A DNA stretch of 64,000 bases from a candidate division Kazan bacterium RIFCSPHIGHO2_01_FULL_44_14 (GCA_001771185.1 METB01000001.1:186631-250630), one strand, 5' to 3'. Shown: positions 1-64,000, counted from the stretch's first letter. Notes: a model not told the origin generated them from the sequence alone. Translations and numbers: made by a program.

Positions 1-98
1 CTTTCAACAGTTATATCAGACAAATAATTATCCATGAAAACTGTATCTATATCACTAATGCCGGGACAGAAACTCTCTTGTTTCTTATTTCTAACAGG

Positions 99-524
99 AT
101 GAATAAAACCAGGGCAGATTTTGCGGACTTTACCAACCCCGACACGATTATCGGGGACGAGGTGAGTGTCGAAGGCACTCTTAAGACCGGCGGTGATATT
201 CAGATTAATGGCCAATTTAAGGGCAAACTGATAACTGACGGCGATGTTGTAGTTGGTGAACGAGCCACCGTTACTGCCGATATCAACGGTCAGAATGTCT
301 ATGTCGCCGGCGAGGTAGTCGGCAATGTGAATGCAATCGGTAAACTGGAAATTTTAGAAACTGGTTGTTTGAAAGGCAATGTCAGCAGTTCAGCCCTAGT
401 CATCGAGGCCGGTGGGGTTCTAAAAGGTAGTAGTACCATGCATGATACCGAGCGGGAGAAACCAGAAATTACTCCGACTTATGAAGTTGAGACCGGGACT
501 AAAGTCGAAGAAGGAGTCAACTAG
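99..524 (+). CDS. Bactofilin-family cytoskeletal protein (DUF583 beta-helical repeats). Start chosen at the ATG at 99, which is directly preceded by the TTTCTAACAGG motif; the ORF track offers 78.
   Basis: Repetitive G/V/N-rich beta-helix sequence (GDIQINGQFKGKL, GDVVVGERATVTADINGQNV, GEVVGNVNAIGKLE) typical of bactofilin/CcmA. Confidence 0.7.
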   Translation: MNKTRADFADFTNPDTIIGDEVSVEGTLKTGGDIQINGQFKGKLITDGDVVVGERATVTADINGQNVYVAGEVVGNVNAIGKLEILETGCLKGNVSSSALVIEAGGVLKGSSTMHDTEREKPEITPTYEVETGTKVEEGVN

Positions 525-529
525 TTAAT

Positions 530-1333
530 ATGTATCTTTTTCTCATCAATCCAGAAGCCGGCCATAAGCGTTTCTTTCGGATTGAGAAACAGATGAAAAA
601 ATTACTTGACCGACAAGCGGTCAAGTATCGGTTTGTGATGATTGACAACCTAGCCAATGTTCCGGATATCATTCAAACCAATTTACGGTCTTCTGACCAA
701 GGAGTAGTAGCCGTCGGGGGCAACGCCACAGTCAATGCGGTAATTAATTCGCTGGTCGGCCAAGACATTCCAGTAGGAATCATTCCGATGAGCCGGACGA
801 ACCATTTGGCAGACAGTTTAGGGTTGAAAGGGTTGCCGACTGCGATTAAGGCCCTCGCCGATTATGATTTACGGTTGGAACGATTAGGCAAAATCGGCCA
901 ACATTATTTTGTCGGCGAAGCCGAGGTCGCGACGCGGTCTAATTTATTAACTCAATATCTACGCAAGACCAACCCCTGGCTAAAGTTCCTTGGACTTAGT
1001 CGAACTACCCTCCCGACCGAGGTCGGCACAAAAGCCACCATTGCCCTGGACGACGATGTTTTGGTGCGCAGCAAAACCCACCGGCTACAAGTGAAATTAA
1101 ATGGCGAACATGGCGACAAAAAACTGAAACTTACTTTATTTGCTTCGCCCGATCCAACCGAAATCAGTATTTTACACAGCAATTCAATTGCAATCGAGGG
1201 CGAGACCAAGATGCCAGTGATTATCGGCAACGAAACTGTTGCCCATACGCCGGTAGAAATTAAAGGACTGGCCAAATACATCCGGTTGATTGTTCCTAAA
1301 GATAATCAGTTGACCGCATCTAAAACTGCGTGA
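530..1333 (+). CDS. Diacylglycerol-kinase-catalytic-domain lipid kinase (YegS/DagK-like).
   Basis: N-terminal FLINPEAGHKR and a GGNATV variant of the GGDGT motif. The gene ends with TGA immediately followed by TAG. Confidence 0.6.
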   Translation: MYLFLINPEAGHKRFFRIEKQMKKLLDRQAVKYRFVMIDNLANVPDIIQTNLRSSDQGVVAVGGNATVNAVINSLVGQDIPVGIIPMSRTNHLADSLGLKGLPTAIKALADYDLRLERLGKIGQHYFVGEAEVATRSNLLTQYLRKTNPWLKFLGLSRTTLPTEVGTKATIALDDDVLVRSKTHRLQVKLNGEHGDKKLKLTLFASPDPTEISILHSNSIAIEGETKMPVIIGNETVAHTPVEIKGLAKYIRLIVPKDNQLTASKTA

Positions 1334-1348
1334 TAGCTTAGAACTAGT

Positions 1349-1888
1349 TTGAGAAGAACATCAAATTACAAACCTCGCATTTTTCAACCTCGCATTCGAG
1401 CCAATGAATGGATTAGAGTGCCAGAGGTGTTTTTGATTGATGAGACCGGAACATCCCGGGGAATTATCTCAACTCGAGAAGCGCTGAACTTAGCCCGAAC
1501 AGCTGATTTGGATTTGGTCGAGGTCTCGCCTAATGCGAAACCGCCGGTCGCCAAAATTTTGGACTTCGGCAAATACAAATATGAACAGACCAAGGCCCAA
1601 CAGCGATCTCGGCGTGGACAGAACGATGGCGCAGTCAAAGAAGTGCGCTTAAGCGTCAAAATTGACAGTCATGATTTTGAGGTCAAAGCCAAGCGAGCCG
1701 AAAAGTTTTTAAGCCAGGGCAATAAGGTCAAGGCGGGAATTTTGTTCAAGGGGCGAGAAATCGTTCACGCCCACCTGGGCGAAGCCCTAATCAACCGGTT
1801 TATTGACAGATTAGTGAACACGGCTAAAATAGAACAAGCGCCCACCAGACAAGGTCGGAGCATTCATACGATTTTATCTCCTAAGTAA
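1349..1888 (+). CDS. infC: Translation initiation factor IF-3.
   Basis: Matches IF-3 (VPEVFLIDETG..ISTREALNLARTADLDLVEVSPNAKPPVAKILDFGKYKYE). The true start may be a non-AUG codon such as AUU, as in many infC genes, so the 5' end is uncertain. Confidence 0.85.
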   Translation: MRRTSNYKPRIFQPRIRANEWIRVPEVFLIDETGTSRGIISTREALNLARTADLDLVEVSPNAKPPVAKILDFGKYKYEQTKAQQRSRRGQNDGAVKEVRLSVKIDSHDFEVKAKRAEKFLSQGNKVKAGILFKGREIVHAHLGEALINRFIDRLVNTAKIEQAPTRQGRSIHTILSPK

Positions 1889-2083
1889 ATGCCAAAAATT
1901 AAGACCCACCAGGGTACAGCCAAGCGGATTAAAATCACCAAAAGCGGCAAAATGAAGCGTCGCCAGGCGATGCAGGCCCATAAATTGACTAAGAAATCTT
2001 CCGCCCGTAAGCGTCGGCTGGGACGGCCAGCTGATGTCGCCAGGGCTGATGAGAGCCGGATGAGACGGCTTTTGGGTAAATAA
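1889..2083 (+). CDS. rpmI: 50S ribosomal protein L35.
   Basis: MPKIKTHQGTAKRIKITKSGK...; conserved infC-rpmI-rplT order. Confidence 0.9.
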   Translation: MPKIKTHQGTAKRIKITKSGKMKRRQAMQAHKLTKKSSARKRRLGRPADVARADESRMRRLLGK

Positions 2084-2116
2084 TCTTTCTAAATTCTAAA
2101 TTCTAAATTCTAAACC

Positions 2117-2461
2117 ATGAGAGTCAAACGAGGCACAACTGTTCGAGCCAAGCATCGTAAACTAATCACTTCAACCAAGGGGTTTCGAACTCTACGCCGA
2201 ACCAACATTAAACGGGCCAGGGAAGCCATTTTAAAGGCCGGCCAATATGCTTATCGAGACCGTCGCAACAAGAAGCGGTCGTTCCGGGCACTCTGGATTA
2301 ACCGTATCAATGCTGCTTTGACTGGCCTGGGAATTAAATACAATTCGTTTATTAAGAAAATAACCGACCAGAAAATTGAACTGGATCGGAAAGTGTTGGC
2401 TCAATTGGCAGTTGAACATCCGACAGTATTCGAACAAATCGCCAAACAGGTTATTAAATAA
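2117..2461 (+). CDS. rplT: 50S ribosomal protein L20.
   Basis: MRVKRGTTVRAKHRKLI...YAYRDRRNKKRSFRALWINRINAA. Preceded by a (TAAATTC)x3 repeat. Confidence 0.9.
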   Translation: MRVKRGTTVRAKHRKLITSTKGFRTLRRTNIKRAREAILKAGQYAYRDRRNKKRSFRALWINRINAALTGLGIKYNSFIKKITDQKIELDRKVLAQLAVEHPTVFEQIAKQVIK

Positions 2462-2480
2462 ACTACGATTCAATAAAAAA

Positions 2481-2508
2481 TACCCCGCCATTTCGGCGGG
2501 GTATTTTA
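2481..2508. terminator. Rho-independent terminator, bidirectional, between rplT and a convergent membrane-protein gene.
   Basis: CCCCGCC-ATTTC-GGCGGGG hairpin followed by TATTTT, with an A-tract on the other side. Confidence 0.7.
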
Positions 2509-2525
2509 AAATTTGAATTCAATTC

Positions 2526-2936
2526 CTAGTACATCGGTACGATAATCTGCCAGAAAAAGATACCCAACAGAATAACAATAATGCCTCCAAATGTAGTCGT
2601 ACTGCCAGAACGACAATAGGTCTTGATCATCTTGGCACCCGCTTGGGGCCACCAAGTTAGCCAGAGGCCCTTAATTAACCCTGCCCAACCCACTAGTGGC
2701 ATTATCCAGGTATAGCCGGTCCAAGTAATGGTATAGCCAGTCAAATTAAGAATCACTAAACTACAAGCCACCACTCCTAGCCCCCAACTCCATAGCAAAG
2801 TATGCTCATCGGCAAACTCGGCCAACAATTTACAGAATCCCTTATTGTTGAAAGCGAGAGACAACCCTAATCCCACAAACCAGACCGCGAGAATAAATGT
2901 AATAATTCCCAAAGTACTCATCATAATCAGCTCCAT
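2526..2936 (-). CDS. Hypothetical polytopic membrane protein.
   Basis: A 136-aa ORF consisting of 3-4 hydrophobic helices; no recognisable motif. Confidence 0.5.
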   Translation of the reverse strand: MELIMMSTLGIITFILAVWFVGLGLSLAFNNKGFCKLLAEFADEHTLLWSWGLGVVACSLVILNLTGYTITWTGYTWIMPLVGWAGLIKGLWLTWWPQAGAKMIKTYCRSGSTTTFGGIIVILLGIFFWQIIVPMY

Positions 2937-2938
2937 CT

Positions 2939-4954
2939 TTAATTTATTTGTATAATCTCGACCCCAAACTTCAAGTCAGTTTGCAATTTATCGCTAAATA
3001 ATTGTTTAGTTTTGACCATGTCGTTCTCGGCTAACCCCAGCGCCGGAGATAATTTCAAAATACTAGTTAAAGTCGTATTGTTGGCGCCTGGTTGTTTAAA
3101 AACATTTAATTGGTAATAATCAGTCACTTTTCCAGGCAATCTGTAATTTAATTCCACTGTTTTACTCTCTCCAGGATTGGTAGTTAACCAAAACGCCAAC
3201 ACGGTTTTACCGTTCTCGTCGTATTGTTCTACAGTAGTTTCATAATCCTGTCCGACAACTGAAACTTTCACCGTGTCTTTGGGCAAGTAAACCCGAACAT
3301 AATCTTTGTTAGGTCCGTCCGGAAAAATATAACTACCAGTATGAGTGTATTTAAGCTGTAGGGCAACATTCACATCACCAGTCAAATTAACATTGGCAGT
3401 ATGATGGATTTCTTCCTGAACATTTTGACTGCTTTTGCGTCCGCCCAGGTTAGCCCGAACTACTCCTAAAAAGTCCCCTCCCGATGTTGTTTCCGGCAAA
3501 ACCCCAGCCACGCTAAGTCGGTTCATTACTGGTTCAAGTTTAGGATTACGCAAATAAATCAACACATCTTTTTGCTGTAGCCGAGACATTAGGGCTAGGT
3601 TAATCTGTTTTAAGACCGCTCCATTGGCAGTCAGTAGTCGCCCTAATAAAATTGGCGCAAATTCGTTTAATACTTCTTTGGGATTTTCCTTTTGATTATC
3701 AATCAACTCAATTTGGGCTTGGGTTGCCGACACAAAATTGTCAGCAGTTAAGGTAAGCTCCTTGTTTTCTAAATAGACCGGACCCAGGACGGTTAAAATA
3801 TCTTTAATCACTTCGGGATTAATGGCGATAACCCCATCGGCCGTTCCCCCGCCGGCTTGCTCGTACAACTTTTGGAAAGTTTGAGCGGAAGTTGGGAAAT
3901 CGGCATACCAATTAGCATCCCGAGTGCCAAATGAAGTAGTAATCGCTTCTAAGGGTTTGGGTAAGGTCAGACTTGAATTAGGATTTTGCCCATCAATTCG
4001 TTGGGTCATATCAACCAAAACACTTTTTAATTTACCCTTATAAACTTCCACTAACATATAACTGCCCACAAAACCGCCGGTAGCCCGCAGTTCATTATTA
4101 TTTTGATTCAATATCAAATATTGGCGCGGATTATTGAAACCCAAGGCGTCTGGTAACTCTTTGGCTAAAGTTCCCAGGGTCATCACAGTGGACTGAAGAG
4201 TAGCAGTTTTAATTTGCGCTTCACTCAACGCTGTGGCATAAGTCGAGTCAACCGTTTTAGGATTAATCGACGACAACAAAGTATTGGCTTTGGTTACTTG
4301 GGCTAACGCTCGATCCAGGTTATTAGAACTTTGGCCCATCAAACCAACGATTTGTCCAGCCAAATCTTGCGCCTGGTTGCCGCTGGTGCTCAAACCATTA
4401 AAGTACTGCCACAGCGGTGTCATGGTATCAATTAGAGTGATTCCGGCTTGGGCTAAACTTAAACCACTATCAATTAATTTTTGCCCAGCGACAATTTGTG
4501 AACCGTCACTCGCCAGACCCGACATATATAAATTAGTTTGGCCTAAAGCCAAGAGTTCGGTTTGAGCAGTGGCAAACAGATTCTCCGCCGCCACAAAGTT
4601 GTCCCGAGCCCCAGAGATATCTTGGGCCAAAACCGCTGCCGCAGCGGCTTCTAACTTACCAATTCCCCGATTGGCCAAATCGGTAATTTGGCCTTTCACA
4701 TTATTGGCTGATTGATACACCAGTCCGCCACCGATATAAAGCAGCAGAGCCAGCATAACAATCAGGACTAATTTTAACCCAGCCCAAAGCCAAACCACGG
4801 CAGTTGATTGAACCGTTGCTTCGCTAAAAGCCATATTCAAAGTAGACGAAGGGTTAGTAAAACGAGATGAAACCGGGATAACGACAGAGTTACGAGTAAG
4901 CGGCCGACTTGATTTCGGTTTTACATAATAATACTTTTTAGTGTCTGTACTCAT
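2939..4954 (-). CDS. DUF4012-like membrane-anchored protein, a family associated with polysaccharide loci.
   Basis: N-terminal TM helix, then a long extracytoplasmic region with an ELRATGGFVGSY motif recalled from DUF4012. It heads a glycosyltransferase cluster. The family assignment is from memory. Confidence 0.45.
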   Translation of the reverse strand: MSTDTKKYYYVKPKSSRPLTRNSVVIPVSSRFTNPSSTLNMAFSEATVQSTAVVWLWAGLKLVLIVMLALLLYIGGGLVYQSANNVKGQITDLANRGIGKLEAAAAAVLAQDISGARDNFVAAENLFATAQTELLALGQTNLYMSGLASDGSQIVAGQKLIDSGLSLAQAGITLIDTMTPLWQYFNGLSTSGNQAQDLAGQIVGLMGQSSNNLDRALAQVTKANTLLSSINPKTVDSTYATALSEAQIKTATLQSTVMTLGTLAKELPDALGFNNPRQYLILNQNNNELRATGGFVGSYMLVEVYKGKLKSVLVDMTQRIDGQNPNSSLTLPKPLEAITTSFGTRDANWYADFPTSAQTFQKLYEQAGGGTADGVIAINPEVIKDILTVLGPVYLENKELTLTADNFVSATQAQIELIDNQKENPKEVLNEFAPILLGRLLTANGAVLKQINLALMSRLQQKDVLIYLRNPKLEPVMNRLSVAGVLPETTSGGDFLGVVRANLGGRKSSQNVQEEIHHTANVNLTGDVNVALQLKYTHTGSYIFPDGPNKDYVRVYLPKDTVKVSVVGQDYETTVEQYDENGKTVLAFWLTTNPGESKTVELNYRLPGKVTDYYQLNVFKQPGANNTTLTSILKLSPALGLAENDMVKTKQLFSDKLQTDLKFGVEIIQIN

Positions 4955-6119
4955 GTACTGCCTGCTTAATCACCGTCAGAGTACTAGCCGCCGCGTCGGT
5001 CCAATTAAACTGTTTCGCTCGCTCACGGCCTTTAATAATAAGTTGTTGCCTAAGTTCAGAATCGGTATTGAGTTGATGGATGGACCGCGCCAGACCCGAG
5101 ACATCATTGGTCCCAACCATGAGAGCTGCTCCATTGGCTACTTCTGGAAGCGAACCAGCATCACTAATAATGACTGGGCAACCAGTAGCAAAGGCCTCTA
5201 ATACCATTAAGCCGAAACCCTCATAAAACGACGGGAAAACGAAGGCGGTGGCCAGGGACAACAAAGCAATTTTCTCGGCCTCGCTAACTCGGCCAGTAAA
5301 TATCACTCGGTCTTTTAAACCTAAATCCTGAATTTGTTGGTAAAGATCCGACGACAACCAACTTTTACTGCCGGATATAACTAATTTTATTGTATCAGAA
5401 TAACTGGTTTGAAGTTCCTTCAAAGCCCGCACTACTAATGATAAATTTTTGCGCGGTTCAATACTGCCAACATAATAAATATATTTTTCTGGCAATTGGA
5501 ATTTAGTTTGAACCGATTTTGCAAATTCCGGACTAACTGGAACGAAATATTCGTCGCCTACCCCTTCATAAATCCGAATGATTTTTTCAGCTGGTGTGTG
5601 GAAAAATCGAACAATGTCTTGTTTCGTAGTGTCTGATACGGCGATTAGCCGATCAGAAGTTCTGGCTTCGTACGGATAATTCATCTGCCACTGCCAAATC
5701 CGAGACGACAGTGGATAGAACTGCGGGGTAATAAAGAAAATCAAATCGTGGAAAGTAGTAACCTTGGCGCATTTGCGAGATAAGGGCAAAAGCATCGGTG
5801 AAGGCATCCACATCACATCCAATCCGCCACAAACAATATCGGCTTTTGGCCAATTGAGTGGCTTAAAGAAAGCGTGTAATAAAATCGGAAAATTGACCCA
5901 CCGAAGTTTTTCGATTTCTACATTGGGAACTTTTAAATAAGGATAATCATGCAAAAGCTGCTCTAGCCGTTGGTCGAGATCTCGATATGACACATAAAAA
6001 AATACGTAAGTATTTTCCGTATCAATTGTCAGCAGCTGTCGTAAAATCTGCAGAGTGTATTGTTCCACTCCGCTAATTTTGCCAGTTAAAAGACCCCTGA
6101 TATCAACGCCAATCCTCAT
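4938..6119 (-). CDS. Glycosyltransferase family 4 (GT-B fold).
   Basis: C-terminal EGFGLMVLEAFATGCPVIISDAGSLPEV motif of the GT4/GT1 family. Confidence 0.85.
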   Translation of the reverse strand: MRIGVDIRGLLTGKISGVEQYTLQILRQLLTIDTENTYVFFYVSYRDLDQRLEQLLHDYPYLKVPNVEIEKLRWVNFPILLHAFFKPLNWPKADIVCGGLDVMWMPSPMLLPLSRKCAKVTTFHDLIFFITPQFYPLSSRIWQWQMNYPYEARTSDRLIAVSDTTKQDIVRFFHTPAEKIIRIYEGVGDEYFVPVSPEFAKSVQTKFQLPEKYIYYVGSIEPRKNLSLVVRALKELQTSYSDTIKLVISGSKSWLSSDLYQQIQDLGLKDRVIFTGRVSEAEKIALLSLATAFVFPSFYEGFGLMVLEAFATGCPVIISDAGSLPEVANGAALMVGTNDVSGLARSIHQLNTDSELRQQLIIKGRERAKQFNWTDAAASTLTVIKQAVHEYRH

Positions 6120-6152
6120 ATTGATTATTGATTAGTTGTAATGCCCTACCTT

Positions 6153-6203
6153 ATCATGCTGAATTTACAATGTCCCGAGTTTACCGAAGGGGTTCAATAT
6201 CTA
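6153..6203. repeat. Copy of a dispersed hairpin element (CATGCTGAA...GTCCCGAGTTTACCGAAGGGGTT) between the two GT4 genes, followed by a CCGCCAGCTGGCGG palindrome.
   Basis: Near-identical to the segments at 16683-16737, 17015-17065 and 20143-20252, all seen directly. Confidence 0.7.
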
Positions 6204-6298
6204 TCCACTTCTTCGGTGTGAGCGACCATATCTCCACTCTGTTATTGCGAGGAGTTATGCTGTCCGCCAGCTGGCGGAAGCAGAGCGATGTGGCAATC

Positions 6299-7441
6299 TC
6301 ATACACAATTCTTCGTTGGCCGTTGCTGATGTTCTATCCAAGCTTGCTCTGCAAAATTGTTAATCTGCCGTTTAAACTCGGTATTATCAAATTGTTTAGC
6401 GCGTTCACGGCAAACTGTAGACGAGAAAGACATTCTCTCGAACCGACGAACCGCCTCGGCTAACGAAACTACAGTTTGATAATCAAAAAATATTCCGGTT
6501 TGATTGTCCACGACTGTTTCCAAAGCCCCGCCCGCCCGGTAGGCAATTACCGGCTTACCGGCTGCCATGGCTTCCAGGGGAACAATCCCAAAGTCCTCTT
6601 CTTGAGGGAACAGCACGGCTTTGCACCCGAGAAATTGCTGGGTAGTTTGGTCATCGGACAACCGACCCAAAAATTCGATCTTGAATGATTTAGCCAACTG
6701 TTTCAGTCGTGGCAACTCCGGCCCTTCACCAATAACTCTTAACGGCAAATCCAATTGATTGAAGGCCTCAACTGCGATATTGGTCCGCTTGTATTCGATT
6801 TGTCGGCCAACAATTAAATAATAATCGCCGGGGACACTCTCGCCCTGAAATCTCTGATAGTCCACTGGCGGATAAATCACGGACGATTCACGCTCGTAAT
6901 ATTTTTTAATTCGGCCAGCTGTATTTTTAGAGTTGGCCAAAAAGACATCCACCCGATCGGCTGCGACGCGGTCCCAAATTCTTAGCCGATGGACCAATGT
7001 AGGCATCACTGATTTAATCAGCGGATCTAAAATTCCCAACTGTGGCGTTTTGAGATACTCGTGGTAATGACTCCAGTAATACCGAGTCGGAGTATGACAG
7101 TAGCACAGATGCAAGGTCTCGGGTTTAGTCAGCACCCCCTTGGCCTCGGCATGAGCCGATGAAATAACCAAATCATAATCGTCCAAATCAAATGCTTCAA
7201 AAGCCGCCGGCCGAAGAGTGGGAAATAGTTGCTGTTTATAACGAAGCGGTGAATATTGAAGCCGGCTGGTAATTACCCGGCGACCATTAAGTTCAGGAAA
7301 ATTTGGGGCTTTAAACACCGAGGTATAAAGATCGGCTTGCGGAAAAATTTCGGCAAACAATAACACTACCCGCTCGGCTCCACCACGAGCGACTAACCAA
7401 TCAGCCACAATCGCCACTTTTAAATCATTAAACTCTTTCAT
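6299..7441 (-). CDS. Glycosyltransferase family 4.
   Basis: EDFGIVPLEAMAAGKPVIAYRAGGALETV motif. Confidence 0.85.
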   Translation of the reverse strand: MKEFNDLKVAIVADWLVARGGAERVVLLFAEIFPQADLYTSVFKAPNFPELNGRRVITSRLQYSPLRYKQQLFPTLRPAAFEAFDLDDYDLVISSAHAEAKGVLTKPETLHLCYCHTPTRYYWSHYHEYLKTPQLGILDPLIKSVMPTLVHRLRIWDRVAADRVDVFLANSKNTAGRIKKYYERESSVIYPPVDYQRFQGESVPGDYYLIVGRQIEYKRTNIAVEAFNQLDLPLRVIGEGPELPRLKQLAKSFKIEFLGRLSDDQTTQQFLGCKAVLFPQEEDFGIVPLEAMAAGKPVIAYRAGGALETVVDNQTGIFFDYQTVVSLAEAVRRFERMSFSSTVCRERAKQFDNTEFKRQINNFAEQAWIEHQQRPTKNCV

Positions 7442-7480
7442 TCTTCATCATTAATTTTTAATTCTTCATTTTAAATTTTC

Positions 7481-8878
7481 TTAGTAACTCCCCTTTCGCG
7501 TCAACACCGCCCCAACGGTTGATAACAGAATCTTTATATCCAAGAATAGCGACCAATGTTCAATATAATAAGTATCCAGCCCGACATATTCATCAAATGA
7601 GATATCACTCCGACCCGACACCTGCCATGGACCAGTTAGACCGGGTTTAACTAGCAGTCGCCGTTTGGCTACATCCGAATATTGGGCCACCTCATTCGGC
7701 AAAGCCGGCCTCGGACCGACCAAGCTCATCTGCCCAAGTAAAACATTAAACAGTTGGGGCAGTTCGTCCAGCGAAGTTTTACGAATAAATTTTCCTACCC
7801 GAGTTACCCTGGGATCGTCGGCCAGTTTAAATAATGGCCCGTCGGCTTCATTGCGTTGACGCAATTGCTCTAGCATCTGGTCGGCTTTTTCCCCGCCCAG
7901 TCCCGGACTTAACTCGCTGTACATCGATCTAAATTTATAGAAAGTAAACGGCTTGCCCAATTCACCCACCCGGGTTTGAGCATAGATAATTGGCCCTCGG
8001 GAATTCAATTTGACCGCGATGGCTACAATTAACATCACCGGCAAAGCCACCATCATGCCAATGAGAGTAACGACAATATCAAATAACCGCTTAATTATTC
8101 TGCCCCAGCCGGACAACGGAGTGGGACTTAATTCAATGATTGGATAACCAGCCAATGTATCAACGGTGATGTGTGAAGTATATAGACCAGTTAAACTGGG
8201 GACATACTGCAAAGCCACATCATTGTCTTCGCACCAACGAATCAATCTCAACATTTGGTCTCCGGCCAGTTCATGGCCAATAATCACCCGATCGGGGTGA
8301 TAGTCGGCCAGGACAGTTAAATCCACCCCAGTCAAAGTAATGACCAATTTTTGGCTTGGCCGGCTGGCGTGAATCTGTCTGGCAATGTCTTCAGCAATTT
8401 TACCGTCAGCGATTAGAACCACTCGTTCTACTCCAGTCCCGGCATACTGCAGCCATTGTCTAAAATAATTAACTATCGCCCGACCCAACAGCACAAAGAC
8501 CACACTAAAAATCCAGAAATAGCCAATAATTAGCCGGGAAAAGAAACTGGTTTTGGCCAAAAATAGACCAATCACAAAAACCGCTAAAGCCACCGAAGTA
8601 GCAATAATGATTTTTCCAATCAACTCCCAAGGATTTCGAAAGCCCCGGAAACGATACAGCCCAAAACCAAAAAAAGCGACTAGCCAAATCGGCGCTAGTT
8701 CTATCACTAACCGCAAATAATCATCAAACGGCAGAATATAAATAATTGGCACAAATTGCCAATTCAGCCGAAGCCAGTAGGCACCTACAAATGTTAGCAC
8801 CACCATCGCATAGTCGAGCGGAACTAACAGCAGGGTGAAGAATTGATTAAATCGTCGCATAAGTAGATTCTCCCCCAA
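7481..8878 (-). CDS. Undecaprenyl-phosphate sugar phosphotransferase (bacterial sugar transferase, WbaP/EpsB-like).
   Basis: Several N-terminal TM helices and a C-terminal catalytic domain (KRLFDIVVTLIGMMVALPVMLI...KPFTFYKFRSM...DELPQLFNVLLGQMSLVGPRP). Confidence 0.9.
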   Translation of the reverse strand: MGENLLMRRFNQFFTLLLVPLDYAMVVLTFVGAYWLRLNWQFVPIIYILPFDDYLRLVIELAPIWLVAFFGFGLYRFRGFRNPWELIGKIIIATSVALAVFVIGLFLAKTSFFSRLIIGYFWIFSVVFVLLGRAIVNYFRQWLQYAGTGVERVVLIADGKIAEDIARQIHASRPSQKLVITLTGVDLTVLADYHPDRVIIGHELAGDQMLRLIRWCEDNDVALQYVPSLTGLYTSHITVDTLAGYPIIELSPTPLSGWGRIIKRLFDIVVTLIGMMVALPVMLIVAIAVKLNSRGPIIYAQTRVGELGKPFTFYKFRSMYSELSPGLGGEKADQMLEQLRQRNEADGPLFKLADDPRVTRVGKFIRKTSLDELPQLFNVLLGQMSLVGPRPALPNEVAQYSDVAKRRLLVKPGLTGPWQVSGRSDISFDEYVGLDTYYIEHWSLFLDIKILLSTVGAVLTRKGSY

Positions 8879-8887
8879 TTGGTGAAG

Positions 8888-8920
8888 TGGTGACCCATTC
8901 AGATTCGAACTGAAGACCTT
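8888..8920 (-). other. tRNA-like 3' fragment (T-arm TTCAG-TTCGAAT-CTGAA plus acceptor 3' strand) with no matching 5' half; the adjacent 50 nt form a long hairpin carrying a CTGCTGGACAGCAG palindrome. Possible pseudo-tRNA or integration scar.
   Basis: The reverse complement reads ...GGTCTTCAGTTCGAATCTGAATGGGTCACCA, but no complementary 5' acceptor strand lies within about 120 nt. Confidence 0.3.
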
Positions 8921-9013
8921 CCTAATCCTGCTGGACAGCAGGACTCCACCAACCCCGGACCGAAGGTCTCCCGTTGGGAAAAGGGTCCCTTTGGGACTGA
9001 TCCCAGAATATTA

Positions 9014-9089
9014 TGGTGGGCGGTAGAGGATTCGAACCTCTGACATTCACAACGTCAATGTGACGCTCTACCAACTGAGCTAACCGCCC
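9014..9089 (-). tRNA. tRNA-Val (anticodon GAC).
   Basis: Reverse complement is GGGCGGTTAGCTCAGTTGGTAGAGCGTCACATTGACGTTGTGAATGTCAGAGGTTCGAATCCTCTACCGCCCACCA. The cloverleaf closes, the anticodon loop is TTGACGT, and CCA is encoded. Confidence 0.9.
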
Positions 9090-9103
9090 AAACAGAGGTT
9101 ATT

Positions 9104-9745
9104 CTACTGGGATTTGGTCAATACTTCAAGAATCCTAGCCCGAACCGTTTCCAGAGCGTCTTGGAGGTCGGCTTCACTACCGTTATTATTAATAATCAAA
9201 TCGGCCTCATCTTTGCCTGGCTCGACATACAGTTCGTACATCGGTTGAGCCGACGACAAATATTGATTTAAGGATTCTTGGAAACTCCGATCCCGTTCTC
9301 CGACATCCCGCCCTAGCCGACGGGCTAACCGGATGTCCGAATCAACATCGACAAAGATAGTTAAATCGAGCAGGTCACAAACCCGTTTATCGGTCAGAAT
9401 CAGAATGCCTTCAACAATAATTACCGGTTTGGACTCAACCTGCGCCATCACTGGTTTGCGCGTATGGGTCCCGAAGTCGTACTGGGGCATCTCGATCGGC
9501 TTTCCGGCCTTGAGGTCTAATAGATGACGATAAAACAATTCCTCGTCCAGGGATTTTGGTTCGTCATAATTGAGATCTTTGCGACGCTCAAGCGGAACAT
9601 CGCTGCGGTCCTTGTAATAGTTGTCGTGGGAGAAGATTAAAATCTTGGTCGGATTGGCCTTTTGAAGTTCCTTGGCAATATAGGTTTTACCAGAACCAGT
9701 CCCCCCAGCGATACCGATAAAAAACGGTTGGGGAATATTTTCCAT
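9104..9745 (-). CDS. udk: Uridine kinase.
   Basis: P-loop FFIGIAGGTGSGKTYIAKEL and the downstream DNYYKD...IIVEGILIL...FVDVDSDIRLARRLGRD pattern of the Udk/PRK family. Start taken at the internal ATG (MENIPQPF) rather than the longer ORF. Confidence 0.8.
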   Translation of the reverse strand: MENIPQPFFIGIAGGTGSGKTYIAKELQKANPTKILIFSHDNYYKDRSDVPLERRKDLNYDEPKSLDEELFYRHLLDLKAGKPIEMPQYDFGTHTRKPVMAQVESKPVIIVEGILILTDKRVCDLLDLTIFVDVDSDIRLARRLGRDVGERDRSFQESLNQYLSSAQPMYELYVEPGKDEADLIINNNGSEADLQDALETVRARILEVLTKSQ

Positions 9746-9845
9746 GTGTCTATTATGCCATACTTTCCTCTTTACAGAGGAGTTGAACCGGCCTACACTG
9801 GGTCTGCTCTTTGCTAGCGTGTAGTCGCCCCCCACTTTCTGGGCT

Positions 9846-10154
9846 ATGTACTATGTGTACATCTTACAAAGTAGACAGGATGGCAAGTTGTATATTGGCT
9901 ATACAGCCGATTTGCGGTCGCGATTCAGAGAACACAACCAAGGTCTCTCGCAAGCTACTCGCCATCGTCAGCCATTTGATCTCGTCTACTATGAGGCCTT
10001 TAAGGCCAAGAAGGATGCCGTGGTTAGAGAACGGATGATTAAGCAATACAAGCAAGGTTATACCAATCTCAAAAAACGCATCTCAGCAAGCCTTGAACCT
10101 AGAAAGTGGGGGGAGGAAAGTCCGGACACCATTCTAAATCAGGAAAGTCGCTAA
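9846..10154 (+). CDS. Small GIY-YIG nuclease-domain protein (URI/YhbQ-like). Its C-terminal about 20 codons overlap the 5' part of RNase P RNA.
   Basis: MYYVYILQSRQDGKLYIGYTADLRSRFREHN. One of four paralogues in the window. Confidence 0.7.
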   Translation: MYYVYILQSRQDGKLYIGYTADLRSRFREHNQGLSQATRHRQPFDLVYYEAFKAKKDAVVRERMIKQYKQGYTNLKKRISASLEPRKWGEESPDTILNQESR

Positions 10155-10167
10155 CGGCGACCGTTGC

Positions 10168-10297
10168 CAGTGCTTCGCACTGGGAAATTTATCCAATCTC
10201 TCCAATCTGACCAATCTTACCAATCTAAGAAATTAAATTGGCGAAGGTTGGAATAAATTGGATTAAATTGGTTAGATTGACCAATGCGGAGCGTTGG
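10168..10297. repeat. Hairpin element copy 1 inside rnpB (CAGTGCTTCGCACTGG, an AT-rich imperfect palindrome, CCAATGCGGAGCGTTGG).
   Basis: Same architecture and partly identical sequence to 10331-10445 and to the 23S inserts at 42974-43105 and 43741-43893. Confidence 0.7.
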
Positions 10298-10330
10298 TGA
10301 TAGGGAAAGTGCCACAGAGACAATACTAAC

Positions 10331-10445
10331 CAGTGCTTCGCACTGGAATCATCAAATCTCAAAATCCAAATCCCAAACAGATTATTGTTTGATATTTGGT
10401 GCTTGGGACTTGGTATTTCCAACGCGGAGCGTTGGTGAAAGGTGA
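10331..10445. repeat. Hairpin element copy 2 inside rnpB.
   Basis: CAGTGCTTCGCACTGG, an AT-rich palindrome, CCAACGCGGAGCGTTGG; a tandem duplicate of copy 1 with a different interior. Confidence 0.7.
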
Positions 10446-10977
10446 AAAGCAACAGGGTGTTGAAGTGTTGAATGGCGGGTTAATCCCGCCAATCGGCTCC
10501 AAAGCTACCTGTCGGACTCCGTCGTGAGACGGATGTTCTGGCAAACCCTTTCCGGTGCAAGTTGGGCTGGACCGTGTCCGTCAATCGCTTTGGTTTAGAC
10601 GAGGCGGACAAGGACCCTAACGCTTGAGATTAATGGCAACATTAACCCCAGATAGATGACTACTTCACCCACCAAAGTTTTGCTTTCGCAAAATTTAGGC
10701 GGGCAAGACAGAATCCGGCTTACGGCTGGCAAAGAGCATACAAATCAACCACCCTCTGGGGGTGGTTTTTGGTCTAAGACAATTCAGTTTATACTATGGA
10801 TGACTTAATCTTGCTAAAATAACCAAGTTATGCCCCGTAGAGAAATTTAAAATACTCTTGGCCCCAATGTTTTCCTTTGGGCCAAACCATGGGGCAAATC
10901 TCGTCAGTAAATCGTTCTAATATCTGTTAGTGGGCCAATAGCAGAAAAGAAAATATTTCTAAATTCTTCTACGGGAT

Positions 10978-12756
10978 ATGACAAAAACTCAACGCACCAA
11001 AAAGACCGACAAGCATTCTAATCTGTCGCGCATCCGTCATTCGGCTAGCCATATTTTAGCCGAGGCGGTTTTGCGTCTTTATCCAGGAACTAAAATCGGA
11101 TTCGGACCAGCCACTGAAGATGGGTTTTACTATGACTTTGAATTTAAGAAACCAATTACCGACACCAATCTTCCCAAAATCGAGTCCGAAATAATTCGAC
11201 TGATTACCGAAGGCCGGACTTTTAAGCGATCAGTTCAGACCGTTGCCGTCGCCAAGACCTGGGCTAAAAAAATTGACCAGCCCTACAAGGCGGAACAAAT
11301 CGACGAACTAAAACGGACCGGACACAAGCGAATGTCATTTTATACCTCTGGGGATTTTACTGATTTGTGCGAAGGGCCGCATGTAACTTCTACCAAAGAC
11401 ATTGGCGCCCTCAAACTCTTGTCAGTCGCTGGGGCTTATTGGCGAGGTGACGAGAAGAACAAACAGTTGACCAGAATTTACGGGACAGCTTTCGCTACCC
11501 AAAAAGAACTCGAGGAGTACCTGAACATGCTAGAAGAAGCCAAAAAACGCGACCATCGCAAATTGGGCGCCGAGTTAGAACTATTTACTTTTGATGACCG
11601 AGTCGGGCCCGGGCTGCCACTGTGGCTACCGAATGGCACCATTATAGTTGACGAATTAGAACGCTTGGCCAAAGCCACTGAACTGACTGCCGGATACAAA
11701 CAGGTTCGCACTCCTCACATTGCCAAGCAATCAATGTATCTGACCAGCGGTCATCTCCCTTATTACGAAGACAGTATGTTCCCGCCAATGGAATTCGAGG
11801 GTGACCGATACTACCTTAAAGCAATGAACTGCCCACATCATCACACCATTTTTGGGAGTAGTCCAAAAAGTTATCGCGACCTTCCTCTACGGCTAGCTGA
11901 ATATGGCACTTGTTATCGTTATGAAAAGTCCGGGGAATTGTTTGGTTTAATGCGAGTCAGAATGTTATCAATGAATGATGCCCACATTTACTGCACCCCC
12001 GAACAGTTCGCCGACGAATTTCGAGCCGTGAACGAAATGTATCTCAAATATTTCAAACTGTTTGGGATTAAAAAATACATCATGCGGTTCTCAACTCATT
12101 CAAAAGCAGGTTTGGGCAAAAAATATGTAGATGAACCGAAATTGTGGAAAGCCACCGAAGACATGGTGAGGCGGGTATTAAAGGATTCGAAAGTCCCATT
12201 TGTTGAAGTGGCCAACGAAGCCGCTTTTTACGGGCCGAAAATTGATGTGCAGGTTTGGAGCGCAATCGGAAAAGAACTCACTTTAGCCACTAACCAAGTT
12301 GATTTCGCTCAACCTCGGCGCTTCAACTTAACCTACACCGACAAACAGGGTAAACCCCAAACCCCGCTGTGTATTCATCGGGCTCCCCTATCCACCCATG
12401 AGCGATTTATCGGCTTTTTAATCGAACATTACGCTGGGATTTTCCCGCTCTGGCTGGCGCCAATCCAGGCCAAGATTCTCCCGATTAGCGAACGGCATCT
12501 AACTTACGCCAAACAGATTGCAAACCAACTTTTGGCTGGTGGCATCCGAGTCGAAGTTGATACTCGCGGAGAATCAGTCGGCAAACAAATTCGAGAGGCC
12601 GAAATGCACAAAGTCCCCTACATGTTAATCGTTGGAGACAAAGAGAAATCGGCCAAGACCGTTTCAGTCCGGCATTTGACCAAAGATGATTTGGGACCAA
12701 TGGCAATTAGCAAACTAATTAAATTATTGGGGGATGAAATTACCAGCCGGAACTAA
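10978..12756 (+). CDS. thrS: Threonyl-tRNA synthetase.
   Basis: Class II aaRS motifs with the ThrRS signature (NCPHHHTIF, RLAEYGTCYRYE, HRAPLSTHERFIGFLIEHY) and a C-terminal anticodon-binding domain. Confidence 0.95.
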   Translation: MTKTQRTKKTDKHSNLSRIRHSASHILAEAVLRLYPGTKIGFGPATEDGFYYDFEFKKPITDTNLPKIESEIIRLITEGRTFKRSVQTVAVAKTWAKKIDQPYKAEQIDELKRTGHKRMSFYTSGDFTDLCEGPHVTSTKDIGALKLLSVAGAYWRGDEKNKQLTRIYGTAFATQKELEEYLNMLEEAKKRDHRKLGAELELFTFDDRVGPGLPLWLPNGTIIVDELERLAKATELTAGYKQVRTPHIAKQSMYLTSGHLPYYEDSMFPPMEFEGDRYYLKAMNCPHHHTIFGSSPKSYRDLPLRLAEYGTCYRYEKSGELFGLMRVRMLSMNDAHIYCTPEQFADEFRAVNEMYLKYFKLFGIKKYIMRFSTHSKAGLGKKYVDEPKLWKATEDMVRRVLKDSKVPFVEVANEAAFYGPKIDVQVWSAIGKELTLATNQVDFAQPRRFNLTYTDKQGKPQTPLCIHRAPLSTHERFIGFLIEHYAGIFPLWLAPIQAKILPISERHLTYAKQIANQLLAGGIRVEVDTRGESVGKQIREAEMHKVPYMLIVGDKEKSAKTVSVRHLTKDDLGPMAISKLIKLLGDEITSRN

Positions 12757-12888
12757 ACGGGGTGAGATTGTCACCCGAACTGATAAACGCGCCGACAAAA
12801 AACGGCGGGCTCACCATTTGACCGACAACCGTAAATCGGTTCGACTGATTGCCAAGCAGAGTATCCAACCTCGTTCAAAGTAGATTGT

Positions 12889-14745
12889 ATGGCCCGGAAG
12901 AATTCACTAAAATTATCTATTCCCAACAACCTAGTGGCATTAACTACCCAGGAAATTATAGCCATGAGTTTTGGGTTTCTGCTTTTACTAACTCCTTTGC
13001 TTAGTACTGGCCTGGCTCCCTTTTCTGGTGTCTACGATCAGAATATGTGGATACTGGTTGCAACCGGCACATTCCTAGTGGTCGGGCTGCTGCAATGGCT
13101 CCGGTTGTCCCAACGGTCATTTCAATGGAATTTAATTGATCTTTTGGCTCTTGGCTGGGGAATTTGGCTACTAATAACTACTCTCACCTCGATTAATCCA
13201 ACTGACAGTTGGTTCGGCGGTGTCCATCGCACCGGCAGTTTATCGCATTGGTTGGCGCTATTAACCATCTATTTTTTGATGCGCCGATTGGTACCATCAT
13301 TCAGCTCGGTATGGCAGACACTACAAACCACGATTATTTATTCGGGTACGGCAGTTGCTATTGTCGGCTTGGCCAAACTTGCACTTGGGACACAGACCAG
13401 TCCGGAATTAATCGGGTTGCTTGGCAATCAAAACTTCACCGCTTATTACCTAGCAATTACTTTAGTAACCACTTATGTTTATTGGCTGACCAACCGCTTG
13501 AATTGGCGCGACCCCGCCATTCTGGCATTGCTCATTCAAGTAGTTGCTATTTGGTACACCAATGCCAAGTGGATATATTTCATAGTGCCAGTGATTCTAG
13601 TTGTAATTTTAATTGTCGCAATCCGTCATCTCCATATACACCGTGCTAAACAGTGGTTAACTGCTGGTCTCGTAGGTGCTGGCGTTATAACAATATTGGG
13701 CAGTTTTTGGCTGGATGGCCAGGCCTACTTCAACTTTAATTTCTTTTCGTTCACTAACCGGCTCCATGCTTGGGAAGTATCCTGGCAAGCCAGTTTAGAT
13801 CGGCCACTCTTTGGCTGGGGATTGGAAAATTACGATAATGCTTTCCAAGCTAACTTTCAACCGAAGTTTGAAGATGCAGTTGGCTCAACCGAAACTTTAG
13901 ATCGGGCTCATAATTTCATTTTTGATTATCTGGTGTTTACTGGTTGGCTAGGATTAATTTTGTTATTAACTTGGCTAGGGATGGCCATTGCGATTGGTTG
14001 GCAACACATCGGTAAAAATCCTTTAGCCATCTGGGCAATTGGTGTAGTAATAACTTACATCTGCATCAATCTGCTAGGATATGAGACCATCGCCACGACT
14101 GCGCTATTAATGTTAGCGCTAGCTTATTTAGGCACTTTATCTAAACCAATTTTCACGATGCCAACTCGATTAATCCATCCTTATGTTGGCCTAGTTGGTA
14201 TAGCGTTAACCATAGTATTAACAATGCAGTTTGTGATTATGCCGTGGATAGCCACTCGCAGGGCTTGGCAGAGTGCACTCCAATTTGACTTAACTAAGTT
14301 CAATAATGCCCTAGAGATTGCCCCCTATTTAAAACCGGAATTGGCTTACTACTTAATCGTCCCAGCTTACTTTCCAACTGAAGATATGACGCCCGAGTTC
14401 GCTGGTAGATTAGCCAATTACCTAGAACAAATCAAAGGGCATCGCGATGATCAGCCAGGTTATCATCTGGCAATCGTGAAGGCCTGGGAAATGTCTAATT
14501 CACCCAATCGGCTCCAAAAGATGAAGAATAATCTCGTAGCCGGAATGGCAACCTATGACAACAATAACGGTTACTACTGGGCATTCTTGTCGGCAATCGA
14601 ATTAAAACTTGGCAATACCGAATCTGCTTTATCTGCCATCGAGCGAGCCAAACAACTCAATCCCAACTCCAAATTCACAGCCGACACCGAGGCATATATT
14701 CTGTCGACCATCAACGAACAGCCCACCACCGATGACACGACTTAA
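12889..14745 (+). CDS. O-antigen ligase / Wzy_C-family polytopic membrane protein with C-terminal TPR-like repeats.
   Basis: At least ten TM helices, the Wzy_C signature RAHNFIFDYLVFTGWLGL, and C-terminal helical repeats (AIERAKQLNPN...). Confidence 0.65.
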   Translation: MARKNSLKLSIPNNLVALTTQEIIAMSFGFLLLLTPLLSTGLAPFSGVYDQNMWILVATGTFLVVGLLQWLRLSQRSFQWNLIDLLALGWGIWLLITTLTSINPTDSWFGGVHRTGSLSHWLALLTIYFLMRRLVPSFSSVWQTLQTTIIYSGTAVAIVGLAKLALGTQTSPELIGLLGNQNFTAYYLAITLVTTYVYWLTNRLNWRDPAILALLIQVVAIWYTNAKWIYFIVPVILVVILIVAIRHLHIHRAKQWLTAGLVGAGVITILGSFWLDGQAYFNFNFFSFTNRLHAWEVSWQASLDRPLFGWGLENYDNAFQANFQPKFEDAVGSTETLDRAHNFIFDYLVFTGWLGLILLLTWLGMAIAIGWQHIGKNPLAIWAIGVVITYICINLLGYETIATTALLMLALAYLGTLSKPIFTMPTRLIHPYVGLVGIALTIVLTMQFVIMPWIATRRAWQSALQFDLTKFNNALEIAPYLKPELAYYLIVPAYFPTEDMTPEFAGRLANYLEQIKGHRDDQPGYHLAIVKAWEMSNSPNRLQKMKNNLVAGMATYDNNNGYYWAFLSAIELKLGNTESALSAIERAKQLNPNSKFTADTEAYILSTINEQPTTDDTT

Positions 14746-15634
14746 ACTCGTTGCCATCGTTGGCCCAACCGCATCTGGCAAATCGGCGTGGGGAGTTAAA
14801 TTGGCCAAACAGTTTAACGGGGTAATTATTTCGGCCGACTCTAGACAGATTTATAAGGGATGCAACATTGCCACCGCCAAAATTACCCCGGCCGAAATGA
14901 TGGGTGTCCCCCATTATATGTTAAGTGCGGTTCGGCCCAATATCAGTTTTAATGTGGCCTCCTATCAAAAAACGGTTTATCGTTTGCTCGACAAACTTCG
15001 TTGGCGGAACCGACTAACTCGCCGGACCATTGTCCCGTTTTTGGTTGGTGGAACTGGTTTGTATATTTCTGCCATCACCGATGGTTACCGCCTGCCAAAC
15101 ATTCCGCCCAATCCAAAACTAAGAGCCCAGCTCGAATTAAAGTCGTCTGAAGAATTGGTTAATCAACTGCACCAGCTTGACCCCGACTCGACGACTGATA
15201 AGCAAAATAAACGCCGAGTTATTCGGGCGCTAGAAATTTTGCTTGGCGGAGGCAGTCGTCCCCCAAAATCCCAACCCGATTTTGAGGTTTTAAAAATTGG
15301 GATTAAACTCTCCCGAGAACGGATTTATAAAAATATCGAACAACGCATTCGTCAGTTGGACTGGAACGCATTAGTGAAAGAGACGAAAAAATTAATCCGA
15401 GCTAGATTAGATTTCTCAAGTAATCCTTTAACCGCCATTTATTATCGTCCAGTGCGTGATTTCATTGAGGGGAAAACGACTCAAGACCAGACCATTACCA
15501 AACTAATCCAGGGCGATAAAAATTACGCCAAGCGGCAACTAACTTGGTTCAAAAAAGATTCCCAAATTCATTGGGTCACAACTTTAAATCAGGCGGAGCG
15601 ATTGGTGAGGAAGTTTCTGAATGAATCGAATTAG
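14732..15634 (+). CDS. miaA: tRNA dimethylallyltransferase.
   Basis: LKLVAIVGPTASGKSAWGVKLAKQFNGVIISADSRQIYKG. Start taken at the internal ATG (MTRLKL), overlapping the upstream stop by 14 nt. Confidence 0.85.
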   Translation: MTRLKLVAIVGPTASGKSAWGVKLAKQFNGVIISADSRQIYKGCNIATAKITPAEMMGVPHYMLSAVRPNISFNVASYQKTVYRLLDKLRWRNRLTRRTIVPFLVGGTGLYISAITDGYRLPNIPPNPKLRAQLELKSSEELVNQLHQLDPDSTTDKQNKRRVIRALEILLGGGSRPPKSQPDFEVLKIGIKLSRERIYKNIEQRIRQLDWNALVKETKKLIRARLDFSSNPLTAIYYRPVRDFIEGKTTQDQTITKLIQGDKNYAKRQLTWFKKDSQIHWVTTLNQAERLVRKFLNESN

Positions 15635-16400
15635 TTTCAGTCCGCCGAACCGCCGGTGACTGCTGAATGTAACCAACCTTTCGGTACTTACCGTGGAGTT
15701 TATTCCAGGTGATTTTAAATAAGTCCCTCAAGGTCCGCAGGGCTTCTCGGCCGGTTCTGACTCTAGTATCAAAATCGTTGTACCAATTGATTCCCACTTC
15801 TTTAAATTGATAGTCCAATTGACGGGCGATGGCGAAGGCCTCAATGTCGAAACCAAATCGGGTCAGTCGAACATTGGCAAAAATATTTTGACCAGCGTTG
15901 CGTTCAAACAATTTAAATCCACACTGGGTATCCCACACCCCCGGCACGGCCATCGTCCGAATCAATAAATTAGACAAGCGCGAAAGAATAATTCGGTGTC
16001 TGGCTTGGGCAATATGAACCTGGGCACCAAAACAATAACGAGAGCCAAATACGATTGGATATGTTTTGATATATGGCCAAAATTTTTCCAGCTCTTCAAT
16101 TGGCGTAGCGTTGTCGGCATCAGCGAACAGCACATACTGACCGCGAGCAGACAACATTCCGCGTTTTACCACCGCACCCTTGCCCTGGTTGTGTAAAGCC
16201 GTTAGCAACCGAAGTTGTGGCCACCCTTCGGCAATAATATTTACAATTTCTCTAGTCGTATCGCTACTGCCATCGTCTGATACGATTACTTCGTAAGCAT
16301 AATTTTGGGCATCGAAATATCGCCGGAATTTGGCTAAAGTTTTTCCGATTCGTCGCTCTTCGTTATAGGCCGGAATAACAACCGAGAGATAGAGTTCCAT
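15576..16400 (-). CDS. Glycosyltransferase family 2 (Dpm1/GtrB-like polyprenyl-phosphate sugar transferase).
   Basis: LSVVIPAYNEE...VIVSDDGSSDTT. It ends in TGA and overlaps miaA convergently by about 59 nt. Confidence 0.85.
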   Translation of the reverse strand: MELYLSVVIPAYNEERRIGKTLAKFRRYFDAQNYAYEVIVSDDGSSDTTREIVNIIAEGWPQLRLLTALHNQGKGAVVKRGMLSARGQYVLFADADNATPIEELEKFWPYIKTYPIVFGSRYCFGAQVHIAQARHRIILSRLSNLLIRTMAVPGVWDTQCGFKLFERNAGQNIFANVRLTRFGFDIEAFAIARQLDYQFKEVGINWYNDFDTRVRTGREALRTLRDLFKITWNKLHGKYRKVGYIQQSPAVRRTETNSIHSETSSPIAPPDLKL

Positions 16401-16647
16401 ATGTATATTTTATGTCATTCTGAGTCCGTCAGCTGATGGACGAAGAATCTAGGCATGAGCCGTCCCGGATAGCCGGGACTAGATCCCACCGCCTTCAGGG
16501 GGTCTCGCCAGAGGCGGATTACTTCGTTCTGCCCCAATGGGGCCCCTTCGGGGCTAGATAGCAGGACTACGGAAGGATCTGTGATGAAAAGTTATGGTAG
16601 GCCTTCGGTTCTGCCGTACAGCAGGCAGGTCAGCGTCTCATACCTCC

Positions 16648-16737
16648 CGTCATGCTGAACTCGTTTCAGCATCTCATATTTCACGTCATGCTGAACTTGC
16701 GATGTCCCGAGTTTACCGAGGGGTTTCAGCATCTCGA
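16648..16737. repeat. Hairpin repeats (GTCATGCTGAAC...GTTCAGCATC) overlapping the 3' end of the GIY-YIG pseudogene.
   Basis: Same family as 6153-6203, 17015-17065 and 20143-20252. Confidence 0.7.
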
Positions 16738-17006
16738 ACCAAATCTTTCCATTTAGGGTTACTTGCTTCTATTAGATTAATTTTCCACTGCCGGTGCCAA
16801 TTTTTAAGCTGTTTCTCTCTTTGAATCGCTTTGGCAATGTCAGAGTATTCTTCCAAATATACCAAATGATACAGACGATATCTTTGAGGAAAAGATAGGG
16901 TGGTCCTGGAATGTAAATCGAGTCAATTTTCAATTCCGCTGGTCACTCCAATATACAGTGTGCCACGGGGTTTATTGGTAAGAATATAAACAAATCCTAC
17001 TTTCAT
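16713..17006 (-). pseudogene. GIY-YIG nuclease gene interrupted by an in-frame TGA at codon 28 (rc TCA at 16923-16925). The N-terminal 27 aa and C-terminal 69 aa are in the same frame.
   Basis: Minus-strand translation gives MKVGFVYILTNKPRGTLYIGVTSGIEN*LDLHSRTTLSFPQRYRLYHLVYLEEYSDIAKAIQREKQLKNWHRQWKINLIEASNPKWKDLVRDAETPR*. Both halves align to the intact paralogue at 17620-17904. Confidence 0.6.
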
Positions 17007-17014
17007 CGGGTATA

Positions 17015-17065
17015 GATCCCGAAACCCCTCGGCGGGCTCGGGACATCGCAAGTTCGGGATGACAT
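17015..17065. repeat. Hairpin repeat copy (GATCCCGAAACCCCTCGGCGGGCTCGGGACATCGCAAGTTCGGGATGAC).
   Basis: An inverted copy of the 16683-16737 sequence with a few substitutions. Confidence 0.7.
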
Positions 17066-17070
17066 TATAG

Positions 17071-17478
17071 TTATTTCTTAAAAATAAGTAGTTTAGGAGC
17101 CAAAAAGTTCCATAAGAAAATGACTCCAATCGAAAGAATTTTGACAAGATTGACATCCCATCCAAATATTATACTTAGAATATAAATAAAGGTATTTGAA
17201 ATTCCCACTCCCACCGTGACCACGACCAAATAAAACGGTAATTGAGTTTTCCAATTTCCTTCCGTATCACCAAAAGTCCATAATTTATTCCAAACAAAAC
17301 CATTAGTTGCCGCAATCAAAAACGCCACAGTATTAGCAAGAATAATCTGCCAGTGGAAATACAAAAACAAATTCAACAAGCCGATATCAATAGCGGTATT
17401 TACGATACCAACTGTGGCAAATCTTAAAAATTGACGTAGTATGACGGAATTTAGAATTTGGAATTTGGAATTTAGCAT
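17071..17478 (-). CDS. GtrA-family membrane protein (polysaccharide-synthesis associated).
   Basis: FLRFATVGIVNTAIDIGLLNLFLYF...FVWNKLWTF. The 5' end lies in a (GAATTTR)n heptamer repeat, so the exact start is uncertain. Confidence 0.7.
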   Translation of the reverse strand: MLNSKFQILNSVILRQFLRFATVGIVNTAIDIGLLNLFLYFHWQIILANTVAFLIAATNGFVWNKLWTFGDTEGNWKTQLPFYLVVVTVGVGISNTFIYILSIIFGWDVNLVKILSIGVIFLWNFLAPKLLIFKK

Positions 17479-17491
17479 TAGAACTTTATTT

Positions 17492-17610
17492 TTGTCATCC
17501 CGAGCATTACCCTCTTGTCATCCCGAACATTACCTTCTTGTCATTCCGAGTGTTACCCTCTTGTCATCCCGAGTGTTACCCTCTTGTCATCCCGAGCGTA
17601 GTCGAGGGAT
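17492..17610. repeat. Tandem repeat of about 4.5 x 23 bp (TTGTCATCCCGAGCATTACCCTC).
   Basis: Units read directly at 17492, 17515, 17538, 17561 and 17584. The last unit merges into the inverted repeat that flanks the GIY-YIG gene. Confidence 0.85.
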
Positions 17611-17619
17611 CTATTATCT

Positions 17620-17904
17620 TTATTCCCATTGCATTGATATATCCTCCCATCCTGGATTCATCCGTTGAATCAAGGTCTCTTTCTTACTACGACGCCAACC
17701 TTTAAACTGCTTTTCGCGTGCAATAGCAGATTCCACATCCAAACAAGATTCAAAGTAAACTAATTGTTGAGTTTTGTATTTTGACGAGAATCCAGGGATC
17801 AATTCGTGTTCATGTTCGTACGCTCGTCTGTTTAAATCATTGGTAACACCGACATACAACACTCCTGAACGACTGGCCATAATATAGACATAGTATTCTT
17901 TCAT
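17620..17904 (-). CDS. Small GIY-YIG nuclease-domain protein, flanked by imperfect inverted repeats.
   Basis: MKEYYVYIMASRSGVLYVGVTNDLNRRAYEHE. Flanks are GTCATCCCGAGCGTAGTCGAGGGATC (17587-17612) and rc CTTGTCATTCTGAGCGAAGCGTTAGCGGAGTCG (17915-17955). Confidence 0.75.
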   Translation of the reverse strand: MKEYYVYIMASRSGVLYVGVTNDLNRRAYEHEHELIPGFSSKYKTQQLVYFESCLDVESAIAREKQFKGWRRSKKETLIQRMNPGWEDISMQWE

Positions 17905-17993
17905 TATAAGATTCTTCGACTCCGCTAACGCTTCGCTCAGAATGACAAGAGGGACATATTTTTTCCTATATTCTAGATTCTAAATTCCAAATT

Positions 17994-18719
17994 CTAGCCT
18001 TTTCGAGCAATTACCAAAATACTGCTCCCCCATGGGAAATGCCCACCATCAACCAAATAATCGGCTTCAATCCGACTGAGATTAATTAACACTTTGTCCA
18101 TCCGGGAAGTAGTTGCGATGTAAGAAGTTTTTGGTTTGGTACCTTTAGTAAATAATCTAACCAGTACCACCACCGGAAAAGTAAAGAAGAAAAATGGCGA
18201 AATAAATTGGATTGTAAAACCGGCCTTTCGAAATTTAGTTTTCAACTCACCAACCGAATAACGCCGATAATGGTGCAAGGCCTGATCGTGAGCTGACCAT
18301 AACCATTGATACGCTGGCACAGTTATCATCAAGTATCCACCCAACTTGATGGCCTGCCACCAAGATTTTAACGCGGTTTCGTCTTCTTCGATATGTTCTA
18401 AAACATCAAATGCTGTCACCAAATCAAATTGGTCGGGTAATTCTAGATTTGTACCATCAATTTGAACCAAAGTGTCATAGGCCCGTTGCTGTCGACAATA
18501 ATTTAACGCCTCGGGGCTAGAATCAACTCCAGTCACTTTCCCCCATTCCTTCAACCACCAGTAATTAATGCCGGTGCCACAACCAATATCCAATACCTGC
18601 TTATTATCTTGAGGTGGTAGCCATTTAGCCAGCACTCGACGCAAAATTTCCCGTCGACCAATATGCCACCAGTAGTTCTGCTCCTGTTTGTGCATCTGCT
18701 CGTATTCGGCCAGTTCCAT
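17994..18719 (-). CDS. Class I SAM-dependent methyltransferase.
   Basis: Motif I VLDIGCGTGINYWWL and a post-I acidic residue (VTGVDSS). Confidence 0.75.
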   Translation of the reverse strand: MELAEYEQMHKQEQNYWWHIGRREILRRVLAKWLPPQDNKQVLDIGCGTGINYWWLKEWGKVTGVDSSPEALNYCRQQRAYDTLVQIDGTNLELPDQFDLVTAFDVLEHIEEDETALKSWWQAIKLGGYLMITVPAYQWLWSAHDQALHHYRRYSVGELKTKFRKAGFTIQFISPFFFFTFPVVVLVRLFTKGTKPKTSYIATTSRMDKVLINLSRIEADYLVDGGHFPWGSSILVIARKG

Positions 18720-18779
18720 AATCTAATTATACCTGGCTCCCCTTTTTGGGTATAATAAGTCCGTTGTAGACCAGTAAAT

Positions 18780-18935
18780 TCGGTCAGGTAGCGCAGTTGA
18801 AATGGTTGTGGCTTAGGGTCGGGGGCGCCTGCCTGCCGGTAGGCAGGTAGCGCATCCGCCAGCTGGCGGAGGTAGCGCGGTCCGACGCTTCGGTCGGACA
18901 GGTCGAGTTCATTGAATATAGATTGGTTGGTTTTG
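18780..18935. repeat. Degenerate tRNA-like sequence interleaved with three short palindromes (CTGCCGGTAGGCAG, CCGCCAGCTGGCGG, CGGTCCGACGCTTCGGTCGGAC).
   Basis: It starts like tRNA-Pro (GGTCAGGTAGCGCAGTTG) but has no T-arm. GGTAGCGC occurs three times, each followed by a different palindrome. Confidence 0.4.
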
Positions 18936-18937
18936 GT

Positions 18938-19013
18938 CGGGGCGTAGCGCAGTTGGTAGCGCGCCTCGTTTGGGACGAGGAGGTCGCAGGTTCGAATCCT
19001 GTCGCCCCGACCA
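18938..19013 (+). tRNA. tRNA-Pro (anticodon TGG).
   Basis: CGGGGCGTAGCGCAGTTGGTAGCGCGCCTCGTTTGGGACGAGGAGGTCGCAGGTTCGAATCCTGTCGCCCCGACCA. The cloverleaf closes and CCA is encoded. Confidence 0.9.
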
Positions 19014-19211
19014 GAACCAATCAGCCAAAGAATCCTGCCTGCCCACTAACGTGGGGTCGAATAGGTCGTTCTGCCGTACGGCAGAATCGCCCTGACCAAA
19101 AATTAAAAGTTTCATCCAAATAAACCCGGTCTTGCCTAGACCGGACAATTTCGCTACAGTGGGTGCGGGTTTTTAACCCGTACTTTAACATGTTCAAGGA
19201 GTTGATGCCAA

Positions 19212-20018
19212 GTGAAAGAAGAGACAAGAGGAACATCAGAATTGTCAGACGAAAGTGGCGACGAAACAAAGGCAGTCCTCCGTAGGACACCAGAAAACAA
19301 AGAGGATGACCTCCGGACAGCCCTCCGCGAAGCATTGATGTCGGACCCACCTAGGAAGGTGCTAATCATTGGCACGATGAAAAACAAAAAATCGTGCCCG
19401 AGTCCAGAGGGTGTACGGTTCATGGACGAGAAATCGCTAGCAACAGCAAAAACCCTCCCAACGTCGTTCGAGGTATTGGTATTTTTGACGTCAATTAATC
19501 ACAAATCTACGTTCAAGATGCAGGAGAATATTCCCGAGGGAGTCAAAGTATTCTCTCTAGTGTCCGGCAATCAATTACGAAGTGTCCTGAAAAATTTAGG
19601 GTACAAAAGCCCGGTACTAGAAGCAATCACACCAACTCAACAATTTTCTGTTCCGCCAAAAACACCAGCACTTGCGCAGCCTAAATTGCAACAATTCGGC
19701 GAAAAACGAATTCGCGCCACCGTCAATGCTAATCCAATTTGCAACGATCTGGCAATCGAACAAGCCATCGAGTTCATCTTGGATTGTATTAACAGGCTCG
19801 GTGGCAAAGCTAACCCGAAAGTGGTTCGCGATGTGATCGAAACGCTTCGAGCCAACGCAGATACCACCACATTGGCCAAAGCACTTGATGCCGACCAAGA
19901 GTTAGAAGAATGTTTTAGATTATTGGATAAAGCTGTTGGTCAAATCAAGCGTCGCTTCCGCGAGATCGTAACTGAACGTAACGGATTTAAGCGTAAGCTC
20001 TTTCGTGTTTCTGATTGA
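19212..20018 (+). CDS. Hypothetical protein (268 aa) with an acidic N-terminus; no recognisable domain. It lies directly downstream of tRNA-Pro.
   Basis: A long ORF with an upstream AAGGAG and a strong terminator after it. Confidence 0.45.
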   Translation: MKEETRGTSELSDESGDETKAVLRRTPENKEDDLRTALREALMSDPPRKVLIIGTMKNKKSCPSPEGVRFMDEKSLATAKTLPTSFEVLVFLTSINHKSTFKMQENIPEGVKVFSLVSGNQLRSVLKNLGYKSPVLEAITPTQQFSVPPKTPALAQPKLQQFGEKRIRATVNANPICNDLAIEQAIEFILDCINRLGGKANPKVVRDVIETLRANADTTTLAKALDADQELEECFRLLDKAVGQIKRRFREIVTERNGFKRKLFRVSD

Positions 20019-20027
20019 TTGCTCCTT

Positions 20028-20059
20028 AAAACGCCCCTGGCCAGGGGCGTTTTTCTTTT
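20028..20059 (+). terminator. Rho-independent terminator.
   Basis: CGCCCCTGGCCAGGGGCG hairpin followed by TTTTTCTTTT. Confidence 0.8.
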
Positions 20060-20142
20060 ATTCAGACCTTACTTCCAACCTACCCCCACATCCAGATATC
20101 CTGTAAAATACTCTTGTCCCCACTACTTCCATAATTCCTCTC

Positions 20143-20252
20143 CCGTGTCATCCTGAACCCCTTCTCGTGTCATCCTGAACTTGTTTCAGGATCCCCGCCG
20201 GAGATGCTGAAATCCCTCGGCTGGTTCGGGACATCGTAAATTCAGCATGACG
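20143..20252. repeat. Hairpin repeat cluster (GTGTCATCCTGAAC x2 ... GTTTCAGGATCC ... GATGCTGAAATCCCTCGG...TTCAGCATGACG) just upstream of proS.
   Basis: Same family as 6153, 16683 and 17015. Its core also occurs inside argS at 25380-25510. Confidence 0.7.
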
Positions 20253-20262
20253 AATAAAAAAC

Positions 20263-21567
20263 ATGCGCTACACTCAATCTTTCCTCAAAACTTTCAAAGA
20301 TGCCCCGAAAGAGGCCGACCTAGTCAGTCACAAATATCTCTTGCGGGCTGGTTTCGTTACTCCCCTAGGCGCTGGCATCTATACTTACCTGCCAATGGGT
20401 TTTCGGGTAATGCGCAAAATTTACAATATTATCCAAGAAGAATTAAATAAAATCGGCGTAGAAGATATTTTGATGCCAGTCGTCCATCCGGCTCGGGTCT
20501 GGAAAGAAACCGGACGCTTCTTTGAGGTTGGCCCCGAACTCTGGAAAATTCAAAATCGAAGCGAAGAAGATTTTGTACTGGCAATGACTCACGAAGAAGT
20601 TATCACTGACGCGGCCAAAAAAATAATCCAGTCGTATAAAGATTTACCCAAATTGGTCGGTCAAATTCAGTTGAAGATTCGCGATGAAGCCAGACCGCGG
20701 GGTGGATTACTGCGATTGCGCGAATTTACAATGCAAGACGCTTATTCGTTTGATAAAGACGAACAAGAATTAGAGATGTCTTACCAAAAATTTATTGGCG
20801 CCTACAAAAAAATCTTCGACCGCGTTGGAGTTAAAACCGTCATCATCGAATCCGATACTGGTGCCATGGGTGGACTGGGGGCGCATGAATTTATGATGGT
20901 GGCTCCAACTGGAGAAGATTGGTTCATAGAAAGAACTTATGCAGACACCGGCAAAAAGGAGTATGTTAATGCGGAAAAAATTGGCGCCACCAAGGACATG
21001 CCTCTTGAACAGATTGAACAATTGGCTGCTAACAATTGGCTAAAAAGCGACCAAGGGTCAACCATTGAGATAATTCAAAAGGGCATCGAAGTCGGCAACA
21101 TCTTTAAACTGGGAACCAAATATTCTATTCCTCAAAAACTGTATTATTCGGACGAGAATAATCAACTCAAACCCGTGATTATGGGCAGTTATGGGATTGG
21201 CCTGGATCGGCTAATCGCCTCAATCATTGAAGCCAGTCACGATGATAAAGGCATGCTCTGGCCCAAATCTGTCGCCCCCTACCAAGTTCACCTTATCCAC
21301 ATCGGAGATGATAGGAAAGTTTTGGATTTAGCCAATGAGTTATACGAAAAACTTTGGGAAGCCGAAGTGGAAGTTTTTTATGATGACCGAGAAGATGTTT
21401 CTGTCGGTGAAAAGTTCGCCGATGCCGATCTTATCGGGATTCCTTACCGATTGGTGGTGAGCGATAAAAATCAAGACCAGGTAGAGTTCAAAAAGAGAGG
21501 TGCTGCCAAATCAATTAGGATAGACAAAGACAAGATTGTGCAGTTCTTGCAGCACACCTCTGACTAA
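20263..21567 (+). CDS. proS: Prolyl-tRNA synthetase (short form without the editing insertion).
   Basis: Class II motifs plus GIEVGNIFKLGTKYS and a C-terminal anticodon-binding domain; 434 aa. Confidence 0.9.
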   Translation: MRYTQSFLKTFKDAPKEADLVSHKYLLRAGFVTPLGAGIYTYLPMGFRVMRKIYNIIQEELNKIGVEDILMPVVHPARVWKETGRFFEVGPELWKIQNRSEEDFVLAMTHEEVITDAAKKIIQSYKDLPKLVGQIQLKIRDEARPRGGLLRLREFTMQDAYSFDKDEQELEMSYQKFIGAYKKIFDRVGVKTVIIESDTGAMGGLGAHEFMMVAPTGEDWFIERTYADTGKKEYVNAEKIGATKDMPLEQIEQLAANNWLKSDQGSTIEIIQKGIEVGNIFKLGTKYSIPQKLYYSDENNQLKPVIMGSYGIGLDRLIASIIEASHDDKGMLWPKSVAPYQVHLIHIGDDRKVLDLANELYEKLWEAEVEVFYDDREDVSVGEKFADADLIGIPYRLVVSDKNQDQVEFKKRGAAKSIRIDKDKIVQFLQHTSD

Positions 21568-21643
21568 TTTATCCCCATAAGTCAACATGCCCGATTGTCC
21601 GATAAACGGGGATTTTACTGTCCCAGAGTATCTTATTGTCCAT

Positions 21644-21672
21644 TGACAATCCGGACGATATGTGGTATAATG
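21644..21672 (+). promoter_or_regulatory. Near-perfect sigma70-type promoter (TTGACA, 17-bp spacer, TATAAT) upstream of the WxL-like gene.
   Basis: TTGACAATCCGGACGATATGTGGTATAAT read directly; an AAAGGA RBS lies before the ATG at 21707. Confidence 0.6.
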
Positions 21673-21706
21673 AAAGGAAAGTCGAAATAAAACCAAAACC
21701 AAAAGG

Positions 21707-22327
21707 ATGGAAGTCAAAGCCCACAAACTAATAGGGAGAGAGGTTGAAAAAGCCCGCCAAACTCTGGTGATGGGCGTAGTTTTGTTTGTCTTAGTAACCA
21801 TGTCAACTAGCGTTTTTCAAAGTGTGATGGCCGCTAACTCTGGTGCCACTACTGTTTCAATAAATGTTGACGCAGGTACACTTGACATCACCCAAGTCCC
21901 TTCTACTCTCAATTTTGGCAATGGCGTTCCTGGCGCTAACATCACCGGTAATACTGGCGCTACTTCTGGCAACGCCATTATTGTTAGCGACAGTCGGGGC
22001 ATAGAACCGGGCTGGACTTTGAAAAGTTATTTCAACGCCGATTGGAACGACGGATTTGGTACTACTATGACCATAGCTTCCAAAATGTATTGGTATGCCA
22101 ACAATATCAAAGTCAATAATAATGTCGGCACGGACGGTGATGTCCAGACCGGTGAAAATAATACATTCGCTGGAACTGGTTCAGACAATTCTCTGACTAT
22201 GGCCATTGCCGCCTCGGGAAATGGTGCTGGTATCTTTGACATCTACAACTTAAAGATGGAGTATGATATTCCGATTGATGCCACTCCCACCAGTTATACT
22301 GCTACAATGATTGTCACGGTTGTATAA
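21707..22327 (+). CDS. Secreted WxL-like surface protein (small).
   Basis: Signal anchor; VSDSRGIEPGWTLKSYF matches the V-D-RG-x3-GW-L core recalled from Firmicutes WxL domains. C-terminal beta-strand end ...KMEYDIPIDATPTSYTATMIVTVV is shared with 27808-28434 and 31641-34073. Confidence 0.55.
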   Translation: MEVKAHKLIGREVEKARQTLVMGVVLFVLVTMSTSVFQSVMAANSGATTVSINVDAGTLDITQVPSTLNFGNGVPGANITGNTGATSGNAIIVSDSRGIEPGWTLKSYFNADWNDGFGTTMTIASKMYWYANNIKVNNNVGTDGDVQTGENNTFAGTGSDNSLTMAIAASGNGAGIFDIYNLKMEYDIPIDATPTSYTATMIVTVV

Positions 22328-22436
22328 CAGCCCCAAGTTCTGGTCTCCTGCCCGCCTCAAAATCGGGTGTTTTTAGTTTAGCGCTTTAAAAAGTTTATAA
22401 TGAATCTGAATTATATTCGACTGGTTCTATCCATCA

Positions 22437-23831
22437 ATGAAATCTTTCTTTTGTAAAACAGTTGCTATCGTTATAATGCTAGTTCTCACACTGGCGTTAT
22501 CTTCCCTCCCCGCTTCGGCTATCGAAGTTGGGGGCATTGGAATTATTCCCGCCAATCCAGATCCAGCTAAGCCGTTAACCGTAAGCTGGTTTATTTATGA
22601 GTTTAACCCCGGTGCTACCATCAAAGATGCCGTGCTTTTACGGAACAATCGAAACGAAGAGTTAAAAGTTAAACTTGAGGCAGTCGATGGGAACATTGCT
22701 TCCGACGGTACTTTTGGTCTATTGGATGCCAAATCCTCCAGTGACCATGACATCGCGTCTTGGACCAAGCTGGAGACAACCGAGCTCACCCTTAAACCCC
22801 TGTCCAAGGTCACGGTACCCTTTACTATTACTATCCCCAAAGACGCCGAAGTCGGAGACCATATCGGAGGATTGGTTGTGTATCGAACAGATGATCGGCC
22901 TGACCAGGTTGCCCGCGCCGGCGGAGCACAGGTTAATATCTACACTCGAGTAGGAGCCAGAACCTATCTCACGGTTCTCGGCGATATCACCAGAGGGTTT
23001 AAGCTGATGAACCGCTACTTCTACGGGAGCGACAAAAAAATCGTTTTCCGTTTCCGAGCCAAGGATACTGGGAATGTACGAAATGCCCTAGAAGCCGATA
23101 TTAAGATATATAATCTCTTTGGCCTATTTGACGAGCAAGAAAAAATGGAGATTGGTCAGATTATGCCGGGGAAAGTTCTCTCAACCCGAGTTGTTTGGCC
23201 CGGTAAGGACCGCCCCCTGTTTGGACCATACCTTGCCATTATGAAGGTTCGTGATGCCTACGAACCTTTGAATCACAATGTCATTACCGCCACTCCGCCC
23301 AAAGAAATCACCACTTGGGTCGTTACTTTCTTTATTCCTTATATTGAAACCATCATCTTTGTATTACTGCTTTTCCTGGCTTGGTTTATTTACCAATTTG
23401 TAATCTGGCAACGATTAATCACCCTAGCTCGACAACCTCTAATTACTTATAAAATCAAAAAGGGCGATCATTTAGTAGATATTGCTAGTCACCGCCATGT
23501 TCCCTGGAAGTTAGTTGCCAAGATAAACGACATTCGACCGCCTTATGGTTTAGGCGCTATTAAACAAATATATATTCCTGACGCTAAGGGAGTAAAAATG
23601 ACTGACATCGCCATTCCTTCTTTCTTCACTTTTGTTAGTCGCCCTTTTGAAAAACTTCGCTTTAGAAAGCGAAATTACTACACTATCGTGATAGAGCGGG
23701 GCGATAAAAAGAAAGATGTTGAAAAATTTACCAAAATGACTTGGGTTGCTATCTCCAAGTATAATGGGCTAAGTCCCTCCTTCCGCCTAACCACGGGCAG
23801 AGAACTCAAAATCCCCCGTAATAAAAAATAA
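22437..23831 (+). CDS. DUF916/DUF3324-like cell-surface protein with a TM anchor and two C-terminal LysM-like repeats.
   Basis: Signal peptide, a beta-rich ectodomain (WFIYEFNPGATIKDAVLLRNNRNEELKV, ITIPKDAEVGDHIGGL), a TM helix (FFIPYIETIIFVLLLFLAWFIY), then YKIKKGDHLVDIA...KLVAKINDI (LysM-like) and a second TIVIERGDKKK..ELKIPR LysM-like unit. Paralogue of 28592-30007. Confidence 0.5.
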   Translation: MKSFFCKTVAIVIMLVLTLALSSLPASAIEVGGIGIIPANPDPAKPLTVSWFIYEFNPGATIKDAVLLRNNRNEELKVKLEAVDGNIASDGTFGLLDAKSSSDHDIASWTKLETTELTLKPLSKVTVPFTITIPKDAEVGDHIGGLVVYRTDDRPDQVARAGGAQVNIYTRVGARTYLTVLGDITRGFKLMNRYFYGSDKKIVFRFRAKDTGNVRNALEADIKIYNLFGLFDEQEKMEIGQIMPGKVLSTRVVWPGKDRPLFGPYLAIMKVRDAYEPLNHNVITATPPKEITTWVVTFFIPYIETIIFVLLLFLAWFIYQFVIWQRLITLARQPLITYKIKKGDHLVDIASHRHVPWKLVAKINDIRPPYGLGAIKQIYIPDAKGVKMTDIAIPSFFTFVSRPFEKLRFRKRNYYTIVIERGDKKKDVEKFTKMTWVAISKYNGLSPSFRLTTGRELKIPRNKK

Positions 23832-25808
23832 ATGCATCTATTAATTCAGATACAAAACCAGATCAAGCAGGCCATTACCAAAACCTGGCCAGATTTGTTG
23901 ATACCAATTATCGAGGTAACTCCGGCGCCCAATTCTGTTGGACAGCAGAACAATTTCGGTGACTATTCTTGCGCAGTGGCTCTTAATCTTGCTAAACAGT
24001 TACGAGCCAATCCGCTAGAGATTGCCGAACAACTAAAAAACGCTCTCGGTCAAGTTGAGTTGATTGCCGACACTACCGTAACCGCCCCCGGCTTTATTAA
24101 CTTCCATCTTGATTACCCCACTGTTGCCCAAATCATTCTTGCCCCCGCAACTCGCAACTCGCAACTTGCAACTCGTCCCCGCAACATTGTCATCGAACAC
24201 ACCTCTATCAATCCCAACAAAGCCGCGCATGTCGGACATTTGCGAAATGCCTGTTTAGGCGATTCGTTGGCACGGGTTTTGCGGACTCTTGGTCACCAAG
24301 TTGAAGTCCAAAATTACATTGACGATCTTGGACTGCAAGTCGCCGACAGCGTGGTGGCTTACGAAACTTTCGGCAAACTACCGGAAGGCGTTGCTTGGGA
24401 CAAATGGTTTTGGGAAGTTTACGCTAAAATTCAACCCAAATACGAAAGCCAACCAGAATTGATAGAACGGCGTGAGGCCATTCTTAAAGAAATGGAGCAG
24501 GGTCAAAATCAGACCGCTAAACGGATTGTTAAAGAAATGGTCTCGGCTCATCTGACCACTTTAAAACGATTCGGTATTGCCTACGACAATTTGGTTTATG
24601 AACATGACATTGTCGGTCATCACTTATGGGACAATGTTTTTACTGAACTAAAAAATAAACGACTAATCGTTCAACCCAAGTCCGGTAAGCACAAAGGGGC
24701 CTGGATCGTGAAATTTGGCACAACCGAAGATGAAGATAAAGTTCTAGTTCGAAGTAACAGTGTGCCAACCTATGTCGCCAAAGATCTGGCTTATGCCCTG
24801 TGGAAATTTGGACTGACTTCTACTCTGCCTGGCTATACCCGAAAGTTTTCTCAAGCCGATGAAGTGGTAAATGTAATTGATAATCGGCAGGCCTATCCTC
24901 AAGCCGTCATCAAACAAACCTTGTCCAAATTGGGTTATCAGTCGCAGGCCGATAACTATTTACATTTAAGTTACGGCGTAGTCAAATTGTCAGAGCGCGC
25001 CATGCAAACACTTGGCGAAACCACCACCGGCAAAACCACTTATTCCATGTCTGGTCGGGCTGGCATCGGTGTAATTGTGGACGACTTGTTTACTACCGTC
25101 ATGGAGGCGCAAATTAAAGCTCATCAAACAGAACCCCAAATTGCCGAACAAATAGCAGTGGGTTCGATTCGTTATTATATGCTTAAAACCCGGCCGGAAC
25201 GGGAAATTATTTTCGACTTCGATGAAGCCCTGAAAACTGACGGCAATACTGGAATTTATTTGCAATACGCCTACGCTCGCGCCAATAATATTCTAGCCAA
25301 GGTAGCCCCTTCCCTCGACGGACTCGGGACCTTGCTCACCCTCGGGGAATTAAATATTGTTCCCCCGACGAACGGAGGGGTCACCCCTCGTCATCCTGAA
25401 CTCTTATCCCCTGAGCTTGTCGAAGGGTCAGGATTTATCCCCTCTGTCATCCCGAGTGCAATCAAAGAATCTACTCTGTCTCCTCGTCATCCTGAATTTA
25501 TTTCAGGATCCAATACGAATAAAGCCATCTTCGATAATCTCAACCCGCAGGAAAAAAACTTAATCAAAGTTTTAACTGAATTTGATTTTAATTTATCTCT
25601 TTCGGCTGATGAATTAGACCCATCCAAACTTTGTGATTATGCCTATCAACTGGCCAATGCTTTCGCCAAATTCTATGAGACCAGCCCGGTGGTGGGGGCA
25701 AACACCGAAGCCCAAAAAGAGTTTAGAACCGGATTGGTCACAGTATATGCCAAAGTGCTATCAGAGGTTCTTTCACTACTAGGTATCCCTCAACTCGATC
25801 GGATTTAA
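23832..25808 (+). CDS. argS: Arginyl-tRNA synthetase carrying an in-frame insertion of about 55-60 aa derived from a repeat element.
   Basis: HVGH motif, DALR-type C-terminus (YAYQLANAFAKFYET); 658 aa against about 580 typical. The extra segment maps to 25330-25510. Confidence 0.9.
   Translation: MHLLIQIQNQIKQAITKTWPDLLIPIIEVTPAPNSVGQQNNFGDYSCAVALNLAKQLRANPLEIAEQLKNALGQVELIADTTVTAPGFINFHLDYPTVAQIILAPATRNSQLATRPRNIVIEHTSINPNKAAHVGHLRNACLGDSLARVLRTLGHQVEVQNYIDDLGLQVADSVVAYETFGKLPEGVAWDKWFWEVYAKIQPKYESQPELIERREAILKEMEQGQNQTAKRIVKEMVSAHLTTLKRFGIAYDNLVYEHDIVGHHLWDNVFTELKNKRLIVQPKSGKHKGAWIVKFGTTEDEDKVLVRSNSVPTYVAKDLAYALWKFGLTSTLPGYTRKFSQADEVVNVIDNRQAYPQAVIKQTLSKLGYQSQADNYLHLSYGVVKLSERAMQTLGETTTGKTTYSMSGRAGIGVIVDDLFTTVMEAQIKAHQTEPQIAEQIAVGSIRYYMLKTRPEREIIFDFDEALKTDGNTGIYLQYAYARANNILAKVAPSLDGLGTLLTLGELNIVPPTNGGVTPRHPELLSPELVEGSGFIPSVIPSAIKESTLSPRHPEFISGSNTNKAIFDNLNPQEKNLIKVLTEFDFNLSLSADELDPSKLCDYAYQLANAFAKFYETSPVVGANTEAQKEFRTGLVTVYAKVLSEVLSLLGIPQLDRI
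25330..25510 (+). repeat. In-frame repeat-element insertion inside argS (GGGACCTTGCTCACCCTCGGGGAA ... CGTCATCCTGAAC ... GGGTCAGGAT ... TGTCATCCCGAG ... CGTCATCCTGAATTTATTTCAGGATCC).
   Basis: The first 25 nt match the intergenic GGAACCTTGCTCACCCTTGGGGAAGC at 57818-57845. The GTCATCCTGAAC/GTTCAGGAT hairpins match 20143-20252. The stretch encodes ...GTLLTLGELNIVPPTNGGVTPRHPELLSPELVEGSGFIPSVIPSAIKESTLSPRHPEFISGS... where E. coli ArgRS has about 14 aa. Confidence 0.75.
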
Positions 25809-25853
25809 ATATTGCCATTACTTGGAATAAGATTGTGATAGCATAAAACCATC

Positions 25854-27392
25854 ATGCCAAAGCATGTCAAAACTCATCGAGCCAAGTTGGCCAGACCACA
25901 CTTTGGTTTACTAGAAGGCGGACTGGCAGTTTTGTTGTTCGCTTTTTGCACTCGCGCCTTATCTGACCCCGATTTTGGTTGGCATCTGCGTTCGGGAATG
26001 GATTTGTTGCGCAATCTAGCCATACCACGAGTTGATCCATATTCTTACACCGCTCCCACTTGGCCGTGGGTTAATCATGAATGGTTAGCTGATGGGATAA
26101 TGGCTGCCATTTACCAGACCCTGGGACCGCTGGCTCTCACCTTTTTGTTCGCACTGCTAATTGGCGGGGCCTTTATGTTGGCCGCTTCACTAACCAAGAT
26201 GGAGCTAAAATATAAACTCTTGGCCAGTTTCCTGGCAGTTCTGGCCGCTTTCCCAATCCTAGGGGTTCGGATGCAAATGATTACCTTGCTGGGGATGGCG
26301 ACGCTCTTGTGGCTACTCTATCGTTATCGGGATGGCCAACTCAAACACCTCTGGTGGGTCATCCCGCTGTTTTTGGTCTGGGCTAATTTGCACGGCGGAT
26401 TCATCATCGGCTTTGCCATTATAGCGGTTTGGTTGACTGGCGAAGGGGTTAAGTACCTCTTTGGACGAATTTGGCCCAAATTATATGCTCGACTCAAAAT
26501 AACTGAACCAGTATTCCGTCCGGTTCAGTTTGGACATTTGATTCTGGTTGGGCTTGGGTCGGCTTTGGCTACTTTAATCAACCCTTACGGTTGGGGACTC
26601 TATTACGATTTCTACAAACTATTTACCAATCCCCTCGCCATCAAAAGCATCTCCGAGTGGCAACCGGTAGTGCTAACTAATCTGACCGCCCAAAATTATG
26701 TCGTGTATGCATCCTTGCTGATTTTATTATTACTACTGACTTACCGCCGAATTGAACCGACTCGTTGGTTGTTAATAATAACCTTCTTTTGTATCTCGCT
26801 ATTGTACTGGCGCAATTTGCCGTTCTTTATGGTTATTAGTGTTGGGTTTTTGGCGGAAATCATTTACGAACACACTCATATTGTATTTGAGCAAACTTTT
26901 AAAAATCGGTGGGTAATTTTGATTACGGTTGGGCTAGTGATTATGGCTGTCTCACAACGAATGCTAAATGTAATCCCTCAAACTTTGGACCTGACTAATA
27001 CATTTCGGGCTGGCGGTTATCCAATTGACGCTATTAATTGGGCAAAAAAAAATCCAGACAAAATTGGGACCAAAATGTTTAACAATTACGGTCATGGTGG
27101 GTTTTTAATTTGGCAATTTCCAGAACAAAAGGTCTTCATTGATGGTCGAATGCCGTATTGGACTAATCAAGATAACCGATTACTGTTTGCTGACGAACAA
27201 CAGTCAATGTCAGCTCAACCTGGTAGTATTGAGTTTATGGCTCGTTATTATGGGGTCGACTGGGTCATCGCCCCAGTCGGTCGACCGCTGGATTTGGCCT
27301 TGAGCGGCCAAACCGCCTGGGTTCCCGTCTATCGAGACCGGGTCACTGCCATTTATCGCCAGAAATCGACTCCGACAGCAATTGCCCCTTAG
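25854..27392 (+). CDS. Large polytopic membrane protein, putative GT-C-fold glycosyltransferase (ArnT/PMT-like); paralogue of 30014-31528.
   Basis: About 11 TM helices, a DPDFGWHLRSG acidic motif in the first extracytoplasmic loop, and a conserved C-terminal soluble domain (GGFLIWQFPEQKVFIDGRMPYW). Function is inferred from topology and the DxD-like motif only. Confidence 0.4.
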   Translation: MPKHVKTHRAKLARPHFGLLEGGLAVLLFAFCTRALSDPDFGWHLRSGMDLLRNLAIPRVDPYSYTAPTWPWVNHEWLADGIMAAIYQTLGPLALTFLFALLIGGAFMLAASLTKMELKYKLLASFLAVLAAFPILGVRMQMITLLGMATLLWLLYRYRDGQLKHLWWVIPLFLVWANLHGGFIIGFAIIAVWLTGEGVKYLFGRIWPKLYARLKITEPVFRPVQFGHLILVGLGSALATLINPYGWGLYYDFYKLFTNPLAIKSISEWQPVVLTNLTAQNYVVYASLLILLLLLTYRRIEPTRWLLIITFFCISLLYWRNLPFFMVISVGFLAEIIYEHTHIVFEQTFKNRWVILITVGLVIMAVSQRMLNVIPQTLDLTNTFRAGGYPIDAINWAKKNPDKIGTKMFNNYGHGGFLIWQFPEQKVFIDGRMPYWTNQDNRLLFADEQQSMSAQPGSIEFMARYYGVDWVIAPVGRPLDLALSGQTAWVPVYRDRVTAIYRQKSTPTAIAP

Positions 27393-27483
27393 CTGGTCTT
27401 TATCTGGATTAATGGCCAATATCCGGCTTCCAGAGCCAAGTGTTTGACTATCTGTAGAACCATATTTTGATGCAAAAAACTAT

Positions 27484-27512
27484 TGACAGGCCCCAGGATA
27501 TATGCTACAATG
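27484..27512 (+). promoter_or_regulatory. Sigma70-like promoter (TTGACA, 17-bp spacer, TACAAT); a second candidate TTGCAT-17-TATATT lies at 27750-27778, upstream of the second WxL-like gene.
   Basis: TTGACAGGCCCCAGGATATATGCTACAAT read directly. Confidence 0.5.
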
Positions 27513-27807
27513 GAGTAATTAGTTCGGGTTAGAACCTAGCCGAAATCCCCAACTCCAGATACACTAAGAGGTCAAATCCAGGGGGTTCACCTCATCCTCA
27601 TATCGGCACCCGAAGCCCCTACTCATTAACCCACACCCACCAACCTCCAACTGAACCGCTGAATTGCCTACCGAAAAATTAAAAAATTGTTTATCAACAT
27701 TGTTCAAAGAAATATTTAAACAAATTACATAAAAAATAGTTGCATTAATATTAAAGTAATTCTATATTCAAAGTAAGTTGTTGCGCAAAAAGAAAATAAT
27801 AGTTGAG

Positions 27808-28434
27808 ATGAAAAATAAAGTTACAAAATTCATACAGTTGCAGGCGGAAAGAAACCGCCAGCTGTTAGTGTTGGGTGCGGTCTTGTTTGTGTCAGGCGTA
27901 ATGGCTAGTGGTGTGATTCAAATTACTCGAGCCGGCACAACTGACAACACTAATGTCAATATCGTGGTAACTGCTGGTTCATTATCTATCGCTATGGCCG
28001 ATGTTCAGTTTGATGTCGGGAGTGGCGGACCGGGTACAGCCAATGTTAACAGCATCGCCTGGGATGGGTTAGCCAACGCCATTACGATTGCGGATACGAC
28101 TGGTTCTGGTAGTGGTTGGAGTACTACTGCCTACTTTGTTGACAACTTTATCAGTGCTGGCGCCGAGGAGATGGCTATCGCTTCACTACTCAACTGGTAC
28201 CCAGGGGATATGACCATAGCCAATGGTACTGGCAACAATGCACATATTGGTCCCGGTGCAAACAGCGTCTTTGCTGGCACAGGGGCAGGCAATCCCCTAA
28301 CCTTTGCCGGCAACAATAGTGCTGGTACAGCCGCCGGTTCATTTAATATGCACAATGTCAAAATGGAATACGATATTCCGGTTTCTGCAGTCGCTACCTC
28401 CTACAGCGCCGACCTGCTCTTTACCATTGCCTAA
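27808..28434 (+). CDS. Secreted WxL-like surface protein (small), paralogue of 21707-22327.
   Basis: Signal anchor; IADTTGSGSGWSTTAYF; C-terminal ...KMEYDIPVSAVATSYSADLLFTIA. Start taken at the ATG at 27808 (the track offers TTG at 27778). Confidence 0.55.
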   Translation: MKNKVTKFIQLQAERNRQLLVLGAVLFVSGVMASGVIQITRAGTTDNTNVNIVVTAGSLSIAMADVQFDVGSGGPGTANVNSIAWDGLANAITIADTTGSGSGWSTTAYFVDNFISAGAEEMAIASLLNWYPGDMTIANGTGNNAHIGPGANSVFAGTGAGNPLTFAGNNSAGTAAGSFNMHNVKMEYDIPVSAVATSYSADLLFTIA

Positions 28435-28591
28435 TTTACTCTTTTCAACTTTCCACTAAACACTACCAACCTCGTCCCCGAGGTTGGTTTTTAAAATTCT
28501 TCACCAATCGTCAATCATTTTATTAATTGAATTGTTTACCATTTTGATATTCTTATTTTCTTTCTGCGTCTCCATATTGTAGAATAGGATA

Positions 28592-30007
28592 GTGAAACAA
28601 ACATTGTGCCAAATTCTGCCACTGACCCTAGGGATACTCTGGCTGTTCACTCTGATTCCATCTTCGGCGATAGGACTATCAAGCAATCGGGTTGGCCTGA
28701 GACCCGGAAACACTGAATCTGACTACACTCACTCCGGTGGGTGGTTGGTATATGAGGTTGACCCGGCCAAGGTCACCGAAATTAAGGATACCACCAAGAT
28801 TATGAACCTTAGCGACAACCAAGTTGTCGTTAAGCTTGAGGCAGTAGATGCCATCCTCGCTGGTGGTGGCGGTTTTGCTTTGTTGGATAATAAATCCGAG
28901 AATGAGAATTTAGGGAGTTGGGTGACACTTGAAGAAACCACCATCACTCTGCCACCCCAGTCAGACAAACTAGTTCACTTCACAATTACTATCCCTAAAA
29001 ATGCTGAAGTGGGCGACCACATTGGTGGTTTAACGATTCAAGAGATCGATAGCCCGGCTGATTCCACTCTCAAGTCCGGCGGTACCAGCGTACGCGTACG
29101 CACTCGAGTAGGTCTCCGGGTGTATTTAACTCTTCTGGGAGATATTGAACGCAATTTCAAAATTCGCGACCGTAAATTCTATGGTGTCGGCGACAAAATG
29201 ATGATTCAAACTACGGTTGAGAATCTGGGGAACATTCGCACCGACATGAGAATGGATGCCAGGATTTACGGCATCTTTGGCAGATACGATACAGCCGATA
29301 ATGTTAACTTCGGACAGACCTTCCCGAAAAAGACCGTTACCTATAATATTTCCTGGCCCGGGAAAAAGGATAGACCGCTATTCGGACCGTATCTGGCAAT
29401 CATGACTTTTCGCGATGCTTATGAACCAATGTCCAAAACCGTCGCGATGCCACCGGCGCCCAAACCGGTCACGGTTTGGGCAATTACCTTCTTTATCCCC
29501 TACACTCAAACCATCGTCGTACTAATTCTGGCTTTCTTGGTCTGGTTCTTTATGCAACTTCGGCGCTGGCGTAAGACCGTAGCCCTAGCTCGGATGCGAG
29601 TGGTAGCTTACAAAATTAAAAAAGGTGACCATTTAATGGATATCGCCGCTCACTATGAAATTGGCTGGAAGTTCTTAGCCCAACTAAACGACATTAAACC
29701 ACCTTACAGTTTGCATGGACTAACTACTCTATATGTACCAGACGCTCGGGGCAAGTTGCGCGATATCGCTTCGCCACAATTCTGGGGGTCCTTATTTGCT
29801 CCAATTATCGGCTGGCTGAAGAAAATATTTAAGCGGACCAAACCCTACTTCACTATCGTAATCGACAAAGGCGACACCAAGAAGAGCGTGGAGCAGTTCA
29901 CCAATCTGACTTGGACTGAATTAATGCGCTACAACCATCTTGCCTCAACTACTCGGCCAAAGACCGGGATGGAATTGAAAGTCCCCCGCCGTCGGCGCCA
30001 GAGGTAA
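28592..30007 (+). CDS. DUF916/DUF3324-like surface protein with a TM anchor and C-terminal LysM-like repeats; paralogue of 22437-23831.
   Basis: Signal peptide, ITIPKNAEVGDHIGGLTI, TM (FFIPYTQTIVVLILAFLVWFFM), YKIKKGDHLMDIAAHY...LAQLNDI, second unit TIVIDKGDTKKSVEQFT...ELKVPR. Confidence 0.5.
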   Translation: MKQTLCQILPLTLGILWLFTLIPSSAIGLSSNRVGLRPGNTESDYTHSGGWLVYEVDPAKVTEIKDTTKIMNLSDNQVVVKLEAVDAILAGGGGFALLDNKSENENLGSWVTLEETTITLPPQSDKLVHFTITIPKNAEVGDHIGGLTIQEIDSPADSTLKSGGTSVRVRTRVGLRVYLTLLGDIERNFKIRDRKFYGVGDKMMIQTTVENLGNIRTDMRMDARIYGIFGRYDTADNVNFGQTFPKKTVTYNISWPGKKDRPLFGPYLAIMTFRDAYEPMSKTVAMPPAPKPVTVWAITFFIPYTQTIVVLILAFLVWFFMQLRRWRKTVALARMRVVAYKIKKGDHLMDIAAHYEIGWKFLAQLNDIKPPYSLHGLTTLYVPDARGKLRDIASPQFWGSLFAPIIGWLKKIFKRTKPYFTIVIDKGDTKKSVEQFTNLTWTELMRYNHLASTTRPKTGMELKVPRRRRQR

Positions 30008-30013
30008 TCTCGA

Positions 30014-31528
30014 CTACTTTTTGGTATAGATTACCGCTAACTTGTCCTGATAGACCAACTGCCAGCCGGGCTGGTGGCTAAGCATATTGGCTAACGAAAA
30101 TCCAGGTGGAATTATCACCCAATCTACCCCATACCTCTCTTGAATCATTGAGACGGTGCCTGGTTGGCCGTCATCAATAGCCATTGCATCACGAAAGACG
30201 AATCGATTATCCAATTTCCAATAAGCCATTCGACCATCAATAAATACTTTTTGTTCAGGAAAACGCCAGACCAAGAATCCGCCCCAGCTGTAAGGATTAT
30301 ACATTCGAGTGCCAATCTGGTCTGGGTGGGCTTTGGCCCACTCCACCGCTTGGAGTGGGTAATTCCCCCAATGAATTAGGGTGTTCATGTCTTCATTGGC
30401 CAAGGCAAATTGCATCACTCCGGGCAAGATAGCCAACAGGCCCACTCCGGTGATTATGAGCGCCAACCAGCGCACCCTAATTAACCAGTTAGTCAGTCGT
30501 CTTATCCCTCCATCAATTGCTTCGGCAAACAACCCAGCGCTAATCAGTAAAAAGAGTTCCAGATTACGATCCGCCCACAGAGCCGAGACGAATAGGGCTA
30601 AAGCCAAAGCCCATCGGGTTGGTTCCACCTTTCGGTAGACAAATAAAAGGGCCACTATCATTAGTACTAAATAAACCACAAAAATCTGGTCCGAGAGACC
30701 ATGAAGTCCAAAATGACCCCACTCGGCTAAATGTTGCGCCACTAATGGTTCGGTTAGAGTTTTGTAAATATCAACATACAACTGTAATCCGTATGGATTA
30801 AGCAGAGTAATCACGCCAGACATCAAACCGACCCAGAAGAGATGCCCCAACTGTTTAGGACTAAGAGTGGGTTCGGCTTTGGATTGATACCGATACTGGA
30901 TACCGGCATACCATCGACTCTTCGACTTAATTAATTCGACCACAAACAGCAGCGCTAAAATGGCCAACCCAATCAAAAATCCACCATGCAGATTAGCCCA
31001 GAGCCAGAAGAATGGGATATGCCACCATAAATGTTTAAGTCGGCCACTACGGTAACGAACGAACGACCACAGCACGACTGCGGTCCCCAAATAAGACAGG
31101 ACTTGAATCCGCACCCCTCCTCGTGCCACATTGGCAAGAATTGCGAATCCTGCCACCAGCAGTTTGGATTTGGCACTTACCCTAGGTGACCAGGATGCGG
31201 CAATCAACAGAGCCAAAATCACTATCACAGCAAAAATAAAACTTAATCCGACTCCGCCTAAATGCTGGTAGACAAAGGCCACTAATCCATCACTTAGCCA
31301 CTCATGATTGACCCAGTGCCAGTCCGGCATGGTATAAGAGTAGGGATCGAGTTTGGGAACATGCCAAGTGCGGAGCAAATCTATGCCTGACTTCAGGTGC
31401 CAGCCAAAATCGGGATCTACCACCGGATAAGAGCCGAGCGCCACCACTACCATAAAAACCAATCCATCAATTGAATCGATTCGCCCCCACCACTGCTTTA
31501 TCCAGAGAATTGGGTGCCACTGTCTCAT
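30014..31528 (-). CDS. Large polytopic membrane protein, putative GT-C-like glycosyltransferase; paralogue of 25854-27392.
   Basis: VVDPDFGWHLKSGIDLLRTWHVPKLDPYSYTMPDWHWVNHEWLSDG aligns to the paralogue; C-terminal WGGFLVWRFPEQKVFIDGRMAYW. Confidence 0.4.
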   Translation of the reverse strand: MRQWHPILWIKQWWGRIDSIDGLVFMVVVALGSYPVVDPDFGWHLKSGIDLLRTWHVPKLDPYSYTMPDWHWVNHEWLSDGLVAFVYQHLGGVGLSFIFAVIVILALLIAASWSPRVSAKSKLLVAGFAILANVARGGVRIQVLSYLGTAVVLWSFVRYRSGRLKHLWWHIPFFWLWANLHGGFLIGLAILALLFVVELIKSKSRWYAGIQYRYQSKAEPTLSPKQLGHLFWVGLMSGVITLLNPYGLQLYVDIYKTLTEPLVAQHLAEWGHFGLHGLSDQIFVVYLVLMIVALLFVYRKVEPTRWALALALFVSALWADRNLELFLLISAGLFAEAIDGGIRRLTNWLIRVRWLALIITGVGLLAILPGVMQFALANEDMNTLIHWGNYPLQAVEWAKAHPDQIGTRMYNPYSWGGFLVWRFPEQKVFIDGRMAYWKLDNRFVFRDAMAIDDGQPGTVSMIQERYGVDWVIIPPGFSLANMLSHQPGWQLVYQDKLAVIYTKK

Positions 31529-31640
31529 GAACCCAGTTTAACAGAATGATTTCTACCAAACGAGCAGCCAACTTGCTTACAACAGGTGGCTGATTGACAG
31601 ATAAGGTTAGTTGCCCAGATAATAGAAACATAAAATCAAA

Positions 31641-34073
31641 GTGTGTAAAAATAAATTGATGCAATTTCTCAAACAGAATTTCTACCCTAGGCGTAAGAGT
31701 GGCAAACTGTTTTCGAAGTTGACCCACCGACAGAATATCTTGGCGCGAATTAGTTGGGCGCTGATTTTGGCAATCACTTTCACTAATATTCAATGGAATT
31801 TTAGTGATTTCGATATTCTGCCCGCGCCAACCCCAAAAGCCGAGGCCCAAGCCGCTGACCAGACCATTCTTTACTTTAAAAACGACACTGCCACTTCCAG
31901 CGCCTACTACGACATAACCGGCCCCAACAATGAAGAGAGTTCTTATACTGATGGGAACGCCGCCGACCCAACAGGCAAAACCACCGCTATAGCGATGCAC
32001 CCGATTTTTGGGGCGTTAATTCCTACCACTACCACTGACAATGTGAACCTCACCACCTCCCGCGCCAATATGAATGTCTGGTATCGTACCTTTATTATGC
32101 CGTTGGCAAATAATACGACATTTAATAGCACTACCACTTTTAACATCGGCGTCTCGGCTGATGAAAATAACGCCGCCGCCAACGCTGTCGTGGTGGGCTT
32201 TGTCTATGTCTATGATGGCGATGAGAATCCTTCGGCCAATGTCCAAACCCTGGCCGGCCCCACTGCCAGCTCGGAGGTCGGCACTGGTAACCAAGGGCTG
32301 GAGTGGGACATCGCCAATGGCCTTGGAGCCGGCTCCTACACCACCGACACGGACGACTATCTGGCAGTTGAACTGTGGGTGAACTTCCCCACTACCACCG
32401 CCCGCAATGTGACTCTCCGCTGGGGCGGAAATGTGGTGGTGGCAGCCGGCACTGGCAATATTGCCCCTGCTAGTCGAATTACCATCAATGGAACCAAGAT
32501 TGACACCTTTGACCCGCTATTTTTCAGGGAGACCAGCGCTGACCGACATCCCACCAATGAAACCACCACCGAGTTGACTCCAGAAGGAGGTACATTAGAC
32601 AGCCGCCGAATGGGGACGGTAGCCGGTAGTAGCGCCGAGACCAACGCCCAGGACACCACTGCTAGTGGCGAGTGGTTATTAAATGTGTTTACTTCACCAC
32701 CTCTGGCCGCCCAGACCATACCGGCCAGTAGCAACTTTATTATCAAGCTGGCGGGGAATGAAAGTAATGCCAGCGCTAACGCCCAATTTCGATATAGCAT
32801 TTACACTTGGGACGCCGACGACACGATTGGAGACACCATCGTGGGGTTTGCCAACAGCGGGGTTGAATGGCTCGCTGCTGATACTACCGACAACCAGGTT
32901 GAGATAGTGGTTAATAATGGGGCTGGGGCGATTACCATCTCGGATGGAGAACGGTTAGTGATAGAACTCAACACCACGGTTGTTAACTCTTATACCATTA
33001 CCCACTATTTTGGTGGCGCAAACACCCCAACCACTGCTGCTACCAACAGTGCCCTTATCCCCCCATTAAATTCCGATCGAAGGCCATTGCAGTATCTAGC
33101 CCAAGAATACGACCAAGCCAATTTTTGGTTTGATGAGGATGATGAAGATCACACCAGCAGTGATGTTCATAGTGCCTGGACCGATACAGCTGGATCAATT
33201 AACGAGAATCAATCGGGGACTTATACCGAAGATACTAATTTCCGGGTACGAATCCAAATCGTTAATCTGGGTGGCGAGACCGATACCCTGGCTCCAACTT
33301 TGTATTATTGCGATTTTTTCAGTTGCTCATATGCCCAGGTCACCGACAGTTCCACTGATGTACAAATAGCCCCCACTGCCAATATCGATCAAAATGATGT
33401 TACTACCAGACAGTTAACCGAACAAACTCCTGGCTGGGATTTTTCTGCCGGTCGGATGGTAGACACCTATGGAGTGGCTACCACGTCCGTATCGATGACT
33501 GCTTGGACCTACACCGAATATGAATGGTCGATTACAGCCATCAATCCAGGAATGTACAATCTTAAGGTCAGGGATGGGAGTACTGAACTTACCTATTACT
33601 CTTCAACCGCTTTTTTTACCGCCCAAGAGGGGTCTTCTCTCGGTGTGACTGCCCCGACTAATGTAACTCTGACCACTGGGAATCCCGGGACTACTTCCGA
33701 AACTACTTTTGGGGCTGGTGAACTGGTTGCGGTTACTTACGGCAGTGCTGGTTGGAGTTTGACGGTATCGTCTAGTGTCTTCACGGGATCTCCGACCTTG
33801 TATGTCATCCCGGCAGCTAATGTGAAACTCCGAACCGATGGAATACCACCAGCGGGTGGGAGTGATACTTACACGATCTGGTCAGGAGTTACTACTAATG
33901 TAAGTGAGCCGAGTGCCGGGACATACTCGCTCGATACCGCCAAAACCGTCGGGACCCGAAGTAGTGGCACTGGCGGAGATGTTACTAATGTTCGGCCAAC
34001 TATCCAAATCGTCATTCCGCCTGACGCAGTAGTAGAAGAATACACCGGCGATCTCACTTTCACAGTGGCCTAA
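31641..34073 (+). CDS. Large (810 aa) secreted Thr/Asn/Gly-rich surface protein with a WxL-like C-terminal end.
   Basis: N-terminal signal anchor; low-complexity beta-rich sequence; C-terminus ...IQIVIPPDAVVEEYTGDLTFTVA shares its ending with the two small WxL-like proteins. Confidence 0.55.
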   Translation: MCKNKLMQFLKQNFYPRRKSGKLFSKLTHRQNILARISWALILAITFTNIQWNFSDFDILPAPTPKAEAQAADQTILYFKNDTATSSAYYDITGPNNEESSYTDGNAADPTGKTTAIAMHPIFGALIPTTTTDNVNLTTSRANMNVWYRTFIMPLANNTTFNSTTTFNIGVSADENNAAANAVVVGFVYVYDGDENPSANVQTLAGPTASSEVGTGNQGLEWDIANGLGAGSYTTDTDDYLAVELWVNFPTTTARNVTLRWGGNVVVAAGTGNIAPASRITINGTKIDTFDPLFFRETSADRHPTNETTTELTPEGGTLDSRRMGTVAGSSAETNAQDTTASGEWLLNVFTSPPLAAQTIPASSNFIIKLAGNESNASANAQFRYSIYTWDADDTIGDTIVGFANSGVEWLAADTTDNQVEIVVNNGAGAITISDGERLVIELNTTVVNSYTITHYFGGANTPTTAATNSALIPPLNSDRRPLQYLAQEYDQANFWFDEDDEDHTSSDVHSAWTDTAGSINENQSGTYTEDTNFRVRIQIVNLGGETDTLAPTLYYCDFFSCSYAQVTDSSTDVQIAPTANIDQNDVTTRQLTEQTPGWDFSAGRMVDTYGVATTSVSMTAWTYTEYEWSITAINPGMYNLKVRDGSTELTYYSSTAFFTAQEGSSLGVTAPTNVTLTTGNPGTTSETTFGAGELVAVTYGSAGWSLTVSSSVFTGSPTLYVIPAANVKLRTDGIPPAGGSDTYTIWSGVTTNVSEPSAGTYSLDTAKTVGTRSSGTGGDVTNVRPTIQIVIPPDAVVEEYTGDLTFTVA

Positions 34074-34080
34074 CTCTACT

Positions 34081-34167
34081 AATCTCCGGCCAACCCTCCA
34101 GGCCCACATCCCCGCCAACCAGGTCTCAGGCAACCTCACGGGAACCTTCACCTTCACCGTCGTCTAG
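34081..34167 (+). pseudogene. Decayed duplicate of the last 28 codons of the 31641-34073 gene, placed 8 nt after its stop and in a different frame.
   Basis: Translates NLRPTLQAHIPANQVSGNLTGTFTFTVV* against the gene end NVRPTIQIVIPPDAVVEEYTGDLTFTVA*. Confidence 0.6.
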
Positions 34168-34182
34168 CCCCGCCCCATCCCC

Positions 34183-34217
34183 TGTATGACTTTATGCGGT
34201 CGCTTGAAGTCATACAT
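34183..34217. promoter_or_regulatory. Palindrome TGTATGACTT-N13-AAGTCATACA upstream of the PaaX-like regulator gene; candidate operator.
   Basis: Read directly. A near-identical, perfect copy lies at 34818-34853. Confidence 0.5.
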
Positions 34218-34239
34218 TTAATAGATATACAATAGAGCT

Positions 34240-34767
34240 GTGGTTAAGAAACGTTCAACGTTAACGAGGGATATTTTAGCTGCCGTAGCCGCTACGGGCA
34301 GTTTGATGGTGGTTGTTTTAACCGCTCCGAGCTTACCCCGCACACTGGGCCAATTACTTAATAAATATCAGCGCAATTCACTAGCGCCTTCTCGAATTAA
34401 ACAAAGATTGCGCGATCTCCAGCGTCAGCATTTGGTGGATATTAGCGAACAAGGCAACCGAACTAAAATTCGCCTCACCAAAGCCGGCCGAGTTCGAGTG
34501 CTTGAGTATGAGGCCGATGATATGGTCATTCCCAAACAGACCCCCTGGGACGGTCAATGGCGATATGTTATTTTTGATATCCCAGAAAAGAATAAATTGG
34601 CCCGCAATGTGTTCCGAGAAAAACTGCGGATGTTAGGATTTGTAAAGATTCAACAAAGCGTTTGGCGTCATAAATATCCCTGCAGTCCGGAAATTGAATT
34701 CCTCACTCATCTCTACCAAATTACTCGATATGTTAGTGTTCTGCAGGGACACTCTCTCGGGCAATAG
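34240..34767 (+). CDS. PaaX-family-like transcriptional regulator (N-terminal winged helix, C-terminal Cas2/PaaX_C-fold domain).
   Basis: C-terminal WDGQWRYVIFDIPEKNKLARNVFREKLRMLGFVKIQQSVW matches the PaaX_C / Cas2-like W-G-W...IPE...R...LR..L...GF pattern; the N-terminal 90 aa are basic with helix-turn-helix character. Confidence 0.5.
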   Translation: MVKKRSTLTRDILAAVAATGSLMVVVLTAPSLPRTLGQLLNKYQRNSLAPSRIKQRLRDLQRQHLVDISEQGNRTKIRLTKAGRVRVLEYEADDMVIPKQTPWDGQWRYVIFDIPEKNKLARNVFREKLRMLGFVKIQQSVWRHKYPCSPEIEFLTHLYQITRYVSVLQGHSLGQ

Positions 34768-34817
34768 TCACGCCCCCATCTCAATGATTTCAAATAGTCC
34801 AATCTTAATTTGACTAC

Positions 34818-34853
34818 CTGTATGACTTTAAGCGGCCGCATAAAGTCATACAG
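34818..34853. promoter_or_regulatory. Perfect palindrome CTGTATGACTTTA-AGCGGCCGCA-TAAAGTCATACAG between the regulator gene and capA; candidate operator.
   Basis: 13-bp perfect inverted arms with a 10-bp palindromic spacer, read directly. Confidence 0.55.
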
Positions 34854-34888
34854 TTTGGTGGGGATGTGGGTGTGATACAATCTAAGAC

Positions 34889-35974
34889 GTGAAACAAGTT
34901 AGTTGGCGTGTTTTTATATTGGCGGGGATGGCGCTGGTGGGCGCCGGAGTTTGGTATGCGGTCAATCCAGTGACTGAAGATTTCACTGACAAACAACCAA
35001 CCCAAAACATCGATTCTGAAATTGTGATTATTGTTGGCGGAGACGTGAATATGGGACGGCAGACCGGCCAAAAGATTTTGGCCGGTGAAATTGATTATCC
35101 GTTTCTTAATATCGCCGAAGTGCTGAAATCGGCTGACATCGCTTTTGTAAATCTGGAAAGTCAGCTGGCTGACCTGAATGGCGAGACCCAGTCCCCCACT
35201 AATGAATATCGGTTTGCCGGACCACCCGAAGGAGCCCAGAGTTTGGCCAATGCCGGAATTGATATTGTATCGGTAGCTAATAATCATATGTGGGATTATG
35301 GCAAAGCCCGACTAGAAGAAACTTTGACTAATTTAAACAATGCTGGGGTGATTTATGTTGGTGCAAATATGGACCCGACCCAAGTTTGGACCCCAAAAAT
35401 TATCGAAGTCAAAGGCAAAAAAGTCGCTTTCCTAGCGATGACTAATCTGCTTAACGGCTACGAAAACTCTGGCGCCAATGAGTTTGTCGCCTTCCAAAAT
35501 GGATCTCGGCTAGTAGCAGAAATTCAGAAGATTAAAGATGAAGTTGACTGGGTAATTATATCCCTGCACAGCGGAGCCGAGTACACTGCCAATCCCAGTT
35601 CGGCCATGGTCCAGATGTCCCACGACTTAATCGACGCTGGAGCCGATGCAATTTTAGCCGGACACCCGCATGTTCCGCAGAGAATAGAAGAATACACTGC
35701 AGGTTCAAGTAGCCCATCCTTCACTAAAGTTTCGGAGGGCGAGGGAATAAAAAATCAGAGTAAGGGTATTATTTTTTATTCCCTCGGAAACTTTGCGTTC
35801 TGGCAACCGTTTGATTTTTGGACCCAACATTCATTTCTGGCCAAACTAAAATTAACCATCCCGCATCAAGTCGAGTATGAGATAGTCCCTGTAAATTCGG
35901 GCTGGCAGCCCTCGGTGCTAACCGATACGGATGCCATTCAGCAGTTAATGACCCGACTGAATCCAGAATCGTAG
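34889..35974 (+). CDS. CapA/PgsA-family metallophosphatase (poly-gamma-glutamate capsule synthesis family).
   Basis: Signal anchor; VIIVGGDVNMGRQ...FVNLES...ANNHMWDYG...ISLHSGAEY...LAGHPHVPQ (PGA_cap pattern). Confidence 0.7.
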   Translation: MKQVSWRVFILAGMALVGAGVWYAVNPVTEDFTDKQPTQNIDSEIVIIVGGDVNMGRQTGQKILAGEIDYPFLNIAEVLKSADIAFVNLESQLADLNGETQSPTNEYRFAGPPEGAQSLANAGIDIVSVANNHMWDYGKARLEETLTNLNNAGVIYVGANMDPTQVWTPKIIEVKGKKVAFLAMTNLLNGYENSGANEFVAFQNGSRLVAEIQKIKDEVDWVIISLHSGAEYTANPSSAMVQMSHDLIDAGADAILAGHPHVPQRIEEYTAGSSSPSFTKVSEGEGIKNQSKGIIFYSLGNFAFWQPFDFWTQHSFLAKLKLTIPHQVEYEIVPVNSGWQPSVLTDTDAIQQLMTRLNPES

Positions 35975-35988
35975 TGTAGAATAAATCC

Positions 35989-37506
35989 ATGGGGGTTGTC
36001 ACATTAGCCAAAATCCAGAGTGCGGCAGTGCTGGGACTGTCGGCTGTGCCAGTAGAAGTTGAGGCGGACATTAGTAACGGTCTGCCGTTGTTTAAGATTG
36101 TCGGATTACCAGATAAGGCAGTCGAAGAGGCCAAAGAACGAGTTCGGTCGGCCATCAAAAACTCTGGACTGCACATGCCAGACAAACGGATTACGGTCAA
36201 CTTGGCACCAGCTGATGTCAAAAAAATTGGCCCGGCTTACGACCTACCGATTGCTATCGGGTTGTTGGTAGCTTCTGGCCAAATTACTTTACCGGACGAG
36301 AACTCAATTTTTATTGGTGAACTGGCTTTGAATGGTTCTGTCCGCCATACCAATGGAGTCCTAGCGATTGCCTCATTCGCCGTCAAACAGGGTCAAACAA
36401 CTTTCTATGTCCCCCATTCCAATGCGGATGAGGCCTCTTTAGTTCAAGGTGCGACCATAATTCCCATTGCTACTCTGAAAGACCTGATTTTACATTGCCG
36501 TCAGGAAAAAATAATTTTGCCATATCCGCACAAAGAAATTGTGCCAATCCCGCCAACTCCAATGTTTGATATGTGTCATATTGCCGGACAAGAACAGGCC
36601 AAACGGGCGCTAGAAATCGCGGCCGCTGGCGGACACAATATCCTGATGACTGGTCCACCCGGAAGTGGGAAAACGATGTTAGCCCAGGCCTTACCCGGGA
36701 TTTTACCGGATATGGCGACGGAAGAAATTTTAGAACTCACCAATATTCATAGCGTGGCGGGGATTTTAGGGAATCAACCGTTCGTGTCCACTCGCCCGTT
36801 CCGCAGTCCGCATCACACTTCGTCGTATGTCGCGCTGGTTGGTGGAGGCAATTGGCCTCAACCGGGTGAGGTCTCGTTGGCTCACCGCGGAGTATTGTTT
36901 TTAGACGAACTACCCGAGTTCCCCCGCCATGTATTAGAGGTCTTGCGCCAACCACTAGAAGAAGGGGCGGTCCATATTGCCCGCGCTGCCGGCAAGGTCT
37001 CGTTCCCAGCCAGATTTATGTTGGTCGCCGCCAAGAACCCCTGTCCGTGTGGTTATTACAATGATCCAGAAAGACAATGCACTTGTTCTGCTGGACAAAT
37101 CGAATCATACAACCGTCGTATCTCGGGGCCACTGCTAGATAGAATTGATATTCACATTGAAGTTCCGCGAGTAGAATATGAAAAACTCCGCCGACCAGTT
37201 GAGGCCGAGCCATCAATCGCAGTTCGGGAGCGGGTTAGTTCGGCCAGAGCCATTCAAGCCAAGCGATTTATCAACTCCCCCACCCTGACCAATACCGAGA
37301 TGTCCACGGATGAATTAAAAGCGTTTTGCGCGTTAGATGAAGCAGGGGAGAGTTTACTAGAAAGTGCGGTACGAACTTATTTTCTGTCGCCCCGCAGTTA
37401 CACCCGAATATTAAAATTGGCCCGCACCATTGCCGACCTCGATGGTTCCCATACCATTCAACCTCAACATCTCGCCGAAGCCATCCGGTATAAAATTGTG
37501 GAATAA
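35989..37506 (+). CDS. YifB/ComM-family Mg-chelatase-like AAA+ ATPase.
   Basis: N-terminal Lon-protease-like domain; Walker A LMTGPPGSGKTMLAQAL; Walker B VLFLDELPEF; a C-terminal zinc-ribbon-like CPCGYYNDPERQCTC. Confidence 0.9.
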   Translation: MGVVTLAKIQSAAVLGLSAVPVEVEADISNGLPLFKIVGLPDKAVEEAKERVRSAIKNSGLHMPDKRITVNLAPADVKKIGPAYDLPIAIGLLVASGQITLPDENSIFIGELALNGSVRHTNGVLAIASFAVKQGQTTFYVPHSNADEASLVQGATIIPIATLKDLILHCRQEKIILPYPHKEIVPIPPTPMFDMCHIAGQEQAKRALEIAAAGGHNILMTGPPGSGKTMLAQALPGILPDMATEEILELTNIHSVAGILGNQPFVSTRPFRSPHHTSSYVALVGGGNWPQPGEVSLAHRGVLFLDELPEFPRHVLEVLRQPLEEGAVHIARAAGKVSFPARFMLVAAKNPCPCGYYNDPERQCTCSAGQIESYNRRISGPLLDRIDIHIEVPRVEYEKLRRPVEAEPSIAVRERVSSARAIQAKRFINSPTLTNTEMSTDELKAFCALDEAGESLLESAVRTYFLSPRSYTRILKLARTIADLDGSHTIQPQHLAEAIRYKIVE

Positions 37507-37655
37507 TTCTTGCAATATACAGAACGGCCGTTCATCTAATTGCAAGTTTGTTTTGCCTATTGGCACGAAATAATAATAAAACGGGTCCTCGCCCCTTCCC
37601 CTACCATCTCGTCGAAGCGATAAGATATAAGATTATGGAATGAAAAATGGTCGCT

Positions 37656-38612
37656 TTAAGCGACCATTTTACTTCTAAAGAGCATTAAAGCGTTAACAAC
37701 AGAAGAAGTTGTTAACAACGGTTTTTTGTAGTCCGCATTAATGTGCTGCACATAACGCGGGTCGACAGAATCATGATACGGAACACCCAGAATCGGAAGT
37801 GCTCGCCACGAACCGTCTATCCTTTGACTACCGATCAGGCAATCAATCAACGACTTCTCTACCGCATCGTACTTGGCGTCGTTCATCAATGTGATGGCAA
37901 TGATAGCCATCGCAGTAACCAACGGGTGGTGAAGTATTTCCCAATCGAGTTCCGATTTGGATGTTGAAATTGGCAATGGTGGTAATTGAGACAACCGGAT
38001 ACCAGATTCAATGGCGAAGGTCGCAGCAGTTACTGGCGACCAGTACCAATAGTTGCGATATCCGTTTTCACGAACATGCGACAAGATATACTGTTCCGTG
38101 GTTCCCAACAGATCACCTGCGCCGGGTTCGTTAGCTTGAAGTGTCGTAAGTTTTCTTAGGTTGGTCACGATTTCCGGGTGAGAACTAACCCACCCTTCAA
38201 CCGATTTACCTGGACAAAGTGCCGTTGCATCAGCTAGAGTGTAGGTTCCAAATCCTCCATCTGTATGTTGGATATCACGCAGATTATTTAAATCCACAAC
38301 GACATCGCCCCAGCCATGCAGAAACCTAGCAACTTCCAACGTAGAATCCAAATCACTTACTACCCGGTCATTGTACCCCCAACCACTCCCATAATGGGGA
38401 TGTGGCTGTCGCCGGCTTAGCAGAAACTTCCGAGCGTTGCTGTGTGCGGACTGAAAAATCTTTGGCAGACGATTGCCTACCCACGCAGTAGTCCATGCCT
38501 GTGCCGGACCATGGCGAAAGCCAAAGTCCGCGCACCAACTTCCGTCTGACTCTTGTGAAGCCAACAGGAAATCAGTGCCTTTTTCAATTGCGCCTTGTAA
38601 TGCCGTGAGCAT
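37656..38612 (-). CDS. Prenyltransferase / squalene-oxidase-repeat (alpha/alpha-toroid) protein.
   Basis: Repeated xxDGSW / DGGFG units (FLLASQESDGSWCADFGF; IQHTDGGFGTY; GSQRIDGSWRAL) typical of terpene-cyclase / prenyltransferase beta-subunit repeats. Confidence 0.45.
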   Translation of the reverse strand: MLTALQGAIEKGTDFLLASQESDGSWCADFGFRHGPAQAWTTAWVGNRLPKIFQSAHSNARKFLLSRRQPHPHYGSGWGYNDRVVSDLDSTLEVARFLHGWGDVVVDLNNLRDIQHTDGGFGTYTLADATALCPGKSVEGWVSSHPEIVTNLRKLTTLQANEPGAGDLLGTTEQYILSHVRENGYRNYWYWSPVTAATFAIESGIRLSQLPPLPISTSKSELDWEILHHPLVTAMAIIAITLMNDAKYDAVEKSLIDCLIGSQRIDGSWRALPILGVPYHDSVDPRYVQHINADYKKPLLTTSSVVNALMLFRSKMVA

Positions 38613-38881
38613 TATTTCCTCCTGTAGTAGTGCATCTGCCAGACCAGACCAGCTGACAAAATGAATCCCGGGATATCAGCGGTGATAATAAACACATCGT
38701 GTTTGACCAACCCGTAGGTACCCCAAAAAAAATAAATGACAGCAACTGACCATGCTAGATCGGGCGAGAGGCCTTCGTAACTCTTCCGCTTCCAGTTGAG
38801 CCAAATTTGCTTCGGAAGACCCCAAACAATAATAGTTAGCGACGCGATGGCCGCTAGAGTACCGAAAAATGACACCATCAC
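38612..38881 (-). CDS. Small three-helix membrane protein, SemiSWEET/PQ-loop-like.
   Basis: 89 aa. LPKQIWLNWKRKSYEGLS resembles the PQ-loop motif of SemiSWEET transporters. A good AAGGAGG RBS lies upstream. Confidence 0.4.
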   Translation of the reverse strand: MMVSFFGTLAAIASLTIIVWGLPKQIWLNWKRKSYEGLSPDLAWSVAVIYFFWGTYGLVKHDVFIITADIPGFILSAGLVWQMHYYRRK

Positions 38882-39283
38882 TGGAGTCCTCCTTTTTCAA
38901 ATTGTCAGGGTGCCTACGCCCCCTGCTACCCGCACTATACTTCAATGTTAAAAAATCCGCAACTAGCGCGGGTTTTGCTCCCTGCCATAAGAGAAGGGCT
39001 GTCTTTTTGTTTTTTTGGCCCTAGGACAAGGACTGTTCTGAACTGAACTAAATCTCGGCGGGTGGAGCCGCATGTTTGATCCCGGCTTGCCGGGAGAGTT
39101 CGGCGGGAACACCCAGAGATTTAGTCAGTGAATAAGTCCGAGGACATTGGCCAGCGGTTTACCCCGCTTTGCCAAGACAAAGCGGGAACGGGTCGAGCGC
39201 CGTTATGCGCTCGGAAACAAAAAAAGAAACATTTCTGTTTCTTTCTGGATCCGTCAGCTGACGGATGACGACAAAAAATAGAC

Positions 39284-39592
39284 CTAATTAAACAACCGTC
39301 CCGCGGAGAGTATCCACTGCGTCAATGCAGTATGTTCGACTGTCCACTTGGCCACAAACAGCAAGGCCGTCATTGATACAAGTAATGGGACCAACACCAC
39401 CAAATCCCGCTTGACCGTCGTATGACTATTATTAGCAATCATTTCAGCCGATGGCTCTTTGGCTATAATTGGTGACTGAACAGACGAATCCGCCAGCTGG
39501 CGGACCGCTGTAGGAGCGGATGTATTAGCGGTTTGATGCAAGGCCTGAAGTCGCTGTAACTCTTTCAGTTTTTTGAGATGTTTATTGGACAT
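39284..39592 (-). CDS. Hypothetical small protein with a C-terminal TM helix.
   Basis: ORF only; no motif. Confidence 0.3.
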   Translation of the reverse strand: MSNKHLKKLKELQRLQALHQTANTSAPTAVRQLADSSVQSPIIAKEPSAEMIANNSHTTVKRDLVVLVPLLVSMTALLFVAKWTVEHTALTQWILSAGRLFN

Positions 39593-40183
39593 AATTTCTT
39601 TTATCTGTCATCCCCAACTTGATTGGGGATCCAGACAGAGACACAAACACTTTTCTGTTATTTTCTGGATTCCCTCCGCCAGTTGGCGGATTCGCGGGAA
39701 TGACAAAAAGTATAACTGGATGACGGACAAAATGGATTGAGCGCAGAGTACCCGCGACGGATTCTGCCGTTCGGCAGAACTTTCAGCCCACCTTGTCCTG
39801 CTGGACAGCAGGACGGTCCAACCCCGAAGGGGCCCTGGAATCTTTGGCGCATAATCCCCGCGACGACCTACTTTTGCAGGACCTTGCGGTCCAACTATCA
39901 TCGGCGCTGAGGAGCTTAACTGCTCTGTTCGAGATGGGAAGAGGTGTGACCTCCTCGCTATCATCACGGAGATTATAAGCCAAAGAATCTTACTAGGGTG
40001 CTGTTCGAGATGGGAATTCTGCTGTACAGCAGAATCCGGTATCATCACGAGCCTGCCCGCCAAAGTGATATCTATATTTAAAGTGGCTAATGACCTATTT
40101 TGAATGAGATTGAACGACGGCGGGAACTCTAAACTCAATGGGATAGATCCTGAAACAAGTTCAGGATGACATTTGTAAAAGTA

Positions 40184-40480
40184 CTATTTTTTATCAGGAA
40201 CGAAAAACTCGCGCAATTGCTTCATGTTATCTTCCAACGACAACATCAGCATCAATTGTTCGGCTACTGCCAAAAATAGAATCGTGTACAGTACGCTGGC
40301 CAGCAGAATGCCTAGCGCAGTAATCCACGCCGAACCATTCGTCATTTGAATACCGTAAGTAGACAAAACATTGGGACTAAATATTGCCACGCCGGCTAGA
40401 ATAATTCCACTCGCAAACACTAGCCAACCGATAACGCGCAACACATAAACGAGAGTCCGTAACATTTTGAACTTTTTCAT
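40184..40480 (-). CDS. Hypothetical small membrane protein. Start taken at the internal ATG (MKKFKM), because the longer ORF would overlap the 23S 3' processing stem.
   Basis: Two or three hydrophobic helices. Confidence 0.4.
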   Translation of the reverse strand: MKKFKMLRTLVYVLRVIGWLVFASGIILAGVAIFSPNVLSTYGIQMTNGSAWITALGILLASVLYTILFLAVAEQLMLMLSLEDNMKQLREFFVPDKK

Positions 40481-40740
40481 AAAATCTGAAAGTAAAATTA
40501 TTAACTTACAAGATAAAGATAACCGAAAAATTGTTTTTAGGCAAAATCCGACTCGCTTAAATCGTCGATCTAAAGTATGCATGGCACCGGTCTCCGAAAA
40601 CGGAGAACGAGTGTAAGTAATTAACTTATTAGTACGACTCGGCTGAATCCCTTACGGGACTTACACCTGTCGCCTATCAACCAAGTGGTCTCCTTGGAGT
40701 TTCTTTCCCTTGCGGGTATTTGGAAATCTATCTTGGAGTG

Positions 40741-40773
<33 letters not shown>

Positions 40774-40915
40774 CTTCCATACGTAGCTACCCGACGATGC
40801 GCTTGGTAGCACAGCCGGTACACCAGAGGTATGTTCGCTGAGGTCCTCTCGTACTATCAGTGACTCTCCTCAAATTTCCTTCGTCCACAGCAGATAGAGA
40901 CCGAACTGTCTCACG

Positions 40916-41659
40916 CATGATAATCCATTATTACTAATGGCATAGACTATATCTTCATCCTTTCCGCCCACCGGCGGAGGAGGAGGTGGCGTGTGATTCT
41001 GCGCTACGGCAAAATCTCATCAGTTGTTCTTGCTTTGAACAATTGAATCAGTCGTTACGGGGAACAAGATGATGTGTTTGCAGAAATTGTTTGACCGTTG
41101 CTTGCGTGGTCGTGCGTTTCTTTGAGTAATTATACTTTGCGGTTTCATCCACTAGAGTCGCTCTAGCAAGCAACTCTTGGGGAGTGATTCTCTGGTATGA
41201 AGAACCAATGCCCTTAACGCATAAATCAATAACCTTCTGCGCTAGGACTTGTTTCAGTTGCAGATATGGCAACAATTTGGTTAAAACTTCGTAGACCGGC
41301 TGATACCCAACAATCGTGTATTCAGCCATCTGATCATTACGAACACGAACATATCCATGTTTCAGGTGGCCCTTAAGCCATTCGAGAAAGTGTTTTCTGT
41401 CTTCTTTTTGATAAAAGACAATGCTGACTCGAATCTGATAGCCGTGGACATATCCACTCCGTTTCACCAGTTGCGCCATAATGCAACCATCTCCATCCAA
41501 AAATCCTGCAATGTAAGCAAGTAATGTTTCTGCCATTATCTTGATCTTCCCTCGGGGTTACCCTTTTTCCGTTCGGTAGGAAAGTAGGGTTTCTCCGATA
41601 CAGCCACATTTATTGTACCGCATTTCTGCGGTAGAACGCAATGTGATTTACGTTCTGAA
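40916..41659 (-). mobile_element. Group I-type intron (744 nt) in 23S domain V, inserted between ...GGGTTCAGAACGT and CGTGAGACAGTTCGG (the E. coli ~2586-2593 region), encoding a LAGLIDADG homing endonuclease.
   Basis: Flanking exon sequences align to E. coli ...UAGAACGU|CGUGAGACAGUUCGG; the 5' exon ends in U, the insert ends in G, and it contains the 41048-41536 ORF. Confidence 0.75.
41048..41536 (-). CDS. LAGLIDADG homing endonuclease (single-motif, I-CreI-like size).
   Basis: MAETLLAYIAGFLDGDGCI... motif; 162 aa; located wholly inside the 23S intron. Confidence 0.85.
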   Translation of the reverse strand: MAETLLAYIAGFLDGDGCIMAQLVKRSGYVHGYQIRVSIVFYQKEDRKHFLEWLKGHLKHGYVRVRNDQMAEYTIVGYQPVYEVLTKLLPYLQLKQVLAQKVIDLCVKGIGSSYQRITPQELLARATLVDETAKYNYSKKRTTTQATVKQFLQTHHLVPRND

Positions 41660-41672
41660 CCCAGCTCGCGTG

Positions 41673-41704
<32 letters not shown>

Positions 41705-41718
41705 AACCTGCTCCAGCT

Positions 41719-41749
<31 letters not shown>

Positions 41750-41781
41750 AAACCGCTTCGTCGATATGGACTCTTGGAAGC

Positions 41782-41813
<32 letters not shown>

Positions 41814-42291
41814 TCGTTGAGCTTCGGCGCACCCATGTGCAACCGTCGGATCACTATATCCTGCTTTCGCATCTGCTTGACTTGTAGGTCTCGCAGTTAA
41901 GCTCCCATATACTATTGCGCTATCGTCCCGATTTCCATCCGGGACTAGGGAACCTTTGAACGCCTCCGTTACTTTTTAGGAGGCAACCGCCCCAGTTAAA
42001 CTACCCACCAAACGCTGTCCTCCTGCCAGATAATGGCTAGGAGTTAGAATTAAAAATGCATCAGGGTGGTATTTCACCGTTGACTCGCTGATGGCTAGCG
42101 CCACCAGGTCATTGTCTCCCACCTATCCTACACAAATAAATCTCTAACCCAACGCCAGGTTGTAGTAAAGCTCCACGGGGTCTTTTTGTCTTGCTGCGGA
42201 TAGCCGGCATCTTCACCGGCAATGTAGTTTCGCCGAGTCCCTCTTTGAGACAGTCATCAGACCGTTACGCTATTCGTGCGGGTCGGAACTT

Positions 42292-42578
42292 CATGTTAAC
42301 TCTATTTTTCAATAGAGATCAGACTATACCTTCATCTTGTCGCAAACCGTAGGAGATCGTTTTCGCGATATCCATAGTTTGTTTGCTAGACAAGAGCTGA
42401 CGTGTTGTTCCGCTTTACAGCAGAACCTCGCCTTTCGGCTCAGTCGTTACGGGTCACCTTAATTATAAGGTGTTCCCTCGGTATTAGCATATCCCCATAG
42501 CATAAGGATTTAGCTTTCACCGATATGAGTCAGTTTGCTTTGTAGTGTTACCACTACATTCGGGCAAGTTTCCCACCT
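42292..42578 (-). mobile_element. ORF-less intron-like insertion (287 nt) in 23S at the position equivalent to E. coli ~1931 (GUCGGGU | AAGUUCCGACC).
   Basis: Exon sequence is continuous with E. coli after removing the insert; the insert ends ...GTTAACATG (3' G) and follows an exon U. Confidence 0.6.
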
Positions 42579-42598
42579 ACCCGACAAGGAATTTCGCT

Positions 42599-42787
42599 CT
42601 TAGATTCCTTACACTAAGGACCATGTCTTCACCCCGATTAGTCGGGGGCGTGGTGTATGGCCTCTTGTAGCCACGTATGGACTTTCTTTATGTTGCCATA
42701 AAGTAAGGTAGCATTTTGCGAGTTATCGTATCGCTTATAACAGTCCCAGTCCTTCTCGATTTAACAATTTTAATTGTTCAACCGAGA
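42599..42787 (-). mobile_element. Short intron-like insertion (189 nt) in 23S at the position equivalent to E. coli ~1917 (GGUCCUAAGGU | AGCGAAAUUCC), 20 nt upstream of the previous one.
   Basis: The exon 20-mer AGCGAAATTCCTTGTCGGGT separates the two inserts. The insert contains an exon-mimic GGTCCTTAGTGTAAGGAATCTAAG near its 3' end. It is short for a group I intron, so its class is uncertain. Confidence 0.5.
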
Positions 42788-42823
<36 letters not shown>

Positions 42824-42973
42824 AGGGCTTAGTGTCAGAGCTTCGCCTTGCGGCTAACCCCTCTACGTGACCTTCTGGCACCGGGCAAGCGTCAGTCCCT
42901 ATACTTCCTCTTTCGAGTTAGCAGAGACCTGTGTTTTTGCTAAACAGTCGCCTGATGTCTTTAGCTGCGGCCC

Positions 42974-43105
42974 ACCTCACGCTCCGCGTGAGGAAATCTA
43001 ACCAATTTATTCCAATTTATTCCAACCTTCGCCAATTTATTTTCATAGATTGGTAAGATTGGTGAGATTGTTTAGATTGACTAAATTTACTCGTGCGAAG
43101 CACGA
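42974..43105. repeat. Hairpin intervening-sequence element in 23S helix 63, same family as the rnpB inserts.
   Basis: On the rRNA strand: CGTGCTTCGCACG, then an AT-rich segment (CCAATCTTACCAATCTA..TAAATTGGCGAAGGTTGGAATAAATTGGA) about 90% identical to 10200-10290, then CCTCACGCGGAGCGTGAGG. Replaces the E. coli helix-63 variable region. Confidence 0.75.
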
Positions 43106-43740
43106 TGTGGGCAGTCCTTATTCCGAAGTTACGGACGCTATTTTGCCGAGTTCCTTAAAGAGGGTTCTCTCGTGCGCCTGAGGCTACTCGCCCTATCCAC
43201 CTGTGTCGGTTTAGGTACGGATGCTTAATATTCTCGTTAGAGGTTTTTCTGGTCAAATTAGATCAGCCAAGTCGTATTGTCCCGAAGAACTCAACTTCCA
43301 TTCGTAGCTCACGGTTGCTCAATAAATTGAACAGTCCCCCGGATTTGCCAAAGGGACCCCATTAACTACTTAGACCAAGAAACCTATCTTGGCTCGGCCT
43401 ACCAACTTGCGTCGCCCCATCACTAGACGTGCAGACCGGTAAAGTCAGCATCCAGCCTACCTTTCGGCAGGTTGATCATCTGATCTACCAATTTGCTTGT
43501 CTTGGGCGAATATCAAGCAGTACAGGAATATTAACCTGTTGTCCATCGCCTACGCCTTGCGGCCTCGGCTTAGGACCGACTAACCCTGGGACGAAAACCG
43601 TTACCCAGGAAACCTCGGATAAATCGGCGTCAAGGTTTTTCACCTTGATCTCGCTACTCGTGCCAACATTCTCACTTCTGCGCGCTCCACCCAACCTCAC
43701 AGTTAAGCTTCACTGCTGCGCAGAACGCTCCCCTACCACA

Positions 43741-43893
43741 CCACTGCTACGCAGTGGAAGCACTAAATCCTAATTACTAAATTCTAAACAAGCCCCAAAT
43801 CCTAATGTCCCAAAAAATGTTTGGAAAATTGAATCATTGGAATTTGTTTAGAGTTTATGATTTCGAATTTCGTATTTCCATTGCGGAGCAATG
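43741..43893. repeat. Hairpin intervening-sequence element in 23S helix 45.
   Basis: CCACTGCTACGCAGTGG, an AT-rich palindrome, CCATTGCGGAGCAATGG. Inserted between ...GATACCGAAGATGCGGATG and TGTGGTAGGGGAGCGTTCTG (E. coli ~1164-1185). Confidence 0.75.
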
Positions 43894-43979
43894 GCATCCG
43901 CATCTTCGGTATCTAGCTTAGCCCCGTTACATTTTCGGCGCAGACACACATCGACCAGTGAGCTATTACGCTATCTTTA

Positions 43980-44010
<31 letters not shown>

Positions 44011-44518
44011 TTGTTAATGTGTCTCCACTTCCTTTCACACTTAGCTAGATTTAGGGACCTTAGATGGCGGTTTGGGCTGTTTCCCTTTCGACATACGACG
44101 CTTAGCCGCCGTTTTCTGACTCCCATGCTTTAACCAGACAGTATTCGGAGTTTAATTGGATGCGGTACGGTAAACCGCCCGAATCCATTCAGTAGCTCTA
44201 CCACTGCTGGGAACGCTATGAGGCTATACCTAAATATATTTCGGGGAGAACCAGCTATCTCCGGGTTCGATTGGAATTTCTCCGCTAACCACAGCTCATC
44301 ACCCCACTTTTCAACGTAGGTGTGTGCGGCCCTCCACTGCTTCTTAGGGCAGCTTCAGCCTGGCCATAGTTAGGTCACCCGGTTTCGGGTCTAATCCCTG
44401 CTACTTCAGTCGCGCTATTCGCACTTGCTTTCGCTTCGGATACGGATTAAAAATCCTTATCCTTGCAACAGAAATTAACTCGTTGGCTCATTCTACAAAA
44501 GGCACGCCGTCACCCCAT

Positions 44519-44676
44519 CAGCACACAATGCTGGATGAAATAACCAAATTCCAAATCACAAATCACAAACAAACTCCAAATTTAAATTTCTAAACAAAAA
44601 AAACAGAAAAATTATTATCTGGTGCTCATTTGATGATTGATTATTGGCGTTTGGTTACTCCAGCACTCTGTGCTGG
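44519..44676. repeat. Hairpin intervening-sequence element in 23S helix 25.
   Basis: AGCACAGAGTGCT, an AT-rich low-complexity palindrome, AGCATTGTGTGCT. Inserted just 5' of GGCGTGCCTTTTGTA (E. coli ~530-545). Confidence 0.7.
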
Positions 44677-44739
44677 CGGGGCTCCGACTTTTAATCGGGC
44701 ATTCGGTTTCAGGTACTATTTCACTCCCCTCACAGGGGG

Positions 44740-44779
<40 letters not shown>

Positions 44780-46062
44780 GAGAAATGATATTTAGCCTTA
44801 CCAGATGGTCCTGGCACATTCCGGCAGGATTTCACGGGTCCCACCGTACTTAAGAAATAATGTTCAGAGTGATTTTCTTTTCGCTTACGGGACTTTCACC
44901 CACTATGGTTGCCCTTTCCAGAGACCTTCAGCTAAGAAAATCATTGTTAACTCCTAATTTGGTCTACCGCCCAAAAATACATCACCCTTATAACCCTCTC
45001 CTACACAACGCCAGTAGGCTTTAACATGTAAGAAAGTTTAGACTCTTCCCTTTTCGCTCGCCACTACTTAGGGAATAACATTTGTTCTATTTTCCTCGTG
45101 CTAATAAGATGTTTCAGTTCACACGGTTCCCTCCTCATTGTCTATGTATTCAACAATGGGTTCCCGCCAATTCAAAGCTTGTATATCGCTACTACCCATT
45201 CGACTAATCAACTAATTATTTATCGATTGGAATGTTTGATACACCAGCCCTAAATTGGCGGGAGGATTGCTCCATTCGGACATCCCCGGATCACAGGTTG
45301 TTTGACACCTACCCGAGGCTTATCGCAGTCTACTACGTCCTTCTTCGGTCATTTCTCCCAAGGCATCCACCGCATGCCCTTGAGTAACTTACGCTCGTTT
45401 CTCCAAGAGACGAGTGCCTTGCACTTTAAATCGACGATTCAAGAAAGCGATTTTGCTTTCTTTATCTTTCTTTTCTTTCAGTGCATGTTGTCAACGAACT
45501 AAAAAATTCAAAGAATAACTGGAAGGGGCTAAAAAAATGATAATCCCTCGGCGCTGCTCGGGGTAAATTTTACTGCGTAAAAATTAAAAAGCAGGGCGTT
45601 CATCCCTGCTTGAAGTCAACAGTTAACGGATGAACTTAGATTTGAAGCGAATTTTGTAAATATAAAATAGCCAAGTCGTCTAGGCCAGAAGTTAAATTGG
45701 ATATTAGTTTCCTCAAAAGCTTATAAATAGTGTTATATGTGGTCTCACCAAAGTGGCAGAAGCACTAGTTGCAACGATACTATATATACCAGTTGCCCGC
45801 AAGAGATATTTTGCCATTCTGACCTGGAATAGTCAACCCCGTAGAGAATTTTGGACAGGCGCCTCTTGCCGGGTGCCTCCTGATACCAATCATCCAAAAT
45901 CTTCTACAGGGTCAAGGGGGGCCTGTCAATGGGTTATAATCAGGTTATAACTCCTATTCGTCCCGCCTGCCCCGTGCGAATGAAATGAGTCCTTCGGGGT
46001 TAGAAATCACCTACCGGGATAATCGAGGAACGGATAGAAGTAATTCATAAATATACGCTAGG

Positions 46063-46347
46063 TTGATTTTCAACTGGATGGAAGACCTCAAAACCACTCT
46101 TAAACAGGTTCAGCCCAAGACCCGCAATCCCCACCTCCATTCCGAGCTTCATATGCTAGTCGATGAGGTGCGTCGTCGGTTCGGTGAAACCGCCCAAAAA
46201 GGGCCTGGTTCATTCTCTTTTTATCTGGGATTCTTCAAGCGACTTGGGACCCAAAAAATCCGCCAGATTTTGGGTGAGATTAATGAGTCCAATGTGAGTG
46301 ATCCGAAACGACTCTTCTGGTGGAAAATTAAGCAAGAATCAAAGTAA
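46063..46347 (+). CDS. Hypothetical small basic protein upstream of def.
   Basis: ORF only (94 aa, or 89 from MEDLK). Confidence 0.35.
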   Translation: MIFNWMEDLKTTLKQVQPKTRNPHLHSELHMLVDEVRRRFGETAQKGPGSFSFYLGFFKRLGTQKIRQILGEINESNVSDPKRLFWWKIKQESK

Positions 46348-46387
46348 GTTGCGTAAACGACTATTTATTAGTAGAGTACGAACAATT

Positions 46388-46966
46388 ATGAAGCGAAAGA
46401 TATATTTAGCCGAGCATCCGAAAGAACTAACTGTCCTGCGCGAAGTTAGCACTCCCGTAACCAAAGTTGACGATAAAATTCGCCAACTGATTTTAGATAT
46501 GTTCGATTCGATGCGCGCTGATAATGGCATCGGCTTGTCCGCCCCACAAGTCGGAGAATTGAAGCGGATTATCATTGCCGAATATATAACTGGCAAACCC
46601 GCCCGCAACGCTTCGCCAGCCCGCAGTAGTTACAGCGTTTCTGGCGGGCGTAGCGATGCGGGCGAGGGACCAGTCCCTCGGACTGCGATTATCAATCCTG
46701 AAATTATTTGGACATCAAAAAAACAAGTGCTGGACGAAGAGGGCTGTTTGTCTTTCCCGAATTTATTTGGGATGGTAAAACGGCCGGAAAAAATTCGTTA
46801 TCGGGGGATAGATGAAACCGGCAATGTGATTGAAGCCAAAGCGACCGGACTATTGGCTCGAGTAATCCAGCATGAATACGACCATTTAGATGGAGTGCTG
46901 TTTATCGATAAATTAGAGGGCCAACTTTACACCTACGAGACACAAGATGATGCAGAGAAACTCTAA
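46388..46966 (+). CDS. def: Peptide deformylase, with an in-frame insertion of about 28 aa between motifs I and II.
   Basis: GIGLSAPQ, EEGCLSFP and HEYDHLDG motifs. Start taken at the internal ATG (MKRKIYL). The insertion maps to about 46598-46688. Confidence 0.9.
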   Translation: MKRKIYLAEHPKELTVLREVSTPVTKVDDKIRQLILDMFDSMRADNGIGLSAPQVGELKRIIIAEYITGKPARNASPARSSYSVSGGRSDAGEGPVPRTAIINPEIIWTSKKQVLDEEGCLSFPNLFGMVKRPEKIRYRGIDETGNVIEAKATGLLARVIQHEYDHLDGVLFIDKLEGQLYTYETQDDAEKL

Positions 46967-46967
46967 A

Positions 46968-47097
46968 TCCGAAACCCTAAATCCTAAACAAATCCCAAGT
47001 CCTAAATCCCAAATTCAAAACAAAAACCAAAGCTAACTGTTTGAGATTTAGAATTTATAATTTGTTTAGAGTTTAGATATTAGGATTTAGAATTTCT
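46968..47097. repeat. 130-nt low-complexity imperfect palindrome (CTAAATCC-type units) filling the def-fmt intergenic spacer.
   Basis: Left half CTAAATCCGAAACCCTAAATCCTAAACAAATCCCAAGTCCTAAATCCCAAATTC mirrors right half GAGATTTAGAATTTATAATTTGTTTAGAGTTTAGATATTAGGATTTAGAATTTC. Confidence 0.7.
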
Positions 47098-48057
47098 ATG
47101 AAGATGGCCACAAGACATCGAATAGCATTTATGGGTACACCGGAATTCGCAGTGCCTTCACTCCGGGCGTTATTAAGTGATGCTCAATTTGAAGTGGTCG
47201 CAGTCGTTACTCAACCAGACAAGCCAGTCGGCAGAAAGCAGACCATTACTCCCTCCCCTGTTAAAGCAGTAGCCCAAGAACAGGGGATTACTGTCTTGCA
47301 ACCAAGCAAAGTAAAAACTAATGCTGATTTTTGGGCTGAACTCCGAGAATTAAATCCGGATGTAATTGTAGTAGTGGCTTATGGCAAGATTCTGCCACAA
47401 GAGATTTTGGATATTCCACCAAAAGGCATTGTAAATGTTCATGCTTCGTTATTACCAAAATACCGCGGGGCTTCGCCAATTTCGGCTTCGATTTTAAATG
47501 GCGACAGCGAGACCGGCGTTACAATTATGAAAATGGACCTTGAGATGGATACTGGTAGCATCATCGCTAAAAGCCAGCCGGTATCAATCTCCCCCACCGA
47601 CACCACCCAGTCGCTAACTACAAAACTGGCAGAAGTGGGAGCGAAAACTTTGATTGAAAATTTGTCAAAATATTTAGACGGCGAAATTACGCCAACTCCA
47701 CAGAATGAAGCGGAAGCGACCTATGTAAAAATGCTCCAGAAAGAGGATGGGTTGATTAATTGGCAAAATGACGAAGACCTTATCTCTCGCCAAGTTCGGG
47801 CCTATACCCCCTGGCCGTCGGCTCACACACGGTTACCCCTCGACTCCGCTCGGGGTGACAATTGCATTGTCAAAATAATCTCTGCCGAAGTAGCCCCTGA
47901 TATCGATAATCCTAAGGGCAAAATCCAAAAAATTGGTCAAGAGATGTTTATTGGCAAATTAAAAGTTAGTCAATTACAACCAGCCGGCGGTAAACCAATG
48001 TCTGGTAGTGCATTTTTGGCTGGTCACGCCGATTTAATTGGCATTTCCGTGCTATAA
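47098..48057 (+). CDS. fmt: Methionyl-tRNA formyltransferase.
   Basis: RIAFMGTPEFAVPSLRAL...VVTQPDKPVGRK...HASLLPKYRGASPI; def-fmt operon order. Confidence 0.9.
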   Translation: MKMATRHRIAFMGTPEFAVPSLRALLSDAQFEVVAVVTQPDKPVGRKQTITPSPVKAVAQEQGITVLQPSKVKTNADFWAELRELNPDVIVVVAYGKILPQEILDIPPKGIVNVHASLLPKYRGASPISASILNGDSETGVTIMKMDLEMDTGSIIAKSQPVSISPTDTTQSLTTKLAEVGAKTLIENLSKYLDGEITPTPQNEAEATYVKMLQKEDGLINWQNDEDLISRQVRAYTPWPSAHTRLPLDSARGDNCIVKIISAEVAPDIDNPKGKIQKIGQEMFIGKLKVSQLQPAGGKPMSGSAFLAGHADLIGISVL

Positions 48058-48122
48058 TTAAAGCGGTTTTATTGACAAGTTTGTTAATAAGAAGTTATAT
48101 CATTAACTTCCAAGGAGGAGAC

Positions 48123-48266
48123 CATGGCGTATCTCTATCTCCTAATCGGTATCGTGGACCTGATTCTGGTCTTCATTAACCGGGACTGGGGTTTCACGCT
48201 GGCCGTGATCCTCGGTATTGTCTATGTGGTGTTCGGCCTCTATGAGGTCTTCATGCCACGCAAATA
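48123..48266 (+). CDS. Putative 47-aa hydrophobic small membrane peptide (not in the supplied ORF track because it is under 60 aa).
   Basis: GGAGGAGACC ATGGCGTATCTC...; translates MAYLYLLIGIVDLILVFINRDWGFTLAVILGIVYVVFGLYEVFMPRK*; followed by a terminator at 48301-48326. Confidence 0.4.
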
Positions 48267-48300
48267 GGATTCGTTCTGTTATTATCTTTTGGATCCACAA

Positions 48301-48326
48301 AAGCCCCTGCTTCGCGGGGGTTTTTG
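48301..48326 (+). terminator. Rho-independent terminator.
   Basis: AAAAGCCCCTGCTTCGCGGGGGTTTTT. Confidence 0.65.
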
Positions 48327-48399
48327 ATACACAAGTTGTAGAACAATCTGTTCTTATTGGGACCCATCGAGCAAATTTTCTCTCTTCTTGCCCGAGCAT

Positions 48400-48515
48400 T
48401 GGAGTATGTGTAATTTTGAATGATGAATTTTGAATTTTGAGTGAATATCTTAATGCCTTAATTTTGAAACATTCAGTCATTCGAGTTTGATTCGAAATTC
48501 GAAATTAAGAATTAG
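48400..48515. repeat. About 105-nt dispersed element (TAATTTTGAATGA..AATTTTGAATTTTGAGTG..CTTAATTTTGAAACATTCAGTCA..TTGATTCGAAATTCGAAATT); second copy at 51890-51995.
   Basis: The two copies align at about 90% identity along their length. Confidence 0.75.
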
Positions 48516-48617
48516 AAATTGTCCCAACGGATGGGGTGGCAAAAGAAACAGCCGTCAGTAGACGGCTTAGATTCTTCTTCTGCTGGACAGCAGAATCAGA
48601 ATGACAAGAAAATAAAA

Positions 48618-49064
48618 TTACCCTCTTAAAAAATAAATCAGAAAAGCAACTAACACTACTTGCGGTAGCAACCCAATAACCCATGTTTTTGGTTCACAGG
48701 CATATTGGAGGACAGCCGTGTGCCAATGGTTAAATTGTTTTACAATCGGCAGAGTTATCCATTTGGGCCAGAGATATTTTGGCGCAATCAAAAAATCAGG
48801 TAGAACTGCAAAGCCACCAATCAAAAGCCCGTACCAACGAAGCTCGGTCGGAACCAGCCACCACCACAGTCCAAACGCTAACAGACCATCGGCAACGGTC
48901 AGAATAATATTGGTCAATGTGGGCATCGGTTTACCGATGTAATCCCAGTGCGGAATTGAGTCCAACACGAAATGCGAAGTTACCGCGGCAATCGCGGCCG
49001 GGACGGCTTCTGGAATACCTTTGGCAATCACCACTCCGGCTAAGAGATGTGGAGTAATCAGCAT
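48618..49064 (-). CDS. Membrane-bound metal-dependent hydrolase-like protein (DUF457/YdjM-like).
   Basis: SHFVLDSIPHWDY His/Asp motif at the N-terminus, then three or four TM helices. Confidence 0.4.
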   Translation of the reverse strand: MLITPHLLAGVVIAKGIPEAVPAAIAAVTSHFVLDSIPHWDYIGKPMPTLTNIILTVADGLLAFGLWWWLVPTELRWYGLLIGGFAVLPDFLIAPKYLWPKWITLPIVKQFNHWHTAVLQYACEPKTWVIGLLPQVVLVAFLIYFLRG

Positions 49065-49324
49065 TACTTCAACAGGGTATGGTTCATCACTTCACTAATC
49101 CTAGCAAAAAAGTCGCCTACAACTGGTAAGACCCCCAATTTTTCCAAAGTAAATCCAATTAAATACAACACCAATGCCAAGCCAACCGTGGCACCGAGGG
49201 CGGTAAATAACCCACCCACAAATGAGCGGGCGATTAAGTTCCCCCAACTGTTGTAGTATTTCTCAAGCGCTTTCGAAAAATCCCCCAACGCTCTGTCCTT
49301 AACCGTCAACGACTGTTTTTTCAT
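49064..49324 (-). CDS. Hypothetical small membrane protein.
   Basis: ORF with two hydrophobic helices. Confidence 0.35.
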   Translation of the reverse strand: MKKQSLTVKDRALGDFSKALEKYYNSWGNLIARSFVGGLFTALGATVGLALVLYLIGFTLEKLGVLPVVGDFFARISEVMNHTLLK

Positions 49325-49341
49325 CTCCCATATTATATCAA

Positions 49342-49812
49342 CTAAACCGTCATGTGTTGATTAATATCATACAGTGAGTACGCGACATTATTCACCCAAT
49401 GTCCATACGGCTTCACATATTTCCAAGTAGCCACCATGGCTTTGGGGTCGGGCTTACCGTCCTTGGAGTCATATTTGAACAAAAGTTCTGAAGTGTATTT
49501 TATGGATTCTTCCCACGAAGCGAAGTCACGAGTTCCACCATACTTCTTACTCCCGGATTGATAGTCCTTAATTCCCCATGCGTTATAAGTTCCACCCAGG
49601 TGTTTGCCGTATCCACTTTCGGCAGCAGAGAGAGCCACAATCATTTCCCAGTTAGGATATTCAATCAACACTTCGGCTGGCATTGGACTACTTTTTTCGG
49701 CTAGGAAATTTTGCAATGCCAAAGTCGCCGGATCCGTAATCGGAACCGGACTGTGGATACCCATAATTGTGGATGCAAAAAGGGCCACTAGGGCCCCCAA
49801 TAATCCATTCAT
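49342..49812 (-). CDS. Peptidoglycan hydrolase, glucosaminidase (FlgJ/GH73-like) domain.
   Basis: Signal peptide; IVALSAAESGYGKHLGGTYNAWGIK matches the GH73 ESGWG...NN-FGIK core. Confidence 0.55.
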   Translation of the reverse strand: MNGLLGALVALFASTIMGIHSPVPITDPATLALQNFLAEKSSPMPAEVLIEYPNWEMIVALSAAESGYGKHLGGTYNAWGIKDYQSGSKKYGGTRDFASWEESIKYTSELLFKYDSKDGKPDPKAMVATWKYVKPYGHWVNNVAYSLYDINQHMTV

Positions 49813-49900
49813 AGGCGGTTTTTAAGTAGCCGCCCCCAGATATTCGACTGGTTTGAACTCTACCTGAAAATGGGCTTTTGGTCAAGAGCGAGTAGGAAGA

Positions 49901-50146
49901 TTAGGTTAACAAGTGTTTATTGGCAAATGCTTTCCCAGAACCAGCTTTTAGATAGGTTTCGAACTTTTCAGCTTGGGCTTTTGTCTTGAATGCTATGTAG
50001 CAAATCATGTCCCACGGTTTGAACTTGCTAGTATGTGGCGATTGACCAGCGTTGTGTGCAACAAACCGAGATTTTAAATCGGATGTACTACCAATATATG
50101 TTTGCATTTTATTCTTATGACTGCGAAGCAGATAAACGTAATACAT
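49901..50146 (-). CDS. Small GIY-YIG nuclease-domain protein.
   Basis: MYYVYLLRSHKNKMQTYIGSTSDLKSRFVAHN; start at the internal ATG; lies next to tRNA-Ala. Confidence 0.7.
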   Translation of the reverse strand: MYYVYLLRSHKNKMQTYIGSTSDLKSRFVAHNAGQSPHTSKFKPWDMICYIAFKTKAQAEKFETYLKAGSGKAFANKHLLT

Positions 50147-50272
50147 AATTTTATTATGCCCTACTACGCTAAAGCTACGAAGGGCAACCTTCGCTGTTTT
50201 CTCTACATTAAAATCTGTGCCATAAGCACACCTTGAGCGGCGCAGCCAACCGTAGCTCGATAGAGCGAAGGT

Positions 50273-50346
50273 TGGTGGACCTAGGCAGAATTGAACTGCC
50301 GTCTCAGCAATGCGAATGCTGCGTACTACCGCTGTACTATAGGCCC
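50273..50346 (-). tRNA. tRNA-Ala (anticodon CGC) with the G3:U70 identity pair.
   Basis: Reverse complement is GGGCCTATAGTACAGCGGTAGTACGCAGCATTCGCATTGCTGAGACGGCAGTTCAATTCTGCCTAGGTCCACCA. Confidence 0.85.
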
Positions 50347-50464
50347 TCGTCGGAATGGATTCGCCTTGACGCACATCCCTCGGCTAGCTCGGGCCGGCTC
50401 TTGGGGCTCATCATTCCTCCTCTCAAAATCACAAACAGAAGATTAGTTCGTGATTTTGTTTTTT

Positions 50465-51805
<1,341 letters not shown>

Positions 51806-51816
51806 TCAATCTCTTG

Positions 51817-51883
51817 TCGTCATTCCGGCGAAGGCCGGAATCGTATAAGATTCTGGATGCGCTTCGCTTACCAGAATGACGGG
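51817..51883. repeat. Hairpin element (GTCATTCCGGCGAAGGCCGGAATCGTATAAGATTCTGGATGCGCTTCGCTTACCAGAATGACGG); second copy at 63064-63162.
   Basis: A 45-nt core identical in both copies. Confidence 0.8.
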
Positions 51884-51889
51884 AATTCT

Positions 51890-51995
51890 AGCAAGTAATT
51901 TTGAATGACAAATTTTGAATTTTGAGTGGATTACCTAATGTCTTAATTTTGAAACATTCAGTCACTTAGATTTGATTAGAAATTAGAAATTGGGT
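51890..51995. repeat. Second copy of the about 105-nt element seen at 48400-48515.
   Basis: Direct alignment. Confidence 0.75.
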
Positions 51996-52104
51996 TACCA
52001 TAACTTTTCATCGCAGATCCTTCCGTAGTTCTGCTGTACAACAGAACGAAAGAGGACTTTTTACTTATAACTTTTCACTTCCCCAGTTCTATCATACCTA
52101 ATAA

Positions 52105-52150
52105 AAAACCCTCGGGCTAAACCTGCCTGCCGGTAGGCAGGACCCGAGGG
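52105..52150 (-). terminator. Rho-independent terminator of the surface-protein operon, containing a nested CTGCCGGTAGGCAG palindrome.
   Basis: Minus strand reads GCCCTCGGG...CCCGAGGGTTTTTTATT. Confidence 0.65.
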
Positions 52151-52172
52151 CCAGTATGAGTTAGGATTTAGT

Positions 52173-53471
52173 TTAGGTCAAGTCAGAGTCAGTTGTGGCT
52201 GTGACTGTGGCCATCTTGCGGTAGGCCAACCAGGAGGCACCTAGTGCCATCAGAACTACACCAACCCATAGAATGTCCTCTGGACCATTATTGGGTAGTG
52301 TTCCCATTGTATAGGTATAACCCACGAAACTGGCTTGGGTGTCGCTAGCGGTTAGCACTCGCACCGTCAGGGTGGCTTGGGCAGTCAATGAAGAGTTGGC
52401 CGGAACCTGGACTAAAATTTGATTGTTGTTCCAGTCCAAGACCGTGGCCTCTAATAATCCAACAAAGACCTTGCTCTTGCTGGTATCGTATTCACCGAAG
52501 TTACCACCAGAAATTGTTACCTGTCTGGCGACATCTTTGTTGCCATAACTTGGTTGAACACTGGAGATGTATGGGTTAGAACCAATTGGGCCAGGATTAA
52601 AACCGCCACCGACCGTAACAGTAGCAAAGCCATTTTTTGTGACCGCACCCTGTGTTGCTGTCACAGCGACCTGTGCAGAACCGGTTGCACTTCCAGCGGT
52701 AAATGTAGTTGAACCACCGGAGATCGGACTGACGGTTCCGCCGATACCGATACCACCAGCGGGTTGTACCACGCTCCATGCGAATGTAACACCAGAAGCA
52801 ATTGTTGCTCCACTAGCATTCAACGCTGTCGCCGTAAACGATTGTGTACTATTAACAGCCACCGAAGCTGAAGTCGGAGAAATCGTTACTGAATTCAAAA
52901 CCTGATCGGTTGGTTGAGAACTGGTAATGGTAATATTGGCGGTACCACCACCATTGCTGGCCAAGATATCACCCTGGCTTGGGGTCTGATGAGCGACATT
53001 GGATTCTGACTGGCTGATACCAATCGTGGTACTACCAGTGTGTAATGTCTTGAAAGTTAGAGTAGAAACCTTGGCACTAGCCGAATTAACCGCAGTCGTA
53101 CTCCCCGGAGCAATCAACCCAGTTATAAGTTGTTTCCCACTTCCCCGCGCAAGGACGATTGGAATAGTAAATAAACTACCAGCATTATTAGCGCTGACAA
53201 ACTGCAAGTCGGTTGGAGTAAATGTGACTACCGCATCAACTCCGACTACCGGTTGACCGCCGGTATTAACCATCAAGTCAATTGTAAATTCGTTAGTAGC
53301 ACCCGCTACATAACTGGCGGTCTTGGTTGACGGACTAAAGAAAAGCGATGCTACAGTCGTACTTGATTGAGCGATTACCGGCATTACGCCCATCAGTGCC
53401 AATCCGGCACCGGTGAGTCCGCTTACTAATTTAACGATTTGCTGTTTCATTTTTGATTTTAAACCGGCCAA
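52173..53471 (-). CDS. Cell-surface protein with Ig-like (BIG2-type) repeats and a C-terminal TM anchor.
   Basis: Signal peptide; VTISPTSASVAVNSTQSFTATALNASGATIASGVTFAWSV repeat; C-terminal hydrophobic helix. Confidence 0.55.
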   Translation of the reverse strand: MAGLKSKMKQQIVKLVSGLTGAGLALMGVMPVIAQSSTTVASLFFSPSTKTASYVAGATNEFTIDLMVNTGGQPVVGVDAVVTFTPTDLQFVSANNAGSLFTIPIVLARGSGKQLITGLIAPGSTTAVNSASAKVSTLTFKTLHTGSTTIGISQSESNVAHQTPSQGDILASNGGGTANITITSSQPTDQVLNSVTISPTSASVAVNSTQSFTATALNASGATIASGVTFAWSVVQPAGGIGIGGTVSPISGGSTTFTAGSATGSAQVAVTATQGAVTKNGFATVTVGGGFNPGPIGSNPYISSVQPSYGNKDVARQVTISGGNFGEYDTSKSKVFVGLLEATVLDWNNNQILVQVPANSSLTAQATLTVRVLTASDTQASFVGYTYTMGTLPNNGPEDILWVGVVLMALGASWLAYRKMATVTATTDSDLT

Positions 53472-53508
53472 CCTTATTACTTCATTATACTACATTTAGC
53501 ATTTTTTG

Positions 53509-54123
53509 TCAAGAGGTAGGTGTAGTCGTCTCAACAGGGATAGAACCGGCTGTAGCCGACTCCTGCATCTGTCTCAAAAACTCGGAATAATCGCGAGAAT
53601 CGACTGCCCCGTCTCCGTTCAAGTCAGCTGAACCCTCGGAGCCGGACTCGCCTGTGACAGTAACTCCATCAGCACTAAAACTATTTAAAGAGAATTCATA
53701 AATCGCTTTGTCGGTAGCCACAAATTCAAATTGAGCATCTTTTTCTGGTTGACCAGAGACCGTCATTTTGATGATGTAACTTTCGCCAGCCAGTAGTCCC
53801 ATACCACGGAAAGTAATCATTCCGCTAGCATCAGTTAAAGCAACTGTCTTTTTCGCAAAACTTTCACCGCTGGCTTTGGCAATAAAGTCAAAATTGGCTA
53901 CATCTGGCGCAGTTGCTGGATTATAAGTAAGTGTAATTGAACTATCAATTACTGAAGCACCGGCACCAATTAGTTTCAAAAATCCCTCTAAGAAATTGCT
54001 TTGAGTTAGTAAGGTTACAGCTACCACTAAACCAGCCAACGAGACCAAGGCCGTAACGACCCAACGATAATTTTTTGGTTGGGGTTGGGGTTGAAGTTCT
54101 GGTTGTGGGGTTAAATCTTCCAT
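53509..54123 (-). CDS. Membrane-anchored protein with a dockerin-like Ca-binding motif.
   Basis: N-terminal TM; C-terminal DLNGDGAVDSRDYSEF. Confidence 0.45.
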   Translation of the reverse strand: MEDLTPQPELQPQPQPKNYRWVVTALVSLAGLVVAVTLLTQSNFLEGFLKLIGAGASVIDSSITLTYNPATAPDVANFDFIAKASGESFAKKTVALTDASGMITFRGMGLLAGESYIIKMTVSGQPEKDAQFEFVATDKAIYEFSLNSFSADGVTVTGESGSEGSADLNGDGAVDSRDYSEFLRQMQESATAGSIPVETTTPTS

Positions 54124-54126
54124 GGT

Positions 54127-57100
54127 TTATTGAGGTTGAGGATTAGATATACCATCGGTGTGCATAGCACCATCGCTCCACCAGTTGCTGTAGAACCAAG
54201 GAGTATCAAGAGCGTTGATTTCAGTATCGTTATTAAAATCGGACAGCTTGGTCAAAAATGTCTCAACCATTTCACTTATAAATTGGCCCCAGTCAGTCGA
54301 GTCAATTGTGTCCCAAGAGTCATAAGCATTGTCTCCAGTAGTTGCACCATAAGCGATATCTCCGGCTGGAAGTTCTGGGAACTCTAAACCGACTGCCAGA
54401 GGGGCGTTGTTGATTGTCTGGGTAACGATGAAACTGCTCCCAGTGACACCATTAACCTTGCTCGCTTTCTGCGAAAGATGTTGAGGGGTCTTGATGTAGG
54501 CGTTATAACTCTTACCCAACTCTAAATTGGACTGCACAGATGGGATTGTCATGCTCCCGTGATCGGTGGCATCAGTGACTAATGTAGAGTCCTGATAAAC
54601 GGATTGTAGGCCTTCGTATAACGCAAGAGTAAATCGCAAGTCAGGGTTCTTAATCTCGCCACGCTGGACTGGAGCGGTGAAAGCAATATTTACTTGCGGG
54701 ACAGTTCCATCGGGAGGTGTGACAGAGCCGACTATTAATGTAGTAACTGTGCTCCTTGCAACAAATTCACCGGCAGTCGCACTGACAATAAATGTATAGG
54801 TACCCGGAGTGGTGGAAGTAAGTTTTAGAGTTGCACCCCCCGGAACATTGGTGGTGACTGAATCAAAAGTAATCGCGACTTGACCTTCTGCCCAGCTTGG
54901 GTTAGCGATAGCAAGTGTTACTGAACCAGTAAAGGTCGGGCTATCGACTGGGATAACTGTGATAGTGTAATCCGCACTAGCACCAGTATCGATCGTTTTG
55001 GTATTTGGTGTAATGGTGATTTCAAACGGGGCATTAACAAAGTCGGTGCTGTAATTAATCGTCACACTAGTGACTGACGGTAGTTCAGTATCGAGAATAC
55101 TGTCTGTGATTTCGAAGGCAACCACTAATTGAATTTTAGTGGCTGAATTTAATACTCCTGCACCAAACTGACTGGCACGGTCAGCATCCAAAATTGACAA
55201 TGCGCCAGTATCACTCCGCTGTAACGGGAAAGCGTAAATAAGTTTGTCTTGACCACTGCCGTCTACCATATACAAGCTCAACCAATATTTAATAGTGGCG
55301 GTTTGGGAAAAGTTGCTTTCTGCCGCAGCCCCGCCAGTAATGTCGGTTAAGCGCGAATTGGTCTCACCGACTCCAAACAACGGTTTAATCGCAGACGCAA
55401 ATCGCATTTGATAATCAGATGGATTAGTGCCATCACCGGTATGACCGGCAGAGATTACTGAAAATGGGTCGGAATCTCTAGGGGTTGTTCCGCCACCCAA
55501 AGTTGCAATGAGATGAATTTTTTCATTAGCCAGTTCAGTAGGAACAGTCCATGAAAAATCATATTCTAGCCGATCATCCGGATTGATACCTTCTATGTTT
55601 TTAGGCGTCCCACCCGTAATGGCGTACTGGATAAACATAATATCGAACTTCGACATATCCCAACCATTAGGAGTGATTTGAATATGAATTGGCAAAATTT
55701 TACCAACCACCGCTACGGTTCGTGCGGTAGGAGTAGTGAAATTGATGAATGGGCCGTCACTAGAGGCAACAGTAAAGTCCACGGCTGGGAAACTACTTTT
55801 GGCATTTGCGGTTCCAACCGATAACTTATAAACCCAGGTGAAACTGAACCGATATTTCTTGCCTGCCGTTAAGACGGAGGTTTTATCACCGCTCCAAGTA
55901 TAAGAATCAGTTGGTCCCGTCGTGCTTGGTTCTAGTTGCACGATTTCTGTCCAATTATCTACTTTTTCTTGTCCGTCTGTACCCTTAACCACTTCACCAT
56001 AATGAATCTGTAAATATCGAGTATTTTGATGGAACTCTGGCTGTTGAGAAGTGTAAGCCGGTGGATAGGTCCACTTAATCGTATACGGCTGTCCAACCAT
56101 AACTTCGTTAGGTTGCGGTTGAGTAACGGTCAACCGTCCACCAAAGACCACTGGATAACTAGTGTAAACAAATGAGTTATCTCTAGAATAAAACACTAGG
56201 TTGGCTGCTTTACCAATCCAGAAAGCTGTATCCTTTTCACTAGTTGCCTCCAATGGATTTCTCCAATCATATGAGCCATCAGATAAGTTCACTGAACCTA
56301 CATCCATGGTTTCAGAGTCATCGGCCAACGCATATTTAACATGTGCTACTAGGTCTAGATTGGCAGGAACATTATCGGCCATACTCCATTTCAAAGTAAA
56401 AGACCGATATTCTTTACCATCGCTAAGAGTAACTAACTTTGGCTTAATCACACCATTGTCTGGCCCAGTTCCAATTTTCGTCGGACTGGTTAATTCGATT
56501 GGGGCAGTAGTAGAGTTAACTTTCAGATCGCCGGAGTTGGTTTTACTGTACTCTACGCTACCCTGGAGAGTACTTAATTTAGTGGTAATCAAAAACTTGA
56601 TCGTACTGCCGAGTTTGACATCTGTCGGAATGGTCCATTCTTTACTAGTAATAGATACTGGATCGATGTCTGGTGCAACTACCTGGCTCTTCCATGTCTT
56701 ACTTACAGAATCATAATTGTAATAAGCCGTGACATCTGCCTTAAGACCACTTGGAGGATTAGCTTTAACATTAACTGCCCATTTTAATATATATTTTGCT
56801 CCCGGATAAACTGGCCCAGCAGTTCCGACAGGAGCCGACCAAGTAACAAAACTACTTAGTGGCATAGATATCCTGTCGATTGCGCCAGCTACGGGCGTAC
56901 CGCGTCCTTCAGGATATTCGCCGTCAGCGGCATAACTAATAATCTGCATTCCTAGTGTCGGGCCAGAACCGCCGGTATAACTCCAAAATTGGGACCCAAT
57001 ATGGCTCCACAAAAAAGATACGACGCCATATGTGGTGGCGAGGTAAGATCCAAAATGGCCACCGGCCATCCACTCGTCAATTTTGAACAAATCCGGACTG

Positions 57101-57762
57101 CCATTGACGAAATGTCCCATTAACACATGGGCTTGATTATAAAAATCTGTTGCTCCACTGCTACTCGGTGGCGCAAAGTTCCCACCCTTCCAAGCAAGGT
57201 CTAACGCAAGTTGATCGCTTCCAAATTCTTGTTGAGGAATTGGTTTCTGCCAGTCAGTGGGCCCGGCGGCGCTGTTAATTATAGATCCAGACTTCATCCG
57301 CCATACTTTTACTGTATGACTATAAACCTTAGCCCCGGCGTCATATACCTCCAATGTGAGAGTAGTAAATCCCTGATTCAAGAAATCAACATTGGTCAAT
57401 AGTTTAGTTAAATCCCAAACAAAAGTATATTTACCCTTTTGGTTAACCCCAGATGTATAGATTGAGATTAACACCCCAGAAGGATTTTTGACCAAGAATT
57501 CTATCCCAGAGCTAGTTGTATTGGTCAACACTTCGTACTCCCCCTGATAGGTGCTATTAGCCAAAAGCAAATCCCCACTAGTCGGATAATTGATTCTGAT
57601 ACTTTGTGGAATGCTCTGTGCCTCTACCTTTTGACTGACACCCTGATAGACCATCCAACCAGTGAACGACATCGCCAAGACCAAGACCAACGCCCAATGA
57701 ATATAGGCGGTGTTTGATTTTGGTTGATGATTCTCTAATTGTTTAGTTAGACGTTCGAGCAT
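54127..57762 (-). CDS. Giant (1211 aa) extracellular beta-rich protein, N-terminally anchored, with a C-terminal dockerin-like motif.
   Basis: Continuous ORF; signal anchor (WALVLVLAMSFTGWMVY); C-terminal DFNNDTEINALD. Confidence 0.6.
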   Translation of the reverse strand: MLERLTKQLENHQPKSNTAYIHWALVLVLAMSFTGWMVYQGVSQKVEAQSIPQSIRINYPTSGDLLLANSTYQGEYEVLTNTTSSGIEFLVKNPSGVLISIYTSGVNQKGKYTFVWDLTKLLTNVDFLNQGFTTLTLEVYDAGAKVYSHTVKVWRMKSGSIINSAAGPTDWQKPIPQQEFGSDQLALDLAWKGGNFAPPSSSGATDFYNQAHVLMGHFVNGSPDLFKIDEWMAGGHFGSYLATTYGVVSFLWSHIGSQFWSYTGGSGPTLGMQIISYAADGEYPEGRGTPVAGAIDRISMPLSSFVTWSAPVGTAGPVYPGAKYILKWAVNVKANPPSGLKADVTAYYNYDSVSKTWKSQVVAPDIDPVSITSKEWTIPTDVKLGSTIKFLITTKLSTLQGSVEYSKTNSGDLKVNSTTAPIELTSPTKIGTGPDNGVIKPKLVTLSDGKEYRSFTLKWSMADNVPANLDLVAHVKYALADDSETMDVGSVNLSDGSYDWRNPLEATSEKDTAFWIGKAANLVFYSRDNSFVYTSYPVVFGGRLTVTQPQPNEVMVGQPYTIKWTYPPAYTSQQPEFHQNTRYLQIHYGEVVKGTDGQEKVDNWTEIVQLEPSTTGPTDSYTWSGDKTSVLTAGKKYRFSFTWVYKLSVGTANAKSSFPAVDFTVASSDGPFINFTTPTARTVAVVGKILPIHIQITPNGWDMSKFDIMFIQYAITGGTPKNIEGINPDDRLEYDFSWTVPTELANEKIHLIATLGGGTTPRDSDPFSVISAGHTGDGTNPSDYQMRFASAIKPLFGVGETNSRLTDITGGAAAESNFSQTATIKYWLSLYMVDGSGQDKLIYAFPLQRSDTGALSILDADRASQFGAGVLNSATKIQLVVAFEITDSILDTELPSVTSVTINYSTDFVNAPFEITITPNTKTIDTGASADYTITVIPVDSPTFTGSVTLAIANPSWAEGQVAITFDSVTTNVPGGATLKLTSTTPGTYTFIVSATAGEFVARSTVTTLIVGSVTPPDGTVPQVNIAFTAPVQRGEIKNPDLRFTLALYEGLQSVYQDSTLVTDATDHGSMTIPSVQSNLELGKSYNAYIKTPQHLSQKASKVNGVTGSSFIVTQTINNAPLAVGLEFPELPAGDIAYGATTGDNAYDSWDTIDSTDWGQFISEMVETFLTKLSDFNNDTEINALDTPWFYSNWWSDGAMHTDGISNPQPQ

Positions 57763-57866
57763 TTTTGGTTTTTATTTTTGACTAATTGTAATTGAATTTT
57801 TGGTAGTCCCTTTCCTCGGCAAGCTCGGAACCTTGCTCACCCTTGGGGAAGCACTATTTAAAATTA

Positions 57867-58097
57867 TTAAGGCAATTTGATGGTCAAGTTGTTGCCATCC
57901 ACCTTGGTACCAGTATGAGTTCCACCAGCCCAATCGGTGCCATTAAAGATAACCTGCGGACCAGTCACTTCGGCCTTGGAGCCAAATAACTTAATCCAAT
58001 CAACTATCTGCCGACCGAACAAAACAAGCAAAATTACCGCAACGGCGGCAAAGATAGTTAGTCCAATTTTGAACCCCCTGGTTTGGAAAAAGAACAT
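57867..58097 (-). CDS. Small secreted/membrane protein, first gene of the surface operon.
   Basis: 76 aa with an N-terminal TM helix. Confidence 0.4.
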   Translation of the reverse strand: MFFFQTRGFKIGLTIFAAVAVILLVLFGRQIVDWIKLFGSKAEVTGPQVIFNGTDWAGGTHTGTKVDGNNLTIKLP

Positions 58098-58227
58098 ATT
58101 GAAAGGTTGATTTTTATTTTAGGTATTAAATTATAATACTACAAAATCTGGTTTTTGTCAAGGGGAAGTCCGTAATCCCCCAGTTGACTCAACCCTGCCA
58201 TTTATAGTAGAGTTAGCCAAGTATGAG

Positions 58228-58347
58228 TCCCGTTGGAAATCACCTAACGGCACCCTCACTGCCCTGTCAAACAGGCACTTACTATAAACATACACTCATG
58301 ACACTAATATCGGACTAAAAACGCTAGGTCCCTTATTTCTAACGAGA
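58228..58347. mobile_element. MITE-like element (about 120 nt) with 13-bp terminal inverted repeats TCCCGTTGGAAAT / ATTTCTAACGAGA.
   Basis: About 90% identical to 59839-59968. A solo TIR lies at 58352-58364. Confidence 0.7.
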
Positions 58348-58486
58348 TGAATCCCGTTAGAAACTGTCCAGCCAAGGAGAAATTGGGTTCATCTAGTCAA
58401 CCAATGTTTACCACTAATACCTTCCATACCAGTTTTGCGAAAAAGAATTCCTGGAGAATTATTTTTCGCGTAAGGTTTCTAACGGG

Positions 58487-58729
58487 ATGAAGAAGGATAT
58501 CCATCCAACTTATTTCCCGAAAGCCAAAATTGCCTGCGCCTGCGGGAATATCTTAGAGGTGGGCTCAACTCAAGAGTCGACCAGGGTTGATATCTGCTCC
58601 AAGTGCCATCCGTTCTATACTGGGAAGCAAAAACTGATGGATAAGGCCGGACGGGTAGAAAAATTCCAGGAACGGCTGGCTCGAGCCAAGGCCGGGGTTA
58701 AGGCCAAAGTAGCCAAAAAGAAGGCCTAA
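58487..58729 (+). CDS. rpmE: 50S ribosomal protein L31.
   Basis: [28 protein letters not shown]...[13 protein letters not shown]. The ATG is directly preceded by TTTCTAACGGG. Confidence 0.9.
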
Positions 58730-58778
58730 CAGTTTCAAACTGGTCTGTTTATGCCACAATAGGAGTGGCAATTTTAGT

Positions 58779-59834
58779 ATGAAAATAGATGAGATTAAAA
58801 CCGAGTATGCCACCATCCGACATCAGTTGGCTAATTTGAGCCGACTCTCCCCTACCGAACAGACCAAACTGTTGAAACGGGAAGGTTATTTGAAAGAAAT
58901 TGTTTCGCTTTACCAAGAGATAGAACGACTAAAAGCAGAAATTTCCGAGCATGAGCAAACTGCGACGGGAGCCGACCAGGAAATGGCCGAACTAGCTCGT
59001 GAAGAATTGCCCATTTTGCAACCCAAACTAGCCCAGTTGATTGAACAATTGGAGGTCTTGATGTTACCAAAAGACCCCAATGATGACCGAGACGCCATCG
59101 TCGAAATCCGGGCTGGGGCTGGCGGGGACGAAGCCGGAATTTTTGCTGGCGAACTCCTAAGAATGTATAGCCGATTTGCTGTCGAACAGGGCTGGAAAGT
59201 AGAAATGATTGATGGTAGTCCAACCGAGAACAATGGTTTCAAGGAAGTCATCTTTCAAGTCACCGGACATAATGTCTATGCTACCCTTAAATTTGAAAGT
59301 GGAGTTCATCGGGTTCAGCGCGTTCCAATAACCGAGGCCAAAGGCCGAGTCCACACCTCGACTGCTACAGTTGCGGTTTTGCCGGTGGCTGAAGAAGTCG
59401 ATTTAGAAATTAAACCCGATGATTTACGGATTGATGTGTTTCGGTCTGGCGGACATGGCGGTCAAAGCGTTAACACTACCGACTCGGCCGTCCGAATTAC
59501 TCACATTCCAACTGGAACTGTGGCAACCTGTCAGGACGAGAAATCGCAGACCAAAAACAAACTGAAGGCAATGGGAGTGCTTCGGTCCCGGCTACTGGCA
59601 TTGGAGGAAGAAACCAGACGCCAGACATTATCTCAAGAACGCAAGTCGCAAATTGGGACTGGTGACCGAAGTGAAAAAATTCGAACATACAATTTTCCTC
59701 AAGATCGAATTACCGATCATCGAGTTAACATCAGTTGGCATCACATTGAAAATGTTTTGGCAGGCCATCTGGAACCAATTGTGGAAGCATTAAAAACCGA
59801 ACAACTCCGACTCGACCGCGAGGCGAATCTATGA
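58779..59834 (+). CDS. prfA: Peptide chain release factor 1.
   Basis: GGQ motif ([25 protein letters not shown]), RVQRVPITE (PxT-type, RF1-like), N-terminal domain. The gene ends in TGA. Confidence 0.9.
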
Positions 59835-59838
59835 TTTA

Positions 59839-59968
59839 TCCCGTTAGAAATCACCTAACGGCACTCCTACTGCCCTGTCAAACAGACACTTACTATAAAC
59901 ACTACATTCACAACATTAATATCGGACTAAAAACGCTAGGTTTTTATTTCTAACGGGACTTATTCCCT
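59839..59968. mobile_element. Second full copy of the MITE-like element (TIRs TCCCGTTAGAAAT / ATTTCTAACGGGA), starting 5 nt after the prfA stop.
   Basis: Direct alignment with 58228-58347. Confidence 0.7.
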
Positions 59969-60081
59969 GAGTGAGCGGAGCGAATCGAAGGGACACATTT
60001 GGTATGGCCTTCAACGAAGTTTTTATCCTGAGCGTAGCCGAAGGGCTCAGGCAATAATTTCAATAGAAGATTTCTAACGGG

Positions 60082-60909
60082 ATGAAAATCAAAACTGCCC
60101 TCAATTGGGCTACTAAACAATTGCCTGCTAGTTCCACTCCTCGGCTAGATGCCGAGGTGCTTTTGGCCCACATTCTAGGCGTCAGTAAAACCGACCTATA
60201 TATAAATAGTGAACAACGGTTATCACCGATAGTGGAAGTTCGTTATCGTTGGCTGATTGCCAGACGACACAGTGGCGTACCAGTAGCTTACTTAACTGGC
60301 CAAAAAGAGTTTTTCGGACTCAATTTTATTGTTAACCGCCAGGTTTTAATCCCCCGTCCAGAGACCGAGACAATCGTTAGACGAACAATAGAATTAATTG
60401 AACGGCATAATTTATCAGTCGTGCATGAGGTGGGAACCGGGAGTGGCAATATTGCAGTTGCCCTAACCAAAAATCTACCCACTTTACGAGTAGTGGCTAG
60501 TGATATATCCGAGACCGCCCTGAAAGTGGCTCGACGCAATGCCATCCAGTACGGAGTCGATGATAGAATTGAATTTATTTGTGCTAATCTGGGCGAACAC
60601 ATCCCATCGGTCGATTTGGTCGTCGCTAATCTTCCTTATGTTCCAACCGACTACTATCCAACTAGAGAAGTATTCCACGAACCGTCGATGGCAGTTTTTG
60701 TCCCAGACGACGGCCTGGGATTGTACCGACAGTTCTTCTTAAACACCAAGTTCCGGTTTGCCGTAGTTGAACTGGGCCCTTGGCAAATGGATATATTGGT
60801 ACCCTGGCTCAAAACCAACTTCCCCGGAACGACGATTGCTCCAGTCAAAGACGACAGTGGCTATGTGTGTGGATTAGAAATAACCAAGAAAGTAATGAGT
60901 AACGAGTGA
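60082..60909 (+). CDS. prmC: Release-factor glutamine N5-methyltransferase.
   Basis: VGTGSGNIAVAL and NLPYV (NPPY-type) motifs; prfA-prmC order. The ATG is preceded by TTTCTAACGGG. Confidence 0.85.
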   Translation: MKIKTALNWATKQLPASSTPRLDAEVLLAHILGVSKTDLYINSEQRLSPIVEVRYRWLIARRHSGVPVAYLTGQKEFFGLNFIVNRQVLIPRPETETIVRRTIELIERHNLSVVHEVGTGSGNIAVALTKNLPTLRVVASDISETALKVARRNAIQYGVDDRIEFICANLGEHIPSVDLVVANLPYVPTDYYPTREVFHEPSMAVFVPDDGLGLYRQFFLNTKFRFAVVELGPWQMDILVPWLKTNFPGTTIAPVKDDSGYVCGLEITKKVMSNE

Positions 60910-60964
60910 TGAGTGAGGGAAGAGTTAGTTTTTCCACTCGCGACTCGCGACTTGCCACTCGCGA

Positions 60965-61534
60965 CTAACCTTCTATCTTCCCTCTAATAATTTCCGCCAC
61001 CTCCGCCACAATTTTTGACAGTTGCCCATCATAATTAATCACTCGCACATCATACTTGGGGGCCTGATCCAATTCAGATCGGGCGATTTTTAGTCGGCGG
61101 CGAATATCCGCCTCGGCCATCCCCCGCTTTTCCATCCGAGTCCGCAAGATATCAAACGCACTCGGAACCAAAAAAATTACATAAGTATTTTTATAATGGT
61201 CCTTCAAAAAATCCGCGCCCTGTGAATCCAACACCCACAGGGGATACTGATTGTGTTCAAAAATTTTTTCTACATCCGCCCGCTGACTGCCGTAAAAATT
61301 CCCGGCATATTCGGCCCACTCGAACATTTTGTCGTCTCGGACCAAGGTCTCAAATTGTTCTTGACTAACAAAATGATAATTTACTCCATCAATTTCTCCG
61401 GCTCGGGGTACTCGCGAAGTAGTAGTAATGACTTTGTCCACCGGAATGTTGCTTTGTAGGATACCGGTAACCACGGCGGTTTTGCCAACCGCTGATGGTC
61501 CGGTGATGATAAACAAGGGTTTATTTAAGTCCAT
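60965..61534 (-). CDS. gmk: Guanylate kinase.
   Basis: FIITGPSAVGKTAV...TTTSRVPRAGEIDGVNYHF. Its ATG is preceded, on the minus strand, by GATTTCTAACGGG. Confidence 0.9.
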   Translation of the reverse strand: MDLNKPLFIITGPSAVGKTAVVTGILQSNIPVDKVITTTSRVPRAGEIDGVNYHFVSQEQFETLVRDDKMFEWAEYAGNFYGSQRADVEKIFEHNQYPLWVLDSQGADFLKDHYKNTYVIFLVPSAFDILRTRMEKRGMAEADIRRRLKIARSELDQAPKYDVRVINYDGQLSKIVAEVAEIIRGKIEG

Positions 61535-61608
61535 CCCGTTAGAAATCTGTATTCAATATAGTTATACTTATGTTTTACTCCGTACTAACCAGCCCGTTTC
61601 CTAAATTT

Positions 61609-62283
61609 CTAACGGGACAAGTCATCTAAAAATTGGGTTAAATCATCTGGGAGTGGCGCGATGAAGGTTTGGCGTTTGCCTAATAAATCAACAAAAGAGA
61701 TTTTGTGTGAATGCAGAAATTGGCGAGCCAGTGAATCCGGTTTACCGTAGGTTTTGTCTCCCACAACCGGATAGCCCAAACTGCTAAAATGGACTCTAAT
61801 TTGATGCGTTCGGCCGGTAGTAGGTTGAGCTCGGAGATAGGTAAAACCGCGATAGTAGCCAATGACTTCATAGCCAGTTTCCGAGATTTTACCGGAAGCC
61901 CGGGGCACAACTTGGGTCCGTTTAACCAAATCTCGAGACAATGGGATTTTAATGATTCCCCGCTTGGGAGTGAGATGACCATGAACTAAAACTAAATACT
62001 CTTTATGGATTTCGCGCTGACGAAATAAAGTTCGAAGATAAGTAAAATTATCCTTGGTCTTAGCCACTAACACTATTCCAGAAGTATCTTTGTCTAACCG
62101 ATGCACGAGGCCGTAATGCTCGGTTTTAAGCGGTGACTTAGGCAAATGATGGGCCAATAAATCAACCAGGGTAGTAACGGCTGGTCCACTACCTTCATGC
62201 ACTACCAACCCGGCCGGTTTATTAATCACCAGTAACTCGTAGTTCTCAAAAATAATCTCCAATTTATTTATTGATGATTCCAT
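61609..62283 (-). CDS. RluA-family pseudouridine synthase.
   Basis: HRLDKDTSGIVLVAKT catalytic-Asp motif. Confidence 0.85.
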   Translation of the reverse strand: MESSINKLEIIFENYELLVINKPAGLVVHEGSGPAVTTLVDLLAHHLPKSPLKTEHYGLVHRLDKDTSGIVLVAKTKDNFTYLRTLFRQREIHKEYLVLVHGHLTPKRGIIKIPLSRDLVKRTQVVPRASGKISETGYEVIGYYRGFTYLRAQPTTGRTHQIRVHFSSLGYPVVGDKTYGKPDSLARQFLHSHKISFVDLLGKRQTFIAPLPDDLTQFLDDLSR

Positions 62284-62675
62284 ATTCGCTTCAAAGCCAG
62301 TCCAATCCCAACCACGATTACTAAATCGGCTAAATTGGTAGTGGTTAGATTGAAAAAGTTGATGTAATCCGCCACCTTACCGTCAAACATAAATCGTTCC
62401 AGTAAATTGCTGGCTCCCCCGCCAAAAATCATACCGCCAGCTACTGCCCAAATTGGCCCTAACCACCGATAAGTATAAAACCACCAACCCACTAGTGCTA
62501 AAAATCCGCCCGAGACAATTAAGACAGCCAAGCTCGGCAACTGCCAACTGAAAGCCAAACCAGGATTGTAAAAAATATCGCCCGGCCAAAACCAGCGCAG
62601 GACTTGGGCTACGCCGATGGTCAAAACCGCCGTTAGAATGAACCGGTTTAAAGTTGAGAATGGTCGTCTGCGCAT
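62268..62675 (-). CDS. lspA: Lipoprotein signal peptidase (SPase II).
   Basis: Four TM helices, GGGASNLLERFMFDGKVADYINFF, and a C-terminal DLVIVVG box. Confidence 0.75.
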   Translation of the reverse strand: MRRRPFSTLNRFILTAVLTIGVAQVLRWFWPGDIFYNPGLAFSWQLPSLAVLIVSGGFLALVGWWFYTYRWLGPIWAVAGGMIFGGGASNLLERFMFDGKVADYINFFNLTTTNLADLVIVVGIGLALKRIWNHQ

Positions 62676-63028
62676 GTTCTGGCCGCTGGATAAACTTTTA
62701 ACCGCTCTTCATCAATCCAGTCGCCAGTGGACTCGCACCGGCCATAATTGCCCTCATCGATTTTCTTGAGGGCTAATTTAATCTCGCTAAAAGATTTTTC
62801 TAAATCAGAAACTTGGGCTTCTCTTTGTTGAAAGATTTCTGATTCAGCACTATCGTCGGCCTGATCCTCCACCGTACCAGAATCAAAATCCGGTTGCAGA
62901 GCGATATAGGTGCCCGAAGATTCATCATAGCGAGAAATGCTACTTAGGTCCTGCTCGATGGCAGCTTTATTTTTGAGCAGTATCTGTTGTTGTTTATCTA
63001 TAAATTCTTGGGAATAACGAGAGCGCAT
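62648..63028 (-). CDS. DksA/TraR-family zinc-finger protein.
   Basis: Coiled-coil N-terminus with acidic tip; C-terminal GRCESTG...ARTCADD zinc-finger-like end. Confidence 0.6.
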   Translation of the reverse strand: MRSRYSQEFIDKQQQILLKNKAAIEQDLSSISRYDESSGTYIALQPDFDSGTVEDQADDSAESEIFQQREAQVSDLEKSFSEIKLALKKIDEGNYGRCESTGDWIDEERLKVYPAARTCADDHSQL

Positions 63029-63063
63029 ATCTAGTTCCTTTCTTCTTGATTACCGTATTCATC

Positions 63064-63162
63064 GTCATTCTGGCTCCCGTCTGCAACGATGTAGCATCTT
63101 CGGGCAGGTGACCAAAATCGTATATAAGATTCTGGATGCGCTTCGCTTACCAGAATGACGGT
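63064..63162. repeat. Second copy of the GTCATTCTGG...CCAGAATGAC hairpin element.
   Basis: 45-nt identity with 51838-51882. Confidence 0.8.
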
Positions 63163-63182
63163 TGAGTATAATATTAAAACCG

Positions 63183-64000
63183 TTACCTAGCCCCTAATAA
63201 TTTTACCACCGCGGATAGTTTTTCTTTGGTCCCTAATAAAATTAGTCGATCACCGGCCTCTACCACGGTATCCCCGATGGGATTAATGATAGCATGTCCG
63301 TCTGGCTTATGGATAGCCAGAATCGAAACTCCATAGGTCCGATTGGATAGTTTAGTAGCGATACTATGACCAGCAGCCAGAGAAGTATTGGCTACGATTA
63401 CATCATCGATTTGCACTTCTCGGTTGCCTAAGTCCTGAACATCATCCAAAAAGTCGGCCACTTCTGGATTAAGCGCAAAACTGGCCATCCGAAATCCACC
63501 AATCTGATGAGGAGAAACTACTCGGTTAGCCCCGACCTGAAGCAGTTTGGCCGCGGTATTATCTCGGTTAGCCCGAGCCACAATAAATAAATCATTATTT
63601 AGCGATCGAGCCGTAATAATCGTTAAAACCGTATCGCTGTCCCGCCCCAGACAAACAATTAGTCCTTTCGCATTCATCACTCCGGCTCGTTTCAGGACTG
63701 CCTCGTCGGTCGTATCACCAGCCACGCACAAAAAACCCTCCTGCTCACATTCGGCGACAATAGTATGCTCTCGTTCGACTACTACAAACTCGGCTGGTTC
63801 TTTAGTCAATTCATGAGCCACCTGACTACCGACTCGACCAAACCCACAAATGACATAGTGCCCCGATAGCGCTTTTAAACTTTTTTCCATTTTCTTACTC
63901 TTTAAATGCTCTTCTAGTTTATCCTCAATCAGATATTCTCCCAAGAGTCGGACTACATAATAAACCGTAATTAAACCAAAGACAATCAGTAAAATCGTAA
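63183..64000 (-). CDS. K+ channel / transporter subunit with TrkA-N (RCK) and TrkA-C domains; the 5' end runs off the window.
   Basis: HYVICGFGRVGSQVAHEL Rossmann motif; C-terminal RCK_C (DVIVANTSLAAGHSI...). The frame continues upstream of 63944 as a TM helix (ILLIVFGLITVYYVV) to the window edge. Confidence 0.75.
   Translation of the reverse strand, partial: TILLIVFGLITVYYVVRLLGEYLIEDKLEEHLKSKKMEKSLKALSGHYVICGFGRVGSQVAHELTKEPAEFVVVEREHTIVAECEQEGFLCVAGDTTDEAVLKRAGVMNAKGLIVCLGRDSDTVLTIITARSLNNDLFIVARANRDNTAAKLLQVGANRVVSPHQIGGFRMASFALNPEVADFLDDVQDLGNREVQIDDVIVANTSLAAGHSIATKLSNRTYGVSILAIHKPDGHAIINPIGDTVVEAGDRLILLGTKEKLSAVVKLLGAR

Follow-up and report, generated by a model that had tools for sequence, protein, structure and literature searches.

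Short sequences lying directly before rpmE, prmC and gmk in a 64-kb stretch of a Kazan-group bacterial genome (the window, meaning the whole of the DNA analysed) are non-autonomous, MITE-type members of a Patescibacteria-wide mobile-element family, designated here A, A', B, C and the remnant D. Insertion by this family is preferentially into A|TGAA at the very beginning of a gene: ATGAA persists on the left side of the duplicated target, and the terminal A of the element together with the right copy, TGAA, restores ATG. The best overall explanation, which we regard as probably correct, is a family of start-codon-inserting MITEs that are shortened relatives of a ~280-bp element, common among the ultra-small CPR/Patescibacteria, with a small GIY-YIG protein as its only product. 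A more far-reaching assumption, held with slightly less than even confidence, is that units of ~280 bp, having GIY-YIG as their sole gene and producing a 4-bp duplication at a leaderless 5′-terminal start codon, may form a previously unrecognised mobile-element class with the GIY-YIG protein as its mobility protein. No published description of this element family was found.

Repeats and inserted elements in the window

With one mismatch allowed, ATTTCTAACGGGA occurs 11 times in the window versus 1.4 expected, 10 of them within 58228-61617, and TTTCTAACGGG is likewise found 11 times versus 1.36 expected, a number reached by none of 100 shuffles. The exact core CTAACGGG is present in seven copies versus 1.7 expected. 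The family consensus of these repeats is a pair of 13-bp terminal inverted repeats (TIRs), TCCCGTTAGA(A/G)AT … AT(T/C)TCTAACGGGA. As had been proposed, copies of the right repeat end at start codons: the ATG of rpmE (58487), prmC (60082) and gmk (61534, minus strand) takes its A from the last base of this repeat, and a one-mismatch variant directly precedes the bactofilin ATG (99). All four gene identities were confirmed by Pfam profiles beginning at residue 1-7, and a Shine-Dalgarno sequence (SD) was found upstream of none of the four, in line with the earlier observation. Host genes lack this signal because they were leaderless or overlap-coupled already before insertion, and the repeat abuts their start codons because its terminal A and the duplicated TGAA recreate ATG.

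Altogether, the window holds 5-7 element copies with TIRs of 13-14 nt, which are perfect in A', B and C and contain two mismatches in A; the insertions are fixed in the source population. Elements A and A' (120 nt each), B (136 nt) and C (84 nt) contain short uORFs only and no transposase gene. Four-bp flanks comprise a perfect TGAA pair for B and three matching positions out of four for A and A', and deviate for C. Upstream of rpmE, an ancestral promoter (TTGACT-18 nt-TAGAGT, 58184-58213, plus strand) is located 9 nt 5′ of a distal rpmE start copy, ATGAG (58223-58227), the last four bases of which (58224-58227) serve as the left duplication of A (TGAG versus TGAA). Element A itself (58228-58347, plus strand) has the ends TCCCGTTGGAAAT and ATTTCTAACGAGA, its final A opening an ATG at 58347, and is followed by TGAA (58348-58351), which is common to the right flank of A and the left flank of B and gives ATGAA with the terminal A of the former. 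Element B (58352-58487, plus strand; left repeat 58352-58364) is bounded by a 14-nt perfect inverted repeat with the ends TCCCGTTAGAAAC and GTTTCTAACGGGA, terminates with the A of the rpmE ATG and is flanked by the perfect duplication at 58348-51 and 58488-91. A 47-codon uORF (58347-58490, MNPVRN...RFLTG*) spans all of B, and its TGA overlaps the rpmE ATG as ATGA.

Before prmC, a relic of the ancestral overlap between the prfA stop and the prmC start (ATGA, 59831-59834, plus strand) precedes element A' (59839-59958, plus strand), which has perfect 13-nt TIRs, the flanks TTTA and CTTA, and 90-92% identity to A; a 40-codon frame starting from the relic ATG at 59831 crosses A' up to a TAA in its right repeat (59951-59953). 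Two full copies of about 120 nt with 13-nt TIRs had indeed been predicted, although the end proposed for the second one, 59968, lies 10 nt too far. A' is adjoined by the remnant D (59959-60082, plus strand), whose right repeat (60070-60082) supplies the A of the prmC ATG, whose interior carries CTGAGCG..CGAAGGG-type repeats and whose left repeat is missing or replaced. Element C (61534-61617, minus strand) has perfect 13-nt TIRs; in the orientation of gmk, the end nearer the gene adjoins the ATG of gmk at 61534, the other repeat occupies 61605-61617, and an internal AACGGG copy is situated near the distal end. It is preceded on the same strand by a distal gmk ATG (61623-61625) followed by ACTTG (61618-61625 as a whole), an instance of the recurrent AC[CT]TG variant of the left junction, and the TAG stop of the pseudouridine-synthase ORF (…LSR*, 61609-61611, minus strand) is now supplied by the repeat. 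Accordingly, the description of the right repeats as "solo" copies can at most apply to prmC (60070-60082) and the bactofilin variant, where no partner is recognisable, and not for rpmE and gmk, where they are the ends of the 136-nt and 84-nt elements.

The bactofilin gene may be preceded by a decayed copy (34-102, plus strand): its variant right repeat ATTTCTAACAGGA (87-99) abuts the ATG, and a 22-codon uORF runs from ATGAA at 34 to …FLTG-TGA, overlapping the same ATG, and no convincing left repeat was found for this copy. A related element with divergent TIRs (CCCCGTAGAGAAATTTA… and …TAAATTCTTCTACGGGA; 10833-10976, plus strand) is flanked by a TATG duplication (10829-32 and 10977-80) and sits at the ATG of the ORF 10978-12756, 3′ of a TAAAAT -10 box.

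The window elements are insertions absent from relatives, as follows from empty sites in two syntenic relatives of the Kazan-group bacterium, L136 and L138. At the rpmE locus the relatives read ...TAGAGTtgccaagtATGAAGGAG, versus ...TAGAGTtagccaagtATGAG[A]ATGAA[B]ATGAAGAAGG in the window, so that rpmE begins there directly after the same promoter, which in L138 is conserved immediately 5′ of the rpmE ATG. The ATGA overlap of prfA and prmC corresponds to a 248-nt insert in the window, and the 14-nt overlap of rluA and gmk corresponds to the 84-nt element C. Thus, the comparison with orthologous starts lacking the motif, suggested as a check in the original prediction, returned empty sites at all three window loci. 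A promoter supplied by the element, as had been proposed, is not supported: 5′ of rpmE only the ancestral promoter, which precedes the insertions, fits the consensus, and no -10 hexamer lies in the right repeat at the spacing of leaderless genes.

Target duplication, start codons and polarity across genomes

Scanning of genomes gave at least 119 loci carrying the 14-mer, and among the 119 matches listed an inverted pair no more than 320 nt apart was present in 57, with spacing of 23-300 nt and usually with a 4-bp duplication, mostly TGAA. About 44 of these 57 paired loci come from a dozen or more Patescibacteria lineages; some matches belong to MAGs labelled Planctomycetota, which are possibly mis-binned. 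The duplication is exactly 4 bp long in 33 of 48 non-redundant elements, 14 having none of this length, and the AC[CT]TG left junction is common to six of the 48, including element C. The first collection scan required T after the repeat and was therefore biased to T-initial flanks, a bias addressed only by smaller unbiased samples; full-length elements retrieved with a flank-free pattern show duplications TGAA, TGAAA, TGGAA, TGGG, TATG and similar. Where the element ends are followed by ATG, this codon opens an ORF of at least 60 codons, or one running off the locus end after at least 20 codons, in 52 of 66 cases. Small size (under ~500 bp), TIRs, a fixed-length target duplication and empty sites combined with multiple copies are features of bacterial MITEs, and all of them were found here; the "MITE-like" designation is therefore upheld by the empty sites and by the 4-bp duplications in 33 of 48 elements. 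Of the two roles offered by the original prediction, targeting of start-codon-proximal sequence is likewise sustained by the empty sites and by recurrence of this arrangement across many Patescibacteria, in front of dozens of genes that have no relation to each other. The start-codon preference could, partly or wholly, be due to selection, with other insertions being lost, rather than to target choice.

The genes subjected to insertion typically have no SD (an SD-like sequence is seen at 2 of 31 targets), and at 14 of 31 a TAnnnT box ends 4-10 nt, mostly 6-9 nt, 5′ of the distal ATG, versus 25% at other ORF starts and 10% at random positions; such -10 box spacing is a leaderless arrangement. 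Polarity of the element relative to the host gene is fixed, with an internal xCGGG copy occurring at the promoter-proximal end in 16 elements versus 0. Element interiors are unrelated to each other and range from 10 to 270 nt. Because the repeat is exactly conserved across lineages and appears in MAGs labelled Planctomycetota, Omnitrophota and WOR-3, its distribution suggests that horizontal spread among groundwater and sediment bacteria is ongoing.

The GIY-YIG-encoding form and a proposed scheme of translational coupling

The same repeats that bound MITEs also bound a protein-coding unit of ~277-300 bp, the TIR pairs, 271-301 bp including the ends, enclosing one ORF of ~86 aa. In the metagenome scan for full-length elements, which covered one range of spacer length (245-275 nt between the repeats), at least 12 of 14 TIR pairs contained this GIY-YIG ORF. 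In 13 of 14 assessable cases the ORF is co-directional with the host gene. The products match PF01541 with 57-61 bits versus a gathering cut-off of 22.6 (E 1e-15 to 1e-16), and no variation was seen among 14 sequences at Y6, Y17, G19, R27, H31 and E63, which include the five catalytic positions (Tyr of GIY, Tyr of YIG, Arg, His and Glu); with 84-94 aa, the protein consists of the catalytic domain only. The closest structures are PDB 1zg2 (BH0048, E 6e-14), 1ywl (EF2693, E 1.5e-9) and SLX1 7cq2 (E 3e-6), and weak matches are given by TIGR01453 (below cut-off) and I-TevI (PDB 1mk0, E 0.01). Judging from sequence comparison, the GIY-YIG form is predicted to be a UPF0213/SLX1-type nuclease gene reading towards the host gene, and it is the sole protein-coding form found: no larger TIR-bounded unit was detected in ~150 loci, where no repeat pair 320-6000 nt apart behaved as a unit. 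An ISfinder-type insertion sequence, which would encode a DDE, HUH or serine/tyrosine transposase between its ends, was rejected on the same grounds, the GIY-YIG gene being the only ORF between the repeats and a 320-6000-nt unit being absent. In the window itself no repeat-flanked GIY-YIG gene was found, and four GIY-YIG ORFs are present there without this repeat as flank.

The reading frame of this gene is composed in part of element ends and target. Its stop is either a TAA inside the right repeat (TTC TAA CGG G-ATG) or a TGA (ACG GGA TGA) that arises from the duplication and shares bases with the restored host ATG. Among the closest homologues, taken as the best 120 of more than 2,600 clusters, the repeat-encoded …LTG is the exact C-terminal end in 102 and an M.PVR start is found in 25, about a fifth, this start being the captured host ATG (ATG AAT CCC GTT AGA, that is MNPVR). 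Loci reached via the proteins have the structure TAGAAT-7 nt-ATGAA|TIR-GIY-YIG-TIR|TGAA with a host gene overlapping by ATGA. The A|TGAA duplication would thus supply the element with start codon and promoter as well as with a stop codon, and would rebuild the host start within the ATGA overlap, host translation being kept by reinitiation.

Among 32 MITE-size elements, 17 have an uninterrupted frame between the distal ATG and the right repeat versus 6.2 expected, and 17 was reached in 0 of 200,000 simulations. The in-phase frame is stop-free in these 17, as compared with 4 and 5 for the other sense frames and 7-10 for antisense ones (p = 7e-4), and in only 4 of 32 is it fused in-frame to the host gene. 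This frame-specific openness suggests termination-reinitiation coupling, which is the reason proposed for the interiors being open in one frame. In the scheme that we favour, the GIY-YIG protein would be the nuclease mobilising both full-length elements and MITEs in trans; after insertion, the host promoter would transcribe element and gene together, and ribosomes starting from the old 5′-terminal AUG would read the element as far as a stop in or at the right repeat and then reinitiate at the host AUG next to it. In the window B alone keeps the frame open; in A, C and the A'+D composite it meets stops lying 34 to ~125 nt short of the host ATG. Therefore gmk and prmC must be translated in some other way, and the coupling would be intact for B and rpmE and decayed or otherwise replaced for A, C and D. 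In this respect the suggestion that the element supplies a translation-initiation context stands in so far as the terminal A and the duplicated TG(AA) rebuild ATG and the right-repeat stops (TAA, or TGA with the duplication) end the upstream frame 0-7 nt from it, but the motif does not stand in for an SD.

Alternative explanations and related systems

To our knowledge, a lone GIY-YIG nuclease is not known for strand transfer, which counts against the best explanation, and the elements might instead be mobile but moved in trans by another enzyme (transposase, recombinase or host repair), with GIY-YIG as cargo or a nested parasite. GIY-YIG enzymes are hydrolytic nucleases, we know of no GIY-YIG DNA transposase, and the window accommodates five or six elements with no repeat-flanked GIY-YIG gene and its other GIY-YIG genes in different repeat contexts, all of which fits such an arrangement. 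We nevertheless consider it unlikely, given that in ~150 loci, with spacing of the repeats up to 6 kb considered, no other ORF is ever enclosed by a pair, that the GIY-YIG frame is built into the repeats, with LTG and stop taken from right repeat or duplication in 102 and the start from the left junction in 25 of the 120 closest homologues, and that catalytic residues are conserved. About as improbable in our estimation is an effect at the level of RNA processing, whereby the repeat hairpin at the transcript 5′ end is cut at or near its base by RNase III or a similar enzyme to leave an mRNA beginning near AUG. Such cleavage is described for Correia elements in Neisseria; repeats are paired in all elements folded (z -2.3 to -5.1 in six of seven strand/element folds, the minus strand of A giving -0.96), many elements have extra sub-terminal complementarity, one locus holds tRNA-Pro between the two repeats, resembling a processing stem, and an open frame is missing from half of the MITEs (A, C and D among them) although the essential genes behind them have to be expressed. 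Yet frame-specific stop absence and the right-repeat stop codons are left unexplained by processing, and a stem of 13 bp makes a short substrate for RNase III.

Reading the 13-mer as a cis-regulatory signal, an operator or a non-SD ribosome-recruiting sequence with incidental mobility, might account for its fixed register before the ATG of translation-related rpmE and prmC and of gmk and for its conservation across phyla-level lineages. However, the register is due to target duplication, host genes vary between genomes in ORF length and annotated function with no common function evident, in close relatives these genes are expressed with no such motif in front of them, and the motif is found equally at the promoter-distal end in opposite orientation and is absent from the other ~50 genes of the window, which makes this idea very improbable. 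Still more remote is the assumption that ~120-nt units are small structured RNA genes closed by the repeats as a stem: the strong folding of A' (z -5.1 on the plus and -4.4 on the minus strand; weaker for A, -2.3 and -0.96) and the -10-like TAGAAA inside the left repeat are in its favour, but interiors are unrelated, 10 to 270 nt long and sometimes contain a protein gene, no Rfam match was obtained even at E ≤ 1, and flanking duplications with empty sites point to DNA insertion.

Among known systems, integron attC sites were considered because the core GTTAGA/TCTAAC resembles GTTRRRY/RYYYAAC, and were rejected since the order is reversed (GTTAGAA…TTCTAAC versus R'' RYYYAAC…R' GTTRRRY), the seventh base misfits, and the flanked units are not cassettes, their genes being syntenic housekeeping ones. 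Correia elements (CREE/NEMIS), which are Neisseria MITEs, resemble the present ones in their 100-150 bp length, TIRs, target duplication, dozens of gene-adjacent copies and co-transcription in 5′ leaders with repeats forming a hairpin. Unlike the elements described here, Correia elements have 26-bp repeats of other sequence and a TA duplication, show neither start-codon register nor frame conservation, are confined to one genus, and act via internal promoters, IHF sites and RNase III cleavage; assignment to this group was rejected, with 13-bp repeats and a 4-bp duplication found here versus 26 bp and TA, and with a repeat unrelated to what we take to be the Correia consensus. We know of no GIY-YIG partner of Correia elements. 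Rickettsia palindromic elements are also short palindromic mobile repeats tolerated via an open frame, but they are found within coding sequence and lengthen the host protein by a peptide segment, whereas the present elements occupy the 5′ edge of the gene with a frame mostly ending at the host ATG (4 of 32 fused). A parallel to spreading in trans is given by REP/REPIN with RAYT (IS200/IS605-like Y1), where short hairpin repeat pairs are disseminated by a small nuclease-type protein; REPINs, however, have no target duplications and reside mostly downstream of genes, and RAYT, unlike GIY-YIG, is a transposase of the HUH/Y1 type with one gene copy per genome, which lies apart from the repeats.

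Free-standing and intron-borne GIY-YIG homing genes (T4 Seg, I-TevI) are alike in being small selfish nuclease genes placed between host genes with little polar effect, but their enzymes of 200-250 aa with a separate DNA-binding domain address one cognate allele by gene conversion, without terminal repeats or duplication. A homing endonuclease gene was rejected here, since the ~86-aa product is a catalytic domain with no separate DNA-binding domain and copies with TIRs and 4-bp duplications precede dozens of different, unrelated genes. Proteins of the UPF0213/YhbQ/SLX1 type share the domain-only architecture of ~90-100 aa; bacterial UPF0213-type structures are deposited as "hypothetical", while SLX1 works together with a partner subunit as a structure-specific nuclease, and no report known to us links these proteins to terminal repeats, target duplications or start codons. 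Non-intron insertions encoding GIY-YIG proteins were described in rRNA genes of CPR bacteria (J Bacteriol 2024, PMC11270868), hence in the same organism group but, in contrast to the present elements, within rRNA genes; the text of that paper makes no mention of inverted repeats or target-site duplication.

If the proposed scheme is true, a near-minimal mobile element would consist of two 13-bp ends and one 86-aa nuclease, borrowing promoter, start and stop codons from its target and returning a start codon to the host. Movement of a DNA transposon would then depend on a GIY-YIG nuclease, and part of the large "hypothetical" UPF0213 family would acquire a selfish role. This would give UPF0213-type GIY-YIG proteins a testable function and provide a natural case in which to study transposition with target duplication driven by a hydrolytic nuclease. 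The family would also explain thousands of mis-annotations as "excinuclease ABC subunit C" or "putative endonuclease" (>2,600 protein clusters), along with many wrong start assignments and small ORFs called spuriously in genomes of CPR bacteria, and would provide direct comparative evidence for leaderless initiation and termination-reinitiation in these uncultured bacteria.

Repeat-bounded elements at start codons

The core TTTCTAACGGG occurs 11 times in the whole window against 1.36 occurrences expected (at most one mismatch), ten copies being located within 58228-61617 and one at 88-98, and shuffles rule out chance as their origin. The copies delimit elements with the terminal repeat pair TCCCGTTAGARAT/ATYTCTAACGGGA (in plus-strand notation, L = TCCCGTTAGAAAT and R = ATTTCTAACGGGA). 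On the plus strand, element A (L58228…R58347, 120 nt) and element B (L58352…R58487, 136 nt) precede rpmE, which is followed by prfA; element A' (L59839…R59958, 90-92% identical to A) is followed 111 nt later by the right repeat of remnant D (R60070-60082) and then by prmC (+), while element C (L61534…R61617, 84 nt) lies between gmk (-) and a pseudouridine-synthase gene (-). The left end of remnant D is lost. Gene identities around the elements are confirmed by Pfam. The window belongs to a CPR genome, and its PrfA shows 100% identity to the protein of candidate division Kazan bacterium RIFCSPHIGHO2_01_FULL_44_14. For rpmE, prmC and gmk, the A of the ATG is the final A of the adjoining repeat; the motif and its abutment to start codons, as described in the original prediction, are thus real, but two of the three copies taken there as "solo" turned out to be the ends of complete elements. 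The elements display every structural hallmark of miniature inverted-repeat elements and are MITEs in structure. Their tight clustering, with five copies packed in 3.4 kb of the window and several within 8 kb at certain other loci, suggests local hopping.

All elements are absent from two relatives with the same gene order (loci L136/L137 and L138; PrfA 69% and 72% identical). In L138, the rpmE promoter leads directly into the gene (TTGACT-18-TAGAGT-tgccaagt-ATGAAGGAG), and in the window the same promoter at 58184-58213, the sole consensus promoter found upstream of rpmE by promoter scan, is followed by tagccaagt-ATGAG[A]ATGAA[B]ATGAAGAAGG. In the relatives, prfA ends in an ATGA overlap with the start of prmC, in the place of which the window has a 248-nt insert, and the 14-nt rluA/gmk overlap of the relatives is the site of the 84-nt element C, rluA of the window terminating at TAG within the repeat. 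Relatives this distant were needed because no empty site was found in the source population among 16 contigs with identical RpmE or Gmk: all 16 carry the insertions, which are fixed there, and the sole variation is one third-codon-position SNP in the uORF of element B, that is, the frame running from the distal ATG (the old host start codon upstream of the element) through the element towards the host gene. The proposal that start-codon-proximal sequence is targeted gains support from insertions at start codons with empty sites in relatives; the preference reflects either target choice or survivorship.

Elements are flanked by direct repeats, mostly TGAA/element/TGAA with the left flank xATGAA or its reverse complement among the matches listed; other duplications are TGGA, TGAG, TAAA, TATG and TGGG. 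Among the matches listed, the duplication measures 4 bp in 33 of 48 non-redundant ORF-abutting elements, the rest having 2 bp (n = 6), none (n = 7), 3 bp (n = 1) or 5 bp (n = 1), and 52 of 66 repeat ends preceding ATG lead into an ORF that spans at least 60 codons or reaches the end of the locus after at least 20. Since an A/TGAA target receives an element starting with T and ending with A, the terminal A and the right TGAA make ATGAA again, which explains the abutment. The genome scan pattern required T after the repeat and was hence biased, and two samples free of this bias concur: the flanks of full-length elements, retrieved with a flank-free pattern, and the protein-first sample described below. 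Insertion, duplication and start-codon register are demonstrated by this comparison of sequences. What does not fit the 4-bp duplication model is the left junction AC[CT]TG/TCCCG… with only a 2-bp (TG) duplication, seen in six elements among the matches listed including C (window 61618-61625; L037, L040, L056, L087 and L141) and usually lacking the upstream ATG copy. Another element, at 10833-10976, has terminal repeats of divergent sequence (CCCCGTAGAGAAATTTA… / …TAAATTCTTCTACGGGA) and is bordered by a perfectly duplicated TATG; it is inserted at the ATG of ORF 10978-12756 with a TAAAAT -10 box upstream, and its TATG register recurs in two full-length metagenome elements (L148, L152).

Distribution of the family and its GIY-YIG form

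Exact scanning of species-representative genomes (596 Gb) for ATTTCTAACGGGAT gave at least 119 loci. In a collection of this size, chance alone yields a 14-mer thousands of times, so lone hits (Collinsella, Bacteroides etc.) are meaningless; a second, inverted copy is found 23-300 nt off in 57 of the 119 loci, of which about 44 belong to Patescibacteria of many lineages (both counts among the matches listed), namely Saccharibacteria, Nomura-, Doudna-, Kaiser-, Taylor-, Jorgensen-, Lipton-, Yanofsky-, Zambryski-, Portnoy- and Kerfeldbacteria, Paceibacterota and Kazan. A few paired loci among the matches listed belong to MAGs that carry the label Planctomycetota, Omnitrophota or WOR-3, in which complete pairs and one GIY-YIG copy are observed (L042, L043, L051, L062, L075, L104, L110, L160, L082, L088), some of the copies being minimal (37-59 nt) and some lying away from gene starts; these could be due to horizontal spread or mis-binning. 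Viral contigs gave just two paired matches. Element interiors form subfamilies unrelated to one another, and the wide distribution of the repeat family is demonstrated by the comparison of loci. In a Saccharibacteria MAG contig (L035, 471-779), a tRNA-Pro gene (487-558) lies between left and right 13-nt repeats, 4 nt from each, in surroundings with partial duplicates and an assembly gap; it represents either an element carrying a tRNA or repeats serving as a processing stem.

Two repeat pairs of 277 and 294 bp (genome loci L085 and L096) are each filled by one ORF. Scanning metagenomes with the pattern repeat-N(245-275)-repeat revealed 14 loci, at least 12 of which hold an 84-95-aa GIY-YIG ORF, in some cases decayed. 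The ORFs match Pfam PF01541 at E ~1e-15 with invariant catalytic residues, the nearest solved structures being the "hypothetical UPF0213" proteins BH0048 and EF2693, then SLX1, and 13 of 14 assessable ORFs are directed towards the host gene. No larger unit with the same ends was found among repeat pairs 320-6000 nt apart (among the matches listed). The ORF stops either at TAA in the right repeat (TTC TAA CGG G/ATG) or at a duplication-derived TGA (ACG GGA/TGA A) overlapping the rebuilt host ATG, and some copies start at the captured host ATG (ATG AA/T CCC GTT AGA = MNPVR), L096 having no other ATG. A protein-first search returned more than 2,600 clusters (90% identity) at E <= 1e-10; within the closest 120 of them, the repeat-encoded …L(S/F)LTG is the exact end in 102 and the M.PVR start is present in 25. 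A Giovannonibacteria locus derived in this way reads TAGAAT-aaatgag-ATGAA/TCCCGTTAGAGAT…GIY-YIG…ATCTCTAACGGGA/TGAA, with an ATGA overlap to the gene that follows; the layout is repeated in a second locus with GTG, and a third, from a Scalinduaceae-labelled MAG, has the repeats without duplication or adjacent gene. These loci identify AGAGAT as the commoner repeat variant, elements of the window carrying AGAAAT. The linkage of the repeats to a GIY-YIG ORF sharing start and stop with its target is demonstrated by comparison of these copies.

Expression of host genes and polarity of the elements

Many first genes of the window carry TAnAAT 6-8 nt before the ATG and appear leaderless, and internal operon genes carry AGGAGG. 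The insertion targets are mostly devoid of a Shine-Dalgarno sequence and often of the leaderless type. Upstream of the distal ATG, TAnnnT ends at a distance of 4-10 nt in 14 of 31 clean-duplication elements, compared with 25% for the remaining long-ORF starts of these loci and 10% for positions taken at random, and a Shine-Dalgarno-like sequence is present in only 2 of these 31 (both counts among the matches listed). The suggestion that the element or its repeat supplies the promoter was not borne out: no -10 box is found in the right repeat at the spacing of a leaderless start, and no consensus promoter within A, B or D faces the genes. Two 9-of-12 promoter matches touch C, of which the one at 61540-61568 (+) points away from gmk and the one at 61533-61506 (-) lies downstream of the gmk ATG, so that neither is upstream of a host gene. 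As a general translation signal the motif was rejected, being absent from the other ~50 genes of the window. The region 58050-61700 has no Rfam match at the gathering threshold or at E <= 1, which excludes a known RNA family there; a structured sRNA is ruled out by interiors that are not conserved, and an integron attC site by the reversed core order and the absence of cassette context.

Insertion leaves the previous promoter and 5'-terminal AUG in place upstream of the element; ribosomes starting at this AUG would reach the host AUG and reinitiate there, in which case MITE interiors are expected to be stop-poor in that frame. The left repeat in the 4-bp-duplication register is open only in the distal-ATG frame, the other two meeting TGA or TAG at once, and the right repeat resolves the three frames into TAA 4 nt before the host AUG, TGA overlapping it, or in-frame fusion. 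Among the matches listed, the frame starting at the distal ATG stays open as far as the right repeat in 17 of 32 MITE-size elements, whereas shuffled interiors predict 6.2 and none of 200,000 simulations got as high as 17; eight of these frames end at TAA, five at ATGA and four as fusions. A frame control starting from ATG+1 or ATG+2 is uninformative, since both frames meet stops within the left repeat itself, and the comparison was therefore restricted to interiors: stops are absent from the in-phase frame in 17 of 32, from the other sense frames in 4 and 5, and from antisense frames in 7-10 (p = 7e-4, among the matches listed). This comparison demonstrates frame-specific stop avoidance at the level of sequence. 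Both bacteria and archaea have documented cases of reinitiation after termination at ATGA and TGATG overlaps (PMC6728339, PMC12548453), and we infer that host genes may be coupled in this way. Element B fits the scheme exactly, its 47-codon uORF (58347-58490) ending with a TGA that overlaps the rpmE ATG, and the frame of A' is open up to TAA in its right repeat; in A, C and the A'+D composite, the frame meets stops between 34 and ~125 nt ahead of the host ATG, and prmC and gmk may therefore be expressed by another mechanism. Processing of the RNA at the repeat hairpin is the main alternative; it is compatible with coupling and appears rather unlikely to us.

In host-gene orientation, 16 of 38 MITEs carry an extra core copy (xCGGG), usually within ~35 nt of the promoter-proximal repeat, and the mirror copy is found in 0 of 38 (among the matches listed); A and C of the window conform. 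The polarity demonstrated by this comparison would originate either from orientation-specific integration or from survival of one orientation only.

Other repeats of the window and relation to known systems

Four GIY-YIG ORFs are present in the window, none of them flanked by a TCCCGTTAGARAT/ATYTCTAACGGGA-type repeat. The ORF 17620-17904 (-), in region 17500-17960, has aaaaaatATG/TCCCTCTTGTCATTC on one side and, on the other, five ~23-nt tandem repeats (ctcgggatgacaagagggtaaca) ending just ahead of the ATG of ORF 17071-17478; the region has the appearance of a second family of inverted repeats (CCCTCTTGTCAT / ATGACAAGAGGG) that shares the promoter-ATG / GIY-YIG / host-ATG layout, and GGGATGACA also stands ahead of the ATG of 39284-39592(-). 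An interrupted ORF is seen at ~16923-17010 (-). Short hairpin-like repeats CTGAGCG(N)AGCG…CGAAGG(G/A), located inside remnant D (59959-60069), recur at 17905-17950, just upstream of the GIY-YIG gene at 17904, with related sequence at ~17020-17060. The ORF 9846-10154 has no stop of its own and continues for ~70 nt into the gene for RNase P RNA at its 5' end (10083-10733; 651 nt against a 367-position model); it may represent insertion of a GIY-YIG gene where an RNA gene begins. An intact small ORF, 49901-50146 (-), is immediately downstream of tRNA-Ala (50273-50346), with no recognisable repeats. The 23S rRNA gene (41576-45394) spans 3.8 kb against a 2.9-kb model and contains a group I intron (42300-42588) and further insertions; the 5S gene lies 1.6 kb from it, and the window has no 16S gene. 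Periodic AATTCTA/TTCTAAA-type tandem repeats (2085-2116, 47070-47097, 48481-48520, 17440-17480, 17960-18010) are placed immediately ahead of several gene starts or a little way inside them. The convergent prmC/gmk spacer (60905-60966) has a ~21-nt period with CCACTCGCGACT and (A/G)GTGA(G/T)GAGTGA runs, and similar ACTCG-rich sequence precedes the ATG of ORF 50465-51751 at ~51752-51790.

Like Correia elements, the MITEs described here reside in 5' leaders as hairpins, and like Rickettsia RPEs they stay translatable. Their partner gene, whose product may be the enzyme that moves them, is a selfish nuclease gene in the manner of free-standing GIY-YIG homing nucleases, but departs from homing in its defining features (single cognate site, no duplication, DNA-binding domain). 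Neither a repeat-bounded GIY-YIG element nor MITEs that regenerate a start codon turned up in full-text literature searches; the closest published remark concerns GIY-YIG-encoding insertions in CPR rRNA genes, which are non-intron and seemingly not spread by homing (PMC11270868). We consider it a serious prospect, at slightly under even chances, that the elements represent a genuinely new class of transposable element.
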